Below are positions 1 through 64,000 of a DNA stretch of 64,000 nucleotides, piece after piece. The notes under the pieces were generated by a model. That model was not told the DNA's origin. It made no database searches and saw only the letters and a list, made by a program, of their open reading frames with translations. This stretch comes from an uncultured Ramlibacter sp. (GTDB taxonomy: Bacteria > Pseudomonadota > Gammaproteobacteria > Burkholderiales > Burkholderiaceae_C): contig NZ_CAKZHQ010000043.1 of the NCBI RefSeq assembly GCF_936925435.1, positions 8,859-72,858 of the forward strand, given 5' to 3'. The translations under genes and the position numbers were made by a program. Each line of letters opens with the position of its first letter. Within the stretch, counting starts at the first letter, position 1.

Positions 1-930
1 GGCCAGGGCGCCGGGCTGGGCCAGCACCTGGACCGCGGCTTCCGAGTAGCCCTGGGTTTCGTCGTGGAAGCGCCGGCCCGCCGCATTGAGCTGCACGCCG
101 CCTTCCATCATCACCGCCCATGTCATCAGCGCGCCCTGGGGCACGACCCAGGAGCCGTGGCCCTGGTAGCCGCCCAGGTCGGCCAGGCCGGCGCCCAGTT
201 CCCGGCCCCAGAGGATGGCGCTGCCGTCGTTGCCTGTGTGGCCGGCATAGGTGGCCTCCCGCATCTGCGGCAGCAGTTCGGCCACCAGGGCCGGGTTGCC
301 GCCGAAGCCATTGCAGGCCAGCAGCAGCACCTCGCAGGCCAGATGCTCGATGGCACCGTTCGGTCGTTCGTAGCCCACGCCCAGGATGCGGTTCTGCGCG
401 TCCACCCACAGCTCGGTCACCCGTGCGCAGGTCAGCAGGTCGGCGCCGCTGTCCTGCGCGGCCTGCAGCAGGGCCGCCACCAGGGCGGCGCCGGTGCGCT
501 GCGCCAGGCTGTGCATGCGGTGCAGGCCGTGGCCGGGATAGAGGAAGTTGTCCAGCACGCCGAAGGCCAGGCCGTGGTGGGCCAGCGCGTCCAGCGCCGG
601 GCCCGAGGCCTGCGCATAGGCTTGTACCAGGTGCGGATCCGCATCGCCGTGGGCCTTGGCCTGGATGTCTTGCGCAAACAGCGCCGGACTGTCGGCGATG
701 CCTTGGCGCGCCTGGGCCCGGGTGCCCGCAGCCGGAATGAAGCCGGACGACAGGGCCGACGAGCCGCTTGGGCTGGCATCGCGCTCCAGCAGCACGCACT
801 CGATGCCCGCATCGCGCAGCGCGATGGCCGCCGTCAGGCCGCAGGCGCCGGCGCCCACGATGGCCACCGGCACCCGCAGCGGCGCTTCCAGGCGCTCGGC
901 GCGGACGATGCGGAGTGGGGCGTCTGCCAT
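1..930 (-). CDS. FAD-dependent oxidoreductase, fumarate reductase/succinate dehydrogenase flavoprotein-like (3' end cut by window edge)
   Basis: Not in the ORF track because there is no stop inside the window. My own minus-strand translation from the ATG at 930-928 reads MADAPLRIVRAERLEAPLRVPVAIVGAGACGLTAAIALRDAGIECVLLERDASPSGSSALSSGFIPAAGT... It has a GxGxxG dinucleotide fold followed by an acidic residue. Same strand, 12 nt after the upstream stop. Confidence 0.7.
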   Translation of the reverse strand, partial: MADAPLRIVRAERLEAPLRVPVAIVGAGACGLTAAIALRDAGIECVLLERDASPSGSSALSSGFIPAAGTRAQARQGIADSPALFAQDIQAKAHGDADPHLVQAYAQASGPALDALAHHGLAFGVLDNFLYPGHGLHRMHSLAQRTGAALVAALLQAAQDSGADLLTCARVTELWVDAQNRILGVGYERPNGAIEHLACEVLLLACNGFGGNPALVAELLPQMREATYAGHTGNDGSAILWGRELGAGLADLGGYQGHGSWVVPQGALMTWAVMMEGGVQLNAAGRRFHDETQGYSEAAVQVLAQPGALA

Positions 931-942
931 CGCAGCGCTGCG

Positions 943-2418
943 TCAGGCCGTGGGACGGAACAGGTACTGGCCGCGCGGCTTGCCGATGATGCCGCGCTCG
1001 TGCGTGTAGATCTGTTCCCCGCGCAAAAAGGTGGCCTCGATGCGGGCCGACATCTCCAGGCCCTCGAAGGGCGTGTAGCCCTGGGTCGAGGGCGAGTTCT
1101 TGGCCTGGATGGTCCAGCTGCGCGCCGGGTCCACCAGGGCGATGTCGGCGTCGTAGCCCTCGGCGATATCCCCCTTGTGGTTCAGGCCGAAGCGCTGGGC
1201 CGGCGCCCAGCTGGTGACGCGGGCCATGTGGTTGTAGCCCATGCCGCGCCGCGTGCCTTCGCTGACCAGGGCCGGCAGCAGGTACTCGGTGCCGCCGAAG
1301 CCGCTCTTGGCCATCCAGATGTTGCCGAAGTAGCGCTTGGGGATCTTGGTCTCATGGCGGCAGCAGGCGTGGTCCGACACCACCCAGTCCAGCTCGCCGG
1401 CCAGCAGCGCCTGCCACAGGTATTCCACGTCCTCGCGCGGCCGGATCGGCGGGTTGACCTTGGCGAGCTCCGCCGCCTTGGACGTCGTGTCCAGCATCAG
1501 GTGGCCGATGGTCACCTCGCGGCGGAAGTCGATGTGGGGGAAGGTGTCGGCCATCATCAGCGCTGCCTGCACCGCCTTGCGCGAGCTCAGATGCAGCAGG
1601 TTGATGTTGGGCAGGGCGGTTTCGTTGGCCAGGTAGCTGGCGATGAAAACCGCCAGGCCTTCCGAGTGCTGGGGCCGCGAGGCGCTGTAGGCCGCCAGGC
1701 CCTTGAGCGACTTGTCCTTCTCGACGATCTTGGTGTAGGCCGTCATGATCTCGGCCGTCTCGCAGTGCAGCGACAGCGAGATCTGGCTTGCGCGGTCCGG
1801 GAACTGCTCGCGCGCCGCCTGCACGCCGCGCATGATGAACTCGAAGTGCGCGTAGTCGTAGCGCTCGTCCTCGCCGATCATCAGGAACTGCTTTTGCGCG
1901 TCGCTGGCGCCGTGCAGGCCGTGCGAGCCGTAGAACATGAAAATCTTGAAGCTGGAGACGCCGTGCTTTTCGATCAGCATCGGGATCTCGTCGATGTGGG
2001 TCTTGTCCATGGGCGCCAGGTGGAAGCCGTAGTCCACGTGGAAGCGGCCCTTGCTGGTCTTGAGCACCTCGGGGAAGAACTTCTTGTAAGGCCCACCCTT
2101 GTTCAGGTAGTACTGGCCGGTGCGAAAGTAGTTCAGGCTGGAGGTGACGCCGCCCATGGCCGCGGCCTTGGACTCGCTCACCGCGTCCTCGCCCAGCGGC
2201 GAGTAGATGCCGCTGTGCATATGGGCATCGACCACGCCCGGGAAGGCCAGCAGGCCACCGGCGTCGTGCACGGCCTTGGCCGAGGTCACGTCGATGGCCG
2301 GCGCCACGCGGGCGATGCGGCCGTCGCGCACGGCGATGTCCGAGCTGTGTACGGTGTTGCCGTGGGGCCGCACCACGCGCGCATTCTTGATCAGCAGGTC
2401 ATAGAGGGGACGGGTCAC
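943..2418 (-). CDS. cyclic amidohydrolase, hydantoinase/dihydropyrimidinase family
   Basis: Lies inside ORF 943..2553. GTG at 2418 is preceded by CAGGAG 6 nt upstream (VTRPLYDLLIKNARVV...). Metal-site motifs look intact: DAHMH, FKIFMFY (candidate carbamylated Lys), SLHCE, LLHLSS, VVSDHACC. Confidence 0.8.
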   Translation of the reverse strand: MTRPLYDLLIKNARVVRPHGNTVHSSDIAVRDGRIARVAPAIDVTSAKAVHDAGGLLAFPGVVDAHMHSGIYSPLGEDAVSESKAAAMGGVTSSLNYFRTGQYYLNKGGPYKKFFPEVLKTSKGRFHVDYGFHLAPMDKTHIDEIPMLIEKHGVSSFKIFMFYGSHGLHGASDAQKQFLMIGEDERYDYAHFEFIMRGVQAAREQFPDRASQISLSLHCETAEIMTAYTKIVEKDKSLKGLAAYSASRPQHSEGLAVFIASYLANETALPNINLLHLSSRKAVQAALMMADTFPHIDFRREVTIGHLMLDTTSKAAELAKVNPPIRPREDVEYLWQALLAGELDWVVSDHACCRHETKIPKRYFGNIWMAKSGFGGTEYLLPALVSEGTRRGMGYNHMARVTSWAPAQRFGLNHKGDIAEGYDADIALVDPARSWTIQAKNSPSTQGYTPFEGLEMSARIEATFLRGEQIYTHERGIIGKPRGQYLFRPTA

Positions 2419-2926
2419 GCGAAACTCCTGGTGGCTGGAAACGTCGTTTGAGCTGGGGCAGCAGGCCACCGGCCTCGACCATGTCGAGCAGGAAGCCTGG
2501 AACGGGATCGGTGGGCAGGGCGCTGCCGTTGGCGCGCACCACCCAGCCGGCATGGGGGTCGATGGTGATCAATTCACCCTCGGTGATGGCGCCGGCCTGC
2601 GGACAGGTCAGCAGCAACAGGCCCAGGTTGAAGGCGTTGCGGAAGAACAGGCCGGCAAAGGAGGGCGCGATGACGGCCGCCACACCCAGGTGGCGCAGCG
2701 CGCCGGCGGCCTGCTCGCGCGAGGAGCCGATCCCGAAGTTGGGGCCGGCCACCAGCACGTCGCCGGCGCGCACGCCGGCAGCAAACTCCGGTCGCACGGT
2801 TTCCAGGCAGTGCTTCGCGATGGTGTCCAGGCCGTGCTGCATCCAGGCGCCGGGCGCCAGCGCGTCGGTGTCGATGTCGGCGCCAAAGCGCCAGACCCGG
2901 TGCAGCGAGCGGTCGTCGCCCGTCAT
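2399..2926 (-). CDS. aconitase-family dehydratase small subunit (LeuD-like)
   Basis: C-terminal part of ORF 2399..3835: MTGDDRSLHRVWRFGADIDTDALAPGAW...GPNFGIGSSREQAA (swivel-domain GSSRE motif). ATG at 2926 overlaps the large-subunit stop (ATGA at 2923-2926). Confidence 0.8.
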   Translation of the reverse strand: MTGDDRSLHRVWRFGADIDTDALAPGAWMQHGLDTIAKHCLETVRPEFAAGVRAGDVLVAGPNFGIGSSREQAAGALRHLGVAAVIAPSFAGLFFRNAFNLGLLLLTCPQAGAITEGELITIDPHAGWVVRANGSALPTDPVPGFLLDMVEAGGLLPQLKRRFQPPGVSRDPSPL

Positions 2927-4191
2927 GCCAGCACCTCGCGCGGGTCGGCGATGCGGCCGGCCAGGGCCGAGGCCGCCACGGTGTAGGCCGAGGCCAGGAA
3001 GACCTGGGTCTCGGGCGGGCCCATGCGGCCCTTGAAGTTGCGCGCCGTGCTGGAGATCACCGTCTCGTGGGCGGCGAAGCTGTCGCCGTAGCCGGCGCAG
3101 GCGCCGCAGGCGCTGGGCAGCAGCTGGGCGCCGGCGTCCAGCAGGGCCTGCAGCGTGCCTTCCTGCTGCGCGGTGTCGCGGTCGGCGTGGCTGGCCGGTG
3201 CCACCAGCAGGCGCACGCCGGCGGCGACGCGCCTGCCGCGCAGCACCTGGGCGGCAAAGCGCAGGTCTTCCAGCTTGGCGCCGGTGCAGGCGCCGATGTA
3301 GGCAGCATGGACGCGGGTGCCCCGGTGCTCGCCCACCGGACGCGCATTGGCCGGGCTGAAGGGGGCGGCGACCTGGGGCGCCAGAGCACTGGCATCGAAG
3401 CCGTGCTCCTCGTCGGCGCTGCCCGGATCGGAGTGCCAGGGCTGGGTGTCCACATCCGGCGCGCCGTGCAAGGCCAGCCAGTCGCGCGTCACCGCGTCGG
3501 GCTCGACCAGGCCGGCCTGTGCGCCCAGTTCGGCGCTCATATTGGCCAGGGTCATGCGCTCGTGCATGGGCAGGGCGCGCACCGCATCGCCGGCGAACTC
3601 CACCGCCTGGTAGGCGCCGCCGTTCATGCCGAAGCGGGCCAGCAGGGCCAGCATCATGTCCTTGGCGGCCACGCCCGGCGCCAGCCGACCGTCCCAGCGC
3701 ATGCGCAGGGTGCGCGGCACCTGGACCCAGATCTGGCCGGTGGCCAGCACGCCCAGCATCTCGGTGCTGCCGATGCCGAACATGTAGGCGCCAAAAGCGC
3801 CGCCGGTGGGCGAGTGGGAGTCGCCACCCACGCACAGCAGGCCGGGCCGGATGTGGCCATGCTGCGGTACGACCACATGGCAGATGCCCACGGAGTCATA
3901 GACATGGGGCAGGGCCTGGTCGCGCGCCCAGTCGCGCGCGATGCGCACGATCTTGCGTGCCTCCTCGCTGCGCTCGGGCACGTAGTGGTCCATGACCAGC
4001 ACCACGCGCGACTTGTCCCAGATGGGCGCGCCCAGCTCTTCCAGCATGGGCTTGAGCCGGCGCGGGCCAGAGGAGTCGTGGAACATGGCCAGGTCGACCG
4101 CGCAGCTGACGATCTCGCCCGTGTGCACCGCATCGCGCCCTGCGGCACGGGCCAACAGCTTTTGTGCCAGTGACTGAGGAACTGCGCTCAT
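2923..4191 (-). CDS. aconitase-family dehydratase large subunit (LeuC/homoaconitase-like)
   Basis: 422-aa ORF with DSHSPTGGAFG, IGACTG and PSACGACAGYG (three Fe-S cysteines) and STARNFKGRMG. Confidence 0.85.
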   Translation of the reverse strand: MSAVPQSLAQKLLARAAGRDAVHTGEIVSCAVDLAMFHDSSGPRRLKPMLEELGAPIWDKSRVVLVMDHYVPERSEEARKIVRIARDWARDQALPHVYDSVGICHVVVPQHGHIRPGLLCVGGDSHSPTGGAFGAYMFGIGSTEMLGVLATGQIWVQVPRTLRMRWDGRLAPGVAAKDMMLALLARFGMNGGAYQAVEFAGDAVRALPMHERMTLANMSAELGAQAGLVEPDAVTRDWLALHGAPDVDTQPWHSDPGSADEEHGFDASALAPQVAAPFSPANARPVGEHRGTRVHAAYIGACTGAKLEDLRFAAQVLRGRRVAAGVRLLVAPASHADRDTAQQEGTLQALLDAGAQLLPSACGACAGYGDSFAAHETVISSTARNFKGRMGPPETQVFLASAYTVAASALAGRIADPREVLA

Positions 4192-5153
4192 TCGGGCCTC
4201 GCTCCCGAGTACTTGACCACCTTGGCCCAGCGCACGATTTCCTCGTGCACGAAGCGCGCGAACTCATCGGGCGCGTTGCCCACCGGTGTCGCCCCTTCGA
4301 ACTCGATCCGCTTCCTGACTTCCGGCGTGGCGACGGCCTGGCGGGCCGCGTCGGACAGGCGTTTGGCCAGGTCCGGCGCCATGCGGCCTGGGCCGAACAG
4401 GCCGAACCAGGCGCTGGACTGGTAGCCTGGCAGGACCTCGGCGATGGCCGGCGTGTCGGGGAAGGCGGGAAGGCGCTGTGGGCTGGTCACGCCCAGCAGC
4501 TTGAGCTTGCCGGCGCGCACCTGGGCCTGGGCGTTGCCGACGTTGGCGAACATCAGCTCCACCTGGCCGGCCAGCACGTCCTGGATGGCCGGCGCTGTGC
4601 CCTTGTACGGGATGTTGACGATGTAGGTGCCTGACAGCATCTTGAAGGCCTCGCCCGCCAGGTGCACCGAGGATCCCATGGCGCCGATGGCGAAGTTCAG
4701 CTTGCCTGGCTTGGCCTTGGCCAGGGCGATCAGCTCGCGCAGATTGGCTGCCGGCAGCGAAGGATGGGCCACCAGCAAGGCCGGCGAGGTCGAGACCATG
4801 GTCAGCGGCGTGAAGTCGCGCTCCGGGTCGAAGGGCAGGCTGGGGAACAGCGAGGCATTGATCGCATGGCTGGTGAAGCTCATGAGCAAGGTGTTGCCGT
4901 CGGGCGCAGCCTTGGCCACCAGGTCGGCCGCGATGTTGCCGCCGGCGCCGGGCTTGTTGTCCACCACCACGGTGCGGCCCAGCACGCGGCCCAGTTCCAC
5001 CGCCAGTGTGCGGGCCATGGTGTCGGTTGTGCCGCCGGCCGGTGCGCCCACCAGAATGCGCACCGGCGCCTGCATGCCCTGGGCGCGCGCCAGCAGGGGC
5101 AGGGCAGCGGCCAGCAGCAGGGCGCGGCGGGTGGCAAAGGACGCGAGCTTCAT
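4188..5153 (-). CDS. Bug-family (TctC-like) periplasmic tricarboxylate-type binding protein
   Basis: 321 aa. Signal peptide, then the typical Bug core: VDNKPGAGGNIAADLVAKAAPDGNTLLM...YKGTAPAIQDVLAGQVELMF. Its stop overlaps the LeuC-like start (ATGA). Confidence 0.9.
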   Translation of the reverse strand: MKLASFATRRALLLAAALPLLARAQGMQAPVRILVGAPAGGTTDTMARTLAVELGRVLGRTVVVDNKPGAGGNIAADLVAKAAPDGNTLLMSFTSHAINASLFPSLPFDPERDFTPLTMVSTSPALLVAHPSLPAANLRELIALAKAKPGKLNFAIGAMGSSVHLAGEAFKMLSGTYIVNIPYKGTAPAIQDVLAGQVELMFANVGNAQAQVRAGKLKLLGVTSPQRLPAFPDTPAIAEVLPGYQSSAWFGLFGPGRMAPDLAKRLSDAARQAVATPEVRKRIEFEGATPVGNAPDEFARFVHEEIVRWAKVVKYSGARPE

Positions 5154-5156
5154 GCC

Positions 5157-6617
<1,461 letters not shown>

Positions 6618-6625
<8 letters not shown>

Positions 6626-7589
6626 GGCGGCCCTTCCACAGGCTGCGCACCGACTGGCCCAGGCCCAGGATGCCGCGCGGCGCGAACATCACGATCAGCA
6701 CCAGAACGCTGCCGTAGATCACCATGTTGATGCCCGGCAACTGGCCAAACAGGTTACGCGTGCCCTCGGCCAGCAGGTGCAGCACCAGGGCGCCCAGCAC
6801 CGGCCCCCACAGGCTGCCCAGGCCGCCAACGATGGCGGCCACCAGGGCCTCGACCGAGGTGTGCGAGCCATAGGCGATCGAAGGGTCGATGTACTGGAAC
6901 ACCTGCACGTAGAAGGCGCCGGCTGCGCCCATGAAGGCGCCCGACAGGCAGATCGCACCAAGCTTGACGCGAAACGGATTGACGCCGATGGCGCGTGCCG
7001 CGTCCTCGTTGTCGCGCACCGCCTGCAGCCAGGCGCCAAAGCGCGAATGGCGCAGCCAGCAGGTGACCAGCAGGGCCAGCACCACCAGGGCCAGCGCCAC
7101 CAGCACGTAGCCGCGCCGGTCGGCGAACTGCAGGTTGGCCGCGCCCTGGCGCAGCGGCACCATCAGGCCGACGCCGCCGCCGGTGAACTGCAGCGACAGT
7201 GCCAGGATGCGAAAGACCTCGGCAAAGGCCAGGGTCACCAGGGCGAAGTACGAGCCCTTCAGGCCGTAGCGGAAGGACAGGGCACCGACGAAAAGACCCA
7301 CAGCTGCCGCCGCCAGCATGGCCAAGGGCAGGGCGACCCAGGGGTTGATGCCGGCGCTCATCTGGGCCAGCGCCTGCGCGTAGGCGCCGGTGCCGAAGAA
7401 CAGGGCATGGCCGAAGGAGAACTGGCCGCCGTAGCCGCCGAGCAGGTTCCAGGCCTGTGCCATCAGGCAGGCGTACAGCGTCATCATCGCCAGGTTGAGC
7501 ACCACGCCCGAGCCGCTGAACGCAGCCAGTGCGGCCACCGCGACGGCGAAGGCAGCGATCTGCAGCAGGTCGCGCCGCAAGGGGTTCAT
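6618..7589 (-). CDS. branched-chain-amino-acid-type ABC transporter permease (LivM-like)
   Basis: C-terminal 323 aa of the artefactual 969-aa ORF 6618..9527: MNPLRRDLLQIAAFAV..., multi-pass hydrophobic, VRDNEDAARAIGVN motif. ATG at 7589 overlaps the LivH-like stop. Confidence 0.85.
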
Positions 7590-8470
7590 GGTTTGGCTCC
7601 GAACAGGCCTTGCGGGCGGAACAGCAGCACGGCGATGAAGATCAGGAAGATGCCGATCTGGCCCAGCGACTCGCCGAACCACAGGCCCCCCAGGGATTCC
7701 ACCACGCCCACCAGCAGGCCGCCGGCCAGGGCGCCGGCGAAGCTGCCCATGCCGCCGAGCACGACGATGGTGAAGGCCACCAGCACGAAGCCGCCGCCGA
7801 CCTGCGGGTTGACGTAATAGGCCGGCAGCAGAAAGCAGGCTGCCGCGCCCAGGCAGGCCAGGCCGATGCCAAAACTTATGGCGTAGACATGGTCGACGTC
7901 GATGCCCACCAGGCGCGCGCCGTGTTTCTCGCGGGCCACGGCGCGGATGGCGCGGCCCAGATCGGTCTTCTTGACGGTCCACAGCAGCACGGCGCAGGCC
8001 GCCAGCGCGCCGAAGAAGGCCACCAGCTTGGGCAGGGACAGCGCCGCCGGGCCGATGGCCACCGTGGCCAGGGTGTAGGACGTCTCGATGCTGCGCGTGT
8101 CGGACTTGAAGGCCAGCAGGGCGAGGTTTTCCAGCACGATGGAAATGCCCAGGGTGACCAGCAGGATGTTCTCGTCCTTGCCGTGGCTGGCCCGGTTGAT
8201 CACCACCCGCTGCAATGCATAGCCGAGCGCGAACATCGCCGGCACCATGATGGGCAGGGCAGCGTAGGGGTCGATGCCCAGGCCCTGCTTGAGGTAGTAC
8301 ACGCCGTACAGCGCCACCATCAGCGCCGCACCGTGGGCGAAGTTGATGATGTGCAGCACGCCGTAGATCAGGGTCAGGCCCAGGGCCACCAGCGCGTAGA
8401 CCGCGCCGGTGGTCAGGCCGTTGAGGACCGACGGGAACAGGATGCCGAAGTCGAACACCCGGGGCGCCAC
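7586..8470 (-). CDS. branched-chain-amino-acid-type ABC transporter permease (LivH-like)
   Basis: 294 aa, hydrophobic. LTLIYGVLHIINFAHGA motif. GTG start abuts the binding-protein stop. Confidence 0.85.
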   Translation of the reverse strand: MAPRVFDFGILFPSVLNGLTTGAVYALVALGLTLIYGVLHIINFAHGAALMVALYGVYYLKQGLGIDPYAALPIMVPAMFALGYALQRVVINRASHGKDENILLVTLGISIVLENLALLAFKSDTRSIETSYTLATVAIGPAALSLPKLVAFFGALAACAVLLWTVKKTDLGRAIRAVAREKHGARLVGIDVDHVYAISFGIGLACLGAAACFLLPAYYVNPQVGGGFVLVAFTIVVLGGMGSFAGALAGGLLVGVVESLGGLWFGESLGQIGIFLIFIAVLLFRPQGLFGAKP

Positions 8471-9685
8471 TCAGGCCTTGAGGGGGAACAGGGGGTCGGC
8501 CTCGCGGTAGTCGCGCGGGATGATGACCTTGATGTCGCCCTTGAGCACCTGGGTCATCAGCGGCTGGGCGCCCAGGTTCTGTCCCTTGTCGAACTTGGTC
8601 GGGCCGTACGGCATGATGTGGTCGGAGAATGTGCTGGACTCCAGCGCCGCGATGATGGCGGCCCGGTCGGTCGACTTGGCGCGCTCGATGGCGTCGGCCA
8701 GCAGGCGCATCGAGGTGTAGGTCATGAAGACCTCGTAGCTGAAGAACAGGCCCTTGGCCTCGACGCGCTTTTTCAGCTCCAGGCTGCGCTTGTCGCGCGG
8801 ATTGAACCAGTGGTTGCAATCGATGATGCCGTTGGCAGCCTCGGGGAACTCCTTGACGAACTTGTAGCTGGAAGCCGCGCCGCCGAGCACCGAGTAGATC
8901 GCCTTGGGGCTGACCTTTTGCTGCTGCATGGTGCGCACCAGCAGGGCGTACTCGTTGTAGTAGTTGGCCGGGATCACGATGTCGGGGTTGACCGCCTTCA
9001 TGCGCAGCACGATGTTGTTGAAGTCGCGCGTCGGGTTGGCGTGCTTGATGACTTCCTTGACCTCGTAGCCGTAGCCGGGCAGCTCGCGCGCCAGCAGCTG
9101 TGCCGTGCCGGTGCCGAACAGCGACTCCTCGTGGATGATCATCACGGTCTTGGCGGGCTTGCCGGCGGCGGTGTTGAGCACGTGCAGGTTGGCCACCGCG
9201 ACCTCGGCGCACTTGCGGTAGCCGGGGCCGAAGCGGAAGGTGTTCTTCAGGCCGCGCTCGACGATCTGGTCGGCCACGCCGACATCGACCACGTGCGGCA
9301 GGTTGTACTTGGCCGCAGCCTGGGTGGTCGCCAGGCAGATCGCCGAGGCGAAGGCACCGACCACGGCGCTGACGCCGGCCTCGTTCATCTTCTCGATCTC
9401 CGCCGTGCCGGCCGCCGGCGAGGACTGGGCGTCGCCCAGCAGGGCTTCGATCTTGGCGCCGCCCAGCGACTTGATGCCGCCGGCCTTGTTGATGTCCTCG
9501 ATGGCCATCAGCGCGCCTTCGCGGCATTGCTGGCCGGAGTAGGCCAGGGCGCCGGTGACAGGATGCAGCACGCCGATGCGCACCGTCTTGGGCTGGGCGC
9601 CGCCGACGAGCGGGAAGGCCATGGCCGATGCGGCGGCACCGGCCTGGGCGATGAAACGGCGGCGATTGCTGGGCGTGAGGCGCAT
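8471..9685 (-). CDS. ABC transporter periplasmic substrate-binding protein (type I, Leu/Ile/Val-binding family)
   Basis: Inside ORF 8471..9763. Start chosen at MRLTPSNRRRFIAQAG (twin-arginine-like signal), 8 nt after AGGAGA. The alternative ATG at 9691 is only 2 nt from the RBS. Confidence 0.85.
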   Translation of the reverse strand: MRLTPSNRRRFIAQAGAAASAMAFPLVGGAQPKTVRIGVLHPVTGALAYSGQQCREGALMAIEDINKAGGIKSLGGAKIEALLGDAQSSPAAGTAEIEKMNEAGVSAVVGAFASAICLATTQAAAKYNLPHVVDVGVADQIVERGLKNTFRFGPGYRKCAEVAVANLHVLNTAAGKPAKTVMIIHEESLFGTGTAQLLARELPGYGYEVKEVIKHANPTRDFNNIVLRMKAVNPDIVIPANYYNEYALLVRTMQQQKVSPKAIYSVLGGAASSYKFVKEFPEAANGIIDCNHWFNPRDKRSLELKKRVEAKGLFFSYEVFMTYTSMRLLADAIERAKSTDRAAIIAALESSTFSDHIMPYGPTKFDKGQNLGAQPLMTQVLKGDIKVIIPRDYREADPLFPLKA

Positions 9686-9704
9686 GGTCATTTCTCCTGA
9701 TGGG

Positions 9705-10493
9705 TCAATGGAACTGGGCTGAAAAGGCGCGGCTGACCCAGACCTTGGCGTCGATGTCGCCAACGCGGGACAGCTGCATCTGGTACTCGTAGCGGTCGGG
9801 CCGGTACAGGCCGTGCAGCCATTGCACTGGCCGGCCCTGTTCGTCGTGGATCAGGCGGCGCACCGCCAGCAGGGCCGAGCCCACGGCCAGCCCGAGGTGG
9901 GCGGCGACCTGGGCGTCGGCCAGCCGGGCCGAGATGGTCTGCTGCGCGCCGCCCACCCGTACGCCGGATTCCTCCAGCAGCAGCAGGATGGGCTTGCGCG
10001 CCAGTTCCTTCTTGCCGAAGCCGCTGGCCAGGGCGGCGGGCACCCAGGTGGTGATGTGCGACAGCGGGCCTTCGCGGGTGGAGCGCACCCGCACGGCCTT
10101 TTGCACCGGCGCGCCGGCATCCAGCCGCAGGGCCTGGGCGACATCAGGCGTCGCCGCCACCTCGCTGACCTCCAGCACCTTGACCGTGGTGTTGAGGCTG
10201 GTGCTGACCAGGTTTTCCAGCAGGCCGGTCAGGCGCGTGGTCTTGCTGCCGGTGCGCGGCGCGCGTGGTGGCGGCGCGTCGGCTGGCTTGGTACCGCGGC
10301 CGCGCTCGCGCGAGATCAGGCCTTCGCCGGCCAGCTCCTGCAGGGCCCGGCGCACGGTGACGCGGGCCACGCCGAACTGCTGCATCAGGGCCATCTCGCC
10401 GGGCAGGCCCTGGGCGAAGCGGCCTTCGTGCAGTTGCTCGCGCAGCACCAGGTAGATCTGGTGGTACTTGGGCAACGGCAATGTTTGTGACAT
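9705..10493 (-). CDS. GntR/HutC-family transcriptional regulator (wHTH + UTRA-like effector domain)
   Basis: 262 aa. PKYHQIYLVLREQLHEGRFAQGLPGEMALMQQFGVARVTVRRALQELAGEGLISRERGRGT. First gene of the minus-strand operon. Confidence 0.9.
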   Translation of the reverse strand: MSQTLPLPKYHQIYLVLREQLHEGRFAQGLPGEMALMQQFGVARVTVRRALQELAGEGLISRERGRGTKPADAPPPRAPRTGSKTTRLTGLLENLVSTSLNTTVKVLEVSEVAATPDVAQALRLDAGAPVQKAVRVRSTREGPLSHITTWVPAALASGFGKKELARKPILLLLEESGVRVGGAQQTISARLADAQVAAHLGLAVGSALLAVRRLIHDEQGRPVQWLHGLYRPDRYEYQMQLSRVGDIDAKVWVSRAFSAQFH

Positions 10494-10519
10494 CGGCCGC
10501 CATCCTCTGGCGCTTCCAT

Positions 10520-10537
10520 TGTCCTGTCAATAGGACA
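10520..10537. promoter_or_regulatory. candidate GntR-type operator (inverted repeat TGTCCT-N6-AGGACA)
   Basis: Read directly: TGTCCTGTCAATAGGACA, 27-44 nt upstream of the gntR-family start. GGACATTTG is repeated at 10533-10541 and 10545-10553. Confidence 0.35.
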
Positions 10538-10583
10538 TTTGATGGGACATTTGCGCCGGTCCTGCCGGGCGCTGTCTTTGGCG

Positions 10584-11339
10584 TCAGGCGATGGAGTAGC
10601 CGCCGTCGACCGGGATGGCCGTGCCGGTGATGAAGTCGGAGGCGCTGCTGGCCAGGAAGACGGCGATGCCGGCCAGGTCGGGCGGCACGCCCCAGCGCCC
10701 GGCGGGGGTGCGCGCCAGCACGCGCTCATTGAGGCCCTGGACCTGGTCGCGCGCCTTGCGTGTGAGCTCGGTGTCGATCCATCCGGGCAGCACCGCATTG
10801 GCCTGGATGTTGTCGGCCGCCCAGGCCGTGGCCAGCGAGCGGGTGAACTGCACGATGCCGCCCTTGCTGGCGCCGTAAGCCGGCGCATAAGGCGCGCCGA
10901 AGATGGACATCATCGAGCCGATGTTGATGACCTTGCCGGCGCCGGCCGCCTTCATGGGCGCGTGGGCGGCGCGCGAGCACAGGAAAGCGCTGGTCAGGTT
11001 GGTGTCCAGCACCGTGTTCCAGTCCTCCAGGCTCAGGTCCTGCGGCGGCTTGCGGATGTTGGTGCCGGCGTTGTTGACCAGGATGTGCAGGGCGCCGTGG
11101 CGTTCCAGCACCTGGGCGATCAGGCGTTGCACCGAGCCCTCGTCGGTGACGTCGGCTTCCACGGCGTCGGCTTTCAGGCCCTGGGCCTTGAGGGCCTCGA
11201 CGGCGGCGGCCGATTTGGCTGCATCGCGCCCGACCAGCACCACGCTTGCGCCGGAGCGCGCCAGGCCGCGCGCCATGGCCAGGCCGATGCCGCCGTTGCC
11301 GCCGGTGACCAGGGCTGTTTTTCCGCTCAGATCGAACAT
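10584..11339 (-). CDS. SDR-family oxidoreductase (short-chain dehydrogenase)
   Basis: Start at MFDLSGKTALVTGGNGGIG, with AAAGAGG RBS upstream. NNAG and YxxxK (YGASKGG) motifs present. Confidence 0.85.
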   Translation of the reverse strand: MFDLSGKTALVTGGNGGIGLAMARGLARSGASVVLVGRDAAKSAAAVEALKAQGLKADAVEADVTDEGSVQRLIAQVLERHGALHILVNNAGTNIRKPPQDLSLEDWNTVLDTNLTSAFLCSRAAHAPMKAAGAGKVINIGSMMSIFGAPYAPAYGASKGGIVQFTRSLATAWAADNIQANAVLPGWIDTELTRKARDQVQGLNERVLARTPAGRWGVPPDLAGIAVFLASSASDFITGTAIPVDGGYSIA

Positions 11340-11383
11340 GGAGACCTCTTTGTGCCAATGGGGGCTCAAGCATAATTGCAGCC

Positions 11384-12100
11384 ATGCGCCAGATCGTTCT
11401 CGACACCGAAACCACCGGCCTGTCCGCCGAAGGCGGCGACCGCATCATTGAAATCGGCTGCGTGGAGCTGTTTGCGCGCAAGCTCACCGGCAACAACAAG
11501 CATTTCTACCTGAACCCGGAGCGCGACAGCCACGAAGACGCGCTCAAGGTGCACGGCATCAGCAACGAGTTCCTGCGCGACAAGCCCAAGTTCGCGGCTG
11601 TGGTCGAGGAACTGATGGAGTACCTGCGCGGCGCCGAGATCATCATCCACAACGCCGCCTTCGACGTCAGTTTCCTGAACAAGGAACTGGAACTGGTCGG
11701 CCGGCCCGGCTTCAAGACCGTGGTGGGCAGCGTCACCGACACCCTGGTGATGGCCAAGGAGATGTACCCCGGCAAGCGCAACAGCCTGGACGCGCTGTGC
11801 GACCGGCTGGGCGTGGACAACTCCAGCCGCACCCTGCACGGCGCCTTGCTGGATGCGGAGCTGTTGGCCGACGTCTATATCAACCTCACGCGCGGCCAGG
11901 ACGCGCTGCTGATCGACGTGGCCGACACCAGCGCGGCGGCCGGCATCGCCACCCGCATCGACCTGACAGCCTTCACGCTGCCGGTGCTGCTGGCCAGCGA
12001 GCAGGAAACCACGGCCCACGAAGAGGTGCTCATGCAGTTGGACAAGGCCAGCGGCGGCAAGACGCTGTGGCGGCAGAACCCTGCTCAGCCTGTGGCATAA
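11384..12100 (+). CDS. dnaQ: DNA polymerase III epsilon subunit (3'-5' proofreading exonuclease)
   Basis: 238 aa. Exo motifs DTETTG, HNAAFD, HGALLDAELLADVY. Confidence 0.9.
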   Translation: MRQIVLDTETTGLSAEGGDRIIEIGCVELFARKLTGNNKHFYLNPERDSHEDALKVHGISNEFLRDKPKFAAVVEELMEYLRGAEIIIHNAAFDVSFLNKELELVGRPGFKTVVGSVTDTLVMAKEMYPGKRNSLDALCDRLGVDNSSRTLHGALLDAELLADVYINLTRGQDALLIDVADTSAAAGIATRIDLTAFTLPVLLASEQETTAHEEVLMQLDKASGGKTLWRQNPAQPVA

Positions 12101-12124
12101 TTGCAGGCTTCCTGAACGAATTCA

Positions 12125-12199
12125 GGGCGATTAGCTCAGGGGTAGAGCACTGCATTCACACTGCAGGGGTCGCAAGTTCGAAACTTGCATCGCCCACCA
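12125..12199 (+). tRNA. tRNA-Val (anticodon CAC)
   Basis: Folded by hand. Acceptor GGGCGAT/ATCGCCC, D stem GCTC/GAGC, anticodon stem CTGCA/TGCAG with loop TTCACAC, T stem GCAAG/CTTGC with TTCGAAA loop, encoded CCA. Confidence 0.9.
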
Positions 12200-12204
12200 G
12201 ACAC

Positions 12205-12229
12205 AAAGCCGGCCTCGCGCCGGCTTTTT
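12205..12229 (+). terminator. rho-independent terminator after tRNA-Val
   Basis: AAAGCCGGC-CTCGC-GCCGGCTTTTT: GC stem followed by a T run. Confidence 0.6.
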
Positions 12230-12291
12230 GCTGTCCGGCGTCGGCCGGGTCAGGTGGCCCAGGCCCGTCTGCGCTGGGCGACAATGGCCGT

Positions 12292-13143
12292 ATGGGTTCA
12301 CAGATTCATGTTGTGCCGGGCAGCACTGCGCTCGTGCTCGACTCGCCGCACAGCGGCGTTCACTATCCCGCCGACTTCGCCCACGCCTGCGATCCGCTGC
12401 TGCTGCGCCAGGCCGAGGACACCCACGTCGAGAAGCTCTACGCCTTCGCGCCCGGCCTGGGCGTGGCCTGGATCGAGGCGCTGTTTCCGCGCAGCTATCT
12501 CGATGCCAATCGCAACACCACCGAAATCGATGCCGCGCTGTTCGACCAGACCTGGCCCGACGCCATCGAGACCGACCCCGCGGCCCTGGCCAAGGTGCGC
12601 CTGGGCAAGGGCCTGATCTGGCGCCTGACCGACGATGGCCTTCCCCTGTACGACCGCAAGCTCCGCGTCGCCGAGGTCCAAGCGCGCATCGCCAACTGCT
12701 GGCGGCCCTACCACGCGGCCGTGGCGGCCGCGATTGACGCCGCGCACGCGCGCCATGGCTACAGCATCCACCTGAACTGCCACTCCATGCCGGCCATTGC
12801 CAGCAGCCACGCCACCGGTTTTCCGGGCATGGTTCACGCCGACTTCGTCATCGGCGACCGCGACGGCAGCACGGCGGACCCGCGCCTGTCGGCCCTGGTC
12901 TGCGAGCACCTGCGCGGCCTGGGCTACAGCGTGGACTACAACCATCCCTACAAGGGCGTGGAACTGGTGCGCCGCTACGGCGAGCCGGCGCGCCAGCGCC
13001 ACAGCCTGCAGGTGGAGATCAACCGCAAGCTCTACATGGACGAGCAGACGCTGGAGATGACGGCCGGCTTCGACGCCTTGCGCACGAACCTGCGCTCCCT
13101 GGTGGAACTGCTGCTGCAAATCGATCCGCGCACTTTCGCCTGA
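12292..13143 (+). CDS. N-formylglutamate amidohydrolase-family protein
   Basis: Real part of ORF 11797..13143, starting [22 protein letters not shown]. FGase-like motifs [21 protein letters not shown]. Confidence 0.8.
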
Positions 13144-14258
13144 TGGACCAGGTCGACGCCCTCGTCATTGGCGCCGGCGTGGTCGGCCTGGCTGTCGGCC
13201 GGGCCTTGGCCCAGGCTGGCCTGGAGACCATCGTGGCCGAGGCAGGCACGGCCATCGGCCAGGGCGTGAGCTCGCGCAACAGCGAGGTCATCCACGCCGG
13301 CCTCTACTACGCCCCCGGTTCGCTGAAAGCCCGCCTGTGCGTGCAGGGCAAGGACCTGCTCTATGCCCTGTGCGAGAGCCATGGTGTCGGCCACCGACGC
13401 TGCGGCAAGCTGGTGGTGGCGCAGAACGGCGCCGAGGTCACTGCACTGCGGGTGCTGGAGCAGCGCGCGGCCGCCAACGGCGTGCCGGTGCAATGGCTGG
13501 ATGCTGCCCAGGCACGCGCCCTGGAGCCCGACCTGCAATGCGCGGCGGCGCTGCTGTCGCCGACCACCGGCATCGTCGACAGCCACGGCTTCATGCTCGC
13601 CTTGCAAGGTGACATGGAGCGCGCCGGCGGCATGCTGGCCCTGGGGTCGGCCGTCGATTCCGCTGTGTTGGGCCGCGGCGGCGAGCCCCATGTGCTGCGG
13701 CTGGCCGATGGCAGCGAGATCGCGGCACGCGCCATCGTCAATTCGGCCTCGCTGCATGCCTGCGCGCTGGCGCGGCGCTTCCAGGGACTGGACCAACGCC
13801 ACATCCCGCAGGAATATTTCGCCAAGGGCAGCTACTACGCCTTGGCCGGCAAGGCGCCGTTCTCGCGCCTGGTTTACCCGGCGCCGGCCGATGCCTGGCT
13901 GGGCGTGCACCTGACGCTGGACCTGGGCGGCCAGGCCAAGTTCGGCCCCGACCTGGAATGGCTGGATGCGCCCGTGCCGGAGGCGATTGACTATGCGGTC
14001 GACCCGCGCCGCGCCGACAGCTTTTATGCCGAGGTGCGGCGCTACTGGCCGGCGCTGCCCGACGGGGCGCTGCAGCCCAGCTACAGCGGCGTGCGTCCCA
14101 AGATCTATGGGCCGGGCCAGAGCGCGCCGGATTTCCGCATCGACGGGCCCGCGGTGCACGGCGTCGCCGGCCTGGTCAATTTGTTCGGCATCGAGTCGCC
14201 GGGCCTGACCAGTTCCCTGGCCATCGCCGCCCTGGTTGTGAGTGAAATCGGCCTGTAA
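13143..14258 (+). CDS. FAD-dependent oxidoreductase (L-2-hydroxyglutarate oxidase / DAO-family-like)
   Basis: 371 aa. [18 protein letters not shown]...VAEA dinucleotide fold. Start overlaps the upstream stop (TGATG). Confidence 0.75.
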
Positions 14259-14282
14259 GCCTTAGAAAATGGGCCTGGCCAG

Positions 14283-15329
14283 CTATCGATTTGATAGCTT
14301 TTGCAGGGCTTTCGCGGCTTCACCGACCAACTCGGGGCCGCGGTAGATCAGGCCTGTGTAGATCTGCACCACGTCGGCGCCGGCTTCGATCTTGCTCAGC
14401 GCATCGGCTGCGCTGAGCACGCCGCCCACGCCGATGATGGGAAAGCCCTTGCCCAGGCGCGCGCGCAGCTGGGCGATCACCCGGTTGCTCGCTAGCAGCA
14501 CCGGCGCGCCGCTCAGGCCGCCGGCTTCTTCGGCATGCGGCAGGCCCTGGACGGCATCGCGCGCGATGGTGGTGTTTGTGGCGACCACGCCGTCCATGGC
14601 GTGGCGCTGCAGCGTGGCGGCGATCACGTCGACCTGGGCCTCGTCGAGGTCGGGAGCGATCTTCACGAAGATGGGCACGCGGCGGCCGTGCTGTTGCGCC
14701 AGTTCCTCGCGCCTCTGCGCCACCGCGCCCAGCAGGGCGTCCAGCGCTTCGTCGCTTTGCAGGGCGCGCAGGTTCTTGGTGTTGGGGCTGGAGATGTTGA
14801 CTGTCACGTAGTCGGCGTGCGGATAGACGCCATCCAGGCAGGCCAGGTAGTCGCTGGTGGCGTTCTCGATGGGCGTGGCGGCGTTCTTGCCGATGTTCAG
14901 GCCCAGGATACGGCCCTTGGCGCGGAAGGACGAGCGCTGCACGTTGGCCAGGAAGGCGTCCAGGCCATCGTTGTTGAAGCCCAGCCGGTTGATCAGGGCA
15001 TTGGCCTGCGGCAGGCGGAACATGCGCGGCTTGGGATTGCCCGGCTGGGCCTTGGGCGTGACGGTGCCGACCTCGACAAAGCCGAAGCCCATGGCGCCCA
15101 GACCGTCGATGCAGCGCGCGTTCTTGTCCAGGCCGGCGGCCAGGCCGACGCGGTTGGGAAAGCGCAGGCCGGCCAGGGTGACCGGGTCGTCGACCATGGC
15201 GTTGCACCAGGCCCAGGCCAGGGGCGTGCCCTGCAGGCAGGCCAGCGACTGCATGGTCAGGTCATGGGCGGCTTCCGGGTCGAGGCCAAAAAGCAGGGGA
15301 CGGGCGAGCGAATAAGGCAGCAGGGACAT
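14283..15329 (-). CDS. pyrD: dihydroorotate dehydrogenase (quinone), class 2
   Basis: 348 aa. [33 protein letters not shown] motifs. Confidence 0.9.
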
Positions 15330-15364
15330 TGGATAATTCCGTGAAACTTCCGAGATTTTCCCAG

Positions 15365-16036
15365 ATGACCCAAGACGAACTCAAAACCCTGGTCGGCCAG
15401 GCCGCCCTCCAGTACGTTGTGGCCGGCGAAATCGTCGGTGTCGGCACGGGCTCGACAGTGAACAAGTTCATTGAGGCCCTGGCCACGATGAAGGACCGTA
15501 TCCCCGGTGCGGTCTCCAGCTCGGTGGCATCCACCGAGCGGCTGCGCGCCATCGGCATCCCGGTGTTCGACGCCAACGAGGTGGGCGAGTTGTCGGTCTA
15601 CATCGACGGCGCCGACGAGATCGACGGTCGCGGCCACATGGTCAAGGGCGGCGGCGCGGCGTTGACGCGCGAGAAGATCGTGGCGGCTCAGTCACGCCGC
15701 TTCGTCTGCATCGCCGACGAGTCCAAGCTGGTGCAGGCGCTGGGCGCCTTCCCGCTGCCGGTGGAAGTGATCCCGATGGCGGCCCAGCGCATCGCGCGCC
15801 AGTTCGCGGCCCTGGGCGGCAAGGTGGCGCTGCGCCTGAAGGACGGCCAGCCGCTGGTCACCGACAACGGCCAGCACATCCTGGACGTCACCGGCCTGAG
15901 CATCAGCGAGCCGCTGTCCTTCGAGAGCGAGGTCAACCAGTGGCCTGGCGTGGTGACGGTGGGCGTCTTTGCCCACCAGAAGGCCGCCGTCTGCCTGCTG
16001 GGCACGGCTAGCGGCGTGAAGACGCTGACCTACTGA
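15365..16036 (+). CDS. rpiA: ribose-5-phosphate isomerase A
   Basis: Starts [25 protein letters not shown], matching the E. coli RpiA N-terminus as I recall it. [11 protein letters not shown] motif. The track ORF begins earlier at a TTG. Confidence 0.9.
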
Positions 16037-16049
16037 GCCGGGCGGCGGC

Positions 16050-16715
16050 TCAGAAGCGGATGCCGGTGGGGTTGCTGGGGGAGGGGCCAGCAGCGGCCGG
16101 CGGCGCGGCCACAGGCGCCGGGGCTGGCGGCGGTGCGGCTTGCGCGGCCGGAGCTGGTGCCTGTTGCTGCACAGCCACCAGCGGCGAGGCTGCCGGCTGG
16201 CGGTAAGAGGAGGGCAGCTGCGATGTCTTGGGATAGCCCGCGGCATCCAGGAATTGCGACCACTCCACTTCCGAGTAGCCTTTGAGCTGCTGGCCGCCGA
16301 TGGTCACGAAGGGCAGGCTGGAAGCGCCGCTGAGGCGCTTGAGGGCGTCGATGTCCTCATTGCTCGCAACGAGCTTCTCGCTGAAGGGGATGCCCCGGCT
16401 GGCCAGCAGGGCCCGGCCGCTGCCGCACGGGCCGCAGTTGGGGCCGGTGTACAGGGTCACCGGGTACTTGGCGGCCACCTGGCGCAATTCGAAGGGCAGG
16501 GCGGCGGTGGCATTGCCCGATCCCGCACCCTGCATGGGCACCGTCGGTGCAGCGGCGGCGTTTTTGGCGCTGGGCTCGGGCGGCGGCTTGTCCGAAAAGG
16601 TGACGCGGCCGTCAGGCCCGGTGATGCGGTAGACCTGAGCGTGCACAGCAGGGGCCAGGATGGCGGCCATCAGGCCGGCAAGGCTGGCAGCGAGCAGGGG
16701 ACGGGTAACAGGCAT
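16050..16715 (-). CDS. secreted DUF4124-like + glutaredoxin-domain protein with Pro/Ala-rich tail
   Basis: Start at MPVTRPLLAASLAG after GGAGAGGAAG. Signal peptide, VYRITGPDGRVTFSDKPP (DUF4124-like), VTLYTGPNCGPCGSGRALL (CGPC thioredoxin fold). Confidence 0.75.
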   Translation of the reverse strand: MPVTRPLLAASLAGLMAAILAPAVHAQVYRITGPDGRVTFSDKPPPEPSAKNAAAAPTVPMQGAGSGNATAALPFELRQVAAKYPVTLYTGPNCGPCGSGRALLASRGIPFSEKLVASNEDIDALKRLSGASSLPFVTIGGQQLKGYSEVEWSQFLDAAGYPKTSQLPSSYRQPAASPLVAVQQQAPAPAAQAAPPPAPAPVAAPPAAAGPSPSNPTGIRF

Positions 16716-16755
16716 CAGCTTCCTCTCCAAGAGCGATGGGGATGGGGACAGTATC

Positions 16756-18810
16756 TCAGGCCATGCCCTGGTGGCGTAACAAGGCGTCAAGTGAAGGTTC
16801 GCGGCCGCGGAAGGCCTTGAACGACTCCATGGCGGGCCGGCTGCCGCCGGCTTCGAGGATGGCCTCGCGGTATTTTCGCCCGGTTTCGATGCTGGGCGCG
16901 CCGTCCTTGCCGGCCGCTTCCTCGAAGGCCGCATAGGCGTCAGCCGAGAGCACCTCGGCCCACTTGTAGCTGTAGTAGCCGGCGGCGTACCCGCCCGCGA
17001 AGATGTGGCTGAAGGTGTGGGCCGTGCGGCTGAAGGCCGGCGACTGCAACACCGCCACCTCGGCGCGGACCTGGGCCAGCAGCGGCATGAAGTCCTGCGC
17101 CGGGTCGTGCTCGGTGTGCAGCAGCATGTCGAACAGGGAGAACTCGATCTGGCGCAGCGTGCTCAGGCCGCTCTGGAAGTTCTTGCCCGCCGTCATCTTG
17201 TCGAACAGCTCGCGCGGCAGTGTTGCGCCCGTGTCCACATGGGCCGTCATGTGCTTGAGCACGTCCCACTCCCAGCAGAAGTTCTCCATGAACTGGCTGG
17301 GCAGTTCCACAGCGTCCCATTCGACGCCGCTGATGCCCGAGACGTCACGCTCGTTGACGCGGGTGAGCAGGTGGTGCAGGCCGTGGCCGAACTCGTGGAA
17401 CAGGGTGGTGACGTCGTCGTGCGTCAGCAGCGGCGGCTTGCCGTCCACACCGTCGGCGAAGTTGCACACCAGATGGGCGATCGGGGTTTGCAGCTTGCCG
17501 TCGTCGGGACGCAGCCAGCGGGCCCGCACGTCGTCCATCCAGGCGCCGCCACGCTTGCCGCTGCGGGCGGCCGGGTCCAGGTAGAACTGGCCGACCAGCT
17601 CGGTGCTGATGCGGTCGCCTTGCTTGCGCTCGCGCTCGATGCGGTAGAACTCCACGCCCTCGTTCCACACCGGCGCCACGTCGCGGCGGATGCTGACCTC
17701 GAACAGGGTCTCGACAATCTTGAACAGGCCCGCCAGCACCTTGGGCGCGGTGAAGTACTGCTTGACCTCCTGTTCGCTGAAGGCATAGCGCTCTTCCTTG
17801 AGCTTCTCGCCGATATAGGACCAGTCCCAGGGCTGGGGGTCGTTCAGGCCCAGCTTGTCGGCGGCAAAGGCGCGCAGGTCGGCAAGGTCCTTGAGGGCAT
17901 AGGGCCGGGCCTTGGCGGCCAGGTCGCGCAGGAAGGCGATGACCTGGGCGGGCGAGTCGGCCATCTTGGCCACGACCGAGACCTCGCCGAAGTTGTTGAA
18001 GCCCAGCAGGCGGGCCTCCTCCTGGCGCAGGGCCAGGATCTCGCGGATCAGGGCGCTGTTGTCGAATTGGGCGAACTCGGCCGGCGCCTGGTCGCTGGCG
18101 CGGGTGACGTAGGCGCGGTAGAGCTTTTCGCGCAGCGCGCTGCTGTGGGCGAACTGCATCACCGGCAGGTAGCTGGGCATCTTCAGCGTGAGCTTGTGGC
18201 CGGCCTTGTCCTCCGTCTGGGCCGCCGCGCGCGCGGCCTGCACCACATCGGCCGGCACGCCGGCGAGCTCGTCTTCGCTGGCGTAGTAGCTCCAGGCATC
18301 GGTGGCATCCAAGGCGTGCTCGCTGAACTTCTGGCTCAGTTCGGCCTGGCGCTCCTGGATGGCGGCAAAGCGTTCCTTGGCCGCGCCCGTGAGCTCGGCG
18401 CCGCCCAGCGCGAAGTTGCGCATGGCATTTTTCTGCGCCTGGCGTTGCTCGGGGTTGAGCGCGGCCGGGTCTATGGATTTGTACTTGGCGTAGAGCCGCT
18501 CGTCCGAGCCCAGGCGCGTCCAGAACTCGGTGACCTTGGGCAGGGCCTCGTTGTAGGCGGCGCGCAATTGCGGCGTGTCGGCCACGCTATTGAGGTGGCT
18601 GACCACGCCCCAGGCGCGGCCCAGCTGCTCGGTGGCGCAGTCCAACGTGCGGGCCAGGGCTTCCCACTGGGCGGGGAACTCGGGCGCCACCACCTTGTCC
18701 AGCGCCTCCTCGCTTTGCGCCAGCAGCGCATCGATGGCGGGGACCACGTGTTCGGGTCGGACCTGATCGAACAGGGGGAGGTCGGAGAAGTCGAGGAGGG
18801 GATTGCTCAT
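16756..18810 (-). CDS. prlC: oligopeptidase A (M3 metallopeptidase)
   Basis: Start at MSNPLLDFSDLPLFD with a GGAAGGGA RBS. HEFGH zinc motif (TLFHEFGHGLHHLL). Confidence 0.9.
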   Translation of the reverse strand: MSNPLLDFSDLPLFDQVRPEHVVPAIDALLAQSEEALDKVVAPEFPAQWEALARTLDCATEQLGRAWGVVSHLNSVADTPQLRAAYNEALPKVTEFWTRLGSDERLYAKYKSIDPAALNPEQRQAQKNAMRNFALGGAELTGAAKERFAAIQERQAELSQKFSEHALDATDAWSYYASEDELAGVPADVVQAARAAAQTEDKAGHKLTLKMPSYLPVMQFAHSSALREKLYRAYVTRASDQAPAEFAQFDNSALIREILALRQEEARLLGFNNFGEVSVVAKMADSPAQVIAFLRDLAAKARPYALKDLADLRAFAADKLGLNDPQPWDWSYIGEKLKEERYAFSEQEVKQYFTAPKVLAGLFKIVETLFEVSIRRDVAPVWNEGVEFYRIERERKQGDRISTELVGQFYLDPAARSGKRGGAWMDDVRARWLRPDDGKLQTPIAHLVCNFADGVDGKPPLLTHDDVTTLFHEFGHGLHHLLTRVNERDVSGISGVEWDAVELPSQFMENFCWEWDVLKHMTAHVDTGATLPRELFDKMTAGKNFQSGLSTLRQIEFSLFDMLLHTEHDPAQDFMPLLAQVRAEVAVLQSPAFSRTAHTFSHIFAGGYAAGYYSYKWAEVLSADAYAAFEEAAGKDGAPSIETGRKYREAILEAGGSRPAMESFKAFRGREPSLDALLRHQGMA

Positions 18811-18885
18811 ATCCCTTCCATTTTGCGACAGCCGGCGCTGTTTCAACCGGGACTGGGGATCAAAGTCCCCAATCACCGCGATGCA

Positions 18886-19737
18886 TCAGGCCGATGCGCG
18901 CTCAGCAGCTTCCAGCGTGTTGACCAGCAGCATGGCGCGGGTCATGGGGCCGACGCCGCCCGGCACAGGCGTGATCCAGCCGGCCACCTGCTTGACGCCG
19001 TCGAAATCGACATCGCCGCAGAGCTTGCCTTCGTCGTTGCGGTTCATGCCCACGTCGATCACCACCGCGCCGGGCTTGACCATGTCGGCCGTCAGCACAT
19101 TGCGCTTGCCGACGGCGGCGACCACCACGTCGGCCTGCAAGGTCATGGCCTTCAAGTCCTTGGTGGCGCTGTGGCAGATGGTGACGGTGGCGTTCTGGCC
19201 CAGCAGCATCAGGGCCATGGGCTTGCCCACGATGTTGCTGCGGCCTATCACCACCGCGTGCTTGCCCTTGAGGTCGTAGCCTATGGATTCCAGCATCTTC
19301 ATGCAGCCATAGGGCGTGCAGGGCCAGAAGCCGGCTTGTCCGGTCATCAAGGCGCCGGCGCTGGCCACGTGGAAGCCGTCCACGTCCTTGGCCGGGGCAA
19401 TCGTCTCGATGACCTTGCTGGCGTCCATGTGCTTGGGCAGGGGCAGCTGCACCAGGATGCCGTGGACCTTGGGATCGGCATTGAGTTCTTCGATGCGGCG
19501 CAGCAGGTCGGCCTCGGCCATGTCGGCCGGATAGCGTTCCAGCGTGGCCGCCAGGCCTGTCTCGGTGCTGTCGTTGACCTTGTGCCTGGTGTAGACCTGG
19601 CTGGCCGGGTCCTCGCCCACCAGGATGATGGCCAGGGCGGGCTGGATGCCCTGGGCCTGGAGGGCGGCGGTGCGGCCGGCGACTTCGGCGCGGATCTGCT
19701 TGGCGAGGGCGTTGCCGTCGATGGATTGGGCTGTCAT
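18886..19737 (-). CDS. folD: bifunctional methylenetetrahydrofolate dehydrogenase/cyclohydrolase
   Basis: 283 aa. [47 protein letters not shown]. Confidence 0.95.
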
Positions 19738-19809
19738 GGCCGTGGTCTCAGATGAAAAGTGGGTGCAGCCCGCATGGTACGGGCGCAGGTTGCTATCGAA
19801 AAAGGAGCG

Positions 19810-20436
19810 TCAGGTCTTGGGCGCGTTCTGTCCCAGGGCGATCTTGAGCAGGTCGGCCACGGTGTTGGCGTTGAGCTTTTCCATGATGTTGGCGCGGTGC
19901 GCTTCCACCGTCTTGATGCTGATGCCCAGGTCGTCGGCGATCTGCTTGTTCAGGCGGCCGGCGACGATGCGCTCGAGCACCTGGGCCTCGCGCGAGGTCA
20001 GCTTGGACAGCAGGGCGTCGCGGCTGGCGGCGCTCTGGTATTCGGCGAAGGCGCCGCGGGCGTGCTCGAGCATGCGCTCGACCAGGCCGACCAGGTCGTC
20101 TTCCTTGAAGGGCTTCTGGATGAAGTCCATCGCGCCCTTCTTCATGGTGTTGACCGCCATGGGCACGTCGCCGTGGCCGGTGATGAAGACGATGGGCAGC
20201 GGCGACTTGCGCTCGATCAGCCGGTCCTGCAACTCCAGCCCGGTCATGCCGCCCATGCGGATATCGACGATCAGGCAGGCCACCTCGCGCGGGTCGTAGC
20301 GCGAGAGGAAGGATTCGGCGGAATCGAAGCAGCGGACCCGGTAGTCCTTGCCTTCCAGCAACCACTGGAGGGAGTCACGGACGGCCTCGTCGTCATCGAC
20401 GACGTAGACCGTGCCTTTCTTCGGAATCAGGCTCAT
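19810..20436 (-). CDS. FixJ/LuxR-type response regulator
   Basis: Real part of ORF 19810..21324: MSLIPKKGTVYVVDDDEAVRDS...LIVDIRMGGMTG (receiver) plus LTSREAQVLERIVAGRLNKQIADDLGISIKTVEAHRANIMEKL (HTH). ATG overlaps the kinase stop (ATGA). Confidence 0.85.
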   Translation of the reverse strand: MSLIPKKGTVYVVDDDEAVRDSLQWLLEGKDYRVRCFDSAESFLSRYDPREVACLIVDIRMGGMTGLELQDRLIERKSPLPIVFITGHGDVPMAVNTMKKGAMDFIQKPFKEDDLVGLVERMLEHARGAFAEYQSAASRDALLSKLTSREAQVLERIVAGRLNKQIADDLGISIKTVEAHRANIMEKLNANTVADLLKIALGQNAPKT

Positions 20437-22976
20437 GCAGGTACCCCGGTGTGCTTGTTGGCGACGGAATGGATCGCGGCCGACACCGGAATCCAGAATG
20501 AGAAACGGCAGCCGGCGACCTCTGATCCATTGTAGATGTTCTCCGCCTGCATCCTGCCCTGGTGCGACTCCACGATGGTGCGGCACAGGTTCAGGCCGAT
20601 GCCCATGCCCTCGACCTTGGTCGAGAAGAAGGCCTCGTACAGGCGGTCCATCACCTCGGGCGCCAGGCCCGCGCCCGAGTCGAGCACCGAGAACTCCACC
20701 ACCGATTGCAGGTCCTCCATCCGCGGCACGACGCGCAGCTCCACGCTGCGCCGCGCGGTCGGCCGGCGCGCATGCTCGATCGATTCGGCAGCGTTCTTCA
20801 GGAGGTTGACCAGCACCTGCTCGATCAGGATGGGGTCGACCAGCAGCATGGGCAAGCGCGCCGCAACGTAGTGCGACAGCCGCACGTTGCGCCGGCGCAG
20901 CTCGATCTCGGCCAGTTCCACCGCCTCGGTCACCATCGGCCCCACCTCGGACAGGGTGCGGTTGGGTTCGCTGCGCTTCACGAAGCTGCGGATGCGCTGG
21001 ATGATCTGGCCGGCGCGCTGGGCCTGGCGGGCCGTCTTCTCCAGCGCCGCCAGCAGGGCTTCTTCGTCGATCTGCTTGCTCTTGATGCGCGAGACCAGGC
21101 CGTTGCAGTAGTTGTTGATGGCCGTCAGCGGCTGGTTCAGCTCGTGGGCCACGCTCGACGCCATCTCGCCCATGGTGATCAGGCGGCTGGCCGACTGGGC
21201 CCGCTCGGCCTGGGCGGCCGACTGCTCCTCGGCATGGCGGCGCGGCGTGATGTCGGTGGCGATCACCATCTGCGCCAGCCGGCCGTCGACCCAGTTGAGG
21301 TAGCGCGAGCGCACCTCCAGCCACTTGCCCAGCTCGGGCACGAAGATCTCGGCGTTCTCCGACACGGCGGCGGTGAGCTGGCCGGTGGGCAGGCCGACAA
21401 AGGAGTCGACCTCGTCGAGCGCTTCATCGGTGGTGCTGCGTGGGTGCTCGGGCACGCCGGCCTGGGCCACCAGTTGCAGATGGCCGACGGTCTGCACGCC
21501 GAACCACAGGCGGTACAGCTTGTTGGCGAACAGCAGTTCCTCGCTGCCCAGTGGCGCCACGGAGACCGAGGCGTCGAGCGCCTCCAGCACGGTGGTGAAG
21601 CGCTCATAGGAGGCCGATAACTGCTCGCGGATGCGGTTGGGCTCGGTGATGTCGGTCATCGAGGTCATCCAGCCGGTCTGGTGGGCCTTGGCGTCGACCA
21701 GGGGTGAGACATAGAGCCGGGCGTCGAACAGGCCGCCGTCCTTGCGCTTGACCCGCACCTGGAAGCCGCCGGGCGTGGTGCGGCCGTGGATCTCGTCGTC
21801 CAGCCGCGCCGCCAGCTGCTCGCGGTCGGCGTCCGGCCAGTAGGGGAAGGGCGGCGTGCGACCGACCAGCTCGGCCTCGGTCCAGCCTGTCATCTGGCAG
21901 AACGCGGCGTTCACATAGGTGATGCGGCCCTGCATGTCCAGTGCCCGCATGCCGGTGAGCATGGAGTTCTCCATGGCGCGGCGGAAATTGGTCTCGGCGA
22001 TCAAGGCCTGCTGGGCCTGCATGCGCCGCCGGGTGTGGCGCCAGTTGGCGATCAGCATCCAGGCGGTCATGGCCGACAGGGCGCCGACCAGCCAGAACAG
22101 GCCGCTGCCTATCATGCCCAGCGAGGTGCGGTAGGCCTGGGCCCGGATGATCAGGCCGTTGCCCACCGGCGAGACCGGCACCTCGTACTCGTTGTTCTGT
22201 GGCGCCGCCCATGGCAGCAGGTTGGTCGCCGGGTTGCGCGGCGGCACGGCCATGCCGGCGAGCAGGCGGCCCTTGCCATCGAGCAGGGCCACGGCGTACT
22301 TGGCCGAGACTTCGGCCGGCACACCGTAGCGCAGCAGGCTGTCGATCGAATACTCGCCCAGGATGACGCCGCCAAAGCGCCCCTGTTCGGCCAGCGGCAC
22401 GTGCAGCTGCAGCAGGCCGCTGCTGTCGGGGCTGGCCGCCGGCTGCGAATAGACAGGCTGCTGCAGATCGCGCGCCAGGCTGTACATGGCTTCGGTCTCG
22501 CCTGGCCTCAGCACCTCGCCGGTCACGCGCAACTGGCCGCTGGCCAGGCTGGGTGCGGCGTAGCTGGCCTTGATGCGGCGGCGCTCGTCGATCCAGGCCA
22601 GCGACTGCAGCTCCGGGTACTGGATCACCATGGACTCGGCGCGGCCGACGAATTCCTCAGGGTCGACTTCCTTGTTGGAGATGTCGCGCGCGATGCGCAT
22701 CAGCTGCTCCTGGCGCTCGAGCAGGCGCAGGCGCACGCGCTGCTGGGCGTATTCGACGTCGCGCTTGACGGCTTCCTGCTCGCGGTCCATCTCCTCGAGC
22801 CGCAGGTACCAGAAGGCCGCGATGATGGCTGACAGAAACAGCAGCACGGCCGCCAACGGCGCCAGCATGGCGAAACGGTCCTGCCGGCCGGGCGTCTGCT
22901 TGCGCCACCAGCGGCGCATCCAGCGCGTCGGCGGCGCCGCTTCGTGCAGTTCGGGGACGACGGAATTGTCTTGCAT
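20433..22976 (-). CDS. membrane sensor histidine kinase with periplasmic domain and PAS domain
   Basis: Two hydrophobic segments flank a region of about 270 aa. PAS (GRITYVNAAFCQMTGWTEAELVGR), H-box SSVAHELNQPLTAI, N/G boxes LLKNAAESI, DSGAGL, GMGIGL. Start is uncertain: ATG at 22976 or GTG at 23012. Confidence 0.8.
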   Translation of the reverse strand: MQDNSVVPELHEAAPPTRWMRRWWRKQTPGRQDRFAMLAPLAAVLLFLSAIIAAFWYLRLEEMDREQEAVKRDVEYAQQRVRLRLLERQEQLMRIARDISNKEVDPEEFVGRAESMVIQYPELQSLAWIDERRRIKASYAAPSLASGQLRVTGEVLRPGETEAMYSLARDLQQPVYSQPAASPDSSGLLQLHVPLAEQGRFGGVILGEYSIDSLLRYGVPAEVSAKYAVALLDGKGRLLAGMAVPPRNPATNLLPWAAPQNNEYEVPVSPVGNGLIIRAQAYRTSLGMIGSGLFWLVGALSAMTAWMLIANWRHTRRRMQAQQALIAETNFRRAMENSMLTGMRALDMQGRITYVNAAFCQMTGWTEAELVGRTPPFPYWPDADREQLAARLDDEIHGRTTPGGFQVRVKRKDGGLFDARLYVSPLVDAKAHQTGWMTSMTDITEPNRIREQLSASYERFTTVLEALDASVSVAPLGSEELLFANKLYRLWFGVQTVGHLQLVAQAGVPEHPRSTTDEALDEVDSFVGLPTGQLTAAVSENAEIFVPELGKWLEVRSRYLNWVDGRLAQMVIATDITPRRHAEEQSAAQAERAQSASRLITMGEMASSVAHELNQPLTAINNYCNGLVSRIKSKQIDEEALLAALEKTARQAQRAGQIIQRIRSFVKRSEPNRTLSEVGPMVTEAVELAEIELRRRNVRLSHYVAARLPMLLVDPILIEQVLVNLLKNAAESIEHARRPTARRSVELRVVPRMEDLQSVVEFSVLDSGAGLAPEVMDRLYEAFFSTKVEGMGIGLNLCRTIVESHQGRMQAENIYNGSEVAGCRFSFWIPVSAAIHSVANKHTGVPA

Positions 22977-23049
22977 CAGCAGAGTGTAGGGTGCGCCAAT
23001 GCTGCGCCGCACCCAGGTTTATTCATAATGTGAAACGTGTACGCGCCAT

Positions 23050-23078
23050 TTGAAATGTCACCAATTCTGTTTTACACT
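23050..23078 (+). promoter_or_regulatory. candidate sigma70-type promoter of aceE
   Basis: TTGAAA (23050-23055), 17-nt spacer, TACACT (23073-23078), in a locally AT-rich stretch about 62 nt upstream of the aceE ATG. Confidence 0.3.
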
Positions 23079-23139
23079 GCCGGCACGGTACGGTGAGCCG
23101 TACTAAATTACGCCAGACCTATAAAGAAGGAGACAAGCC

Positions 23140-25869
23140 ATGTCTGCACAGCCCGACAACCTGTTCGGCTCGGCCGCTAATGACGCGGACGCCGTCGAAA
23201 CCCGTGAATGGATCGATGCGCTGTCCGCAGTCATCGCCGCCGAAGGCCACGAGCGCGGCCACTTCCTGCTGGAGCAACTGCTGGAGCAGGCGCGCCAGGA
23301 AGGCATCGACATGCCTTTTTCGGCCACCACCGGTTACGTCAACACCATCGAGACCTCCGAAGAAGAGCGTTGCCCCGGCAACCTGGAGATCGAGGAGCGC
23401 CTGCGCGCCTACATGCGCTGGAACGCCATGGCCATGGTGGTCAAGGCCAACCGCCTGCATCCCGCCGACGGCGGTGACCTGGGCGGCCACATCAGCTCGT
23501 TTGCTTCGGTGGCCAACATGTTCGGCGCCGGCTTCAACCACTTCTGGCATGCCGAGAGCAACGAGCCGGGCAAGGAACACGGCGGCGACTGCCTCTACAT
23601 CCAGGGCCACAGCTCGCCCGGCGTCTACGCCCGCGCCTTTCTGGAAGGCCGCATCAGCGAGGAGCAGCTGCTCAACTTCCGCCAGGAAGTCGACGGCAAG
23701 GGCATCTCCAGCTACCCGCATCCCAAGCTGATGCCCGAGTTCTGGCAGTTCCCCACCGTTTCCATGGGCCTGGGCCCGCTGATGGCGATCTACCAGGCGC
23801 GCTTCCTGAAGTACCTGCATGCCCGCGGCATCGCCAACACCGAGAACCGCAAGGTCTGGGTCTTCTGCGGCGACGGCGAGATGGACGAGGTCGAGTCGCT
23901 GGGCGCCATCGGCGTGGCTGCGCGCGAGAAGCTCGACAACCTGGTCTTCGTCGTCAACTGCAACCTGCAGCGGCTCGATGGTCCGGTGCGCGGCAACGGC
24001 AAGATCATCCAGGAGCTCGAAGGCGAGTTCCGCGGCGCCGGCTGGAACGTCATCAAGCTGATCTGGGGCAGCTACTGGGACCCGCTGCTGGCGCGCGACA
24101 AGGAAGGCATCCTGCGCAAGGTCATGATGGACACGGTCGACGGCGACTACCAGGCCATGAAGGCCAATGACGGTGCCTTCGTGCGCAAGAACTTCTTCGG
24201 CCGCCATCCCAAGGCCCTGGAGATGGTTGCCAAGATGAGCGACGAGGACATCTGGCGCCTGCAGCGCGGCGGCCACGACCCGCAGAAGGTCTATGCCGCG
24301 TTCCACAAGGCCGTCAACCACAAGGGCCAGCCGACGGTGCTGCTGGTCAAGACGGTCAAGGGCTTCGGCATGGGCAAGAGCGGCGAGGGCCGCAACACGG
24401 CGCACCAGACCAAGAAGCTGGGCGACGACGACATCCGCGCCTTCCGCGACCGCTTCAACATCCCGATTCCGGACGAGCAGCTGGCCGAGGTGCCCTTCTA
24501 CAAGCCGGCCGACCACACGCCCGAGATGCAGTACCTGCACGAGCGCCGCAAGGCCCTGGGCGGCTACCTGCCGCACCGCCGCGTCAAGGCCGACGAGCAG
24601 ATCGCCGTGCCGCCGCTGGAAGCCTTCAAGGCGGTGCTCGAGCCCACGGTCGAGGGCCGCGAGATCAGCACCACCCAGGCCTACGTGCGTTTCCTGTCGG
24701 CGCTGCTGCGCGACAAGGACCTGGGCCCGCGCGCCGTGCCCATCCTGGTCGATGAGGCCCGCACCTTCGGCATGGAAGGCCTGTTCCGCCAGATCGGCAT
24801 CTACAACCACGAAGGCCAGAACTACACGCCGCAGGACAGAGACCAGGTCTCCTACTACAAGGAAGAGAAGAACGGCCAGATCCTGCAAGAGGGCATCAAC
24901 GAGGCCGGCGGCATGGCCAGCTGGATCGCCGCGGCGACGTCGTACTCGACGAACAACCGCATCATGGTGCCGTTCTACATCTACTACTCGATGTTCGGCC
25001 TGCAGCGCGTGGGCGACCTGTGCTGGGCGGCCGGCGACATGCAGGCCCGCGGCTTCCTGCTGGGCGGCACCTCGGGCCGCACCACGCTCAACGGCGAAGG
25101 CCTGCAGCATGAGGACGGCCACAGCCACATCATGGCCGGCACCATCCCCAACTGCGTGAGCTACGACCCGACCTTCGCCCACGAAGTCGCGGTGATCATG
25201 CAGCATGGCCTCAAGCGCATGGTGGAAAAGCAGGAGAACGTCTTCTACTACATCACCTTGCTCAACGAAAACTACCCCATGCCCGGCCTGCAGCCCGGCA
25301 CCGAGGAGCAGATCGTCAAGGGCATGTACCTGTTCAAGGAAGGCGCCAAGCTCACCCCGCGCGTGCAGCTGCTGGGCTCGGGCACCATCTTGCGCGAGTC
25401 GCTGGCGGCGCAGGAGATGCTGGAGAAGGAATGGGGCGTGGCGGCCAACGTCTGGAGCTGCCCCAGCTTCAACGAGCTGGCCCGCGACGGCCAGGACTGC
25501 GAGCGCTGGAACCTGCTGCATCCCACCGAGAAGGCCCGCGTCTCCTTCGTGGCCCAGCAGCTGGACAAGCACACCGGCCCGGTGGTCGCGTCGACCGACT
25601 ACATGAAGGCCTATGCCGAGCAGATCCGCCCCTACGTGCAGAACTCCACCAAGGGCGGCCGCACTTTCAAGGTGCTGGGCACGGACGGCTTTGGCCGCAG
25701 CGACTTCCGCAGCAAGCTGCGCGAGCACTTCGAAATCAACCGCCACTACATCGTGCTGGCCGCGCTCAAGGCGCTGAGCGAGGAGGGCACGGTGCCGGTC
25801 GCCAAGGTGGCCGAAGCCATTGCCAAATACGGGATCAAGGCCGACAAGATCAACCCGCTGCACGCGTAA
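23140..25869 (+). CDS. aceE: pyruvate dehydrogenase E1 component (homodimeric type)
   Basis: 909 aa. AAGGAGA RBS. Typical AceE sequence throughout (GGHISSFAS, VWVFCGDGEMDE, RLDGPVRGNGKIIQELE). Confidence 0.95.
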   Translation: MSAQPDNLFGSAANDADAVETREWIDALSAVIAAEGHERGHFLLEQLLEQARQEGIDMPFSATTGYVNTIETSEEERCPGNLEIEERLRAYMRWNAMAMVVKANRLHPADGGDLGGHISSFASVANMFGAGFNHFWHAESNEPGKEHGGDCLYIQGHSSPGVYARAFLEGRISEEQLLNFRQEVDGKGISSYPHPKLMPEFWQFPTVSMGLGPLMAIYQARFLKYLHARGIANTENRKVWVFCGDGEMDEVESLGAIGVAAREKLDNLVFVVNCNLQRLDGPVRGNGKIIQELEGEFRGAGWNVIKLIWGSYWDPLLARDKEGILRKVMMDTVDGDYQAMKANDGAFVRKNFFGRHPKALEMVAKMSDEDIWRLQRGGHDPQKVYAAFHKAVNHKGQPTVLLVKTVKGFGMGKSGEGRNTAHQTKKLGDDDIRAFRDRFNIPIPDEQLAEVPFYKPADHTPEMQYLHERRKALGGYLPHRRVKADEQIAVPPLEAFKAVLEPTVEGREISTTQAYVRFLSALLRDKDLGPRAVPILVDEARTFGMEGLFRQIGIYNHEGQNYTPQDRDQVSYYKEEKNGQILQEGINEAGGMASWIAAATSYSTNNRIMVPFYIYYSMFGLQRVGDLCWAAGDMQARGFLLGGTSGRTTLNGEGLQHEDGHSHIMAGTIPNCVSYDPTFAHEVAVIMQHGLKRMVEKQENVFYYITLLNENYPMPGLQPGTEEQIVKGMYLFKEGAKLTPRVQLLGSGTILRESLAAQEMLEKEWGVAANVWSCPSFNELARDGQDCERWNLLHPTEKARVSFVAQQLDKHTGPVVASTDYMKAYAEQIRPYVQNSTKGGRTFKVLGTDGFGRSDFRSKLREHFEINRHYIVLAALKALSEEGTVPVAKVAEAIAKYGIKADKINPLHA

Positions 25870-25895
25870 GAATAAGAACACTGGAGAACAACAAC

Positions 25896-27563
25896 ATGGC
25901 GCTGATCGAAGTGCAGGTTCCCGACATCGGGGACTTCGACGAGGTTGCGGTCATCGAGCTGCTGGTCAAGCCCGGCGACACGGTGAAGGCCGAGCAATCC
26001 CTGGTGACGGTGGAATCCGACAAGGCCTCGATGGAGATCCCATCTGCCGCCGCTGGCGTGGTCAAGGAACTGCGCATCAAGGTCGGCGATAAAGTGAAGC
26101 AAGGATCGGTGCTGCTGGTACTGGAAGCCGCCGGCGCGGCCGCCGCTCCCGCTCCCGCTCCCGCTCCCGCTCCGGCCCCTGTTCCCGAGCAAAAACAGGT
26201 TCCAGCCCCCGCCATTCCTTCGCCGTCTGCTCCTGTTTCAGGAGCAAGCACGGGCCCGGTCGAGGTCCGCGTTCCGGACATCGGCGACTTCAAGGATGTC
26301 GCCGTCATCGAGATCCTGGTCAAGCCGGGCGATGCCATCGGGCTGGAGCAATCGCTGATCACCGTGGAGTCGGACAAGGCGTCCATGGAGATCCCCTCGG
26401 GCGCGGCGGGCGTGCTCAAGGAGATGAAGGTCAAGATCGGCGATGTGGTCAACATCGGTGACCTGGTGGCCATCCTGGAAGGTTCTACAGCCGCAGCGCC
26501 TGCCGTTGCGGTTGCGGCAGCATCGGCGCCCATTGCGGCCGCGGCCTCCGCGCCCGTGGCCCAGCCGTCGGAACGCGCCCTGCCCACGGCAGCCTTGCCG
26601 CCCCACGAGCCCACCGCGCCGACCGGCACGCTGCCCCATGCCTCGCCTTCGGTGCGCAAGTTCGCGCGCGAGCTGGGCGTGCCGCTGGAAGAAGTCAAGG
26701 GCACGGGCCCCAAGAGCCGCGTCACGCAGGACGACGTCCAGGCCTTCACCAAGGCGGTGATGCAGGGCGACACCCGCACCAAGGCCGCGGCGGCCAAGGC
26801 GCCTGCCGGCGGTGGTGGTGGCGGCGGCGAGTTGAACCTGCTGCCCTGGCCCAAGGTCGACTTCGCCAAGTTCGGCCCGGTCGAGCGCAAGGAGATGTCG
26901 CGCATCAAGAAGATCAGCGGCGCCAACCTGCACCGCAACTGGGTGATGATCCCGCACGTCACCAGCTACGACGATGCCGACATCACCGAGCTCGAAGCCT
27001 TCCGCGTGGCCACCAACAAGGACAACGAGAAGTCCGGCATCAAGGTCACCATGCTGGCCTTCGTCATCAAGGCGGTGGTCGCGGCGCTCAAGAAATTCCC
27101 GGACTTCAATGCCAGCCTGGACGGTGACCAGCTGGTCTACAAGCAGTACTTCCACATCGGCTTTGCCGCCGACACGCCCAATGGCCTGGTGGTGCCGGTG
27201 CTGCGCGATGTCGACAAGAAGGGCATCCTGCAGATCAGCCAGGAGATGGGCGAACTGGCCAAGAAGGCCCGCGACGGCAAGCTCAGTGCCGGTGACATGC
27301 AAGGCGGCTGTTTCTCCATCAGCTCGCTGGGTGGCCTGGGCACGACCTACTTCACGCCGCTGATCAACGCGCCCGAGGTCGCCATCCTGGGCCTGTCGCG
27401 CAGCAGCATGAAGCCGGTCTGGGACGGCAGCGCTTTCCAGCCGCGCCTGGTCATGCCGCTGTCGCTGTCCTATGACCACCGCGTCATCGACGGCGCGGCC
27501 GGCGCGCGTTTCAACACCTACCTGGCCCAGGTGCTGGCGGACTTCCGCCGCGTCCTGTTGTAA
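25896..27563 (+). CDS. aceF: dihydrolipoyllysine-residue acetyltransferase (E2), two lipoyl domains
   Basis: Start [14 protein letters not shown] after GGAG. Two [10 protein letters not shown] lipoyl motifs, Ala/Pro linkers, E3-binding segment [12 protein letters not shown], catalytic [10 protein letters not shown]. Confidence 0.95.
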
Positions 27564-27575
27564 GGGCGCAGCGCG

Positions 27576-28166
27576 ATGACCACAGTCGTTGTTGTGAGGA
27601 AGGCCGGTCAGGTCGCCATCGCCGCCGACACCCTGGTGACCTTCGGCGACACCCGGCTGGCGCACCGCTTCGAGGCCAACACCAAGATCTTCCAGGTCGA
27701 GACCGACGCCGGGCCCAGCTACATTGGCATGGCCGGCACCGTGGCCCATTTCCCGGTGCTGCGCAAGGCCCTGGGCGCGATGCCGCGCGAGCTGCTCAAG
27801 CTGACCAGCAAGGACGATGTCTTCGACACCTTCACCAAGCTGCATCCCTACCTGAAGGACAACTTCTTCCTGCAGACCAAGGAAGAAGACAGCGACCCCT
27901 ACGAGTCCAGCCAGTTCAGCGTGGTGATCGCCAATGCCAGCGGCATCTACGGCCTGTACAGCTACCGCGAGGTCTTCGAGTTCAAGGAATTCTGGGGCAT
28001 CGGTTCCGGCCGCAGCTTTGCCCTGGGCGCCATGCACGCGGCCTACGGCAAGGCCAAGACCGCCAGGGAAGTGGCGCAGGCCGGCATCGCCGCCGGCTGC
28101 GAGTTCGACCGCAACTCCGCAGGTCCCTGCGACGTGTTCACAATCAAAATGAAAGGCGCCAAATGA
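27576..28166 (+). CDS. proteasome beta/HslV-like Ntn-hydrolase homologue (possibly the BPH type)
   Basis: 196 aa. [19 protein letters not shown] (Thr directly after Met, Asp18), NTKIF (Lys37), GIGSG at 141-145. These align by eye with HslV: TTIVSVRRNGHVVIAGD..KKVRR..AIGSGG. The stop overlaps the lpdA ATG. Confidence 0.65.
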
Positions 28167-29983
28167 GCGTCATTGACATTCAAGTGCCGGACATCGGCGA
28201 TTTCGATGAGGTTGCTGTCATCGAGGTTCTGGTCAAGCCCGGCGACACGGTCAAGGCCGAACAGTCGCTGGTGACGGTGGAGTCCGACAAGGCCTCGATG
28301 GAGATTCCGTCCAGCCATGCCGGCGTGGTCAAGGAACTCAAGATCAAGGTCGGCGACAAGGTCAAGCAAGGTTCCGTGTTGCTGACTCTGGAAGCGGCTG
28401 CTGGCGCCGCTGCACCGGCCGCAGCCCCTGTTTCGGCACCGAATCAGCCTGCAGCCCCCGTGCAGGCTCCCTCATCTGCTCCTGTTTCTGTAGCGCCTAC
28501 GGCCAATTACGGCGGCGGTGTCGACCAGGAATGCGACGTGCTAGTGCTCGGCGGCGGCCCCGGCGGCTACTCGGCCGCCTTCCGCGCCGCCGACCTGGGG
28601 CTCAAGGTCGTCCTGGTCGAGCGCTATGCCACCCTGGGTGGCGTCTGCCTGAACGTGGGCTGCATTCCCTCCAAGGCCCTGCTGCACGTGGCAGCGGTGA
28701 TGGACGAGGTCAGCCACTTCGAGGCCCTGGGCGTGAGCTACGGCAAGCCGGTGGTCGATCTGGCCAAGCTCAAGGCCCACAAGAACAAGGTCCTGTCCAA
28801 GCTCACCGGCGGCCTCACGGCCATGGCCAAGATGCGCAAGGTGACGGTGGTGCGCGGCTACGGCCAGTTCCTGGACCCGCACCATCTCGAGGTCGAAGAG
28901 ACCACGGGCCAGGCCCAGGAGCGCACGGGCAAGAAGCAGACCGTCAAGTTCAAGAGTGCCATCATCGCCGCCGGCTCGCAGGCCGTGCACCTGCCCTTCA
29001 TGCCCAAGGACCCGCGCGTGGTGGACTCCACCGGCGCGCTGGAGCTGGGCAGCAGCCCGAAGCGCATGCTCATCCTGGGCGGCGGCATCATCGGCCTGGA
29101 GATGGGCACGGTCTATTCGACGCTGGGCGCGCGCCTGGACGTGGTCGAGATGCTGGACGGCCTGATGCAGGGCGCCGACCGCGACCTGGTCAAGGTCTGG
29201 CAGAAGATGAACACGCCGCGCTTTGACAACATCATGCTCAAGACCAAGACCGTGGGCGCCGAGGCGACCCAGGATGGCATTCGCGTGACGTTCGAAGGCG
29301 AGCAGGCACCCAAGGAGCCGCAGGTCTATGACCTGGTGCTGCAGGCCGTGGGCCGCACGCCCAACGGCAAGAAGATCGGTGCTGACAAAGCCGGTGTGGC
29401 GGTGAGCGAGCGTGGCTTCATCGCGGTGGACATCCAGATGCGCACCAACGTACCCCACATCTTTGCCATCGGCGACGTCGTCGGCCAGCCCATGCTGGCC
29501 CATAAGGCGGTGCACGAGGGCCATGTGGCGGCGGAAGTCGCGGCCGGCAGCCTCAACGGCGACCAGGCGTTGCAACGCGCCGCCTTCAATGCCCGCGTCA
29601 TCCCCAGCGTGGCCTATACAGATCCCGAGGTGGCCTGGGTGGGTCTGACCGAGGACCAGGCCAAGGCCCAGGGCATCGCCATCAAGAAGGGCCACTTCCC
29701 CTGGTCGGCTTCCGGCCGTGCCATCGCCAATACCCGGGACGAGGGCTTCACCAAGCTGCTGTTCGACGCGCAAACCCATCGCATCCTGGGCGGCGGCATC
29801 GTCGGCACCCATGCGGGCGACATGATCGGCGAGGTGGCCCTGGCCATCGAGATGGGTGCCGACGAGATCGACATCGGCAAGACCATCCATCCGCATCCCA
29901 CGCTGGGCGAGAGCATCGGCATGGCGGCGGAAATCGCCCACGGCACCTGCACCGACGTGCCGCCGCCGCGTAAGCCAAGCTGA
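28163..29983 (+). CDS. lpdA: dihydrolipoyl dehydrogenase (E3) with N-terminal lipoyl domain
   Basis: 606 aa. N-terminal lipoyl domain ([10 protein letters not shown]), Ala/Pro linker, then GGGPGGY, redox disulfide [19 protein letters not shown]-type C-terminus (IHPHPTLGE). Confidence 0.9.
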
Positions 29984-29989
29984 TTTTTT

Positions 29990-30454
<465 letters not shown>

Positions 30455-30476
30455 GGGCGTCCTTTCTCTCGCTCGC

Positions 30477-30950
30477 TCAGCGGCAGCGCAGGGGCAGCAG
30501 GCCGGCGGGCACGTCGGTCTTGTTGACGCCCTGCGCCTTCATCTTGTCCGGCGCCGTGGCCGGGCCGCACAACCACGTGATGGGAACGACAGGCGTGTCC
30601 TCCACCACCGCCGGCCGCAGGCTCAAGGTCTTGCCCAGCAGGGCCCGGTTGGCCTTGTTGCCGAAGCGGATGTGGATGGCGCCGTCCTGCACGGTCACGC
30701 TGCTGACCACCGCGTTGACGATCTTGTCCGCCTGCGGCAGGCCGGCCGCGGCGTTGTCGGCCGGCAGCGGCTGCCCCAGCAGCCAGGCCGCGGCCACGGG
30801 CGGCTTGGCAATGTCGGCCAGGGGCAGGGCCTCGGCCACCTGCTCGCGCACGATGCGGTCAAGGTAGCTGGGCAGGGCGATCAGCGAGAGGATGGCGATC
30901 ACGGCGATCACCACCATGAGCTCGATCAGGGTGAATCCGTTGCGACGCAT
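30477..30950 (-). CDS. type IV pilin (prepilin with N-terminal methylation site)
   Basis: MRRNG/FTLIELMVVIAVIAILSLIALPSY (G-F cleavage site, Glu5). C-terminal Cys...Cys loop (WLCGPATAP...PLRCR). Confidence 0.8.
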   Translation of the reverse strand: MRRNGFTLIELMVVIAVIAILSLIALPSYLDRIVREQVAEALPLADIAKPPVAAAWLLGQPLPADNAAAGLPQADKIVNAVVSSVTVQDGAIHIRFGNKANRALLGKTLSLRPAVVEDTPVVPITWLCGPATAPDKMKAQGVNKTDVPAGLLPLRCR

Positions 30951-30977
30951 CGGACCATCATAGCCAGCGCACTGACC

Positions 30978-31763
30978 TCAGGGCCGCACGGCCGGCGTCT
31001 CCACCGCCATGCCCATGGCGCGCGCCGCCAGGTGCAACTCCAGCGCCACCATGTCCGGGCTGTTGGCGGCAAAGGGCTCGGCTCGCACGCCGGTCAGGCA
31101 GCCGCGCAGGCGGCGTTGCAGCGAGCCCAGGCCCTGCCATTCCAGCCGGTAGACCGGGTAGCCTGTCGCATGGCCTTGCGGGATGGTGCTGCCCGCGAGC
31201 TTGCCGCCGGCCAGCTGGTCGTGGCACTGGGCACAGGACAGGTCGAGCTGGCCCAGGCGCTGTGCGAACAGCTGGGCGCCGCGCTCGCGCAGGGGCGCCA
31301 GCCGCGGGTCGGCATCGGGCGCCATCGGAAGTCCGCGCGACTGCATGGCCACATAGGTTTCCAGGCCCAGCAACTGCGCGTGTTCCGCGCCCCAGGCCGG
31401 CAGCTGCTGGTGGCGCTGGCGGCACAGGTTGATGCGCATGCCCAGGTTGACCGCGCTGGCCGAGGTCGCATCCCACGCGGGATAGCGCGCCGCCACGCCG
31501 GCCATGCTGGTGGCCGCCTCCCCGTGGCAGCTGGCGCAGGAGCGCGACTGCGGGCCCTCGGCCTTGCGCCACAGGGCCTGGCCGTCCTGCACCCAGAGCA
31601 TGGCGGGATTGGCGTTGTCGTCGCGCTGCATGGCCTGGACGTCCGGTCCCATGAAGTCGAAGCTCGAGCGGCGCGCGTCGAGGACGGGCGAGGGGGAGGG
31701 CGGGGCGGCCGCGCAACCCAGCAGCACGGCCAGCAGCGCAGTGGCGAGCGCGCGCCGGCTCAT
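30978..31763 (-). CDS. soxA: SoxA-like dihaem cytochrome c (lipobox signal)
   Basis: Real part of ORF 30978..32150: MSRRALATALLAVLLGCAAA. Two CxxCH motifs (CASCH, CAQCH). RRLRGCLTGVRAEP, the conserved Cys-ligand region. ATG overlaps the soxZ stop. Confidence 0.8.
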   Translation of the reverse strand: MSRRALATALLAVLLGCAAAPPSPSPVLDARRSSFDFMGPDVQAMQRDDNANPAMLWVQDGQALWRKAEGPQSRSCASCHGEAATSMAGVAARYPAWDATSASAVNLGMRINLCRQRHQQLPAWGAEHAQLLGLETYVAMQSRGLPMAPDADPRLAPLRERGAQLFAQRLGQLDLSCAQCHDQLAGGKLAGSTIPQGHATGYPVYRLEWQGLGSLQRRLRGCLTGVRAEPFAANSPDMVALELHLAARAMGMAVETPAVRP

Positions 31764-32080
31764 GTGACGGACAAATCCACGCGCTCGGTCTGGGCGAAGC
31801 CGTTGTCGCCCTGCCACTCGAACTCCAGCGTGCCGGAGTCGGTCGCCAGCAGGTGGAACTGCAGGTAGGGATTGGCCGACACGGCGGAGAACAGTTCGGC
31901 CGTGAACACCGTCTCGCCGTTGTAGCGGCAGGCAAAGCGCTGGATGATGTCGCGCGGCTGCACCTTGCCCTCGGCGTTGGGCCGGAAACCCGTCTCCATG
32001 GGATGGGCGATGGTGGCGCGGATCTCCACCACCTCGCCCCGGCGCGCGGTCTTGGGGACGCTCAGCAGGGTGCGGGCCAT
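31760..32080 (-). CDS. soxZ: SoxZ-like carrier-complex subunit
   Basis: 106 aa. GEVVEIRATIAHPMETGFR...NGETVF...SANPYLQF, the SoxZ pattern. Confidence 0.8.
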   Translation of the reverse strand: MARTLLSVPKTARRGEVVEIRATIAHPMETGFRPNAEGKVQPRDIIQRFACRYNGETVFTAELFSAVSANPYLQFHLLATDSGTLEFEWQGDNGFAQTERVDLSVT

Positions 32081-32544
32081 CAGGGATCGCCCTCGATGCA
32101 GGCCGCCAGCACCACCACCACATCCATGCTGTCCGACCAGAAGCTGCCATCGCTCATGCGGGCGACGGCCACCAGCTTCTGGCTGGTCGCCAGGCGGACG
32201 CGGGTGGCCACCGCCGCCTTGCCGGCGCGCGGGCCCAGCGTGAACTTCGCCACCTCGCGCTGCGGGTTGCGCTCGTTGTAGATGGCGATCGCTGCCACAT
32301 GGTCGGCCGCTGTCATCGGGCTGTCGACGCTCACGCTGACCGGCACCACGTTGCCGTTGTCCACCAGTTTGGCGACCTCGAGTCTGACGCGGCCGCGCTG
32401 GATGAGGGCGCCGCCGGAATACGCTGCAAGCGCGGCGGCGAGCTCGGGCGCATCCTGGCTGCGCGCCGGCGTTGCCAGCACCATGGCGGTGCCCCAGGCC
32501 AGCAGCTCGCGGCGGCGGGTCAAGAGCGGTCTGGAGGCTGCCAT
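32080..32544 (-). CDS. SoxY-related carrier protein with non-canonical C-terminal arm (..VVLAACIEGDP)
   Basis: Real part of ORF 32080..32814: MAASRPLLTRRRELLAWG (twin-arginine signal), DNGNVVPVSVSV SoxY core. It ends LAACIEGDP rather than GGCGG. Confidence 0.75.
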   Translation of the reverse strand: MAASRPLLTRRRELLAWGTAMVLATPARSQDAPELAAALAAYSGGALIQRGRVRLEVAKLVDNGNVVPVSVSVDSPMTAADHVAAIAIYNERNPQREVAKFTLGPRAGKAAVATRVRLATSQKLVAVARMSDGSFWSDSMDVVVVLAACIEGDP

Positions 32545-32546
32545 GG

Positions 32547-32978
32547 CTAGCGCAGCGTGACCAGGTAGGCCACGACGTCTTCCACCTGCTGGGCGCTGAA
32601 CACAGGCTTGCCCTGCCAGGCCGTGCCGACGCGCGTCAGGCCGTCCGTGCGGTGGTAGGCCGGCATGATGGATTGCGGATGGAGCAGGCGCGCATCCACC
32701 AGGCGCAGGCGCAGCTGGCCCGCGCTCCAGCGTGCGCCCGTGCCGGCCAGGTCCGGCGCCAGATTGCCCTGGAAGCGTTCTTCGGGGATGGGCGCTGTAT
32801 GGCACAGCAGGCACAGGCCGAGCTGGCGGTTGGCGACGATGGCGCGGCCGCGGGCCGCGTCGCCCACCGCAGCGGCCAGCGGCTGGGCTATGGCATCGCC
32901 GGTCACGCTGTACGTGGCCAGGACCTGGGCCTTCGCGCCCAGCGATGCAAGCAGGAGGGCCAGCGCCACCAACTGCAT
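32547..32978 (-). CDS. SoxX-like monohaem cytochrome c
   Basis: 143 aa. Sec signal, CLLCH haem motif, IMPAYH (candidate Met ligand), VVAYLVTL C-terminus. Confidence 0.7.
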   Translation of the reverse strand: MQLVALALLLASLGAKAQVLATYSVTGDAIAQPLAAAVGDAARGRAIVANRQLGLCLLCHTAPIPEERFQGNLAPDLAGTGARWSAGQLRLRLVDARLLHPQSIMPAYHRTDGLTRVGTAWQGKPVFSAQQVEDVVAYLVTLR

Positions 32979-32988
32979 GGCGCGGTGC

Positions 32989-35175
32989 TCAGGCCCGCTT
33001 GAGGCTGTGGTTCTTCAGCGGCAGGTCGCGGATGCGCTTGCCGGTGGCCGCATAGACCGCGTTGAGCACGGCTGGCGCCGCCACCGCGATGGTCGGCTCG
33101 CCGACACCGCCCCAGAAGCCGCCGCTGGCGACGATCACCGTCTCCACCGCCGGCATGTGCTGCATCTGGACCACAGGGTAGGTGCTGAAGTTGTCCTGCT
33201 CCATGCGGCCGTCCTTGAGCGTGCATTCGCCGAACAGCGCCGCCGACAGGCCGTAGGCGAACGAGCCCTCGACCTGGGCTTCGATCTGCTGCGGGTTGAC
33301 CGCATGGCCGCAGTCGGTGGCCGCGACGATGCGGTGCACCTTGAGCTCGCCCTCGGCGTTGACCGAAACTTCGGCACAGGCCGCCACATAGCTGCCAAAG
33401 CCCATGGTCTGGGCCAGGCCGCGAAACACCTTCTGGCCGCCCACGTCGGGTGGCGGCGTGCCCCATTTGACGCGCTCGGCCACGGCATTGAGCACGGCCA
33501 GGTGCTTGGGATGGCTGGCCATCAGCTTGCGGCGCAGGGCCAGCGGGTCCTGTTTGGTCTCGACCGCGATCTCGTCGATGAAGGACTCCAGGTAGATCGC
33601 GTTCTGGTTCAGGTTGACGCCGCGCCAGAAGCCCGGCGGCACCGGCGGGTTGCGCATTGCATGGTCGATCAGCAGGTTGGGAAAGCTGTAGCCAATGGAG
33701 GCTTCGGGTCCCGGCGCGTTCAGGCCCTGGAAGACCACCGGATCGCGCCCGCCCTGCAAGGCCTGGGTCGAGATGCCGGCCAGGATGGACTGGCCCGAGA
33801 TGCGCATGTGCAGGGCCGTGATGTTGCCCTGGGCATCGAGCCCGGCCTGCATGCGGCACTGCGTGACCGGGTGGAAGCGGCCGTGCAGCATGTCTTCTTC
33901 GCGGCTCCACAGCAGCTTGACCGGCACGCCGGGCATCTGCTTGGCGATGTCCACCGCCTGGCGCACCCAGTCGTGCACCGCGCCGCGCCGGCCGAAGCCG
34001 CCGCCCAGGTGCAGCTTGTAGACCTCGCACTGGGCCGCCGGCAGGCCCGAGGCCTCCGAGGTGGCGGCCAGGGCCGCTTCCCCGTTTTGGGTGGGTGTCC
34101 AGACCTCGCAGCGCTGGGGCGTCCAGCGCGCCGTGGCGTTCATGGGCTCCATGGTCGCGTGGTTCTGGTGCGGGTAGGAGTAGAAAGCCTCGATGCGGCG
34201 CGGGGCTGAGGCCAGGGCGGCTCTGGCGTCACCGTTCTGGTTGCCGACCACGGCGTCAGTGGCGTCAAAGCCGGCCCGCAGGGTCTTGGCCACGTCGACG
34301 CTGGACAGGCCGGCGTTCGGGCCGTTGTCCCATTCGATGGGCAGGGCGTCCAGCGCCGTCTTGGCGCGCCACCAAGTGTCGGCGATGACGGCCACGGCCG
34401 AATCGCCGACCCGCACCACCTTCTTGATGCCGGGGCGCTTCTCGATCGCGGCGGCATTGAAGCTTTTGAGCTTGCCGCCAAAGACCGGGCAGTCCTTGAT
34501 GGCGGCATTGAGCAGGCCGGGCAGCTTGAGGTCGGCGCCATAGACCTGCTTGCCGGTGACCTTCTCGACCGTGTCCAGCCGCGCCATGCGCTTGCCCACC
34601 AGCTTCCAGTCTTTCGGGTCCTTGAGCGCCACATCGGTGGGCACGGCCAGCTTGCCGGCGGCATCGGCCACCTGGCCGTAGCGCAGCGTGCGGCCGCTGG
34701 GCACATGGGTGATGACGCTGTTGGCGGCGCGGCAGTCCGCCGCCGGCACGCTCCATTGCGTGGCCGCGGCCTGGACCAGCATGGTGCGGGCGGCCGCGCC
34801 GCCCTTGCGCACGTAGTCGTGCGACTCGCGGATGCCGCGGCTGCCGCCGGTGGAGAAGTTGCCCCAGGCCCGGTTGCGCGCCAGGTTCTGGCCGGGTGTC
34901 GGGTATTCGGTCGTCACCTTGGCCCAGTTGCACTCGAGTTCTTCGGCCACCAACTGGGCCAGACCGGTCAGGCTGCCCTGGCCCATCTCGGAGCGGGCGA
35001 TGCGGATCACCACGGTGTCGTCGGGCCGCACCACGACCCAGGCATTGATTTCAGGGGCGGCCGCGCCTTGCGCCGCCGCCTCACCGGCCAAGGGGATGTG
35101 GAAGGCCACGACCAGCCCGCTGGCAGCGGACGCCTGTAAGAAGCCGCGGCGGCGCAGCGATGCCTGGGCGCTCAT
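32989..35175 (-). CDS. molybdopterin-binding subunit of an IorB / aldehyde-oxidase-type hydroxylase (Tat-exported)
   Basis: Real part of ORF 32989..35388: [20 protein letters not shown] (Tat signal), [29 protein letters not shown] motifs. ATG overlaps the small-subunit stop. Confidence 0.85.
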
Positions 35176-35675
35176 GTCGTGCTCCCGTCGGCGTGCTGGA
35201 TGGCCAGGGCGGCGCTTTTGGTGTTGCCGCCACGGGCCACGACCTTGATGGCGGCGCGGATGCGGTTGTAGGTGCCGCAGCGGCAGATGTTGGTCATCGC
35301 CTCGTTGATGTCGGCGTCGCTGGGATTGGGCTTGTCGCGCAGCAGGGCGACGGCCGTCATGATCATGCCGCACTGGCAGTAGCCGCACTGCGGCACGTCC
35401 AGCTGGGCCCAGGCCTTTTGCACCGGGTGCGAGCCGTCGGGCGAGAGCCCCTCAATGGTGACGATCTTCTCGGCGGCGCCGACCGTGGACACCGGCCGCA
35501 CGCAGCTGCGGGTGGGGACGCCGTTGATGTGCACAGTGCAGGCGCCGCAGGCGGCGATGCCGCAGCCGTACTTGGTGCCCGTCAGGCCCAGCTGCTCGCG
35601 CAGCACCCACAGCAGGGGCGTGTCCTGCTCCGCCTCGAAATCGCGCACCGCGCCGTTGACGTTGAGTTTCGCCAT
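35172..35675 (-). CDS. (2Fe-2S)-binding small subunit of the Mo-hydroxylase (IorA-like)
   Basis: 167 aa. [12 protein letters not shown] and QCGYCQCG...CRCGTY, two [2Fe-2S] cysteine clusters. Confidence 0.9.
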
Positions 35676-35778
35676 GCATTGCTCCCGTGGGTGAGAAGAC
35701 TGGACGCGCGGATATTACGCCGCGCGTTGCGCTCTGACCATGGGAACAACGAGAAGGGCGGCGCGCTGCGCCGGCCGC

Positions 35779-36345
35779 TCACCTGGTGGCGGCAGTGTCC
35801 TGAGAGGCGTTCACGCGCCGGGCGCCGTCGAAGCGGCGCGCCCAGTAGGCCACGCCCATGTCCTCGACGCGGACCTGGGCACCGGGCTTGGGCGAGTGGA
35901 TGAATTTGCCGTCACCGACATAGATGCCGACATGGCTGAAGGTCTGGCGCATGGTGTTGAAGAACACCAGGTCGCCCGGCTGCAGGTCCTGCTTGTCGAT
36001 CTTCTGGGTGGCGGCTGCCTGCTCGTTGGCGCGGCGCGGCAGGATCAGGCCCACGGTCTGCTCGTACATGGCGCGCACGAAGCCGCTGCAGTCGAAGCCG
36101 GTGTCGGCCGAGCTGCCGCCGCGGCGGTAAGGCACGCCCAGGAAGCCCATCGCATTGAAGACCAGGTCGGAGGCGCTGTCGCGGGCGGCGATGGCGCCGA
36201 CTTTGACGCTGTTGCCCACCAGTTCCAGCCGGGTCAGCAGGCCTTTTTCCGCCATCAGGCGGCCCAGATCGTCCTCAGCCGTGGCGGGCGCAGCCTGCGC
36301 GGTAGCGCAGGTGAGGGTGATGACAAGGCAGAGCCAGCGGGACAT
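35779..36345 (-). CDS. C40-family (NlpC/P60) peptidoglycan peptidase
   Basis: 188 aa. Signal peptide, GFDCSGFV (catalytic Cys), SHVGIYVGDGKFIHSP (His). Confidence 0.85.
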   Translation of the reverse strand: MSRWLCLVITLTCATAQAAPATAEDDLGRLMAEKGLLTRLELVGNSVKVGAIAARDSASDLVFNAMGFLGVPYRRGGSSADTGFDCSGFVRAMYEQTVGLILPRRANEQAAATQKIDKQDLQPGDLVFFNTMRQTFSHVGIYVGDGKFIHSPKPGAQVRVEDMGVAYWARRFDGARRVNASQDTAATR

Positions 36346-36385
36346 GGGGCGCGAGCTTACCCTGTCTGAACCGGAGAAGTCAAGT

Positions 36386-36400
36386 TAGGTAATTTACCTA
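36386..36400. promoter_or_regulatory. perfect 7-1-7 palindrome TAGGTAA-T-TTACCTA in an AT-rich divergent intergenic region
   Basis: Read directly. Lies between the divergent NlpC/P60 gene (start 36345) and the PQQ-dehydrogenase gene (start 36504). Confidence 0.3.
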
Positions 36401-36503
36401 TGTCTTTGATTTATATAGTAATCATGGCGCATCCTGTAAAGCTGGGCCTGCAGCCGCCAGGTTTTACGGGAAGAATGGGTCTGGTTCAAGCCAAGGAATC
36501 CGC

Positions 36504-37604
36504 GTGAAAAACTTGCTGTTTGCGGCCGCTGTCTGCCTGTCGGCATGGGCCGCGCCTGCCGCCGCCCAGGACTGGAAGGTCCAGGAAGTGGCCGGTGCAC
36601 TGGAGCATCCCTGGGCCCTGGCTTTCCTGTCCGAGGGCAGGTTCCTGGTGACCGAGCGGCCCGGCCGCATGCGCGTGATCGAAGCCGACGGCAAGCTGGG
36701 CCCGCCGCTGGCCGGCCTGCCCCAGGTGGCGGCGGGCGGGCAGGGTGGCCTGCTGGACCTGGTGGCCGATTCGGCCGTTGCCCGCAACAGCACGGTCTAT
36801 TTCTGCTTCTCCGAACCGGGGGCCGGCGGCAACGGCACGGCCCTGGCCCGGGCCCGGCTGGCGGCCGACCGCAGCCGGCTGGAGGATGTCAAAGTGCTGT
36901 TCCGCCAGCAGCCCAAGGTGGCGAGCAGCCTGCATTTCGGTTGCCGCATCGTTGAGGCGGCCGACGGCAGCCTGTTCCTTACCCTGGGCGAGCGCTACAG
37001 CCGGATGCAGGACGCGCAAAAGCTGGACAACCACCTGGGCAAGGTCGTGCGGCTGGACAAGGAAGGGGCGCCGGCGCGCGGCAATCCCTTCGAGGGCCGC
37101 TCCGGTGCACTGCCGGAAATCTGGAGCCTGGGCCACCGCAACCCGCAGGGCGCAGCGCTGGCGCCCGACGGCAGGTTCTGGATCCATGAGCACGGTCCGC
37201 AGGGCGGCGACGAGATCAACCTGTCGCAGGCCGGCCGCAACTACGGCTGGCCCCTGGCCACCTTCGGCGAGAACTATGGCGGCGGCAAGATCGGCGCGGG
37301 CCTGAGCGCGCACCCCGGCACGGAGCCACCGCTGCACTACTGGGTGCCGTCGATCGCGCCGTCGGGCATGGCCTTTCTCACCAGCGAGCGTTACGGCCCG
37401 GCCATGAAGGGCAACCTGTTCGTGGGTTCCCTCAAGTTTGGCTACCTGGCCCGCATCGAGCTGGCTGGCGCCAAGGTGCTGCGCGAACACAAACTGCTGG
37501 AAGGGCAGGGCCGCATCCGCGACGTGCGCCAGGGGCCCGACGGCCTGCTCTATGTGCTGACCGACAGCGACAAGGGCCGGCTGCTGCGCCTGCTGCCGCC
37601 CTGA
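36504..37604 (+). CDS. PQQ-dependent soluble sugar/aldose dehydrogenase (YliI-like beta-propeller)
   Basis: 366 aa. GTG start, signal peptide, GLEHPWALAFL, GGLLDL, GHRNPQG, EHGPQGGDE, NYGWP. Confidence 0.85.
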   Translation: MKNLLFAAAVCLSAWAAPAAAQDWKVQEVAGALEHPWALAFLSEGRFLVTERPGRMRVIEADGKLGPPLAGLPQVAAGGQGGLLDLVADSAVARNSTVYFCFSEPGAGGNGTALARARLAADRSRLEDVKVLFRQQPKVASSLHFGCRIVEAADGSLFLTLGERYSRMQDAQKLDNHLGKVVRLDKEGAPARGNPFEGRSGALPEIWSLGHRNPQGAALAPDGRFWIHEHGPQGGDEINLSQAGRNYGWPLATFGENYGGGKIGAGLSAHPGTEPPLHYWVPSIAPSGMAFLTSERYGPAMKGNLFVGSLKFGYLARIELAGAKVLREHKLLEGQGRIRDVRQGPDGLLYVLTDSDKGRLLRLLPP

Positions 37605-37613
37605 AGGCCGGGC

Positions 37614-38261
37614 TCAGGGTTTGATCAGGCCCTTGCGCACCGCGTAGAGGGTCAGGCTGGCGATGTCGTTCAGGCGCAGCCGCTCCATGATGCGGGCCCG
37701 GTGCACGTCCACCGTCTTGGGCGACAGGCCCAGCTCGAACGCGATCTCCTTGGAAGCGCGGCCCTGGGCGATCAGCTTGAGGATTTCCACTTGGCGGTGG
37801 GTCAGCTCGTCGTCCGCCGTGGGCTCGGAGGGCTGCAGCAGGCGCTGGGCGATCGCCGGGCTGAAATAGCTTCCGGTGGCCATCACGCTGCGCACCGCCT
37901 GCTCCAGCTCGAAGGGCGGCGCATCCTTCATCAGGTAGCCGCAGGCACCGTTGGCCACTGCGCGCTTGACGAAGTCGACGGTGTCGTACATGGACAACAC
38001 CAGCAGGTGCACCTTGGGGTGGCTGGCGTGGATCTGGGAGATCGCGGTGATGCCATCCATGCCAGGCATGGAGATGTCGGTCATCACCACGTCGGGCTTG
38101 AGGCTGTCGACCAGGGTGATCAGTTCCTTGCCGTCGCGCGCTTCGGCGATCACCTCCACGCCGGCCACGAGGGACAGCAAGGCCTTGATTCCTGAGCGCA
38201 CGAGATCGTGGTCATCGGCAAGCACCACACGGATGGGCTGTGGTGCGCTGGTGTTTTTCAT
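37614..38261 (-). CDS. NarL/FixJ-type response regulator
   Basis: 215 aa. VLADDHDLVR, VMTDISMPGMDG, LTHRQVEILKLIAQGRASKEIAFELGLSPKTVDVHRARIMERL. Confidence 0.9.
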   Translation of the reverse strand: MKNTSAPQPIRVVLADDHDLVRSGIKALLSLVAGVEVIAEARDGKELITLVDSLKPDVVMTDISMPGMDGITAISQIHASHPKVHLLVLSMYDTVDFVKRAVANGACGYLMKDAPPFELEQAVRSVMATGSYFSPAIAQRLLQPSEPTADDELTHRQVEILKLIAQGRASKEIAFELGLSPKTVDVHRARIMERLRLNDIASLTLYAVRKGLIKP

Positions 38262-38285
38262 GGTCTTTCCTTGGACGCCTGAAGC

Positions 38286-39386
38286 CTATAGCACTGCGCG
38301 GATCGCGACTCCGACACCGGGCCGGGTGCGGATGTGAAGACGCCCGCCCGCCAGCTCGGTGCGCTCGATCATGCCGTGCAGTCCCACATTGTGTTCGCTG
38401 GTGGGGCCGGACAGCACATCTTGCTTGTCGAAACCGACGCCGTCGTCCACCACCAGCATGCCGATGGCGCCGCCGGGCAGGAAGCGCAGGCGCACCACGA
38501 CATGTGTAGCCTGGGCGTGCCGCACGATGTTGTTGAGAGCCTCCTGCACCAGCCGGACGGCCACCGAGGCGGTCTCGCCCAGGACGGCGGGCTCCTTGCC
38601 GCGCGAGGTGACGGTGTAGGCCAAGCCGGCCGGCTCGCCGATGCGCTGGACGGCTGATTGGACGGCCGCCACCAGGCCCAGCAGGTCCAACTGGGCAGGC
38701 CGCAACGAGAACGACAGGGTCTTGAGCTGCTTGACGGCGCCCTGCGCCATCTCCATCGCGGTCTCGGTGTGCAGCTTGGCGGCGTCCTCGCTGGGCGCGC
38801 GTTTGGCCGCGTGCAGGTGGATCACCATGCCGGTGAGGGTCTGGCCCAGCTGGTCGTGCAGCTCGCGCGAAATCAGGGTGCGTTCGCGCTCTTGCGCCAC
38901 CACCAGCTTGGCCGACAGCCGCTTCAGGCGCCGGTAGGCGGCATCGAGCTCCTGGGCCAGCCGTTCCTGTTCGAGCACGCGCCGGCGCTCGGCGATCACC
39001 CGCTCGATGATTTGCGGCAGTGTGCCCAGCTTGTCCTTGGTCAGGTAGTCCTTGGCGCCGCAGCGCAGCACGTGGACCGCCGCTTCCTCGCCGATGGCCC
39101 GGGTTACCACCACCAGCGGCGTGCTGCAGCGCCGCGCCAGCAGGATCTGCAGGGCTGCATACGGCGAGAAGCGCGGCATGTTGAAGTCGCACAGGATGAC
39201 GTCGAACTCCTGGCTCTGGGCCAGGGCTTCGGTGAAGCCGCCGGCGTCGTCCACGCGGTGCAGCAGGTACTTGCGCTGCGGATCGGCCCGCTCCAGCGCC
39301 AGGGCCATCAGTTCGACGTCGTCCGGGTTGTCCTCCACGCACAGCAGCCTGACGTCGGTGGTTTCGGGGGATGCGTCGTTCGGCAT
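38286..39386 (-). CDS. cytoplasmic histidine kinase with N-terminal receiver domain (REC-HisKA_3-HATPase)
   Basis: 366 aa, no hydrophobic segment. LLCVEDNPDDVEL / ILCDFNMP (receiver Asp), SRELHDQLGQTLTG (H-box), EALNNIVRHA, DDGVGF, GLHGMIER. Confidence 0.8.
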   Translation of the reverse strand: MPNDASPETTDVRLLCVEDNPDDVELMALALERADPQRKYLLHRVDDAGGFTEALAQSQEFDVILCDFNMPRFSPYAALQILLARRCSTPLVVVTRAIGEEAAVHVLRCGAKDYLTKDKLGTLPQIIERVIAERRRVLEQERLAQELDAAYRRLKRLSAKLVVAQERERTLISRELHDQLGQTLTGMVIHLHAAKRAPSEDAAKLHTETAMEMAQGAVKQLKTLSFSLRPAQLDLLGLVAAVQSAVQRIGEPAGLAYTVTSRGKEPAVLGETASVAVRLVQEALNNIVRHAQATHVVVRLRFLPGGAIGMLVVDDGVGFDKQDVLSGPTSEHNVGLHGMIERTELAGGRLHIRTRPGVGVAIRAVL

Positions 39387-39584
39387 TGTTGAGCAGGCGG
39401 TATTGCGGCGAGTTTACCGCGCGGGTTGCGCTTGCAAACCCTGTTGGCGCCGGCCTGCGCGTCCGCCCCAGATACGCCAGCTTAGGAATTTGCCCTAAAC
39501 CGTCCGCGCCAATCGCCTAAGGGCCCGGTTGCACCCAATGGTTTCATCGTTGCAGACGAAGTTGACCATGCAGGAGAGACCCCA

Positions 39585-40391
39585 ATGACCCCCGTTCCCG
39601 GCGCTGCCATCACTGCCCTGCCGGGCGCTCTGCGCCCCCGTGGCTTTGCCCATGGCTGGCTGGACCAGACCGGCTGGCCCGCGCTGGCCATGGCGGCGGC
39701 CTTTGCCACCCTGTTTGCCCTGTCCCTGTACATCCTGGGTGGCATGGCCCCGGCTGAATTGCTGGCGCCCGGCGCCCTGGTGTCCAGCCTGCTGGGCCTG
39801 CTGGCCCTGAAGTCCGGCGGCGTGGTGCTGCGCCGTTCGCTGGCAGCTTCGCGTGGTCTGCTCGACTCCGCAACCGGCCTGTACAGCCAGTCCGGCTTTG
39901 CCCGGGAAAGCGCTGTCCTGCTGGAACGCGCCCGCCGCAGCGGCCGCACGCTGAGCGTGGTGGTCTTCGAATTTGACGACTTGCTGGAAGTCCATAGCAT
40001 CTACGGCGCCGCGGTCAGCCGCACCCTGCTGGGCCAGGTGGCCCGCCAGCTGGAAGCTGTCGCCGGTGGCTATGGTGTGGCGGCCCGCACCGGCAGGACC
40101 CAGTTCAGCCTGGCGCTGCCCGGCCTGAACCGCGACCAGGCGCGCGCCGCGGTGGAAAGCGTGTTCGGCCAGGCCTGCTGCATCGAGTTCGATGCCGACG
40201 ACGACGAGATCATGCTGGTGCCCGAGGTGCTGGTCGACGCCATGCCGGACGAGGCCGGGTCCGTCACAGCCTTCCAGCAGCAACTGGTCGCCGACCTGGC
40301 CCGGCTGCGCGCGGAAGAGCAACGCCGCGTCCTGTACCTGCAGCGCGAGCGCGAGAGCCATTCCCGTCCGATGAGCCTGGCTGCCCATTGA
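39585..40391 (+). CDS. membrane protein with degenerate GGDEF-like domain
   Basis: 268 aa. Two hydrophobic segments, DSATGLYSQSGF (compare DxLTGLxNRR). The GGDEF position reads ARTGRTQFSLAL, and the metal/GTP residues are also replaced (FEFDDLLEVHSIYGAAVSRTLL). Confidence 0.55.
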   Translation: MTPVPGAAITALPGALRPRGFAHGWLDQTGWPALAMAAAFATLFALSLYILGGMAPAELLAPGALVSSLLGLLALKSGGVVLRRSLAASRGLLDSATGLYSQSGFARESAVLLERARRSGRTLSVVVFEFDDLLEVHSIYGAAVSRTLLGQVARQLEAVAGGYGVAARTGRTQFSLALPGLNRDQARAAVESVFGQACCIEFDADDDEIMLVPEVLVDAMPDEAGSVTAFQQQLVADLARLRAEEQRRVLYLQRERESHSRPMSLAAH

Positions 40392-40472
40392 GCACCCACT
40401 GAGCGCCGCTGGGCCGCGTCCTGGGGGTCGACTCTCAGGGCTGGAATAATCGGGTCTTCCAAGGAATGCCCG

Positions 40473-41081
40473 ATGCTGCTTGACCCCGACGATTCCCAAC
40501 TGCTGCTGGTGGACTACCAGAGCGCCCTGATGCCGGCCATCCACGAGTCCGGCGCCGTGCTGGCCAATGCGCTGCGCCTGGCCCGCATGGCCCGCCTGTT
40601 CGATATTCCCTCCTGGGGCACCGAGGAGAACCCGCAAGGCCTGGGCGAGACCGTGCCCGAGCTGCGCCCGCTGCTGGACAAGGTGGTGGGCAAGCTGCAT
40701 TTCAGCGCCTGCGCCGAGGGTCTGGCCGAGCGCCTGCGGCCGCCGGCCCGCCCGGCCCAGGGCGGCAACGCCCGCAGCCTGCCCAAGCACCTGCAAAAGG
40801 CCGCGCCAGCGCCTGCCGAGAGCCGCAACACCGTGGTGGTGGCTGGCTGCGAGGCCCATGTCTGCCTGCTGCAGACGGCGTTGGACCTGCTGGACGAGGA
40901 GTTCGAGGTTTGGGTCGTCACCGACGCCTGCGGCTCGCGCAGCGAGCGCAACCGCGACGCCGCCTTCGACCGCCTGGCCGGTGCCGGCGCCGAGCTGGTG
41001 ACCACCGAGATGGTGGCCTTTGAATGGCTGCGTACTGCGGAACACCCGCTGTTCAAGGAGGTCCTCGCGCTGGTCAAATAG
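40473..41081 (+). CDS. isochorismatase-family hydrolase
   Basis: 202 aa. LLLVDYQ (Asp), GKLHFSA (Lys), VVAGCEAHVCL (Cys), with a Pro/Ala/basic insertion between the Lys and Cys regions. Confidence 0.75.
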   Translation: MLLDPDDSQLLLVDYQSALMPAIHESGAVLANALRLARMARLFDIPSWGTEENPQGLGETVPELRPLLDKVVGKLHFSACAEGLAERLRPPARPAQGGNARSLPKHLQKAAPAPAESRNTVVVAGCEAHVCLLQTALDLLDEEFEVWVVTDACGSRSERNRDAAFDRLAGAGAELVTTEMVAFEWLRTAEHPLFKEVLALVK

Positions 41082-41107
41082 CGTGGTCGCCAACCCTGGA
41101 GGCCCGA

Positions 41108-43000
41108 GTGACCTACGCTGAGTTCCACCGCCGCTCCGTCGAGGAGCCGGACGCTTTCTGGGCCGAACAGGCCCGCCTGATCGATTGGCAGCAGGCGCCG
41201 CAGTCCATCTGCGACAACAGCCGGCCGCCGTTCACGCGCTGGTTCGCCGGCGGCACCACCAATCTGTGCCACAACGCGGTCGACCGCCACCTGGCCGCGC
41301 GCGGCGACCAGCCGGCGCTGATCAGCGTCTCCACCGAAACCGGCGTCGAGAAGGCCTACAGCTTCCGCGAGTTGCATGCCGAGGTGCAGCACACTGCGGC
41401 GATGCTGCAGGCGTTGGGCGTGCGCCAGGGCGACCGGGTGCTGTTGTACATGCCCATGGTGGCCGAGGCGGTCTTCACCATGCTGGCTTGTGCGCGCATC
41501 GGCGCCATCCATAGCGTGGTGTTCGGCGGCTTTGCCTCGGTCTCGCTGGCGTCCCGCATCGAGGACGCCCAGCCCCGCGTGATCGTCAGCGCCGATGCCG
41601 GCTCGCGCGGCGGCAAGGTCCTGGCCTACAAGCCGCTGCTGGACGAGGCGATCCGCTTGTCCAGCCACAAGCCGCAGGCCGTGCTGCTGGCCGACCGCGG
41701 CCTGGCGCCCATGGAGCGGGTGGCCGGGCGCGACCACGACTGGGCGGCGCTGCGCCAGGCCCACCTGGACACCGAAGTGGCCTGCGTCTGGCTGGACGCG
41801 ACGGCCACCAGCTACACCATCTACACCAGCGGCACGACCGGCAAGCCCAAGGGCGTGCAGCGCGACGTCGGCGGCTATGCGGTGGCGCTGGCGGCCAGCA
41901 TGGAGCACATCTTCCAGGGTGAGGCCGGCGCCACCTTCTTTTGCGCCAGCGACATTGGCTGGGTGGTGGGGCACAGCTACATCGTCTACGGCCCGCTGAT
42001 CGCCGGCATGGCCACCATCTTGTACGAGGGCCTGCCGGTACGGCCCGACGCCGGCATCTGGTGGAGCCTGGTGGAGAAATACAAGGTGCGCACCATGTTC
42101 ACCGCCCCGACGGCGGTGCGCGTGCTCAAGAAACAGGATCCGGCCTTCCTCAAGAAGCACGATCTCTCCAGTCTGAAGGCGCTGTTCCTGGCGGGCGAGC
42201 CGCTGGACGAGCCGACGGCGCGCTGGATCAGCGAGGCGCTGGGCGTGCCCATCATCGACAACTACTGGCAGACCGAAAGCGGCTGGCCCATCCTGACCAT
42301 CGCCAATGGCGTCGAGAAGAAGGCCAGCAAGTTCGGCAGCCCCGGCGTGCCCATGGCCGGCTACAAGGTCAAGATCCTGCACGAGAGCACGGGCCAGGAA
42401 CTGGTCGAGCCCGGCCAGAAGGGCGTGGTGGTGATCGAGGGGCCGACGCCGCCGGGCTTCATGCAGACCGTCTGGCGCGACGATGAGCGCTTCGTCAAGA
42501 CCTACTGGCAGAGCATCCCCGGCCGGATGGTCTACAACACCTTCGATTGGGGCATCCGCGATGCGGACGGCTACTACTACATCCTGGGCCGCACCGACGA
42601 CGTCATCAACGTCGCCGGCCACAGGCTGGGCACGCGCGAGATCGAGGAGAGCATTTCCAGCCATGCCAACGTGGCCGAGGTGGCCGTGGTTGGTGTGGCC
42701 GATGCGCTCAAGGGCCAGGTGGCCATGGCCTTCGTGGTGGCGCGCGATGCCGCGGCCGTGGCCGACGAGGCCGGCCGCCTGCGGCTGGAAGGCGAGATCA
42801 TGAAGCTGGTCGACAGCCAGCTGGGCGCCCTGGCGCGGCCGGCGCGGGTGCGTTTTGTGAGCCTGCTGCCCAAAACCCGCAGCGGCAAATTGCTGCGCCG
42901 CGCCATCCAGGCCGTGTGCGAGGGCCGCGACGCCGGCGACCTGACCACCATTGAAGACCCTGCGGCGCTGCGCCAGGTCCTCGATTCTTTGGTTGGATAG
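41108..43000 (+). CDS. prpE: propionate--CoA ligase / acyl-CoA synthetase (AMP-forming)
   Basis: GTG at 41108 lies 6 nt after GGAGG (VTYAEFHRRSVEEPDAFWAEQARLIDW). YTSGTTGKPKG AMP motif, LPKTRSGKLLRR C-terminus. The track ORF starts earlier, inside the upstream gene. Confidence 0.8.
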   Translation: MTYAEFHRRSVEEPDAFWAEQARLIDWQQAPQSICDNSRPPFTRWFAGGTTNLCHNAVDRHLAARGDQPALISVSTETGVEKAYSFRELHAEVQHTAAMLQALGVRQGDRVLLYMPMVAEAVFTMLACARIGAIHSVVFGGFASVSLASRIEDAQPRVIVSADAGSRGGKVLAYKPLLDEAIRLSSHKPQAVLLADRGLAPMERVAGRDHDWAALRQAHLDTEVACVWLDATATSYTIYTSGTTGKPKGVQRDVGGYAVALAASMEHIFQGEAGATFFCASDIGWVVGHSYIVYGPLIAGMATILYEGLPVRPDAGIWWSLVEKYKVRTMFTAPTAVRVLKKQDPAFLKKHDLSSLKALFLAGEPLDEPTARWISEALGVPIIDNYWQTESGWPILTIANGVEKKASKFGSPGVPMAGYKVKILHESTGQELVEPGQKGVVVIEGPTPPGFMQTVWRDDERFVKTYWQSIPGRMVYNTFDWGIRDADGYYYILGRTDDVINVAGHRLGTREIEESISSHANVAEVAVVGVADALKGQVAMAFVVARDAAAVADEAGRLRLEGEIMKLVDSQLGALARPARVRFVSLLPKTRSGKLLRRAIQAVCEGRDAGDLTTIEDPAALRQVLDSLVG

Positions 43001-43133
43001 CCCTCCAGCTCCCGGTTTGATTGGGCTGGATGCTCTCAAAACAAGAGCAGACTGGCGCCCTCAAGCCTGGCTGGACCGTGCCGAAAACAGGGGATGTGCC
43101 GGCTTCGGCATGAACACGTGGTCTCTGAGTCCA

Positions 43134-43160
43134 GCACAGGCCCGCCTGGCGGGCCTGTGC
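43134..43160 (+). other. 12-bp perfect GC-rich stem-loop in the prpE-sucA intergenic region
   Basis: GCACAGGCCCGC-CTG-GCGGGCCTGTGC, with no T run after it. Confidence 0.5.
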
Positions 43161-43294
43161 GATCGATGGCACAATTGAGGTCGCAACCCGGCCCCTTCCA
43201 GCCACAGTCGCATCCGCCAACCGGTCCAGCCGTGTCGCGGAAGGTTTCTACAACCAGCCAAGGCCTCCTGCAGGGGGGCGGAAAGTAGCGCAGC

Positions 43295-46162
43295 ATGAGT
43301 GACAGCACCGTCTACACGGCCTACCAGGGCAATTCGTATCTCTTCGGCGGCAACGCGCCCTATGTCGAGGAGATGTACGAGAACTACCTCGCCAACCCCG
43401 GCAGCGTGCCCGACAACTGGCGTGAATACTTCGACGCCTTGCAGAACGTTCCCGCCGCCGACGGCAGCAACGCCAAGGACATCGCCCACCTGCCGGTGAT
43501 CAATGCCTTTGCCGAGCGCGCCAAGCAGGGCGGCACCCGCGTGGTCCAGGCCACCGGCGCCGATTCCGAAATGGGCCGCAAGCGCACCGCGGTGCAGCAG
43601 CTGATCGCCGCCTACCGCAACGTCGGCGCCCGCTGGGCCGACCTGGACCCGCTCAAGCGCGCCGAGCGCGAGAAGATCCCCGAGCTGGACCCGTCCTTCT
43701 ACGGCTTCTCCGACGCCGACCAGGAAACCATCTTCAACACCAGCAACACCTTCTTCGGCAAGGAGACGATGTCGCTGCGCGAGCTGCTCAACGCGCTGCG
43801 CGAAACCTACTGCGGCACCATCGGCGCCGAGTACATGTACATCAGCGACCAGGGCAAGAAGCGCTGGTGGCAGCAAAAGCTCGAATCGATCCGCAGCAAG
43901 CCCAACTTCCTGGCCGATCAGAAAAAGCAGATCCTCGACCGCGTCACCGCGGCCGAAGGCCTGGAGCGCTTCCTGCACACCAAGTACGTGGGCCAGAAGC
44001 GCTTCTCGCTGGAAGGCGGCGAAAGCTTCATCGCCTCGATGGACGAACTGATCCAGCGTTCCGGCGCCAAGGGCGTGCAGGAGATCGTGATCGGCATGGC
44101 CCACCGCGGTCGCCTGAACGTGCTGGTCAACACCATGGGCAAGATGCCCGCCGACCTGTTCGCCGAGTTCGACCACACGGCCAAGGAAGACCTGCCCTCC
44201 GGTGACGTCAAGTACCACCAGGGCTTCAGCTCGGACGTGACCACCCCCGGCGGCCCGGTCCACCTGAGCCTGGCCTTCAACCCCTCGCACCTGGAGATCG
44301 TCAACCCGGTGGTCGAGGGCTCGGTGCGGGCCCGCATGGACCGCCGCGCCGACCCGCAGGGCAAGCAGGTGCTGCCCGTGCAGGTGCACGGCGACGCTGC
44401 CTTCGCCGGCCAGGGCGTGGTGATGGAAACCCTGGCGCTGGCCGAAACCCGCGGCTACTTCACCGGCGGCACGGTCCACATCGTCATCAACAACCAGATC
44501 GGCTTCACCACCTCCGATCCGCGCGACGCGCGCTCCACCCTGTACTGCACCGACATCGTCAAGATGATCGAGGCGCCGGTGCTGCACGTCAACGGCGACG
44601 ATCCCGAGGCAGTGGTGCTGGCCACCCAGATCGCGCTGGACTACCGCATGGAGTTCAGCAAGGACGTGGTGCTGGACATCGTGTGTTTCCGCAAGCTGGG
44701 CCACAACGAGCAGGACACGCCGGCGCTGACCCAGCCGCTGATGTACAAGAAGATCGGCACCCATCCGGGCACGCGCAAGCTCTACGCCGACAAGCTGTCG
44801 GCCCAGGGCCTGGGTGACACGCTGGGCGAGGACATGGTCAAGGCCTACCGCGCCGCCATGGACGCCGGCAAGCACACGGTCGACCCGGTGCTGACCAACT
44901 TCAAGAGCAAGTTCGCGGTCGACTGGAGCCCCTACCTGGGCAAGAAGTGGACCGACGCCGCCGACACCGCCATTCCGACGGCCGAGTGGAAGCGACTGGC
45001 CGAGAAGATCACCACCGTACCGGCCGGCTTCACGCCGCACCCGCTGGTCAACAAGGTGCTGCTCGACCGCGCCGCCATGGGCCGCGGCGATGTCAACGTC
45101 GACTGGGGCATGGGCGAGCACATGGCTTTCGCCTCCCTGGTGGCCAGCGGCTACCCGGTGCGCCTGTCGGGCGAGGACTGCGGCCGCGGCACCTTCACCC
45201 ACCGCCACTCGGTGCTGCACGACCAGAACCGCGAGAAGTTCGACGAAGGCACCTACGTGCCGCTGTGCCACGTGGCCGACAACCAGGCGCCTTATGTCGT
45301 CATCGACTCCATCCTGTCGGAAGAGGCGGTGCTGGGCTTCGAGTACGGCTACGCCTCGAACGATCCCAACACCCTGGTGATCTGGGAAGCCCAGTTCGGC
45401 GACTTCGCCAACGGCGCCCAGGTGGTGATCGACCAGTTCATCGCCTCGGGCGAGGTCAAGTGGGGCCGCGTCAACGGCATCACCCTGATGCTGCCGCACG
45501 GCTACGAAGGCCAGGGCCCGGAGCACAGCTCGGCCCGCCTGGAGCGCTTCATGCAGCTGTCGGCCGACACCAACATGCAGGTGGTGCAGCCCACGACGGC
45601 CAGCCAGATCTTCCACGTGCTGCGCCGCCAGATGGTGCGCCCGCTGCGCAAGCCGCTGATCATCATGACGCCCAAGTCGCTGCTGCGCAACAAGGACGCC
45701 ACCTCGCCGCTGTCGGAGTTCACCAGGGGCGGCTTCCAGACCGTCATCCCGGAGAACAAGGACCTCAAGGCCGACAAGGTCAAGCGCATCGTCGTGTGCT
45801 CCGGCAAGGTCTATTTCGATCTGGCCAAGAAGCGCGAGGAGAAGGGCTTTGACGACGCAGTCATCCTGCGCGTCGAGCAGCTCTATCCCTTCCCGCACAA
45901 GGTGTTCGCCGCCGAGCTCAAGAAGTACCCCAACGCCACCGACATCGTCTGGTGCCAGGACGAGCCGCAGAACCAGGGCGCCTGGTTCTTCGTGCAGCAC
46001 TACATCCACGAGAACATGCTCGACGGCCAGAAGCTGGGTTACTCCGGCCGTGCCGCCTCGGCCTCGCCGGCGGTGGGCTACTCGCACCTGCACCAGGAGC
46101 AGCAAAAGGCTTTGGTCGACGGCGCCTTCGGCAAGCTCAAGGGCTTCGTGCTCACGAAATAA
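43295..46162 (+). CDS. sucA: 2-oxoglutarate dehydrogenase E1 component
   Basis: 955 aa. Typical SucA sequence throughout (MAHRGRLNVL, GDAAFAGQGVV, HGYEGQGPEHSSARLERF). Confidence 0.95.
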   Translation: MSDSTVYTAYQGNSYLFGGNAPYVEEMYENYLANPGSVPDNWREYFDALQNVPAADGSNAKDIAHLPVINAFAERAKQGGTRVVQATGADSEMGRKRTAVQQLIAAYRNVGARWADLDPLKRAEREKIPELDPSFYGFSDADQETIFNTSNTFFGKETMSLRELLNALRETYCGTIGAEYMYISDQGKKRWWQQKLESIRSKPNFLADQKKQILDRVTAAEGLERFLHTKYVGQKRFSLEGGESFIASMDELIQRSGAKGVQEIVIGMAHRGRLNVLVNTMGKMPADLFAEFDHTAKEDLPSGDVKYHQGFSSDVTTPGGPVHLSLAFNPSHLEIVNPVVEGSVRARMDRRADPQGKQVLPVQVHGDAAFAGQGVVMETLALAETRGYFTGGTVHIVINNQIGFTTSDPRDARSTLYCTDIVKMIEAPVLHVNGDDPEAVVLATQIALDYRMEFSKDVVLDIVCFRKLGHNEQDTPALTQPLMYKKIGTHPGTRKLYADKLSAQGLGDTLGEDMVKAYRAAMDAGKHTVDPVLTNFKSKFAVDWSPYLGKKWTDAADTAIPTAEWKRLAEKITTVPAGFTPHPLVNKVLLDRAAMGRGDVNVDWGMGEHMAFASLVASGYPVRLSGEDCGRGTFTHRHSVLHDQNREKFDEGTYVPLCHVADNQAPYVVIDSILSEEAVLGFEYGYASNDPNTLVIWEAQFGDFANGAQVVIDQFIASGEVKWGRVNGITLMLPHGYEGQGPEHSSARLERFMQLSADTNMQVVQPTTASQIFHVLRRQMVRPLRKPLIIMTPKSLLRNKDATSPLSEFTRGGFQTVIPENKDLKADKVKRIVVCSGKVYFDLAKKREEKGFDDAVILRVEQLYPFPHKVFAAELKKYPNATDIVWCQDEPQNQGAWFFVQHYIHENMLDGQKLGYSGRAASASPAVGYSHLHQEQQKALVDGAFGKLKGFVLTK

Positions 46163-46225
46163 AGCGGGACAACGAGGCCCGGTTGCGCCGGCCTCGTCCT
46201 TCGAAAAAAATACTTAGGAACAACA

Positions 46226-47485
<1,260 letters not shown>

Positions 47486-47495
47486 ACGGACGATA

Positions 47496-47548
47496 ACGCG
47501 GCCTGAAGGCCGCGTCCTTGTCCATGATTTTCGGAATCAAAAATCATG
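47496..47548 (+). other. two stem-loops in the sucB-lpd spacer, the second including the lpd start codon
   Basis: ACGCGGCC-TGAA-GGCCGCGT (47496-47515). CATGATTTT-CGGAATCA-AAAATCATG (47523-47548), whose last ATG is the lpd start at 47546. Confidence 0.45.
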
Positions 47549-48961
47549 AAATCATTTGACGTGATCGTCATCGGCGGCGGTCCTGGCGGCTACATCGCCG
47601 CAATCCGCGCGGCCCAGCTGGGCTTCAACACGGCCTGCATCGACGAGTGGAAGAACGACAAGGGCGGCCCGGCCCCGGGCGGGACCTGCACCAACGTTGG
47701 CTGTATTCCGTCCAAGGCGCTGCTGCAGTCCTCGGAGCACTACGAACATGCCGGCAAGCACTTTGCCGAGCACGGCATCGAAGTCAAGGGCCTGGGCCTG
47801 GACCTGGGCAAGATGCTTGCGCGCAAGAACACCGTCGTCAAACAGAACAACGACGGCATCCTCTTCCTGTTCAAGAAGAACAAGGTCACGTTCTTCCACG
47901 GCCGTGGCTCCTTCGTGAAGGCGGCCGAGGGCGGCTACGAGATCAAGGCCGGCGAGGAAAGCATCACCGGCAAGCACATCATTTTGGCCACCGGCTCCAA
48001 TGCCCGTGCGCTGCCGGGCGCGCCGTTCGACGAGGAGACCATCCTGTCCAACGACGGCGCCCTGCGCATCCAGGGCGTGCCCAAGAAGCTGGCCTTGATC
48101 GGCTCGGGCGTGATCGGCCTGGAGATGGGTTCGGTCTGGCGCCGCCTGGGCGCGGAAGTCACCGTGCTCGAAGCCCTGCCCACGTTCCTGGGCGCGGTCG
48201 ACGAGCAGATCGCCAAGGAGGCCAAGAAGGCTTTCGACAAGCAGGGCCTGAAGATCGAGCTGGGCGTCAAGGTCGGCGAGATCAAGAGCGGCAAGAAGGG
48301 CGTGTCGATTGCCTGGACCAACGCCAAGGGTGAGGCCCAGACCCTGGACGCCGACAAGCTGATCATCTCGATCGGTCGCGTGCCCAACACCATCGGTCTG
48401 AACGCCGAGGCCGTGGGCCTGAAGCTCGACGAGCGCGGCGCCATCGCGGTGGATGCCGAGTGCAAGACCAGCCTGCCCAACGTCTGGGCGGTGGGTGACG
48501 TGGTGCGCGGCCCCATGCTGGCGCACAAGGCGGAGGAAGAGGGCGTGGCGGTGGCCGAGCGCATCGCCGGCCAGCACGGCCACGTCAACTTCAACACCAT
48601 CCCCTGGGTGATCTACACCAGCCCCGAGATCGCCTGGGTCGGCCAGACCGAGCAGCAGCTCAAGGCCGCCGGCGTGAAGTACAAGGCCGGCACCTTCCCC
48701 TTCATGGCCAACGGCCGCGCGCGCGCGCTGGGCGACACCACCGGCATGGTCAAGTTCCTGGCCGACGCCACCACCGACGAGATCCTGGGCGTGCACATGG
48801 TGGGCCCGCAGGTCAGCGAGCTGATTTCCGAAGCCGTCGTGGCCATGGAGTTCAAGGCCAGCAGCGAGGACATCGCCCGCATCTGCCATGCCCACCCGTC
48901 GCTGTCCGAGGCGACCAAGGAAGCGGCCCTGGCCGTCGACAAGCGCACACTGAACTTCTAG
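47546..48961 (+). CDS. lpd: dihydrolipoyl dehydrogenase (E3)
   Basis: 471 aa. [20 protein letters not shown] redox disulfide, HAHPSLSE. Confidence 0.95.
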   Translation: MKSFDVIVIGGGPGGYIAAIRAAQLGFNTACIDEWKNDKGGPAPGGTCTNVGCIPSKALLQSSEHYEHAGKHFAEHGIEVKGLGLDLGKMLARKNTVVKQNNDGILFLFKKNKVTFFHGRGSFVKAAEGGYEIKAGEESITGKHIILATGSNARALPGAPFDEETILSNDGALRIQGVPKKLALIGSGVIGLEMGSVWRRLGAEVTVLEALPTFLGAVDEQIAKEAKKAFDKQGLKIELGVKVGEIKSGKKGVSIAWTNAKGEAQTLDADKLIISIGRVPNTIGLNAEAVGLKLDERGAIAVDAECKTSLPNVWAVGDVVRGPMLAHKAEEEGVAVAERIAGQHGHVNFNTIPWVIYTSPEIAWVGQTEQQLKAAGVKYKAGTFPFMANGRARALGDTTGMVKFLADATTDEILGVHMVGPQVSELISEAVVAMEFKASSEDIARICHAHPSLSEATKEAALAVDKRTLNF

Positions 48962-48962
48962 T

Positions 48963-50063
48963 GTGACCACGGTCCGGGAAGCCTACGACGCGGAGCTCAA
49001 GACGCGGGGGTACGCCAGTGACCCCGCGCAACTGCGCGCCGTGGCGGCCCTGGAGCGCTGCGCCAGCGAGTGGGCAGGCTACAAGGAGCAGCGTTCCAAC
49101 GCCTTCAAGAAGCTGATCAACCGCCCCGCCATTCCGCGCGGGGTCTACATGCACGGCGGGGTGGGGCGCGGCAAAAGCTTCCTGATGGACTGCTTTTTCA
49201 ATGCCGTGCCGCTGGTGCGCAAGACCCGCCTACATTTCCATGAGTTCATGCGAGAGGTGCACCGCGAGCTGTCCGATCTGCAGGGCACGGTCAACCCGCT
49301 CGATGCGCTGGGTGAACGCATCGCCAAACGCTACCGCCTGATCTGCTTCGACGAGTTCCATGTCGCCGACATCACCGACGCGATGATCCTGCACCGGCTG
49401 CTGGACGCGCTGTTCGACAACGGGGTGGGCTTTGTCACCACCTCCAACTTCAAGCCCGACGACTTGTACCCGAACGGTTTGCACCGCGACCGCATCCTGC
49501 CGGCCATCGCGCTGCTCAATGCGAAGCTGGAAGTGGTGAATGTGGACAACGGCACGGACTACCGGCGCCGCACCATGGAGCAGGTCAAGCTCTACCACAC
49601 GCCTCTGGGCCCCGAGGCGGATGCGCAGATGAGCGAGGCCTTCAACCGGCTGGCCGAGACCCATGACGAAGACCCGGTGCTGCACATCGAGCAGCGCGAG
49701 ATCCGCTCGCGGCGCCGCGCCGGCGGCCTGGTCTGGTTCGACTTCAAGACGCTCTGCGGCGGCCCGCGCTCGCAGAACGACTACCTGGAGATCGCCACCC
49801 AGTTCCACACCGTGCTGCTGTCCGACGTGCCCTACATGCCGGTGCGCATGGCCTCGGAGGCGCGCCGCTTCACCTGGCTGGTCGACGTGTTGTACGACCG
49901 GCGGGTCAAATTGATCATGTCAGCCCAGGTGCCGCCCGAGGCGTTGTACACGGACGGGCCGCTGGCCCATGAGTTTCCCCGCACCGTGTCCCGCCTGAAC
50001 GAAATGCAATCGGCCGAGTTCCTGGCGCTGGAGCGCCGCAATGTCGATACCCGCCTGACATGA
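48963..50063 (+). CDS. zapE: AFG1/ZapE-family ATPase
   Basis: 366 aa. GTG start 1 nt after the lpd stop. GGVGRGKSFLMD Walker A, LICFDEFHV Walker B. Confidence 0.85.
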   Translation: MTTVREAYDAELKTRGYASDPAQLRAVAALERCASEWAGYKEQRSNAFKKLINRPAIPRGVYMHGGVGRGKSFLMDCFFNAVPLVRKTRLHFHEFMREVHRELSDLQGTVNPLDALGERIAKRYRLICFDEFHVADITDAMILHRLLDALFDNGVGFVTTSNFKPDDLYPNGLHRDRILPAIALLNAKLEVVNVDNGTDYRRRTMEQVKLYHTPLGPEADAQMSEAFNRLAETHDEDPVLHIEQREIRSRRRAGGLVWFDFKTLCGGPRSQNDYLEIATQFHTVLLSDVPYMPVRMASEARRFTWLVDVLYDRRVKLIMSAQVPPEALYTDGPLAHEFPRTVSRLNEMQSAEFLALERRNVDTRLT

Positions 50064-50668
50064 AGTCCCTGCTCAGTTGCCTGGCCATGCTGGCCTGCTG
50101 CCTTCCCGCCGCCGCCCAGGCGCCGCAGGAGGACGCAGACGCTCGCGCGCGCATCGGTGCGCAGCGGGCCCAGGCCGAAGCCCGTTACGCGCAGGAAGAG
50201 AGGGCCTGCTACGGCAAGTTCGCGGTCAACGACTGCCTCAATGAAGCCAAGGTCCGCCGGCGCAGCGTGCTGGCCGACCTGCGCCGCGAGGAAATCGCCC
50301 TGAACGATGCCGAACGCAAGCGCCGCGGTGCCGAGCGCCTGCAGCAACTCGAGGAGCGCAATTCGGCGCAAAAGCAGCAGGAAGCGGTCGACCAGAGGGC
50401 CAGGGTCCTGGCCGAGCAGCAGCAACGCGAGCAGCGGGCGGCCGAGAAGGCGGCAGAACGCGGCCAGGCCGAAGCCAGGCGGGCTGCCGAGCCCAAGCCA
50501 GCCCAGCCGGCACGGCAGGCGGCTGAACCGAAGAAGCCCGACGCTGCGGCCAACACGCAGAGCTACGAAAAAAAGCAGCAGCAGGCGCAGCAGCACAAGC
50601 AGCGCACCGAGGAGCGGGCGGCCGAGAACAAGAAGACCGCCGCCCAGCCGCTGCCGGTCCCGCCCTGA
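50060..50668 (+). CDS. hypothetical secreted protein, highly charged Q/E/R/A-rich
   Basis: 202 aa. Signal peptide MKSLLSCLAMLACCLPAAAQA, a Cys pair (CYGKFAVNDC), then low-complexity coiled-coil-like sequence. ATG overlaps the zapE stop (ATGA). Confidence 0.55.
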   Translation: MKSLLSCLAMLACCLPAAAQAPQEDADARARIGAQRAQAEARYAQEERACYGKFAVNDCLNEAKVRRRSVLADLRREEIALNDAERKRRGAERLQQLEERNSAQKQQEAVDQRARVLAEQQQREQRAAEKAAERGQAEARRAAEPKPAQPARQAAEPKKPDAAANTQSYEKKQQQAQQHKQRTEERAAENKKTAAQPLPVPP

Positions 50669-50680
50669 GCGGGACGCGCC

Positions 50681-51442
50681 TCAGCCGTCCAGCGGCTCGA
50701 GTTTGACGATCACCAGCGACAGGTTGTCGCCGCCGCCGCGGGCGCGCGAGCGGGCCTTTTCGATCAGGAACTCGGTGGCTTCGCGCGGCGACAGCGAGGA
50801 CAGTACCGAACCGAGCTCGCTCGGGTTGAAGTAGTGCCAGACACCGTCGCTGCAGGCCAGCAGCACATCGCCCGGCCGCAGCTGGGGAATGAAATGCAGG
50901 TCGGCCGGCGGCTCGTCCTCGGAGCCCAGGCAGCCCATCAGGATGTTCGACTGGGGATGGACGTTGGCCTCTTCCTCGCTCAGTTCGCCCTTGTCGACCA
51001 GGGTCTGCACATAGGAGTGGTCGGCGGTGCGCCGCACCAGCTTGCTGCCGTGGAAGTGGTAGAGCCGCGAGTCGCCGGCATGGACCCAGTGGCAGTCGCC
51101 GTTGGGGTTGATCAGGAAGGCGGCCAGCGTGCTGTGCGGCTCCTGTTCGGCCGAGATCGCCGTGAGCTTGATGACCAGGTGGGCTTCCTGCACCATCTGC
51201 TTGAGGACCGAAGGCGCGTCATCGTGGTCGGGCGAATAGCGCTCGAACAGCTGCTTGGCGGTGAGCATGACCTGGTCGGAGGCCTTGCGGCCGCCGCTGC
51301 GCCCGCCCATGCCATCGGCCACGATGCCCAGCACACAGCCGGTCACTCGCGGGTGGCTGATCAGCGCGACCTGGTCCTGCTGGTATTCACGGTCACCCTT
51401 GTGGATGCCCGTTGAAGCGGTGAGTCGGTAACCTTTGGCCAT
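50681..51442 (-). CDS. PP2C-family serine/threonine protein phosphatase
   Basis: Start at MAKGYRLTASTGIHKGDREYQQD. VADGMGG, GDSRLY, LLACSDGV, GGGDNLSLVIV motifs. Confidence 0.85.
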   Translation of the reverse strand: MAKGYRLTASTGIHKGDREYQQDQVALISHPRVTGCVLGIVADGMGGRSGGRKASDQVMLTAKQLFERYSPDHDDAPSVLKQMVQEAHLVIKLTAISAEQEPHSTLAAFLINPNGDCHWVHAGDSRLYHFHGSKLVRRTADHSYVQTLVDKGELSEEEANVHPQSNILMGCLGSEDEPPADLHFIPQLRPGDVLLACSDGVWHYFNPSELGSVLSSLSPREATEFLIEKARSRARGGGDNLSLVIVKLEPLDG

Positions 51443-51546
51443 GGATGAAGTGCCGGCTTGGCGCGCTGGGCGCCGCGCTCGATTGTTGGGCGTGAAAGAC
51501 GTATTATCGAACACACCGACCGCGCACCCCCGGCGCCGCAGTTTTC

Positions 51547-51750
51547 TTGGACTCCAACCTTCACTCCCCCGAGCGGCGCCTGATCGAGCTGCGCATCGAG
51601 CACGCCGATCTGGACGCGCTGATCGATCGCGCCAGCCAGCAGGTGCCCGTCGACGAGCTGATGATGCGGCGGCTCAAGAAGCGCCGCCTGGCCCTGCGTG
51701 ACCTGCTGGCCCGGCTGGAGCTGGCGCTCGATCCCAAAGAGCCGGCGTGA
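51547..51750 (+). CDS. DUF465 (YdcH-like) small protein
   Basis: 67 aa. The only in-frame start after the upstream stop at 51493-51495 is TTG at 51547. LIELRIEHADLDALI...RLKKRRLALRDLLARL resembles the YdcH pattern. Its stop overlaps the helicase ATG (TGATG). Confidence 0.6.
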   Translation: MDSNLHSPERRLIELRIEHADLDALIDRASQQVPVDELMMRRLKKRRLALRDLLARLELALDPKEPA

Positions 51751-53750
51751 TGCTTGAGGACAGTGTGCGCGAGGCCTTTGCGCCCGGGGGCGTCCTGTCC
51801 CGGGCGGCCGACGAATTCCGTCCCCGGCCGCAGCAGACCGAGATGGCCATGGCTGTGGCCCGGACCATCGCCGAGGGCGGCGCCCTGGTGGTCGAGGCCG
51901 GCACCGGCGTCGGCAAGACCTTTTCCTACCTGGTGCCGGCACTGATGTCGGGCGAGCGCGTGCTGGTGTCCACCGCCACCAAGACCTTGCAGGACCAACT
52001 GTTCGGGCGCGACCTGCCGCGCCTGGTGCAGGCGCTGGGCCTGCCGCTGCGCACCGCCTTGCTCAAGGGGCGCGCCAGCTACCTGTGCCTGCACCGCATG
52101 GAACAGGCCCGCGAGCAGGCCGACCGCACCAGTGCCCGTTCCCTGGCCAGGATCGAGGAATGGTCCCAGGCCACCCGCACCGGCGACCTGGCCGAACTGC
52201 CGGGGCTGGACGAGCGCTCGCCGCTGATCCCGCTGGTCACTTCGACGCGGGAGAACTGCCTGGGCTCGCAGTGCCCGAAATTCCGTGCCTGCCATGTCAA
52301 CCTGGCCCGCAAGGAGGCCATGGCGGCCGACGTGGTGGTGGTCAACCACCACCTGTTCTTTGCCGACCTGGCGGTGCGCGAGTCAGGCATGGCCGAACTG
52401 CTGCCGACCGTGCGGGTGGCCATCTTCGACGAAGCCCACCAGCTCAACGAAACCGGCGTGCAGTTCCTGGGCACGCAGCTGACCACCGGCCAGGTGCTGG
52501 ACTTCGCGCACGACCTGCTGGCCACCGGCCTGCAGCTGGCGCGCGGCCTGGTGGACTGGCAAGGCACGGCTGCCGACGTGGAGCGCTCGGCGCGCGAGCT
52601 GCGGCTGGTGGTGGGCAAGTCCTGGCCCGGCGCCCGGCTGCGCTGGACCGGCGAAGCGCCCGAGCAGGTGCCGGCCGATGACTGGCGTCAGGCGCTGGCT
52701 GGGGTGCAGACGGCCTGCACCCGGGCGGCCCAAGCGCTGGCCACGGTCAGCGAGATCGCCCCTGACTTCACCCGCCTGGTCGAGCGTGCAGAACTGTTCG
52801 CCCAGCGGGCGGGACGCTTTACTGGCGAGTGTGAGTCCGGCGCGGTGCGCTGGGTCGATGTGGGCCAGCAGTTGCGCCTGGTGGAGTCGCCGCTTGACAT
52901 CGCACAGGCCGTGCAGGCCAAGATGCTGCGCAGCGGCGCCGAGGATGGCGAGGGCGCTTCCAGGTCCTGGATTTTCACTTCCGCGACCCTGGGCGACGAT
53001 GCCCGCCTGAGCTGGTTCACCGAGCCCTGCGGCCTGGGCGAGGCGCAGGTGCTGCGGGTGGGCAGCCCGTTCGACTATGCGCAGCAGGCGGCGCTGTACG
53101 TGCCGCGCCAGCTGGCCAAACCCAATGACCCGGCGCATAGCGCCCAGGTCGCCGCGCTGGCAGCGGACGCGGCACGCCGGCTGGGCGGGCGCACCATGGT
53201 GCTGACCACCACGCTGCGCGCCCTGCGTGCCGTCGGCGAGGACCTGCAGGCGCGCTTCGAGGGCTCGCAGCAGGTCGAGATCCTGGTCCAGGGCCAGTGG
53301 CCCAAGCGCCGCCTGATCGAACGCTTCCGCGAGGGCGCTTCCCAGGGGCGCCCGGGCTGCGTGCTGGTGGCCTCGGCCTCGTTCTGGGAAGGGGTGGACG
53401 TGCCCGGCGATGCCTTGCAGTTGGTGGTGATCGACAAGCTGCCGTTCCCGCCGCCAGGCGACCCGCTGGTCGAGGCCAGGGCCCAGCGCCTGGAGGGGCA
53501 GGGGCGCAGCGCCTTCAACGACTACTTCGTGCCGGAGGCAGCGGTGGCCCTCAAGCAGGGCGCCGGACGGCTGATCCGCCGCGAATCGGACCAGGGCCTG
53601 CTGGTGGTATGCGACACCCGGCTGGCCAGCATGGGCTACGGCAAGCGCCTGCTCGGGGCCCTGCCGCCCATGCGCAGATTGCAGTCGGAAGAGGAATTCA
53701 GTGAGGCGCTCGATGCGCTGGGCCAGAGCGCCGGCGCGTCGGCGGCCTGA
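51750..53750 (+). CDS. dinG: ATP-dependent DNA helicase, DinG/YoaA (XPD-like Fe-S) family
   Basis: RPQQTEMA, EAGTGVGKTFSYL Walker A, Cys cluster CLGSQCPKFRAC, VVNHHL, FDEAH, TSATL, QGAGRLIRR. Confidence 0.85.
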   Translation: MLEDSVREAFAPGGVLSRAADEFRPRPQQTEMAMAVARTIAEGGALVVEAGTGVGKTFSYLVPALMSGERVLVSTATKTLQDQLFGRDLPRLVQALGLPLRTALLKGRASYLCLHRMEQAREQADRTSARSLARIEEWSQATRTGDLAELPGLDERSPLIPLVTSTRENCLGSQCPKFRACHVNLARKEAMAADVVVVNHHLFFADLAVRESGMAELLPTVRVAIFDEAHQLNETGVQFLGTQLTTGQVLDFAHDLLATGLQLARGLVDWQGTAADVERSARELRLVVGKSWPGARLRWTGEAPEQVPADDWRQALAGVQTACTRAAQALATVSEIAPDFTRLVERAELFAQRAGRFTGECESGAVRWVDVGQQLRLVESPLDIAQAVQAKMLRSGAEDGEGASRSWIFTSATLGDDARLSWFTEPCGLGEAQVLRVGSPFDYAQQAALYVPRQLAKPNDPAHSAQVAALAADAARRLGGRTMVLTTTLRALRAVGEDLQARFEGSQQVEILVQGQWPKRRLIERFREGASQGRPGCVLVASASFWEGVDVPGDALQLVVIDKLPFPPPGDPLVEARAQRLEGQGRSAFNDYFVPEAAVALKQGAGRLIRRESDQGLLVVCDTRLASMGYGKRLLGALPPMRRLQSEEEFSEALDALGQSAGASAA

Positions 53751-53756
53751 GCAGGT

Positions 53757-54569
53757 CTACCAGAACTTCCACCAGGCGTTCTGCGAGCCCTTGCCGCCTT
53801 GCGTCAGGTAGGCGCTGGCGGGGTAATTCTTCTCCAGCACGCGGCGCGTGTCGCCGGCCAGCTGCTCCATGCCCAGCGCGGTGTACGAGCGGTACAGGAT
53901 GAACAGGGCCTCTTCGATCGCCGGCACGTCCTGGTACTCGGTCACCGCGACCTGGGCCCGGCTGACGGCCGCCACATAGGCGCCGCGGCTGAGGTAGTAG
54001 CGGGCGACATGCACCTCATACTGCGCCAGCGAATTGACGATGTAGGTCATGCGGGCTCGGGCGTCGGGCGTGTAGCGCGACTCCGGGTAGCGCGCGACCA
54101 GTTCCTTGAAGGCCTCAAAGGATTCCTTGGCCGCCTTCTGGTCGCGCTCGGACAGGTCCTGCTGCGTGATGAAGGAGAACATGCCCAGGTTGTCGTTGAA
54201 GTTGACGATGCCCTTGAGATACAGGGCATAGTCGAGCGCCGGGCTGGCCGGGTGCAGCTTGATGAAGCGGTCCAGTGTGGACTGCGCCTGCGCTTGTTCG
54301 CCGGCCTTGTAGTGGGCATAGGCCTTTTCCAGCTGGGCCTGCTGCGCCAGCGGCGTGCCGGCGGCGCGGCCCTCGAGCTTTTCGAACAGTGGGATCGCCT
54401 TGTCGTAGGCGCCCGAGTTCATTTCGTCCTTGGCCTCGGCATAAATCCGGTTGGGGCTCCAGGCAGCAGTCTTGTCGTCCGGCGTGGACGAACAGCCCGC
54501 GAGCAATGCCGCCAGGACCAGTGCGCCCGGCAGCAGGACTGGGACAACCGATAATTTGGCTCGAAGCAT
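53757..54569 (-). CDS. bamD: outer membrane protein assembly factor BamD
   Basis: Lipobox LLAGCSS, TPR-like repeats, YxEAKDEMNSGAYDKAIPLFEKL. ATG at 54569; a GTG at 54575 is also possible. Confidence 0.85.
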   Translation of the reverse strand: MLRAKLSVVPVLLPGALVLAALLAGCSSTPDDKTAAWSPNRIYAEAKDEMNSGAYDKAIPLFEKLEGRAAGTPLAQQAQLEKAYAHYKAGEQAQAQSTLDRFIKLHPASPALDYALYLKGIVNFNDNLGMFSFITQQDLSERDQKAAKESFEAFKELVARYPESRYTPDARARMTYIVNSLAQYEVHVARYYLSRGAYVAAVSRAQVAVTEYQDVPAIEEALFILYRSYTALGMEQLAGDTRRVLEKNYPASAYLTQGGKGSQNAWWKFW

Positions 54570-54640
54570 CAGCACGGACTTTCTTGAAACAGGGCAAATT
54601 CATTCTATCAGCCGACCCTTTGCCGCCAGAGGCGCAGCAG

Positions 54641-55633
54641 GTGCTGGACGAGGCCGCCGACGCCGGCCCCGAGCTGGAACTGCGGGCTTTCGCCATCGAT
54701 GCCACGCGCGACGGCGAGCGGCTGGACCGCGCCCTGGCCGCGCTGGTGCCGGAGTTCTCCCGCAGCTACCTGCAGCAACTCCTCGAGGCCGGCTCGGTGC
54801 GCCTGAACGGCCGGCCTTGCCTGCGCTCGGCGCACAAGGTGCGCGCCGGCGACACGGGCGAGGTCGAGCTGCGGCCCACGCCGCAGAGCCAGGCCTTCAA
54901 GGCCGAGCCCATGGCGCTGTCGGTGGTCTATGAGGACGAACACCTGCTGGTGGTCGACAAGCCGGCCGGCCTGGTGGTGCATCCCGCGCCGGGCAACTGG
55001 AGCGGGACTCTGCTCAATGGCCTGCTGGCGCGCGACGACAAGGCCGCACTGCTGCCGCGCGCTGGCATCGTGCACCGGCTGGACAAGGACACCAGCGGCC
55101 TGATGGTGGTGGCGCGTACCCGCGCCACCATGGATGCCCTGGTACGGCTGATCGCGGCGCGCGAGGTGACGCGCCAGTACGTGGCGCTGGCGCACCGGCC
55201 CTGGCTGGGGGCGCGCCGGCGCGAGGTGAACGAGGCGGTCGGCCGCGACCCGCGCAACCGGCTTCGCATGGCGGCCGTCGACATGGACAAGACCGCCGGA
55301 AAGGCGGCGTCCACCTTGTTTGAATTGCTGCAAAATTGTGAGCATGGCTGCTGGGTGCAGGCGAGCTTGAGGACGGGACGCACGCACCAGATCCGCGTCC
55401 ACATGGCGCACATCGGCCATCCGCTGGTGGCCGACGGCCTGTACGGCGGCGCGCCGGCGGCAGGCATGCAGCGCCAGGCCTTGCACGCTTTCCGGCTGGC
55501 CTTCGTTCATCCTGTCACCGGCCAGCCGCTGGCGTTCCAGTCCGTGCCGCCGGCCGACCTGTCGGCGGCACTGCGCGACTGGGGGCTGCGTTACAATGAA
55601 TCTGAATGGCTCAAGAGCCACGCCCCCGGCTAG
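54641..55633 (+). CDS. rluD: 23S rRNA pseudouridine synthase RluD (RluA family)
   Basis: Real part of ORF 54275..55633. GTG at 54641 lies 8 nt after GAGG (TTG at 54620 is an alternative). S4 domain (GERLDRALA), HRLDKDTSGLMVVA, GRTHQIRVH. Confidence 0.8.
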   Translation: MLDEAADAGPELELRAFAIDATRDGERLDRALAALVPEFSRSYLQQLLEAGSVRLNGRPCLRSAHKVRAGDTGEVELRPTPQSQAFKAEPMALSVVYEDEHLLVVDKPAGLVVHPAPGNWSGTLLNGLLARDDKAALLPRAGIVHRLDKDTSGLMVVARTRATMDALVRLIAAREVTRQYVALAHRPWLGARRREVNEAVGRDPRNRLRMAAVDMDKTAGKAASTLFELLQNCEHGCWVQASLRTGRTHQIRVHMAHIGHPLVADGLYGGAPAAGMQRQALHAFRLAFVHPVTGQPLAFQSVPPADLSAALRDWGLRYNESEWLKSHAPG

Positions 55634-55750
55634 CCCGCGGTGGCAGGCGCCCGGTAGGCAATGGCCGTGCGCAGCAGCGAGAGAATCGCCCCGGATTGGC
55701 CCTGAGACCCACGCGCCCGAATGGCGCCTTTTCCGAAGAACCGCAAGACC

Positions 55751-56461
55751 ATGAATACGACGGATGCCAAGCGCGTCCTGGAAACTGCCTTGATCTGCTC
55801 GCAGCAGCCCCTGCCCGTGCGGGAGCTGCGCGTGCTGTTCAACGACGAACTGGGCGCCGACACGATCAAGACCCTGCTGCAGGACCTGCAGAACGACTGG
55901 GCGCAGCGTGGTGTCGAACTGGTGAGCGTGGCTAGCGGCTGGCGTTTTCAGAGCCGGCCCGAGATGCGCGAGCACCTGGACCGCCTGCACCCGGAAAAGC
56001 CGCCCAAGTACACCCGGGCCACCCTGGAGACGCTGGCCATCATCGCCTACCGGCAGCCGGTCACGCGCGGTGACATGGAAGATATCCGCGGTGTGACCAT
56101 CAACAGCCTGATCCTCAAGCAGCTTGAGGACCGCGGCTGGGTCGAGGTGATCGGCCACCGCGAGGCGCCCGGTCGGCCGGCGCTGTTCGCCACCACCCGC
56201 CAGTTCCTGGACGACCTGGGCCTGGAGTCGCTGGACCAGCTGCCCCTGCTGGACAGCCCTGCCCAGCAAGCCAGTGTGCTGGAGTCGCTGGGCGCTGCCG
56301 CCCAGGCGCTGCAGCTGCAACCCGGCCTGGAAATGGAAGCGCTGGCGCAGACCGAGCCAGCACCAGCGCAAGCCGGCGGCGAGCCGCCGGCTGATCTCTC
56401 CCCCGATGAAGCCGTGGCCGACGACGAGGACCCGGCAGCCTTGACCCAAGAAAAAGCATGA
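55751..56461 (+). CDS. scpB: SMC-Scp complex subunit ScpB
   Basis: Start at [57 protein letters not shown]. Confidence 0.85.
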
Positions 56462-57915
56462 ACGATCCCACCGAAGGCCAAGGCGTACCCGATCCCGAGA
56501 CCGTGGAGACGGACACGCCGCCCGTGCCGGCCCAGCCCGTGCAGCGGCAAGCAGCCAGCGCCGACAGCCATGAGGACGACGACCTCGATCTGGACGAAGA
56601 CGAAGATGAGGACGGTGATGAGCCGCGCCAGGGCCGCCAGGCCGACGCCGCGCCCACGGTACCCATCCGTTTCGAGGACGTGGTGTCCGGCCAGTTCGAC
56701 GCCGACGAGGGCAGCGCCGAGGTCACCCTGCCCAAGCGGGTGCTGGGTGCACAGGCCGAGACCCCCAAGCTGCACAAGGTGCTGGCGCAGTCCGGCCTGG
56801 GCTCGCGGCTGGAGATGGAGCAGCTGATCATGGAGGGCCGGATCTCGGTCAACAACGAGCCCGCCCACATCGGCCAGCGCATCCAGTTCGGCGACCAGAT
56901 CAAGATCAATGGCAAGCCCATCCGCTTTCGCATCGCGCCGCCGCCGGCACGGGTGATCGCCTACCACAAGCCGGTGGGCGAAGTCGTGACCCATGATGAT
57001 CCGCAAAATCGTCCCACGGTCTTTCGCAAACTGCCCAAGCTCTACCAGGGCAAGTGGCAGTCGGTCGGCCGGCTCGACCTGAACACCGAAGGGCTGCTGC
57101 TGTTCACCAGCTCGGGCGAACTGGCCAACCGGCTGATGCATCCGCGCTTCGGCCTGGAGCGCGAGTACGCCGTGCGCGTGCTGGGTGCCCTGAGCGGCGA
57201 GGAAAAGAAACGCTTGCTCGACGGCATCGAGCTGGAAGACGGCCGGGCACAGTTCCGCTCGATCGAGGACGGCGGCGGCGAAGGCGCCAACACATGGTAC
57301 CGGGTGACGATTTCCGAGGGCCGCAACCGCGAGGTGCGCCGCCTGTTCGAGGGCCTGGGCCATGCCGTCAGCCGGCTGATCCGCATCCGCTATGGCGCCA
57401 TGCTGCTGCCCAGGGGCCTCAAGCGCGGCGCTTTCATGGAACTGGACGAGCGCGACATCCGCTCCCTGATGCAGGCTGCCGGCGAATCCGGCGCCGGCGC
57501 ACCGCCGCGTGAGACCTCGGAAGAGGGCGAAGGCCGGGGCGGCCGCAACCGCCGGCGCGGCAACCGCACCGGGGGTCCGCGGGGCGCCGGCGGCGAAGGC
57601 CAGCAGCGCGGGCCGGGCGGTCCGCAGCAGCGCGGCGGTGGCCAAGGCCAAGGCCAGAAGCGTCGCAACGACCGTAACGACCGCGGCAACGACCGTGGTG
57701 GTGACCGTCAGGGTGGCGGCAGCGCCCAGCCCGATCCGATGAAAACCGCTTTCGGCTACATCGGCGCCGACAGCTTCACCCGCCAGCGCCAGGGCGGCCA
57801 GGGGCAAGGCCCCGGCGGTCCGCGCCGTGGTGGTGGTGGTGGTGGTGGTGGTGGTGGTGGTGGTACGGGCGGTGGTGGTGGCGGCGGACAGCGCCGCGGC
57901 GGCCGCGGCCGTTAG
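56458..57915 (+). CDS. rluB: 23S rRNA pseudouridine(2605) synthase RluB with acidic N-terminal and Gly/Arg-rich C-terminal extensions
   Basis: 485 aa. S4 domain ([18 protein letters not shown]), [26 protein letters not shown] overlaps the scpB stop. Confidence 0.85.
57829..57864 (+). repeat. (GGT)12 perfect trinucleotide repeat inside the rluB tail
   Basis: Counted codon by codon: 12 consecutive GGT codons encoding Gly12. Confidence 0.9.
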
Positions 57916-58005
57916 CGCGTCATCCGCGCGGGTTAAAATTCGAGGCTTTGCCGAAACTTTGGAATGCGGCAAAACCCTAACAATTCAATTCACAGGAAAT
58001 CCAAC

Positions 58006-58431
58006 ATGGCAATCGAACGCACTCTCTCCATCATCAAGCCCGACGCAGTGGCGAAAAACGTGATCGGCCAGATCTACGCCCGCTTCGAAGCCGCCGGCCT
58101 GAAGGTCGTGGCCGCCCGTATGGCCCACCTGTCGCGCGGCGAAGCCGAGCAGTTCTACGCCGTCCACAAGGAGCGCCCCTTCTTCAAGGATCTGGTCGAA
58201 TTCATGATCTCCGGCCCGGTGATGATCCAGGCGCTCGAGGGCGAGAACGCCGTCCTGAAGAACCGTGAGCTGATGGGCGCCACCGACCCCAAGAAGGCCG
58301 ACAAGGGCACCATCCGCGCCGACTTCGCCGACAGCATCGACGCCAACGCCGTGCACGGCTCGGACGCCGTCGACACCGCCAAGGTGGAAGTGGGCTTCTT
58401 CTTCCCCGGCATGAACGTCTATTCCCGCTAA
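58006..58431 (+). CDS. ndk: nucleoside-diphosphate kinase
   Basis: [15 protein letters not shown]..., NAVHGSD active-site His. AGGAAA RBS. Confidence 0.95.
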
Positions 58432-58450
58432 GGCGGGAATCCCGCATGCA

Positions 58451-59605
58451 ATGACGGCCAATCTTCTCGACTTCGATCTGGAGGGGCTGGCCGCGTTTTG
58501 CGAAACGCTGGGCGAGAAGCGCTTCCGCGCCACCCAGCTGTTCCGCTGGATCCACCAGCGCGGCGCGCGCGACTTCGGCCAGATGAGCGACCTGGCGAAA
58601 TCGCTGCGCGAGAAGCTCGCCACCACCGCCCGGGTCGAAGGCCTGCAGGTCATCAGCCAGCAGGAGTCCACCGACGGCACCATCAAGTGGCTGTTCGATG
58701 TGGGCAATGGCGACGCCGTCGAGGCGGTTTTCATCCCCGAGGACGACCGCGGCACGCTGTGCGTGTCGTCACAGGCCGGCTGCGCCGTCGGCTGTCGCTT
58801 CTGCTCCACCGGCCACCAGGGCTTTTCCCGCAACCTCAGCACCGGCGAGATCGTCGCCCAACTCTGGTTCGCCGAGCACTTCCTGCGCCAGCATCTCAAG
58901 CGCAACGAACGCGTCATCTCCAATGTGGTGATGATGGGCATGGGCGAGCCGCTGCAAAACTACTCGGCCCTGGTGCCCGCGTTGCGCGTCATGCTGGACG
59001 ACCACGGCTATGGCCTGTCGCGCCGCCGCGTCACCGTCTCGACCTCCGGCGTGGTGCCGATGATGGACAGGCTGGGGCAGGACTGTCCGGTGGCGCTGGC
59101 GGTCTCGCTGCATGCGCCCAACGACGCGTTGCGCGACAACCTGGTGCCACTCAATAAAAAATATCCGCTGGCCGAGCTGCTGGACACCTGCATCCGCTAC
59201 CTCGAGCATGCGCCGCGCGACTTCATCACCTTCGAGTACTGCATGCTCGATGGCGTCAACGACCTGCCCGAGCACGCGCAGCAGCTGGTGGACCTTGTTA
59301 CGCGCCATGGCGGCCGCGGCGTGTCGTGCAAGATCAACCTGATTCCCTTCAATCCATTTCCGCAGTCGGGCCTGACGCGTTCGCCCAACAAGCAGGTCGT
59401 CGCTTTCGCGAAAATCCTCAGTGATGCTGGTATCGTCACCACTGTGCGCAAAACCAGGGGGGACGACATCGACGCGGCCTGCGGACAGCTCGCCGGCGAT
59501 GTCAAGGACCGCACCCGTGTGGGCCAGCGGATCGCCCAGCAGCGCACTGTGGTGCTGAAACAGATGCCGGCGGTGGCTGCCACCGCCAAGGAGACATCGC
59601 GATGA
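58451..59605 (+). CDS. rlmN: 23S rRNA/tRNA (adenine-C2)-methyltransferase, radical SAM
   Basis: 384 aa. [18 protein letters not shown] radical-SAM cluster, [15 protein letters not shown]. Confidence 0.95.
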
Positions 59606-60427
59606 GGATCTGCGTTGGGCGGGGGGTGGCGGCTTGGGGCGGTTTGCTGCCATGGGCCTGCCTCATGGGGGCGCTGCTGGCGCTTGCGGGATGTGCCAAC
59701 AAGCCCGGCGAAGCTTCGGCAGCGTCGACCGCCGACGTCATGACGGCGTCGGACGAGCCCGAGGCACGCAAGCGCGCCCGCATCCGCATGGAACTGGCCG
59801 TGGGCTATTTCGAGCAGGGCAAGACCGACATCGCCCTGGACGAACTCAAGCAGGTCATCACCATCGACCCGAGCTTTCCCGAGGCCTACAGCATGCGGGG
59901 CGTGATCTACATGCGCATGAACGACCTGCGTCTGGCGGAAGACAGCTTCAAGCGGGCGCTGGCGCTCAACCCGCGCGACGCCAACGCGCTGCACAACCTG
60001 GGCTGGCTGCAATGCCAGCAAGCCCGTTACAGCGAGGCCCAGGTGTCCTTCACGGCGGCCATGGCCAACCCCATGTACCAGGACCGTGCCAAGACCCTGA
60101 TGACCCAGGGCCTGTGCGAGGCGCGCGCCGGCCGCAAGGCCGACGCCGAGCGCAGCCTGGCGCGTTCCCTTGAGCTCGATGCCGCCAACCCGGTGACCGG
60201 GTACAACCTGGCCAACCTGCTGTACCAACGCGGCGAGTTGGTGCGTTCGCAGTTCTACATCCGACGCCTGAACAACAGCGATCTGGCCAATGCCGAGAGC
60301 CTGTGGCTGGGCATCAAGGTCGAGCGCAAGCTCAACGACCGCGTGGCCATGAACCAGCTGGGCGAGCAGCTGCGCAAGCGCTTCCCGCAATCGCGCCAGG
60401 TCGCAGCCTATGACCGTGGAGCCTTCG

Positions 60428-60435
<8 letters not shown>
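59602..60435 (+). CDS. pilW: type IV pilus biogenesis/stability TPR lipoprotein PilW
   Basis: 277 aa. Lipobox LALAGC, TPR repeats. Sits in the conserved rlmN-pilW-rodZ-ispG position. Confidence 0.8.
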
Positions 60436-61419
<984 letters not shown>

Positions 61420-61420
<1 letters not shown>

Positions 61421-62700
61421 TGAGCGAACAACCCTGCCTGCCCATCGAGGCGGCGGCGCCCAAGGCCCGCCGTTCGCGCCAGGCGCGCACCGTCTGGGGC
61501 TCGCGCGTCGTCACCGTGGGCGGCGACGCGCCGGTGCGCGTGCAGTCGATGACCAACACCGACACGGTGGACGCCATCGGCACGGCCATCCAGGTCAAGG
61601 AGCTGGCCATCGCCGGTTCCGAGATGGTCCGCATCACGGTGAACACGCCGGAGGCGGCGGCGCAGGTGCCGTTCATCCGCGAGCAGCTCGATCGCATGGG
61701 CATCGACGTGCCCCTGATCGGCGACTTCCACTACAACGGCCACCGCCTGCTCACCGACTACCCGGACTGCGCGCAGGCCCTGTCCAAGTACCGCATCAAT
61801 CCCGGCAATGTGGGCAAGGGCGACAAGCACGACCGCCAGTTCGGCCAGATGATCGAGGCGGCGATGCGCTGGAACAAGTCAGTGCGCATCGGCGTCAACT
61901 GGGGCAGCCTGGACCAGGAACTGCTGGCCAGCCTGATGGACACCAACAGCGCCCGCGCCCAGCCCTGGGACGCCAAGGCCGTGATGTACGAGGCCCTGAT
62001 CACCTCGGCCATCGAGTCGGCCAAGCGGGCCGAAGGAATGGGCATGGACGGCAGCCAGATCATCCTGTCGTGCAAGGTCAGCGGCGTGCAGGACCTGGTC
62101 TCGGTCTACCGCGAACTGGCCAAACGCTGCGACTACGCGCTGCACCTGGGCCTGACCGAGGCCGGCATGGGCACCAAGGGCACGGTGGCCTCGGCAGTCG
62201 CCCTGGGCATCCTGCTGCAGGAGGGCATCGGCGACACCATCCGCGTCTCACTCACGCCCCAGCCGGGCGAGTCGCGCACGCAGGAGGTGGTGATCGCCTC
62301 CGAGATCCTGCAGTCACTGGGCCTGCGCAGCTTCGTGCCCAGCGTCACGGCCTGCCCGGGGTGCGGGCGCACCACCAGCACCACCTTCCAGGAACTGGCC
62401 AAGCAGATCGACGACTACCTGCGCGCCCAGATGCCGGTCTGGCGCAAGAAATATCCCGGCGTCGAGAAGATGAAGGTGGCCGTGATGGGCTGCATCGTCA
62501 ACGGCCCCGGCGAGAGCAAGCACGCCGACATCGGCATCAGCCTGCCGGGCACCGGCGAGGCGCCCGCCGCGCCGGTCTACATCGACGGCGAGAAGGCCTT
62601 GACACTGCGCGGCGAGAACATCGCCACCGAGTTCCACCAGCTCGTCGAAAACTACATTGAACAGCGTTTCGGTCGCCAGCAGGCCGCCGAAACCGCCTGA
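61420..62700 (+). CDS. ispG: 4-hydroxy-3-methylbut-2-en-1-yl diphosphate synthase (flavodoxin)
   Basis: 426 aa. [31 protein letters not shown]. Confidence 0.95.
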
Positions 62701-62714
62701 CCCCCCGGGACACC

Positions 62715-64000
62715 ATGGCCGAGAAACTCAATGCCGTCAAAGGCATGAACGACATCTTGCCGCCCTCCGTGCCGCGCACGGAGAAGCTGCCCGACTCCGC
62801 CTTGTGGCAATGGTTTGAAGAGACCGTGCGCAAGGTGCTGGCCAGCTACGGCTACCAGAACCTGCTCACGCCCATCGTCGAGCCCACGGCCCTGTTCGTG
62901 CGCGGCCTGGGCGAGGTGACCGACATCGTCGAGAAGGAGATGTACTCCTTCGTCGACAGCATGAACGGCGACAGGCTGACCCTGCGGCCCGAGGCCACGG
63001 CCGGCATCGTGCGCGCCGTGATCGAGCACAACGCGCTGTACAACGGGCCGCTGCGGGTCTGGACGGTCGGCCCGATGTTCCGCCACGAGCGTCCGCAAAA
63101 GGGCCGCTACCGGCAGTTCCACCAGCTGGACGTCGAGGCGCTGGGCCTGGCCGGCCCCGATGTGGATGCCGAGATGATCCTCATCGCCCGCGCCCTGTGG
63201 CGCGAGCTGGGCCTGATCGAAGGCCAGCATGTCCGTCTGGAACTCAACAGCCTGGGCCAGCCCCAGGAGCGCCGCGCCCACCGCGAGGCACTGGTGCGCC
63301 ATTTCGAGGCCCATGCCGCGCAGCTGGACGAGGAGGCCACACGCCGCCTGCACAGCAACCCGCTGCGCATCCTGGACAGCAAGAACCCGGCGATGCAGGC
63401 CTTGATCGAGCAGGCGCCCAAGCTGATGGACTTTCTGGGGACTGAGTCGCTGGCGCACTTCCAGTCGGTCTGTGCCGTGCTCGACGCCGTCGGTCTGGCC
63501 TACAGCGTCAACCCGCGCCTGGTGCGCGGCATGGACTACTACAACCTGACGGTGTTCGAGTGGGTCACGGACCAGCTCGGATCGCAGGGCACGGTCTGCG
63601 GCGGCGGCCGCTATGACGGCCTGATCGAGCAGTTGGGCGGCAAGAGCGCGCCGGCTGTTGGTTTTGGCCTGGGCATCGAGCGCCTGCTGCTGCTGGTCCA
63701 GGCCCTGCGCCTGCCGGTGCCCGACGCGGCGCCCGACGTTTACGCCATCGTGCCGCCGGGCACGCCGCTGGCGCCGGTGGCGGCCACGCTCGAAGCGCTG
63801 CGCGCCCAGGGCGTGCGGGTGCTGCAGCACGGCGCCGGTGCCGAGGGCCTGGGCAGCATGAAATCGCAGTTCAAGAAAGCCGACGGCAGCGGCGCCGCCT
63901 ATGCGCTGATCTTCGGCGCCGACGAACTGGCCGCCGGTGAAGTGACTGTCAAGTCGCTGCGCGACGGCAGCGGGGCGCAGCAGCGCCAGAGCCTGGCCGC
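62715..64000 (+). CDS. hisS: histidine--tRNA ligase (3' end cut by window edge)
   Basis: Not in the ORF track. My translation from the ATG at 62715: [18 protein letters not shown]...[13 protein letters not shown]...[21 protein letters not shown] (class II motifs). Confidence 0.9.

Follow-up and report, generated by a model that had tools for sequence, protein, structure and literature searches.

A BPH-family proteasome homologue encoded between E2 and E3 in the pyruvate dehydrogenase operon of a Ramlibacter-like bacterium

Main

Why would an operon for the pyruvate dehydrogenase (PDH) complex carry, between the genes for its E2 and E3 components, a gene for a proteasome-like hydrolase? The question is raised by a short open reading frame, here called bph, on a contig of an uncultured Ramlibacter sp. 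(NZ_CAKZHQ010000043.1), of which a stretch of 64,000 nucleotides was analysed (the window). A sequence-only reading of this stretch had taken the product for a betaproteobacterial proteasome homologue (BPH) with an N-terminal threonine nucleophile, whose native context is the PDH operon and whose role is tied to the PDH complex. It had also stated that BPH was structurally characterised without a known substrate or unfoldase, in agreement with the literature (PMC5777263, PMC8665760).

The presence of BPH inside the PDH operon was reported in 2008 by Valas and Bourne, whose proposal was a role for BPH in degrading or regulating the complex (PMC3235984), and was also described by Fuchs et al. 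in 2018 (PMC5777263); the family descends from HslV (PMC5777263, PMC3235984). Published operon contexts of BPH are the PDH complex, argG or hsp33, with the PDH context documented for Cupriavidus, Ralstonia and Polaromonas (PMC5777263, PMC3235984). The BPHs of Cupriavidus metallidurans (Cm-BPH) and Thiobacillus denitrificans (Td-BPH) are 14-mers by SAXS, electron microscopy and crystallography. Experiments on both proteins have also established that the initiator methionine is removed (demonstrated by mass spectrometry in Cm-BPH), that Thr1 is modified by epoxomicin and reacts with MG132, that the S1 pocket is hydrophobic and that an unfoldase is lacking (PMC5777263).

Results

bph is a genuine and conserved cistron of the PDH operon

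The aceF gene ends with a TAA at 27561-27563, exactly 12 nt upstream of the bph ATG, and the stop codon of bph overlaps the lpdA start by 4 nt (Table 1). Both junctions lie where the sequence-only reading had placed them, and its view of bph as an integral cistron of an aceE-aceF-X-lpdA operon is borne out by these gaps (12 nt and -4 nt) and by the order kept in relatives. The ATGA overlap is a translational-coupling signature. Judged from this layout, bph appears to be co-transcribed with aceE, aceF and lpdA and is probably translationally coupled to the PDH genes. A promoter and terminator scan, whose matches occurred at background frequency and were uninformative, found no internal plus-strand terminator between aceF, bph and lpdA.

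Table 1 Features of the bph locus (positions within the window)
Feature	Position	Strand	Basis or remark
aceE, pyruvate dehydrogenase E1 (homodimeric type, 909 aa), first gene of the operon	23140..25869	+	TIGR00759 1429.6 bits (cut-off 859.9)
aceF, dihydrolipoyllysine acetyltransferase E2, 555 aa	25896..27563	+	TIGR01348 735 bits
bph, BPH-family proteasome/HslV-like N-terminal-nucleophile hydrolase subunit	27576..28166	+	196 codons/aa including initiator Met
Thr2 codon (mature Thr1)	27579..27581	+	predicted catalytic nucleophile after Met removal
Asp18 codon GAC (mature Asp17), catalytic triad	27627..27629	+	Asp in 71/71 representatives; invariant versus Cm-BPH and Td-BPH
Lys37 codon AAG (proteasome Lys33, Td-BPH Lys37)	27684..27686	+	Lys in 70/71; invariant versus Cm-BPH and Td-BPH
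Gly54 codon, oxyanion-hole glycine (Td-BPH Gly50)	27735..27737	+	Gly in 68/71; invariant versus Cm-BPH and Td-BPH
Extended acidic pore loop, residues 99-114	27870..27917	+	BPH-specific loop lining the central pore
Gly143-Ser144-Gly145 codons, GSG active-site loop	28002..28010	+	Gly143 71/71, Ser144 62/71, Gly145 70/71
ATGA overlap of bph TGA (28164-28166) and lpdA ATG (28163-28165)	28163..28166	+	read from sequence
lpdA, dihydrolipoyl dehydrogenase E3 of the PDH complex, 606 aa	28163..29983	+	TIGR01350 478 bits

The flanking genes are those of the PDH complex, as had been proposed, with E2 upstream and a lipoyl-bearing E3 downstream. Specifically, aceE encodes PDH_E1_M and Transketolase_N domains (Pfam); aceF encodes two Biotin_lipoyl stretches, an E3_binding domain and the catalytic 2-oxoacid_dh domain; and the lpdA product joins an N-terminal lipoyl domain (PF00364 Biotin_lipoyl, residues 5-76) through an Ala/Pro-rich linker to Pyr_redox_2 and Pyr_redox_dim. 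The true aceF start is at position 25896, an ATG preceded by a GGAGA ribosome-binding site, and not at 25431, where the ORF opens; orthologue alignments begin at residues 141-156 of that longer ORF. The lipoyl domains of E2 and E3 form direct repeats flanking bph. Recent gene conversion between them was considered and rejected because the codons that differ do so mostly synonymously (24 synonymous, 9 non-synonymous), and the two domains look like old paralogues under purifying selection.

Other neighbours of bph encode a PAS histidine kinase, an EVE-domain protein and a pilin. No gene for HslV, HslU or another unfoldase was found beside bph, and a tblastn search with E. coli HslV returned no further HslV homologue in the window. 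The only AAA-type gene seen among the window genes scanned encodes an AFG1-like ATPase, 21 kb from bph and directly 3' of a 2-oxoglutarate dehydrogenase E3 gene (OGDH operon).

bph is a real gene, conserved far beyond chance. A database of 5.8 billion proteins holds 2945 homologues at E<=1e-3, the best of them 90-91% identical, and GC3 is 0.89, usual for genes of this 68% GC window. Purifying selection on bph is as strong as on the PDH enzymes themselves (dN/dS 0.09-0.26 against eight orthologues, compared with 0.13-0.43 for the flanking PDH genes). Long spurious ORFs are common in GC-rich genomes (61 ORFs of at least 80 aa are listed in 13 kb), but a chance ORF or decaying pseudogene within a GC-rich intergenic spacer, for which no positive evidence was counted, is refuted by the thousands of homologues, the dN/dS values, a coding-gene pattern of GC by codon position, the crystallised orthologues and the fold model described below (pLDDT 97), and its probability is vanishingly small. 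A minus-strand ORF overlapping bph (26238-28037) has a GC3 of less than 0.80 and was therefore set aside as a shadow ORF of GC-rich sequence.

Sequence and fold place the product in the BPH family

The bph product scores 27.8 bits against the Pfam Proteasome profile (PF00227; gathering score 22.4). In phmmer searches it matches Cm-BPH (PDB 5OVU) at E=2.2e-65, with 57% identity over the full length, and Td-BPH (PDB 5OVS) at E=5.1e-31, with 40% identity. Its best HslV match, T. maritima HslV, reaches E=5.4e-3, and the NCBIfam HslV models, which align residues 1-58 only, score far below their cut-offs (NF003964, 27.8 bits against 137; TIGR03692, 26.8 against 157.75). The top NCBIfam match by E-value is an archaeal beta subunit (28 bits, cut-off 224). 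The resemblance to HslV that the sequence-only reading had noted by eye is thus real and weak. Labels of 'HslVU peptidase subunit' given by JGI to close homologues appear to be over-annotations, because the HslV cut-offs are unmet and an hslU neighbour is absent.

An AlphaFold monomer model, built on a diverse alignment of 71 sequences, has a pLDDT of 97 and a pTM of 0.92, against a pLDDT of 48 with a shallow set of 21 sequences sharing 80% identity or more. The model has the proteasome/HslV Ntn fold, and its first two Foldseek matches are 5ovu (E=2e-22, TM 0.83/0.87) and 5ovs (E=4e-19), the latter giving the best superposition (TM 0.86/0.91, r.m.s.d. 1.6 A). HslV structures follow as the next-best fold matches (E=9e-11), and all top matches, at probability 1.00, are BPH, HslV or 20S beta subunits. 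The profile search and structure prediction, both proposed with the sequence-only reading as checks on it, therefore upheld the assignment to a BPH-type Thr-N-terminal hydrolase. The sequence, catalytic residues, pore loop and fold fit BPH better than HslV, and we consider it nearly certain that the product is a BPH family member, the orthologue of the crystallised C. metallidurans protein. Two long homologue entries that looked like fusions, and might have pointed to a partner, were rejected as frameshifted, Arg-rich miscalls: P0156 (366 aa, BPH with a lipoyl domain) and P0139 (402 aa).

The 20S proteasome beta subunit and Anbu have the fold and catalytic residues in common with BPH, and the 20S proteasome also its sevenfold ring symmetry; BPH differs from the 20S proteasome in having no alpha rings, no propeptide and two rings only. 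Anbu, unlike BPH, forms an open split ring and is encoded in a transglutaminase/COG2307/COG2308 operon (PMC3235984, PMC8665760).

An intact active site and an acidic pore loop

Alignment with Cm-BPH and Td-BPH, together with a residue census of 71 diverse representatives of the family, covers every element of the proteasome-type active site (Table 1). Codon coordinates confirm the residues singled out in the sequence-only reading, namely a threonine directly after the methionine, Asp18, Lys37 and the GIGSG motif at residues 141-145 that contains the GSG loop. The protein begins MTT, without a propeptide, as do the products of 79 of 80 related loci; in the family at large the nucleophile position is held by Ser in 48 and by Thr in 21 of the 71 representatives. 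The role of the Lys37 equivalent has been described, and the Ser of the GSG loop corresponds to Td-BPH Ser139, which is hydrogen-bonded to Thr1 (PMC5777263).

The acidic pore loop described for BPH (PMC5777263, PMC8665760) forms a coil in the AlphaFold model, with helix 79-97 before it and strand 115-120 after it. It carries 5 acidic residues and 1 basic residue, compared with means of 4.6 and 0.9 over about 16 residues in the 71 representatives, and its DPYESSQ motif is conserved in Cm-BPH. Td-BPH shares the catalytic set and an acidic loop that differs in detail (EDKEDDLESSR); its tetradecameric double ring and epoxomicin adduct (5OVS/5OVT) define the mechanism of the family (PMC5777263), and its gene sits in an argG context as opposed to the PDH operon. 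Cm-BPH shares with the window protein the threonine directly after Met, the Asp, Lys, Gly and GSG residues, the pore loop and a gene located between PDH E2 and E3. What sets the window protein apart from Cm-BPH is four extra residues, ETDA (42-45), in the hairpin that follows Lys37, a slightly longer C terminus and the host, a Ramlibacter-like member of the Comamonadaceae as against the Burkholderiaceae; there is no functional distinction between the two. The gene described here is an ordinary orthologue of the already known BPH, because papers of 2008 and 2018 had reported the family as well as its location in the PDH operon.

The PDH position is fixed in one clade

The genome scan took in the closest 80 relatives, all Comamonadaceae. 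Wherever the contig reaches, the order aceE-aceF-bph-lpdA is invariant among these loci, with aceE upstream of aceF in each locus long enough to tell and the lipoyl domain of E3 found in all loci with lpdA visible. The aceF-to-bph gap ranges from -4 to 115 nt and the bph-to-lpdA gap from -4 to 86 nt; the 4-nt overlap of bph and lpdA recurs in 25 of the 76 loci with a measurable junction, the remainder having gaps of -1 to 86 nt. The aceF-bph-lpdA order also holds for a variant with Ser at position 1 (L161), and the same operon order is found in Ralstonia solanacearum, whose BPH is 60% identical to that of the window. Every BPH-containing PDH operon seen encodes the unusual lipoyl-bearing E3 with a long disordered linker. 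In C. necator, the locus tags H16_A1374, A1375 and A1377 denote E1, E2 and E3 (PMC3734047), which leaves A1376 between E2 and E3 and is consistent with a cluster pdhA-pdhB-ORF3-pdhL with ORF3 unassigned, as named in the sequence-only reading; a search for H16_A1376 gave no result.

A Thiobacillus-like clade, sampled by a metagenome scan seeded on Td-BPH, presents an altogether different context: argD-argF-argG-(Ppnp)-BPH-DUF520-DJ-1/PfpI. Here 48 of 49 loci have argG upstream of BPH, 57 of 58 have DUF520 on the downstream side, and no PDH gene occurs within 6 kb of BPH in any of 80 loci. Other relatives adjoin mgtE, Peptidase_C13 with glycosyltransferases, or ApbE; of eight 50%-identity representatives whose contexts were looked up, four were informative and three lay on contigs too short for neighbours. 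The catalytic site and acidic loop are the same in BPHs from these unrelated contexts. The PDH position is therefore specific to one clade, comprising Comamonadaceae, Ralstonia and Cupriavidus. For this clade the claim that the PDH operon is the native context of BPH stands, as does the aceF-X-lpdA order suggested for checking across the Betaproteobacteria; neither extends to the Thiobacillus-like clade, where the gene follows argG, and other relatives likewise keep the gene elsewhere.

Discussion

The explanation that we favour is that bph encodes a BPH orthologue acting as an ATP-independent peptidase of narrow range that is not dedicated to PDH. We hold this explanation as a whole with moderate confidence, lower than for the identity of the protein because the functional part is much less certain. 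By analogy with the characterised orthologues, the initiator methionine would be removed to expose Thr1. Given the likeness to Cm-BPH and Td-BPH, the subunits would be expected to form a double ring of fourteen identical copies whose Thr1/Asp17/Lys sites look inward onto a chamber, entered through a pore lined by the long acidic loop, and no AAA+ unfoldase would be involved. Such a self-compartmentalised peptidase would probably accept few substrates: peptides or disordered, probably non-acidic, chain segments able to pass the acidic pore. Placement in the PDH operon would provide strong, growth-linked co-expression with central metabolism, BPH itself presumably being neither a subunit nor a dedicated partner of the complex. 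Against this reading counts the fact that proteolytic activity has never been measured for any BPH, and for this reason the term 'peptidase' is inferred solely from two observations, that the active site is intact and that inhibitors form adducts.

Another challenge comes from the operon itself. The position between E2 and the lipoyl-bearing E3, strictly conserved over a deep clade with frequent start/stop overlaps, is a linkage tighter than usual hitch-hiking and also counts against our favoured reading. In a rival reading BPH would be, in this clade, a PDH-dedicated protease for quality control or regulation that degrades or trims PDH components, the hypothesis of Valas and Bourne (PMC3235984) and of the sequence-only reading. 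The candidate targets would be E2 and E3 that are carbonylated or otherwise damaged, or else the lipoyl domains and flexible Ala/Pro-rich linkers of the two proteins, since these could pass the pore unaided by an unfoldase, and levels of the complex would be adjusted upon pyruvate scarcity or oxidative stress. The invariant order in the 80 Comamonadaceae loci, the Ser1 variant and R. solanacearum, the recurrent 4-nt overlap with lpdA and the consistent company of a lipoyl-bearing E3 with a disordered linker all speak for such a protease, yet that company may be purely phylogenetic, and orthologues whose active site and pore loop have the same features hold fixed positions beside arginine-biosynthesis genes and elsewhere. 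Moreover, cross-linked pull-downs from C. metallidurans recovered no PDC subunits, and BPH had no effect on oxidised proteins, carbonylated-protein patterns remaining unchanged in vitro and in vivo (PMC5777263). The conserved active site in unrelated contexts and the pull-downs count against a PDH-specific partnership, although the pull-down result is negative and was given as 'data not shown', and the differing gene contexts are compatible with PDH as a substrate because PDH is present in most hosts. We regard a PDH-dedicated protease as unlikely. The role tied to PDH in the sequence-only reading thus coincides with a published proposal; it is not new, and the pull-downs do not favour it.

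BPH may also not be a degradative protease at all, serving instead in ligation or transpeptidation, as does connectase, in small-molecule amide hydrolysis, or as a non-catalytic scaffold or chaperone-like cage. BPH proved wholly inert on all the protease substrates tried, including standard peptides and casein, also with SDS and with pore-loop mutants (PMC5777263); the proteasome-like family includes the monomeric ligase connectase, and the authors caution that a member need not be proteolytic (PMC8665760). A chamber and pore that are unusual in being strongly acidic, and are conserved throughout the family, would fit this reading as well. Conversely, the full proteolytic residue set is conserved in the 71 diverse representatives, with a nucleophile conserved strongly enough to be at odds with a purely structural role; the substrate groove, with its hydrophobic S1 pocket, accommodates peptide-like proteasome inhibitors in a productive manner (PMC5777263); and the closed self-compartmentalising barrel is a hallmark of degradative proteases. 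A non-proteolytic function is, on this evidence, distinctly unlikely. Improbable too is a BPH that serves in Comamonadaceae and Burkholderiaceae as a dedicated PDH processing or turnover factor, acting on the Ala/Pro linkers or lipoyl domains of E2 and the lipoyl-E3; such a role would account for the strictness of the aceF-bph-lpdA order and also for the lack of activity on generic protease substrates.

It is highly improbable that BPH is a second HslV, driven by ATP through the HslU of the cell or another AAA+ ATPase encoded elsewhere. HslV (ClpQ) is the evolutionary parent of BPH and provides its next-best fold matches; the two share the Ntn-hydrolase fold, the Thr1/Asp17/Lys33/GSG chemistry, the lack of a propeptide and a homo-oligomer of two rings, and an AFG1-like ATPase is encoded 21 kb away, a connection that is pure speculation. 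By contrast, HslV is an HslU-dependent dodecamer with a very short pore loop, and BPH, a tetradecamer, has a loop that is long and acidic and lacks an unfoldase. The sevenfold ring mismatches hexameric HslU, HslU was absent from BPH pull-downs even with ATP-gamma-S, no candidate ATPase co-occurs with BPH (PMC5777263), and behaviour independent of ATP and HslU has already been reported. In addition, sequence similarity to HslV is weak, and the window bph has no adjacent hslU.

BPH is among the few self-compartmentalising protease families for which no substrate, partner or phenotype is known. The literature of 2008 and 2018 already covered the family with its structures and catalytic residues, as well as where the gene lies in the PDH operon; the PDH-directed role was already proposed and met with a negative pull-down, and the window locus gives no new handle on function. 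What the survey adds is that one deep clade keeps bph strictly at its PDH position, often with translational coupling, that a sister clade is equally fixed at an unrelated position after argG, and that bph is under purifying selection matching that on the PDH enzymes. These results leave current knowledge of BPH unchanged and sharpen the design of deletion and trap-mutant experiments.

A constrained BPH orthologue within the PDH operon

The bph gene is a constrained orthologue of the beta-proteobacteria proteasome homologue (BPH) embedded in the PDH operon. Its 196-codon frame opens with the ATG at 27576, 12 nt past the aceF stop (TAA, 27561-27563), and closes with a TGA (28164-28166) that shares ATGA with the lpdA start codon, both as claimed by the sequence-only reading; translation likewise returned the claimed N-terminal sequence, Asp18, Lys37 and GIGSG at residues 141-145 (initiator Met counted as 1). 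The true start of aceF is ATG 25896, with a GGAGA ribosome-binding site ahead. On its sequence record bph is a genuine gene, because its codon-position GC pattern is that of coding sequence (GC3 of 0.89), its homologues number in the thousands (2945 at E<=1e-3 in a large protein database; in a 50%-identity representative library, 757 clusters pass E<=1e-3, of which 417 pass E<=1e-10) and its dN/dS against eight orthologues is low (0.09-0.26). The same comparisons gave 0.13-0.43 for aceE, aceF and lpdA, so that constraint on bph is at least as strong.

The proposal that the product is of the BPH type was borne out by profile, sequence and structure searches. The protein scores above the gathering score of Pfam PF00227 (Proteasome), and curated HslV and archaeal/bacterial 20S models match it only far under their cut-offs. 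In the PDB, the Cupriavidus metallidurans BPH (Cm-BPH, 5OVU; E=2.2e-65, 57% identity) and the Thiobacillus denitrificans BPH (Td-BPH, 5OVS/5OVT; E=5.1e-31, 40% identity) were recovered, and the best HslV reached only 5e-3. An AlphaFold model built from a diverse 71-sequence alignment (pLDDT 97, pTM 0.92) has a predicted fold nearest to the BPH crystal structures, Foldseek ranking 5OVU (E=2e-22) and 5OVS (TM 0.86/0.91, rmsd 1.6 A) first, then HslV at about E=1e-10 and 20S beta subunits.

All catalytic features known for BPH are present, namely the nucleophile right behind Met, Asp18, Lys37, the oxyanion Gly54 and the GSG loop, together with a long acidic pore loop. Of 71 diverse family representatives, 48 carry Ser and 21 carry Thr as nucleophile; Asp18 and Gly143 occur in 71/71, Lys37 and Gly145 in 70/71 each, and the pore loop averages 4.6 acidic vs 0.9 basic residues. 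A four-residue insertion, ETDA (residues 42-45; 27699-27710), in the hairpin past the catalytic Lys is common to Comamonadaceae BPHs and a marine representative (P0130), whereas Cm-BPH, Td-BPH and most representatives are without it.

Close orthologues from Ramlibacter, Variovorax terrae and Comamonadaceae MAGs (P0010, P0050, P0094, P0105) are named 'MFS transporter' by NCBI/UniRef, and 'ATP-dependent protease HslVU peptidase subunit' by JGI. Both labels are wrong for a soluble 196-aa BPH, an error that seems to be spreading. Two apparent BPH fusions (P0156 of 366 aa, with a lipoyl domain, and P0139 of 402 aa) were rejected: both are Arg-rich products of frameshifted reading of GC-rich DNA, and surveys of domain architecture could be misled by them.

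Features of the PDH and 2-oxoglutarate dehydrogenase regions of the window
Feature	Coordinates	Strand	Remarks
tRNA-Val (CAC)	12125-12199	(+)	sole tRNA in window
Sensor histidine kinase	20433-23012	(-)	PAS/HisKA/HATPase_c, 859 aa; divergent from aceE
aceE	23140-25869	(+)	upstream of aceF; TIGR00759, 1430 bits
aceF (E2)	25896-27563	(+)	directly upstream of bph; TIGR01348, 735 bits; two lipoyl domains
bph	27576-28166	(+)	196 aa
lpdA (E3, dihydrolipoyl dehydrogenase)	28163-29983	(+)	directly downstream of bph; TIGR01350, 478 bits; N-terminal lipoyl domain, Ala/Pro linker
EVE-domain protein	29990-30454	(-)	downstream of lpdA
Type IV pilin	30477-30950	(-)	downstream of lpdA
SoxZ-like protein	31760-32080	(-)	downstream of lpdA
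sucA RNA motif	43208-43290		RF01070, 68 bits; ahead of 2-oxoglutarate dehydrogenase operon (region 43208-50063)
sucA	43295-46162		2-oxoglutarate dehydrogenase operon
sucB	46226-47485		2-oxoglutarate dehydrogenase operon
Second E3, without lipoyl domain	47546-48961		37% identical to PDH E3 core
AFG1-like ATPase	48963-50063		begins 2 nt past second E3 stop

Genomic context across the family

Scanning a single genome for each species confirmed 578 relatives, and the best 80 of these, all Comamonadaceae (Ramlibacter, at up to 92% identity, Caenimonas, Polaromonas, Curvibacter, Rhodoferax and Pseudorhodoferax among the genera), were analysed; by these matches the window comes from a Ramlibacter-like organism. 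As far as contigs extend, all 80 keep the order aceE-aceF-bph-lpdA and an E3 with a lipoyl domain; among them, spacers run from -4 to 115 nt (aceF-bph) and from -4 to 86 nt (bph-lpdA, with the ATGA overlap in 25/76 loci), and 79/80 bph genes start M-T-T. The order is also kept in Ralstonia solanacearum (60% identity) and in a relative from metagenomic DNA whose nucleophile is Ser (P0121, locus L161), and bph is probably translationally coupled to the operon.

In L161 (bph at 6001-6579), the BPH is 63-65% identical to that of the window, with Ser replacing Thr behind the initiator, and a TTG start overlaps the aceF TGA as TTGA. Its operon reads aceE-aceF-bph-lipoyl-lpdA, with aceE 81% identical to the window aceE; a PAS histidine kinase similar to the one in the window lies upstream of aceE, which suggests that in this lineage the PDH operon keeps a regulatory gene beside it. 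Ser1 BPHs were reported only outside Betaproteobacteria (PMC5777263); L161 is a metagenomic contig. The housekeeping aceE-aceF-bph-lpdA operon lies on the 2.3-Mb PLSDB record 'Ralstonia solanacearum MolK2 plasmid pmega' (L171, NZ_CP115947.1 837428-851994), where it is unexpected; replicon labels may have been swapped.

The PDH position is limited to this clade. None of 80 metagenomic loci of a Thiobacillus-like clade (L081-L160) has a PDH gene within 6 kb of bph; the neighbourhood is argD-argF-argG-(Ppnp)-bph-DUF520-DJ-1/PfpI, with argG upstream in 48/49 loci and DUF520 downstream in 57/58. One example (L142, 2062-8108) reads argD-argF-argG-Ppnp-BPH-DUF520(YajQ-like)-DJ-1/PfpI-CBS, and the published BPH papers examined contain no discussion of the DUF520 and DJ-1/PfpI partners. 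In other representatives bph follows mgtE, lies near ApbE, or is flanked by a Peptidase_C13 gene on one side and glycosyltransferases on the other. The sequence-only reading is partly right in taking the PDH operon as native context: the aceF-bph-lpdA arrangement holds, as far as contigs extend, for the best 80 of 578, for Ralstonia and for L161, and not for the Thiobacillus-like clade, where bph sits at argG, or for representatives placed elsewhere.

Within the window, the E3 lipoyl domain (28163-28393) and the first E2 lipoyl domain (25896-26126) agree at 68/77 protein and 186/231 DNA positions, forming direct repeats either side of the remaining aceF and bph. Their differing codons are 24 synonymous vs 9 non-synonymous, which rules out recent gene conversion; to judge by these codons, they are old paralogues under purifying selection. 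With the AFG1-like ATPase next to the second E3, both 2-oxoacid dehydrogenase operons carry an extra protein-quality-control-type gene by E3. Also encoded past lpdA, on the other strand, are a molybdopterin oxidoreductase subunit and a cytochrome c.

Proposed co-expression or partnership with PDH

The family, its structures, catalytic features and PDH-operon position are already known. BPH was defined by Valas & Bourne 2008 (PMC3235984), who reported its PDH-operon position and proposed that it might degrade the PDH complex, replacing PdhR-type regulation. Fuchs et al. 2018 (PMC5777263) solved Cm-BPH and Td-BPH as tetradecameric double rings with Met removed and Thr1 covalently modified by epoxomicin and MG132, and their account covers the acidic pore loop as well as three settings of the gene (argG, PDC and hsp33 operons); standard peptides and casein were not cleaved, and carbonylated-protein patterns were unaltered. 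A 2021 survey (PMC8665760) still entered BPH without known unfoldase or function, and no later functional paper was found in the literature. The unassigned ORF3 described for the C. necator cluster fits the gap at A1376 among locus tags H16_A1374, A1375 and A1377.

By analogy with the characterised orthologues, the initiator Met would be removed and Thr1 would act as catalytic nucleophile, subunits would form a 14-mer barrel with entry gated by the acidic loop, and the enzyme would work without ATP or an unfoldase. BPH is best read as a narrow-specificity, ATP-independent, self-compartmentalised peptidase whose operon position provides strong growth-linked co-expression rather than physical partnership, because clades fixed in unrelated operons retain the same active site and pore loop and because the one direct test for interaction came out negative: neither PDC subunits nor HslU were recovered in pull-downs that used cross-linker and ATP-gamma-S (PMC5777263). 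Both points weigh against a PDH-dedicated protease cutting E2/E3 linkers or lipoyl domains, and the PDH-linked role suggested by the sequence-only reading is accordingly neither new (PMC3235984) nor favoured by those pull-downs. Such a protease is unlikely but keeps real weight, since the linkage of bph to PDH genes is very strict and deep, the negative pull-down was published as 'data not shown', and varied bph contexts are compatible with PDH as substrate in all hosts. That Thr1 carries out non-proteolytic chemistry seems more improbable still, and stays in play because no BPH activity has ever been measured. As a system for testing what the BPH substrate is, this locus offers no advantage over the Cupriavidus one already published.

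Follow-up and report, generated by a model that had tools for sequence, protein, structure and literature searches.

The canonical Sox system (the Kelly-Friedrich pathway of Paracoccus pantotrophus and Rhodovulum sulfidophilum) comprises SoxXA, SoxYZ, SoxB and SoxCD, with SoxEF as accessory proteins. SoxYZ-type carriers also occur beside a periplasmic dehydrogenase outside Sox, as in the quinoprotein dehydrogenase-associated family TIGR04557, where a fused YZ protein accompanies a PQQ enzyme, and soxA/X/Y/Z paralogues have been reported in large numbers outside sox clusters (PMC13500833). A further curated family, TIGR04487, bears the name 'SoxY-related AACIE arm protein', which is silent on function and on any IorAB partnership and is already applied in RefSeq to proteins of Methylobacterium and Neorhizobium. 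Among FAD-less molybdenum hydroxylases of two or three subunits, the isoquinoline 1-oxidoreductase IorAB of Brevundimonas diminuta and the Gluconobacter oxydans enzyme 8gy3, which we take to be a three-subunit enzyme including a cytochrome c subunit, share a small subunit with two 2Fe-2S clusters and a Tat-exported molybdenum subunit. Carbon centres are the known hydroxylation targets of xanthine-oxidase-family enzymes.

The locus analysed here combines parts of both kinds of system. In the window (the whole 64,000-nucleotide stretch of DNA that was analysed), six minus-strand genes run from 35675 to 30978 in the order iorA, iorB, soxX, SoxY-related carrier, soxZ and soxA (Table 1). On a direct read of the minus strand and its open reading frames, the gene order, overlaps and spacings given in the preliminary description matched base for base, and a type IV pilin gene rather than soxB does follow soxA. 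As also claimed there, neither SoxB nor SoxCD was found among the open reading frames scanned in the window: Pfam scans of ~45 further ones detected no SoxB-type or SoxC-type domain and only housekeeping genes. A consensus scan inside the unit detected no sigma-70-like promoter and no terminator, the kind of break between genes that had been proposed as evidence against a single unit. Orthologous loci are also tightly spaced (median gaps of -4, 26, 3, 0 and -4 nt), which implies co-translation of the six genes.

Table 1 Features of the six-gene unit and its flanks, in window coordinates
Feature	Position	Strand	Details
-10-like hexamer TAATAT	35712..35717	-	Candidate; 37 nt upstream of iorA ATG
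iorA	35172..35675	-	Small subunit, FAD-less xanthine-oxidase-family Mo hydroxylase; Pfam Fer2 + Fer2_2; ATGA overlap with iorB
iorB	32989..35175	-	Molybdopterin-binding large subunit, 728 aa; Pfam MoCoBD_1 + MoCoBD_2
IorB Tat signal RRRGFL	35154-35137	-	Leader SLRRRGFLQ
IorB HQNHATMEP	34170-34144	-	Active-site motif
IorB GGGFGRR	34005-33985	-	Active-site motif
IorB GVGEPT	33108-33091	-	Active-site motif
iorB stop	32991-32989	-	10 nt, then soxX ATG at 32978
soxX-like	32547..32978	-	Monohaem cytochrome c; TIGR04485 76.8 bits (cut-off 61); Sec leader
SoxX CLLCH	32813-32799	-	Haem motif
SoxX IMPAY	32669-32655	-	Met-ligand region
soxX stop	32549-32547	-	2 nt, then carrier ATG at 32544
SoxY-related carrier	32080..32544	-	TIGR04487 197 bits (cut-off 172)
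Carrier Tat signal RRRELL	32517-32500	-	Leader LTRRRELL
Carrier arm AACIEGDP	32083..32106	-	C-terminal; Cys149 at 32100-32098
Carrier stop/soxZ ATG	32080	-	One shared base
soxZ-like	31760..32080	-	Carrier partner; TIGR04490 88 bits (cut-off 76) + Pfam SoxZ; no signal peptide
soxZ/soxA overlap	31763-31760	-	ATGA
soxA-like	30978..31763	-	Dihaem cytochrome c; TIGR04484 219.8 bits (cut-off 110)
SoxA CASCH	31538-31524	-	Haem motif
SoxA INLCRQ	31433-31416	-	Cys-ligand region
SoxA CAQCH	31235-31221	-	Haem motif
SoxA LRGCLT	31109-31092	-	Cys-ligand region
Type IV pilin gene	30950-30477		Followed by an EVE-domain gene

IorAB resembles the B. diminuta and G. oxydans enzymes in subunit make-up. IorA has eight cysteines in two 2Fe-2S-type motifs (Cys38/43/46/58 and Cys97/100/131/133), and its orthologues share a mean pairwise identity of 81%. 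The nearest solved structure to IorB is 8gy3_C, the large subunit of the Gluconobacter membrane aldehyde dehydrogenase (E 5e-69, full length); against NCBIfam, no equivalog cut-off was reached by IorAB. The active-site motifs of IorB are near-invariant among orthologues, with the family's catalytic Gln and Glu motifs kept, and the twin-arginine motif is present in 75 of 76. IorA lacks a signal peptide and presumably leaves the cytoplasm in company with IorB; a missing leader in IorA, as in SoxZ, is expected where export goes together with a Tat partner. A difference is that the locus has no dedicated cytochrome c subunit gene and that the sox set follows instead.

SoxX, SoxZ and SoxA, by comparison, pass the cut-offs of the canonical families. 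SoxX matches its counterparts in Rhodovulum (E 6.5e-23) and Paracoccus (E 2.5e-21), and SoxA aligns along its length with Rhodovulum SoxA (1h31, E 6e-49), both haem motifs and both Cys ligands being matched in the structure and conserved in 77 sequences. SoxX and SoxA together would hold three haems. With the arm cysteine of the carrier and the haem and Met ligand of SoxX also kept, the Sox parts look catalytically competent, and the Tat/Sec targeting logic is that of canonical Sox. The export signals of the preliminary description (SLRRRGFLQ, LTRRRELL, the Sec-type leader of SoxX and the SoxA lipobox LLGC) are all present, but LLGC is not conserved, most SoxA orthologues having a plain Sec leader.

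The carrier departs from the canonical type. It scores below threshold with the canonical SoxY model (88 against a cut-off of 125), although Cys149 aligns with the carrier cysteine of Paracoccus SoxY, and its arm, of the form AAC[IL][ED]G rather than GGCGG, is by sequence the feature that separates this system from canonical Sox. Among 80 orthologues nearly all have [LI]AAC[ILV]E, with a few variants, and the cysteine is kept in all except one garbled sequence. The forms differ by lineage: AACIEG[DE] in Betaproteobacteria, LAACLEG and LPACAEN in Alphaproteobacteria, and IAACLDGS and IAGCLDQ[ST] in a distant soil clade. The preliminary description had not recognised that a curated family exists already for the AACIE carrier. 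The soil-clade carriers with AACLDGS arms fall below the TIGR04487 cut-off (89-101 bits) and so form an uncatalogued sister group. The quinoprotein-associated SoxYZ-like family, which had been offered as a precedent for carrier re-use, does not include the AACIE carrier: against TIGR04557 the window proteins reach 53 bits (the AACIE carrier) and 45 bits, where the cut-off is 140.

The adjacency of iorAB and the sox genes is far beyond chance. The survey covered 80 species genomes from Comamonadaceae, Oxalobacteraceae and Casimicrobiaceae. In 73 of them the six genes occur in identical order, and the other seven loci have too little flank to judge; wherever the flank suffices, the order is kept (72/72 upstream, 73/73 downstream). 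Two alphaproteobacterial plasmids, from Methylobacterium and Neorhizobium, carry the same set with fccAB, encoding flavocytochrome c sulfide dehydrogenase, inserted between iorB and soxX. In the soil clade, whose carriers form a distant family (35-44% identity), iorAB is divergent from the sox genes in 11 of 11 informative loci. The pairing thus recurs in ~100 related loci, three gene architectures, two non-sister IorB clades and two proteobacterial classes, and is not the peculiarity of one genome that the preliminary description had considered. Flanking genes vary between lineages while the six remain together, and when the flanks of the 80 GTDB loci were clustered, no further gene proved common to all; beyond soxA, the soil-clade loci continue with an unrelated gene in the opposite orientation. 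SoxB and SoxCD were likewise absent from the ~100 neighbourhoods, which leaves IorAB as the constant partner and the sole candidate there for unloading the carrier. Full-text literature searches gave no paper on this composition, in agreement with the earlier statement that no described system of this composition was known. The hosts are mostly heterotrophs.

This partnership runs one way. In the loci surveyed, Sox sets with a non-GGCGG arm always lie beside iorAB, whereas close IorAB orthologues often stand without Sox genes next to them (at identities of 58-80% in MAGs and of 66-68% in Sinorhizobium and Methylosinus), and it is the Sox set that, on this gene distribution, depends on IorAB and not the reverse. 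Comparison of Sox-linked and unlinked IorB revealed no Sox-specific residue, and just 3 of ~730 positions tell the IorB of the Sox-linked soil clade apart from that of its unlinked sisters, which argues for the same enzyme specificity with and without Sox. The link to fccAB recalls SoxEF: FccB (matching 5n1t, E 2e-97) adjoins the module in 17 of the 80 genome loci and on both plasmids, so that fccAB accompanies 19 loci in three positions (after soxA, before iorA, or between iorB and soxX). Such recurrent attachment ties the module to reduced sulfur. Neither this link nor the one-way dependence formed part of the preliminary description.

We tentatively favour, at a probability of about 0.3, a reading of the six genes as a single periplasmic system: a Sox-type carrier set without SoxB that acts on, or together with, the IorAB-type hydroxylase. 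IorB carrying IorA, and the SoxY-related protein carrying SoxZ, would be exported by Tat, and SoxX and SoxA by Sec. SoxXA would then oxidatively join a reduced sulfur species, most likely sulfide, or else sulfane sulfur produced by a co-encoded FccAB, to Cys149. The loaded arm would enter the IorAB active site, where the terminal sulfane sulfur would be oxidised at the Mo centre in two-electron hydroxylation steps and leave once it is a sulfinate, plausibly in the form of sulfite, freeing the carrier without SoxB or SoxCD. Both 2Fe-2S clusters of IorA would relay the electrons to c-type haems, whether in SoxXA, in FccA or in the general cytochrome c pool. A Mo enzyme oxidising a carrier persulfide at its outer sulfur would parallel the SoxCD sulfane dehydrogenase, and release at the sulfinate level, freeing the thiol without a hydrolase, would parallel persulfide dioxygenase; yet SoxCD is a sulfite-oxidase-family enzyme with a cytochrome and persulfide dioxygenase a non-haem iron enzyme, whereas IorAB belongs to the Mo=S xanthine-oxidase family. 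In favour of this model we count the strict co-location, including the plasmid sets and the divergent soil-clade sets, the tight gene spacing, the competent-looking Sox parts, the Gln and Glu motifs of IorB, the fccAB link and the position of IorAB as sole unloading candidate. Against it stand the close IorAB orthologues without Sox and the lack of Sox-specific IorB residues, and we know of no xanthine-oxidase-family enzyme that oxidises a sulfur centre or a protein-tethered substrate. Moreover, since most hosts are heterotrophs and relatives of some have been reported to carry a canonical soxCDYZAXB cluster (PMC8941145), there is no obvious need for a second route of sulfur oxidation.

The dependence of Sox on IorAB, the lack of Sox-specific residues in IorB, the absence of SoxB and SoxCD and the attachment of fccAB, which would provide sulfane sulfur, could all be accounted for if IorAB were a periplasmic oxidoreductase of the usual kind, for aldehydes or heterocycles, whose sulfido ligand is supplied or repaired by the Sox proteins and, where present, FccAB. 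SoxXA would build a persulfide on the carrier, and the arm would donate its sulfur, installing or restoring the essential Mo=S after Tat export; the transfer would itself regenerate the carrier, hence SoxB would be dispensable. Operons of the xanthine-oxidase family commonly include genes for ligand-delivery accessories (XdhC, PaoD, CoxDEF, and YqeB/YqeC for Se-dependent hydroxylases), which supply the labile chalcogen ligand and typically lie beside the structural genes. XdhC/MocA genes do adjoin two unlinked IorAB operons and none of the cassette loci, that of the window included, but XdhC may simply lie elsewhere in the cassette genomes. Unlike the set described here, those accessories are cytoplasmic and unrelated in sequence to Sox proteins; the known cases of Moco sulfuration are cytoplasmic and precede export, and we know of no periplasmic precedent. 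Four to six genes, among them one for an oxidative dihaem enzyme, would also be a large investment in maintenance, and persulfide-to-Mo transfer in an oxidising periplasm is unproven chemistry. We regard this explanation as unlikely.

Rather more doubtful is a relay in which the three haems of SoxXA serve IorA as redox partner, either as the electron exit of the Mo enzyme, an option raised in the preliminary description, or as a low-potential donor to IorAB acting as a reductase, with SoxYZ merely supporting. The missing cytochrome c gene at this locus speaks for it, as do the cytochrome c subunit of 8gy3, the closest solved relative, and the varied c-type cytochromes of Sox-free operons (small in Sinorhizobium, multihaem in Methylosinus). 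That earlier claim of a missing third subunit nevertheless holds for this locus and not as a general rule: some Sox-linked loci (L122, L052) carry the Sinorhizobium-type small cytochrome c, and others FccA, so SoxXA fills no gap there, and the eight Sox-free relatives sampled from metagenome and genome contigs have no adjacent cytochrome c gene at all. A relay also leaves unexplained why SoxYZ, with its essentially invariant arm cysteine, is always retained beside SoxXA and why the Cys-ligated catalytic SoxA haem is kept too, and His/Cys-ligated SoxA haems, with their very low potentials, would be poor acceptors; the idea of SoxXA as a stand-in is thereby weakened. Least probable, in our view, is that the two sets work independently and share nothing but co-regulation or co-inheritance, the sox genes forming a spare or specialised part of thiosulfate oxidation that uses SoxB elsewhere while IorAB oxidises an unrelated organic substrate. 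Canonical-family scores of SoxX, SoxZ and SoxA, the soxCDYZAXB clusters of relatives and the many paralogues outside sox clusters would fit. The co-location through differing gene orders, clades, classes and flanks is hard to reconcile with it, however, as is a carrier arm systematically unlike GGCGG.

A promoter of the unit may include the candidate -10-like hexamer upstream of iorA, which was not among the hits of the consensus promoter scan; similar GCGTAATAT, GCGTAACAT and GCTACTAT elements lie upstream of iorA in related loci.

We confirmed by direct reading of the sequence that iorA and iorB form, with four Sox-like genes, a unit of six tightly packed genes on the minus strand (35675-30978), laid out exactly as in the preliminary description (see table). 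A consensus scan found neither a promoter nor a terminator inside the unit, matching the earlier view of it as a single one, and a conserved -10-like element noticed by inspection only is a candidate promoter element upstream of iorA. An NlpC/P60 gene lies upstream of iorA, and a pilin gene and then an EVE-domain gene lie downstream of soxA. Some 45 further window ORFs scanned against Pfam are housekeeping genes, among them folD, rlmN, ispG, hisS and those of the pyruvate and 2-oxoglutarate dehydrogenase complexes. Near the cassette, an Rfam gathering scan detected no RNA element, Moco riboswitches included; the only matches in the window were a sucA motif and one tRNA, both away from it.

Coordinates of the cassette genes and of other features in the window and in related loci
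Feature	Positions	Strand	Remarks
iorA	35675-35172	-	ATGA overlap with iorB
iorB	35175-32989	-	stop followed by 10 bases to the soxX ATG
soxX	ATG at 32978	-	2 bases to the SoxY-like gene
SoxY-like gene	32544-32080	-	one base in common with soxZ
Carrier arm AACIEGDP	32106-32083	-	
soxZ	32080-31760	-	ATGA overlap with soxA
soxA	31763-30978	-	last gene of the unit
tRNA gene	12125-12196	+	Rfam tRNA, 67 bits; within long ORF 11797-13143
196-aa ORF	27576-28166	+	weak proteasome/Ntn-hydrolase Pfam match
E3 gene, 606 aa	28163-29983		own N-terminal lipoyl domain
Upstream block	36504-39386 and 39486-40391		PQQ-type GSDH, NarL-type response regulator, hybrid receiver-HisKA_3 kinase, GGDEF protein
sucA RNA motif	43208-43290	+	RF01070, 68 bits; immediately upstream of the E1 gene of 2-oxoglutarate dehydrogenase (43295-46162)
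L012, gene after soxA	11738-12571		Polaromonas-like locus
L090, carrier gene	5320-5790		soil clade
L093, iorB homologue and neighbours	5044-8190		
L122, Sox-linked iorB	3770-5936		Neorhizobium galegae VafX2 plasmid
L125, iorAB and neighbours	1251-8178		Methylosinus trichosporium OB3b pOB3b1

Profile searches upheld all six gene assignments made earlier. SoxX (TIGR04485, 76.8 bits against a cut-off of 61), SoxZ (88 bits against a curated NCBIfam cut-off of 76) and SoxA (TIGR04484, 219.8 bits against 110) scored as members of their canonical families. SoxA aligned lengthwise with Rhodovulum SoxA (1h31, E 6e-49), the two CxxCH motifs and the axial Cys regions INLCRQ and LRGCLT all being present, and SoxX matched its Rhodovulum and Paracoccus counterparts with the haem and Met regions retained, so that by these scores and the 1h31 alignment the pair resembles canonical SoxXA with its Cys-ligated catalytic haem. 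The carrier, in contrast, ends in AACIEGDP where canonical SoxY (TIGR04488) ends in GGCGG, and its 88 bits fall below that model's cut-off of 125. It belongs to TIGR04487, a curated exception family with the name 'SoxY-related AACIE arm protein' (197.1 bits against 172), and is termed SoxY' here, primes denoting the Sox-like versions encoded beside iorAB. Its Cys149 occupies the alignment position of the carrier cysteine in Paracoccus SoxY, and apart from a few variants the orthologous arms fit the pattern [LI]AAC[ILV]E. Haem, Cys, arm and Mo-enzyme motif positions were conserved over 75-81 aligned sequences. Canonical Sox also has the SoxB thiosulfohydrolase encoded alongside, whereas the Pfam scans of some 45 other window ORFs revealed no SoxB- or SoxC-like domain, as had been stated before, and no extra gene was conserved in the 80+ neighbourhoods. 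The quinoprotein-associated carriers that had been named as a precedent (TIGR04557) turned out to be a different family: these are fused SoxYZ-like proteins beside a PQQ dehydrogenase, whereas the Y and Z genes of the window are separate and gave 53.2 and 45.4 bits against a cut-off of 140. The LLGC lipobox of SoxA is indeed present in the window but is not conserved in orthologues, and it was dropped as a feature of the system.

IorA comprises Fer2 and Fer2_2 domains with eight Cys forming two 2Fe-2S-type motifs, IorB has MoCoBD_1/2 domains and the Tat motif RRRGFL, and no FAD subunit gene (FAD_binding_5/CO_deh_flav) was found in the locus. This is the composition of an IorAB-type, FAD-less Mo hydroxylase of the xanthine oxidase family, in which a two-[2Fe-2S] small subunit is paired with a MoCoBD_1/2 large subunit; IorAB reached no NCBIfam equivalog cut-off. 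Over its whole length IorB matched 8gy3_C (E 5e-69), which is the large subunit of a membrane aldehyde dehydrogenase from Gluconobacter. Its HQNHATMEP and GVGEPT motifs, which by analogy with bovine xanthine oxidase we take to hold the catalytic Gln and Glu, align with the corresponding 8gy3_C motifs and are near-invariant in orthologues. The three-subunit 8gy3-type dehydrogenase has a multihaem cytochrome c subunit gene in its operon, whereas the window locus has none; genes of this type occur in some orthologous iorAB operons. A twin-arginine motif was found in 75 of 76 IorB orthologues and in all 80 of SoxY', and IorB is the most conserved cassette protein (80% mean pairwise identity; 62-68% for the Sox proteins).

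The synteny survey proposed in the preliminary description was run by scanning an AACIE-carrier alignment against one genome per GTDB species, which gave 470 encoding stretches, of which the best 80 loci were taken. The order iorA-iorB-soxX-soxY'-soxZ-soxA was retained on one strand in 73 of these 80 (tblastn), and in loci with enough flank the partners were present in 72/72 cases upstream and 73/73 downstream. Hosts belong to the Comamonadaceae (Ramlibacter, Polaromonas, Caenimonas, Curvibacter, Hylemonella, Rhodoferax) and Oxalobacteraceae (Massilia, Noviherbaspirillum, Undibacterium, Duganella, Herminiimonas), plus one Casimicrobiaceae MAG. When all flanking ORFs were clustered, just the six genes proved universal, the flanks varying by lineage. 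The source of the window is a Comamonadaceae-like organism; the closest loci, in Ramlibacter and Burkholderiales MAGs, share the flanks of the window, and identical copies are present in several metagenome assemblies. Median intergenic gaps across orthologues were -4, 26, 3, 0 and -4 nt, values that are approximate, above all for iorB-soxX, because orthologue start codons were assigned automatically. An apparently divergent IorB (48%) in locus L085 came from a frameshifted long-read assembly and was uninformative. In the Polaromonas-like loci L012 and L047, soxA is followed by a gene whose product has an NCBIfam match to the amicyanin (cupredoxin) family in its C-terminal part and a CxxCH haem motif, P460-like by eye, in its N-terminal half.

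The partnership was also found in other arrangements. The nearest IorB representatives beyond the cassette clade are 44-51% identical to that of the window, and among the homologues of the nearest non-cassette one we found P0355 IorB (57% identical), whose gene is divergent from an adjoining soxX-soxY-soxZ-soxA with a carrier ending in IAGCLDQS. A metagenome scan with this carrier yielded 22 soil loci. Upstream sequence was available for 11 loci, 10 of the 22 plus L090 itself, and in every one iorA(-iorB) was divergent from soxXY'ZA. The carriers of this soil clade, with arms IAACLDGS or IAGCLDQ[ST], are 35-44% identical to that of the window; in L090 and L094-L115 they scored best on TIGR04487, with 89-101 bits against the cut-off of 172, and also missed the canonical SoxY cut-off, and therefore no curated model covers this sister family. 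Two plasmids, one from Methylobacterium sp. NMS14P and one from Neorhizobium galegae, in turn encode iorA-iorB-cytochrome c-fccB-soxX-'SoxY-related AACIE arm protein'-soxZ-soxA, with IorB 66-69% identical to that of the window and carrier arms LAACLEG and LPACAEN. From the soil and plasmid arrangements it follows that the partnership occurs in two classes of Proteobacteria and in three gene orders. In the N. galegae VafX2 locus (L122) tblastn matched the Sox-linked iorB in two pieces that differ in frame, and the gene table lacks it; either a pseudogene or a sequencing error may explain this.

In 17 of the 80 genome loci, the cassette adjoins genes for a small cytochrome c and for a flavoprotein exported by Tat; strains of Massilia and Noviherbaspirillum are among those with the pair. 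The flavoprotein is FccB, matching flavocytochrome c sulfide dehydrogenase structures (E 2e-97). This fccAB-type pair is placed directly after soxA, in two of the 17 loci directly before iorA, and between iorB and soxX on both plasmids; it is absent from the window, both in the locus and among the scanned ORFs. The three independent placements observed beside the module argue that it is functionally linked to sulfide or sulfane sulfur.

Close IorAB orthologues often have no Sox neighbour. We sampled eight such contexts on metagenome and genome contigs, among them those of Polynucleobacter rarus and a Rokubacteria MAG and five from sisters that share 75-80% identity with Sox-linked soil IorB; in plasmids we found IorB homologues in 301 records against an AACIE-type carrier in three. 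Sinorhizobium pSym replicons encode cytochrome c-iorA-iorB (66-68% identity), while Methylosinus trichosporium OB3b pOB3b1 (L125) has an arylsulfatase and a 650-aa multihaem cytochrome c followed by iorA-iorB (66% identity), with XdhC and MocA-like nucleotidyltransferase genes adjoining. XdhC and MocA are absent from all cassette loci, which is weak evidence as the genes may be elsewhere in the genomes. The Sox-linked IorBs fall into two non-sister groups in a simple neighbour-joining distance tree, and the alignment contained no residue common to both groups yet absent from unlinked proteins; just three positions separate the Sox-linked soil clade from its unlinked sisters. Likewise, no Sox-specific residue of IorA was common to both clades, its C-terminal tails varying without pattern. 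The Sox set therefore needs IorAB, while IorAB can do without the Sox set, and from these comparisons the enzyme seems unchanged by the partnership. A separate IorB homologue (55% identity to that of the window) in locus L093 has no adjacent iorA and directly follows GcvH-like and DsrE-like genes and a formate-dehydrogenase-N-type operon, a possible second link of the enzyme family to sulfur-trafficking proteins.

The cassette encodes six periplasmic proteins with intact catalytic signatures, is inherited as a unit and has a recurrent sulfide dehydrogenase link, and IorAB is the only constant partner of its SoxB-less Sox set; beyond gene content, signatures and linkage, every mechanistic statement is one that we infer. 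Our preferred reading, held tentatively at a probability of about 0.3, is that IorAB stands in for SoxB/SoxCD. SoxXA' would put sulfide-derived sulfur onto Cys149, the Mo enzyme would then oxidise the outer sulfur on the carrier, and this sulfur would depart as an oxyanion, plausibly sulfite, thereby freeing the carrier. We favour it because IorAB, the only conserved candidate, fills the missing unloading step. Against it stand the apparent lack of adaptation of IorB to Sox and the chemistry of its enzyme family, which is known for carbon hydroxylation.

An unchanged IorB would fit with a periplasmic sulfuration, in which the AACIE arm of SoxY', given a persulfide by SoxXA', would pass its sulfur on to the Mo centre; the one-way dependence and the absence of SoxB and of a nearby XdhC agree with this too. 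That the arm makes such a delivery, its proposed purpose being to install or repair the essential Mo=S ligand of the Tat-exported IorAB, seems unlikely to us; no precedent is known outside the cytoplasm. It is more doubtful still that SoxXA' is purely an electron relay: the varied cytochrome partners in orthologous operons would suit such a role, but it does not explain the conserved carrier, and the usual small cytochrome is also present in some Sox-linked loci. Mere co-regulation of iorAB and the Sox' set, to which we give little credence, is hard to reconcile with conservation through rearrangements.

Either of the two leading models, if true, would constitute new chemistry. Were IorAB to unload the carrier, a xanthine-oxidase-family enzyme would act on protein-tethered sulfur, replacing SoxB/SoxCD; were the carrier to supply IorAB, a Sox-type carrier would service the sulfido ligand of a periplasmic Mo enzyme, giving Sox proteins a non-dissimilatory role and providing the first pathway of molybdenum cofactor maturation or repair outside the cytoplasm. 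Full-text literature searches found no paper on a partnership between a Sox-type carrier and IorAB. The carrier family is already known as a curated model and a RefSeq product name, and a 2026 survey counted ~1000 soxA/X/Y/Z paralogues 'insulated' from sox clusters, the context of which was not examined there (PMC13500833). What is new is the joining of Sox-type carrier chemistry to a xanthine-oxidase-family Mo enzyme, which offers a testable function for the curated AACIE arm SoxY family and for the uncatalogued AACLD arm sister family. There is also a consequence for gene-centred sulfur-cycle surveys: as SoxX, SoxZ and SoxA of the module exceed curated cut-offs and carry thiosulfate-oxidation names in RefSeq, soil and freshwater heterotrophs that have only the module could be miscounted as Sox thiosulfate oxidisers. 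Since cultured isolates of Polaromonas, Massilia, Noviherbaspirillum, Methylobacterium and Neorhizobium have the module, its chemistry is accessible to direct experiment.

Some further features of the window deserve mention. The GSDH/two-component/GGDEF block upstream is syntenic in Ramlibacter/Caenimonas-like loci. The gene order in Sinorhizobium is response regulator - kinase - cytochrome c - iorAB - sorbosone dehydrogenase, and the GSDH and two-component system were considered as an IorAB regulon; this was rejected, as tblastn revealed no real homology to the Sinorhizobium counterparts. The tRNA gene lies inside a long ORF, and the gene for N-formylglutamate amidohydrolase therefore probably starts downstream of the tRNA. 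Finally, the 196-aa ORF (cluster c16, found in 23 related loci) is placed between the pyruvate dehydrogenase E2 gene and the E3 gene, and this trio is kept in Comamonadaceae loci.

What the first reader, a model, noticed from the sequence alone, without database searches (positions are those of the whole stretch)
32080..32544. SoxY-like carrier ends in ...VVVLAACIEGDP instead of the GGCGG swinging arm
Seen: the protein has a twin-arginine signal and a SoxY-like core (DNGNVVPVSVSV..., FTLGPRAG...). Its C-terminus is LAACIEGDP. The only late cysteine sits 6 residues from the end, flanked by Ala and acidic residues rather than glycines.

Established: in characterised SoxY the substrate is carried on the Cys of a flexible C-terminal GGCGG peptide.

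Inference: a different arm implies different partner enzymes and/or a different tethered substrate. From memory, an annotation label 'SoxY-related AACIE arm protein' exists in NCBI protein-family naming, which would make the family recognised but functionally uncharacterised. This needs verification.
Basis: partly seen in the sequence, partly recalled or inferred. Interest (0 to 1): 0.6.

Follow-up and report, generated by a model that had tools for sequence, protein, structure and literature searches.

The report
AACIE-arm SoxY carrier, molybdoenzyme-linked
This gene encodes an ordinary member of a named but never-tested family of SoxY-like sulfur-carrier proteins whose cysteine arm reads AACIE instead of GGCGG; the family is always encoded with its own SoxXA cytochromes and a periplasmic molybdenum enzyme, not with the usual thiosulfate-oxidation enzymes.

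Summary
Window 32080-32544 (minus strand) encodes a 154-residue Tat-signal protein with a SoxY fold. Its only cysteine (Cys149) lies in a C-terminal LAACIEGDP tail.

It passes NCBIfam TIGR04487, "SoxY-related AACIE arm protein" (197 bits, cut-off 172). It fails the true-SoxY model (88 bits, cut-off 125). The same genome, a Ramlibacter, has a complete canonical soxCDYZAXB cluster with a GGCGG SoxY on another contig.

The gene is fourth in a tightly coupled six-gene operon, iorA-iorB-soxX'-soxY'-soxZ'-soxA'.
- That order is kept in all 80 closest genome loci: 69 are complete and 11 are cut by contig ends.
- It is also kept in 12 of 12 divergent carriers with [AS]AC arms from Bradyrhizobium, Polynucleobacter and Hyphomonas, often with a sulfide-dehydrogenase flavoprotein (FccB) inserted.
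- Six module-bearing genomes have no SoxB.

The module was mentioned once in the literature (Starkeya novella "second sox cluster", 2013), where it was not induced by thiosulfate. No function has been tested.

My best reading is that this is a dedicated cysteine-arm sulfur carrier. It is loaded by SoxXA' (and/or FccB) and serviced by the molybdenum enzyme instead of SoxB and SoxCD.

This scan has already reported the same family and module at least ten times on other DNA. Verdict: real, already named, function open.

The parts
32080..32544 (-). soxY' : 154-aa SoxY-related AACIE-arm carrier (the finding)
   Evidence: Translation. TIGR04487 scores 197 bits, above the cut-off of 172, and TIGR04488 scores 88, below 125. 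Pfam SoxY match. SoxY fold.
32455..32544 (-). Tat-type signal peptide (residues 1 to about 30, TRRRELL motif)
   Evidence: Read from the sequence. RR is invariant in alignments. The cleavage site is inferred, not tested.
32083..32109 (-). C-terminal arm LAACIEGDP; the Cys149 codon is at 32098-32100
   Evidence: The arm is non-regular in the AF2 model, and pLDDT falls from above 95 to about 61 after the last strand (residues 135-145).
31760..32080 (-). soxZ' : partner of the carrier; its ATG overlaps the soxY' stop
   Evidence: TIGR04490 88 bits (cut-off 76) and Pfam SoxZ. Junction sequence.
30978..31763 (-). soxA' : dihaem SoxA-type cytochrome; ATGA overlap with soxZ'
   Evidence: TIGR04484 220 bits. 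Two CxxCH motifs and both axial-Cys positions align with Rhodovulum SoxA 1H31. Only 28% identical to the genome's canonical SoxA.
32547..32978 (-). soxX' : monohaem SoxX-type cytochrome; its stop lies 2 nt before the soxY' start
   Evidence: TIGR04485 77 bits, cut-off 61.
32989..35175 (-). iorB-like Tat-exported molybdopterin-binding subunit (xanthine-oxidase family)
   Evidence: Pfam MoCoBD_1 and MoCoBD_2. Closest solved relative is 8GY3_C, the large subunit of an aldehyde dehydrogenase, aligned end to end. GGGFGR and WGGVGEP are invariant in 36 orthologues.
35172..35675 (-). iorA-like 2x[2Fe-2S] small subunit; ATGA overlap with iorB
   Evidence: Pfam Fer2_2 and Fer2. Conserved position in every locus examined.

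Best explanation
The protein is a genuine, intact member of the AACIE-arm SoxY family (TIGR04487). It is exported by the Tat pathway and pairs with the SoxZ' encoded next to it. It presents its single cysteine (Cys149) on a short, less ordered C-terminal tail.

It is the dedicated carrier of a self-contained periplasmic module, IorA-IorB-(FccB)-SoxX'-SoxY'-SoxZ'-SoxA'. This module is separate from the thiosulfate-oxidising SoxXAYZB(CD) system, which the same genome also has.

Proposed mechanism:
1. The module's own SoxXA' cytochrome oxidatively couples a sulfur anion, most likely sulfide-derived sulfane sulfur or thiosulfate, to Cys149. Where FccB is present it does this too, or instead.
2. 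The carrier then presents the adduct to the xanthine-oxidase-family molybdenum enzyme IorAB. IorAB takes the place that SoxB and SoxCD hold in the classical pathway.
3. The AAC-[I/V/T]-[E/D] arm, in place of GGCGG, is the recognition feature that keeps this carrier on its own partners.

Shown here: family membership, the SoxY fold, conservation of the arm, strict gene linkage, joint presence and absence with IorB, independence from SoxB, and an intact SoxA' active-site signature.

Inferred only: the cargo, the loading step, and that IorAB acts on the loaded arm.
For: - Family and fold: TIGR04487 above cut-off, true-SoxY model below cut-off. SoxY fold.
- Arm: 120 of 120 best homologues carry AAC[ILV][ED]. 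Most of the top 150 representatives at 50% identity carry x[AS]AC[ILVT][ED].
- Operon: overlapping or 2-10 nt junctions across the six genes.
- Linkage: the same six-gene order holds in all 80 closest species-genome loci, 69 complete and 11 cut by contig ends, despite different flanks in Comamonadaceae and Oxalobacteraceae. In a 401-genome phylum sample, 12 of 12 carriers with [AS]AC arms lie in IorAB-(FccB)-SoxXYZA modules. None of the 28 carriers with GGCGG or related arms do.
- One clade: all 30 IorAB-linked carriers fall on one side of one branch (support 84/70; 83% of bootstrap trees).
- Joint gain and loss: five same-genus genomes of at least 99% completeness that lack the carrier have only IorB paralogues at 27-41% identity. 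Carrier-bearing relatives have 79-87%.
- Independence from classical Sox: 6 of 24 module-bearing genomes have no SoxB. The five isolates among them have no SoxY that passes the GGCGG model. All six have FccB directly beside the module.
- Sulfur link: FccB, with Pfam FCSD domains, is inserted between iorB and soxX' in 6 loci and adjacent in 15 of 80 loci.
- Competent loader: SoxA' keeps both haem motifs and both axial cysteines.
- Docking model of IorB+IorA+SoxY': weak support, score 0.45 against a best control of 0.01. The mark was reached by 58 of 80 solved complexes and 2 of 110 mismatched pairs. At 0.60 or under, only 7 of the 80 solved complexes reached it, and so did both mismatches. The runs agree in at least 82% of contacts and the partner pLDDT is at least 80.
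- Literature: in Starkeya novella the same kind of cluster, soxX2Y2Z2A2F2 plus a xanthine-oxidase-family Mo enzyme, is not induced by thiosulfate (PMC3797975). In B. diazoefficiens only soxY1 is needed for thiosulfate oxidation (PMC5748708). Bradyrhizobium japonicum-group genomes encode TIGR04487 members.
Against: - There is no experiment on any member.
- No xanthine-oxidase-family enzyme is known to act on a protein-bound sulfur adduct. Their established chemistry is hydroxylation of aldehyde or heteroaromatic carbon.
- The complex prediction is only weak, and no interface was returned. Insertion of the arm into the Mo funnel is therefore not shown.
- In S. novella the SoxAX2 and SoxYZ2 proteins were not detected under any tested condition, so the inducing substrate is unknown.
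- I did not verify that S. novella SoxY2 or B. diazoefficiens SoxY2 carry an AAC arm.
- Basal members of the clade (L020, L023) end in GCG(T) and lack adjacent SoxXA. The AAC arm is therefore not strictly required for the IorAB association.
Confidence: 0.6

Rival explanations
1. The molybdenum enzyme is an ordinary periplasmic aldehyde or N-heterocycle dehydrogenase. SoxX'/SoxA' merely replace the missing cytochrome c subunit as its electron acceptors. SoxY'Z' is an accessory rather than a substrate carrier. It could, for example, be a persulfide donor that keeps the Mo=S (sulfido) ligand of the exported enzyme intact, or a thiol redox switch.
For: The closest solved relative of IorB is 8GY3, described in the PDB as the large subunit of an aldehyde dehydrogenase. 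From my own knowledge, unchecked here, this is a Gluconobacter membrane-bound enzyme with a dedicated cytochrome c subunit. The module has no such subunit. The motif I take to be the XO-family catalytic Glu (GVGEP) is invariant. A persulfide source (FccB, SoxXA') next to an enzyme that needs a sulfido ligand is chemically sensible; that is inference.
Against: SoxA' keeps the cysteine-ligated active-site signature of a sulfur-coupling enzyme, not just haems. Five or six genes are a costly maintenance system for one enzyme. Two other IorAB paralogues in the same genome (37-39% identity) have no SoxYZ beside them and no CxxCH-bearing ORF in the few kb inspected. So an IorAB pair does not in general come with SoxYZ.
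Confidence: 0.2
2. It is a spare or iso-functional Sox paralogue. SoxXA'-SoxY'Z' would widen the substrate range of the canonical pathway by handing its adducts to SoxB and SoxCD encoded elsewhere. The neighbouring IorAB would be functionally unrelated.
For: The window's genome, and 18 of 24 module-bearing genomes tested, do have SoxB. SoxZ', SoxA' and SoxX' all pass the NCBIfam 'true' Sox models. This idea has been raised in the literature for duplicate sox genes (discussed in PMC3797975).
Against: Six module-bearing genomes lack SoxB, and five of them lack a GGCGG SoxY. IorAB linkage is strict across two proteobacterial classes and the two are gained and lost together. The arm differs exactly where SoxB and SoxCD must accept it. 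The S. novella cluster is not induced by thiosulfate, and only soxY1 is essential in B. diazoefficiens.
Confidence: 0.1
3. It is a degenerate or pseudogenised SoxY, or an assembly or frameshift artefact that hides a GGCGG end.
For: None beyond the unusual end. An out-of-frame 'GCGGG' string exists nearby.
Against: The motif is conserved in hundreds of homologues. The Tat signal and fold are intact. The gene is translationally coupled to its neighbours. The out-of-frame string comes from (GTG)4 valine codons and is not C-terminal. Contigs from three runs show no indel.
Confidence: 0.01

Closest known systems
NCBIfam TIGR04487 (SoxY_para_1), 'SoxY-related AACIE arm protein'
   Same: It scores above the curated cut-off (197 against 172). 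It has the same fold, Tat signal and C-terminal AACIE motif. Relatives in Ramlibacter, Polaromonas, Bradyrhizobium and Polynucleobacter already carry this name.
   Different: Nothing substantive; this is an ordinary member. The curated cut-off misses divergent members of the same IorAB-linked clade. These have arms such as AACVVL, AACVIG, SACIDGG and ESACLDGS, score 113-165 bits, and are sometimes named plain 'SoxY'.
Canonical SoxY of the thiosulfate-oxidising Sox system (TIGR04488; Paracoccus pantotrophus SoxYZ, PDB 2OX5/2OXG)
   Same: Same beta-sandwich fold (TM 0.86). Tat export. A SoxZ partner. A single carrier cysteine at the aligned position. A SoxXA-type loader encoded alongside.
   Different: 33% identity to the genome's own GGCGG SoxY. 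It fails the model cut-off (88 against 125). The arm is AAC-I-E-G-D-P, with alanines for glycines and a longer acidic tail. It is never encoded with SoxB or SoxCD and always with an XO-family Mo enzyme.
'Second sox gene cluster' of Starkeya novella, soxX2Y2Z2A2F2 (Snov_1982-1977) with the xanthine-oxidase-family Mo enzyme Snov_1975/1976 (Kappler et al. 2013, PMC3797975)
   Same: Same gene content: SoxX, SoxY, SoxZ, SoxA and a two-subunit XO-family Mo enzyme in one operon, without SoxB or SoxCD.
   Different: soxF2 (FccB) is part of the S. novella cluster. Here fccAB lies on another contig (C26:13014-14604). The paper does not discuss the arm, and I could not check the S. novella SoxY2 sequence.
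NCBIfam TIGR04557, quinoprotein dehydrogenase-associated SoxYZ-like carrier
   Same: It is another SoxY/SoxZ-derived carrier tied by its family name to a periplasmic dehydrogenase rather than to SoxB. It gives weak hits to both SoxY' and SoxZ'.
   Different: It is a fused SoxY-SoxZ protein. Scores here are far below its cut-off (53 and 45 against 140). It goes with a different enzyme partner (PQQ rather than molybdenum), and its name indicates no SoxXA.

Membership tests
TIGR04487 SoxY-related AACIE arm protein | HMM score at or above the curated cut-off (172 bits) | tested here: met
   197.1 bits, E 1.2e-58, covering 2-146 of 146 profile positions.
TIGR04487 SoxY-related AACIE arm protein | C-terminal AAC-I-E type arm in place of GGCGG | tested here: met
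   The protein ends in LAACIEGDP. The cysteine column aligns with the carrier Cys of canonical SoxY.
TIGR04487 SoxY-related AACIE arm protein | SoxY fold with Tat signal and an adjacent SoxZ partner | tested here: met
   PF13501 at 101 bits. Fold match to 2OX5_Y. RR motif. soxZ' overlaps the stop codon.
True SoxY (TIGR04488, thiosulfate oxidation carrier) | HMM score at or above 125 bits | tested here: not met
   88.3 bits. The genome's real SoxY on contig C22 scores 170.9.
True SoxY (TIGR04488, thiosulfate oxidation carrier) | GGCGG swinging arm | tested here: not met
   The arm is AACIEGDP. No in-frame or hidden GGCGG exists.
True SoxY (TIGR04488, thiosulfate oxidation carrier) | Encoded with SoxB (and usually SoxCD) | tested here: not met
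   SoxB and SoxCD are on contig C22 with their own SoxYZ. None of the 12 AAC-arm loci have SoxB nearby.
Any SoxY-type carrier | Covalent binding of a sulfur substrate on the arm cysteine | not testable with these tools
   This needs mass spectrometry of the protein incubated with SoxXA' or FccB and candidate substrates.
IorAB-SoxXYZA module (S. novella 'second sox cluster' type) | XO-family Mo enzyme, SoxX, SoxY, SoxZ and SoxA in one operon, without SoxB or SoxCD | tested here: met
   Six same-strand genes with overlaps or gaps of 10 nt or less. The same order is found in 69 of 69 complete related loci.
IorAB-SoxXYZA module (S. novella 'second sox cluster' type) | SoxF/FccB flavoprotein inside or beside the cluster | tested here: not met
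   There is no FccB beside this copy; fccAB lies at C26:13014-14604. FccB is adjacent in 15 of 80 close loci and in 7 of 12 distant loci.

The most novel reading that the evidence does not exclude
The xanthine-oxidase-family enzyme IorAB works on the sulfur bound to the AAC arm. It would oxidise carrier-bound sulfane sulfur with water as the oxygen donor, acting as a functional analogue of SoxCD. Together with SoxXA' and FccB this would form a SoxB-independent periplasmic route from sulfide to sulfite or thiosulfate. It would be the first protein-bound and the first sulfur substrate for this enzyme family.
Probability: 0.2. Interest if true: 0.8.

Novelty: new member of a known kind. Interest (0 to 1): 0.38.

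Why it matters
The gene itself is routine, because the family already has a curated name. What remains open is the function of a very widespread module. It occurs in hundreds of soil and freshwater Beta- and Alphaproteobacteria species, including Bradyrhizobium, Polaromonas and Polynucleobacter. The module pairs Sox-type carrier chemistry with a molybdenum hydroxylase.

Genome surveys currently count these genes as extra "sox paralogues" or annotate them as thiosulfate-oxidation SoxY. This overstates thiosulfate-oxidising potential. If the molybdenum enzyme really acts on the loaded arm, this would be a new branch of periplasmic sulfur oxidation and new chemistry for the xanthine-oxidase family.

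Tried and rejected
I obtained contexts of distant representatives through the genome search and the fetch from genomes instead.
- A first alignment (A2) was too diverse for the search for related loci. A narrower one (A3) worked.
- Masuda et al. 2010 (PMC2849208) is not held. I could not confirm that B. diazoefficiens soxY2 is the AAC-arm gene. I rely on PMC5748708 and on the presence of TIGR04487 members in B. japonicum-group genomes.
- Literature searches for 'AACIE', for SoxY with isoquinoline oxidoreductase, for sox genes with aldehyde oxidase and flavocytochrome, and for 'soxXYZA' found nothing relevant.
- Pfam scans of the neighbours of the basal GCG-ended, IorAB-linked carrier in L020 were uninformative; I may have picked wrong frames.
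- I looked for a conserved lipobox on SoxA' (LLGC here). A loose pattern matches only 27 of 96 orthologues, so it is not a module feature.
- Flank clustering showed that NlpC/P60, the PQQ sugar dehydrogenase, lpdA, the pilin gene and the EVE gene are lineage synteny, not parts of the module.
- The out-of-frame 'GCGGG' near the 3' end was considered as a hidden arm and rejected.

Full report
**Observation.** The open frame at window 32080-32544 on the minus strand translates to 154 residues.
- The N-terminus has a twin-arginine motif (TRRRELL). The two arginines are invariant in every alignment of relatives.
- The core matches Pfam SoxY (PF13501, 101 bits) and Paracoccus SoxY by sequence (2OX5_Y, E 8e-15).
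- An AlphaFold2 model built on 39 relatives (mean pLDDT 87) superposes on 2OX5_Y with TM 0.86.
- The protein ends in VVVLAACIEGDP. Cys149 (codon 32098-32100) is the only cysteine and aligns with the carrier cysteine of canonical SoxY.
- In the model the last strand spans residues 135-145. The tail after it is irregular, with confidence falling to about 61. This fits an exposed arm.

**Not chance, decay or artefact.** All 120 best homologues in the 90%-clustered protein collection carry AAC[ILV][ED] at the same place. Among the 150 best representatives at 50% identity, most carry x[AS]AC[ILVT][ED]; canonical GGCGG ends appear only lower in the list. The only Gly-Cys-Gly string near the 3' end is an out-of-frame reading of four GTG valine codons. 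It is not C-terminal. Contigs from three DNA runs cover the region without any difference or indel, although they probably come from the source sample.

**Family.** NCBIfam TIGR04487 (SoxY_para_1, "SoxY-related AACIE arm protein") scores 197.1 bits against a cut-off of 172. The true-SoxY model TIGR04488 scores 88.3 against 125. Relatives in Ramlibacter, Polaromonas, Comamonadaceae, Bradyrhizobium and Polynucleobacter already bear that name in NCBI records.

**The genome also has the classical system.** The genome is a Ramlibacter, judged from named neighbours. Contig C22 carries soxC, soxD, a soxY ending in GGCGG (170.9 bits on TIGR04488), soxZ, soxA, soxX and soxB (858 bits). The two SoxY proteins share 33% identity and the two SoxA proteins 28%.

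**Operon context.** The gene is fourth of six same-strand genes with overlapping or near-touching ends:
1. iorA-like 2x[2Fe-2S] subunit (35172-35675)
2. iorB-like Tat-exported molybdopterin subunit of the xanthine-oxidase family (32989-35175)
3. soxX' (32547-32978)
4. soxY' (32080-32544)
5. soxZ' (31760-32080)
6. soxA' (30978-31763)

These assignments rest. SoxZ', SoxA' and SoxX' each pass the NCBIfam models for the true Sox proteins. SoxA' keeps both CxxCH motifs and both axial-cysteine positions of Rhodovulum SoxA 1H31, so it looks catalytically competent for sulfur coupling. IorB aligns end to end with 8GY3_C, the large subunit of an aldehyde dehydrogenase. Its GGGFGR and WGGVGEP motifs are invariant in 36 orthologues.

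**How general the linkage is.**
The 80 best were fetched with 10-kb flanks. In 69 of them all six genes occur in the same order. The other 11 are cut by contig ends and show nothing contradictory. The flanks differ between Comamonadaceae (NlpC/P60 and lpdA synteny) and Oxalobacteraceae, so the six genes travel as a unit.
- In an even sample of 401 genomes of the phylum, I fetched 40 SoxY-like loci. Twelve have [AS]AC arms: AACTEEVI in Bradyrhizobium; SACTEMI and SACTEEP in Polynucleobacter; AACVIG in Hyphomonas; and also AACVVL, AACVEP, SACIDGG and AACTEE. All twelve lie in IorA-IorB-(FccB)-SoxX-SoxY-SoxZ-SoxA modules. None of the other 28 do. In that group the GGCGG carriers mostly sit beside SoxB, often with SoxCD. 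Carriers ending in GGCSG, SGCGG, GGCAG and similar sit beside FccB only (organism names).
- A maximum-likelihood tree places all 30 IorAB-linked carriers on one side of a single branch (support 84/70; 83% of bootstrap trees). Two GCG-ended members that lack adjacent SoxXA are basal.
- Within Ramlibacter the carrier passes the cut-off in 7 of 25 genomes. Five genomes of at least 99% completeness that lack it have only 27-41% identical IorB paralogues, against 79-87% in carriers' genomes. Carrier and molybdenum enzyme are therefore gained and lost together.

**Relation to classical Sox and to sulfide.** Of 24 module-bearing genomes, 18 have a SoxB above cut-off and six do not. The six are four Noviherbaspirillum species, Pseudoduganella flava and one MAG. 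The five isolates also lack any SoxY that passes the GGCGG model. So the module does not depend on SoxB. All six have an FccB flavoprotein directly beside the module; its Pfam domains are those of the flavocytochrome c sulfide dehydrogenase. FccB is adjacent in 15 of the 80 close loci. It is inserted between iorB and soxX' in six of the twelve distant ones and follows soxA' in one more. In the window's genome fccAB lies elsewhere, at C26:13014-14604. This repeated association points to sulfide-derived sulfur as the cargo.

**Modelling of binding.** A three-chain prediction (IorB, IorA, mature SoxY', each with an alignment of orthologues) gave weak support.
- The median score was 0.45 against a best control of 0.01.
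- The mark was reached by 58 of 80 solved complexes and 2 of 110 mismatched pairs in the tool's calibration.
- At 0.60 or under, only 7 of those 80 solved complexes reached the mark, and both mismatches did.
- The runs agree in at least 82% of contacts, and the partner pLDDT is at least 80.
- No interface was returned, so I cannot say that the arm enters the molybdenum funnel.

Given the strict gene linkage, the prior for binding was already fair. The result nudges it up slightly and no more.

**Literature.**
- No paper in the library pairs "AACIE" with SoxY.
- Kappler et al. 2013 (PMC3797975) describe a "second sox gene cluster" in Starkeya novella, soxX2Y2Z2A2F2. They note that the operon also encodes a xanthine-oxidase-family molybdenum enzyme. 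SoxAX2 and SoxYZ2 were not detected by proteomics, and transcripts were very low on glucose, methanol or thiosulfate. The authors suggest either no function or a role under untested conditions. They do not discuss the arm.
- In Bradyrhizobium diazoefficiens, only soxY1 of the two soxY genes is essential for thiosulfate oxidation (PMC5748708, citing Masuda 2010). B. japonicum-group genomes encode TIGR04487 members, so soxY2 is probably the AAC-arm gene. I could not verify this because the 2010 paper is not held.
- A 2026 survey counts about 1,300 soxY "paralogs insulated from sox clusters" without assigning a function (PMC13500833).

**Interpretation.** The best-supported reading is that SoxY'Z' is the dedicated cysteine-arm carrier of a self-contained periplasmic module. 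SoxXA', and FccB where present, would load a sulfur anion on Cys149. The molybdenum enzyme IorAB would replace SoxB and SoxCD as the enzyme that deals with the loaded arm. The AAC-[I/V/T]-[E/D] arm would be the specificity determinant that separates this carrier from the GGCGG carrier working in the same periplasm.
- Shown here: membership, fold, arm conservation, linkage, co-inheritance, SoxB independence, and an intact SoxA' signature.
- Inferred only: the cargo, the loading step and the action of IorAB.

Rivals:
- SoxXA' may simply be the cytochrome partners of an ordinary aldehyde or heterocycle dehydrogenase, with SoxY'Z' as an accessory such as a persulfide donor for the Mo=S ligand. I cannot exclude this (about 0.2).
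- A spare Sox isoform feeding SoxB is disfavoured by the SoxB-free hosts and the published expression and knockout data (about 0.1).
- A pseudogene or artefact is excluded.

**Novelty and score.** The family is curated and named, and the module has been noticed in print. This scan has already reported the same family and module at least ten times on other genomes. The present gene is thus a new member of a known kind. The function of the module remains a real and directly testable open question, which keeps the interest moderate rather than low.

Noticed in passing
L156, L157, L164, L167, L171, L172 (phylum-sample loci): A third class of SoxYZ-like carriers has arms such as SGCGG, GGCSG, GGCAG, GGCAN, NGCK and SGCGM. 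In most of these loci they sit beside an FccB flavoprotein, with no SoxB, SoxXA or IorAB nearby (L171 shows SoxYZ only). This suggests FccB-dedicated carriers.
   Followed up: partly
L140 (Hyphomonas adhaerens), L159 (Roseateles sp.): Carriers with AACVIG and AACVEP arms lie inside IorAB-SoxXYZA modules but are named 'thiosulfate oxidation carrier protein SoxY' in NCBI records. This is probably over-annotation, because they fall below the TIGR04487 cut-off.
   Followed up: partly
window 30477-30950 and 29990-30454: A lone type IV pilin gene and an EVE-domain gene follow soxA' on the same strand. The pilin appears after the module in only a few related loci and the EVE gene in some others. Both look like lineage-specific passengers rather than module parts.
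   Followed up: partly
window 31700-31763 (SoxA' N-terminus): SoxA' here and in some Ramlibacter relatives has a lipobox-like LLGC in its signal peptide. A loose pattern matches only 27 of 96 orthologues, so a lipoprotein anchor would be a local feature at most.
   Followed up: partly
window 32101-32124: The run of GTG valine codons just before the arm reads 'GCGGGAGG' in another frame. This chance look-alike of a SoxY arm could mislead a frameshift check.
   Followed up: yes
window 27576-28166: A small proteasome/HslV-like gene lies between the PDH E2 and E3 genes and is syntenic in most Comamonadaceae loci.
   Followed up: no
G000 contigs C3:221841-224481 and C26:81603-84375: The genome holds two further IorAB-type paralogue pairs (37-39% identical large subunits). 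They have no SoxYZ beside them, and I saw no CxxCH-bearing ORF in the few kb inspected.
   Followed up: partly
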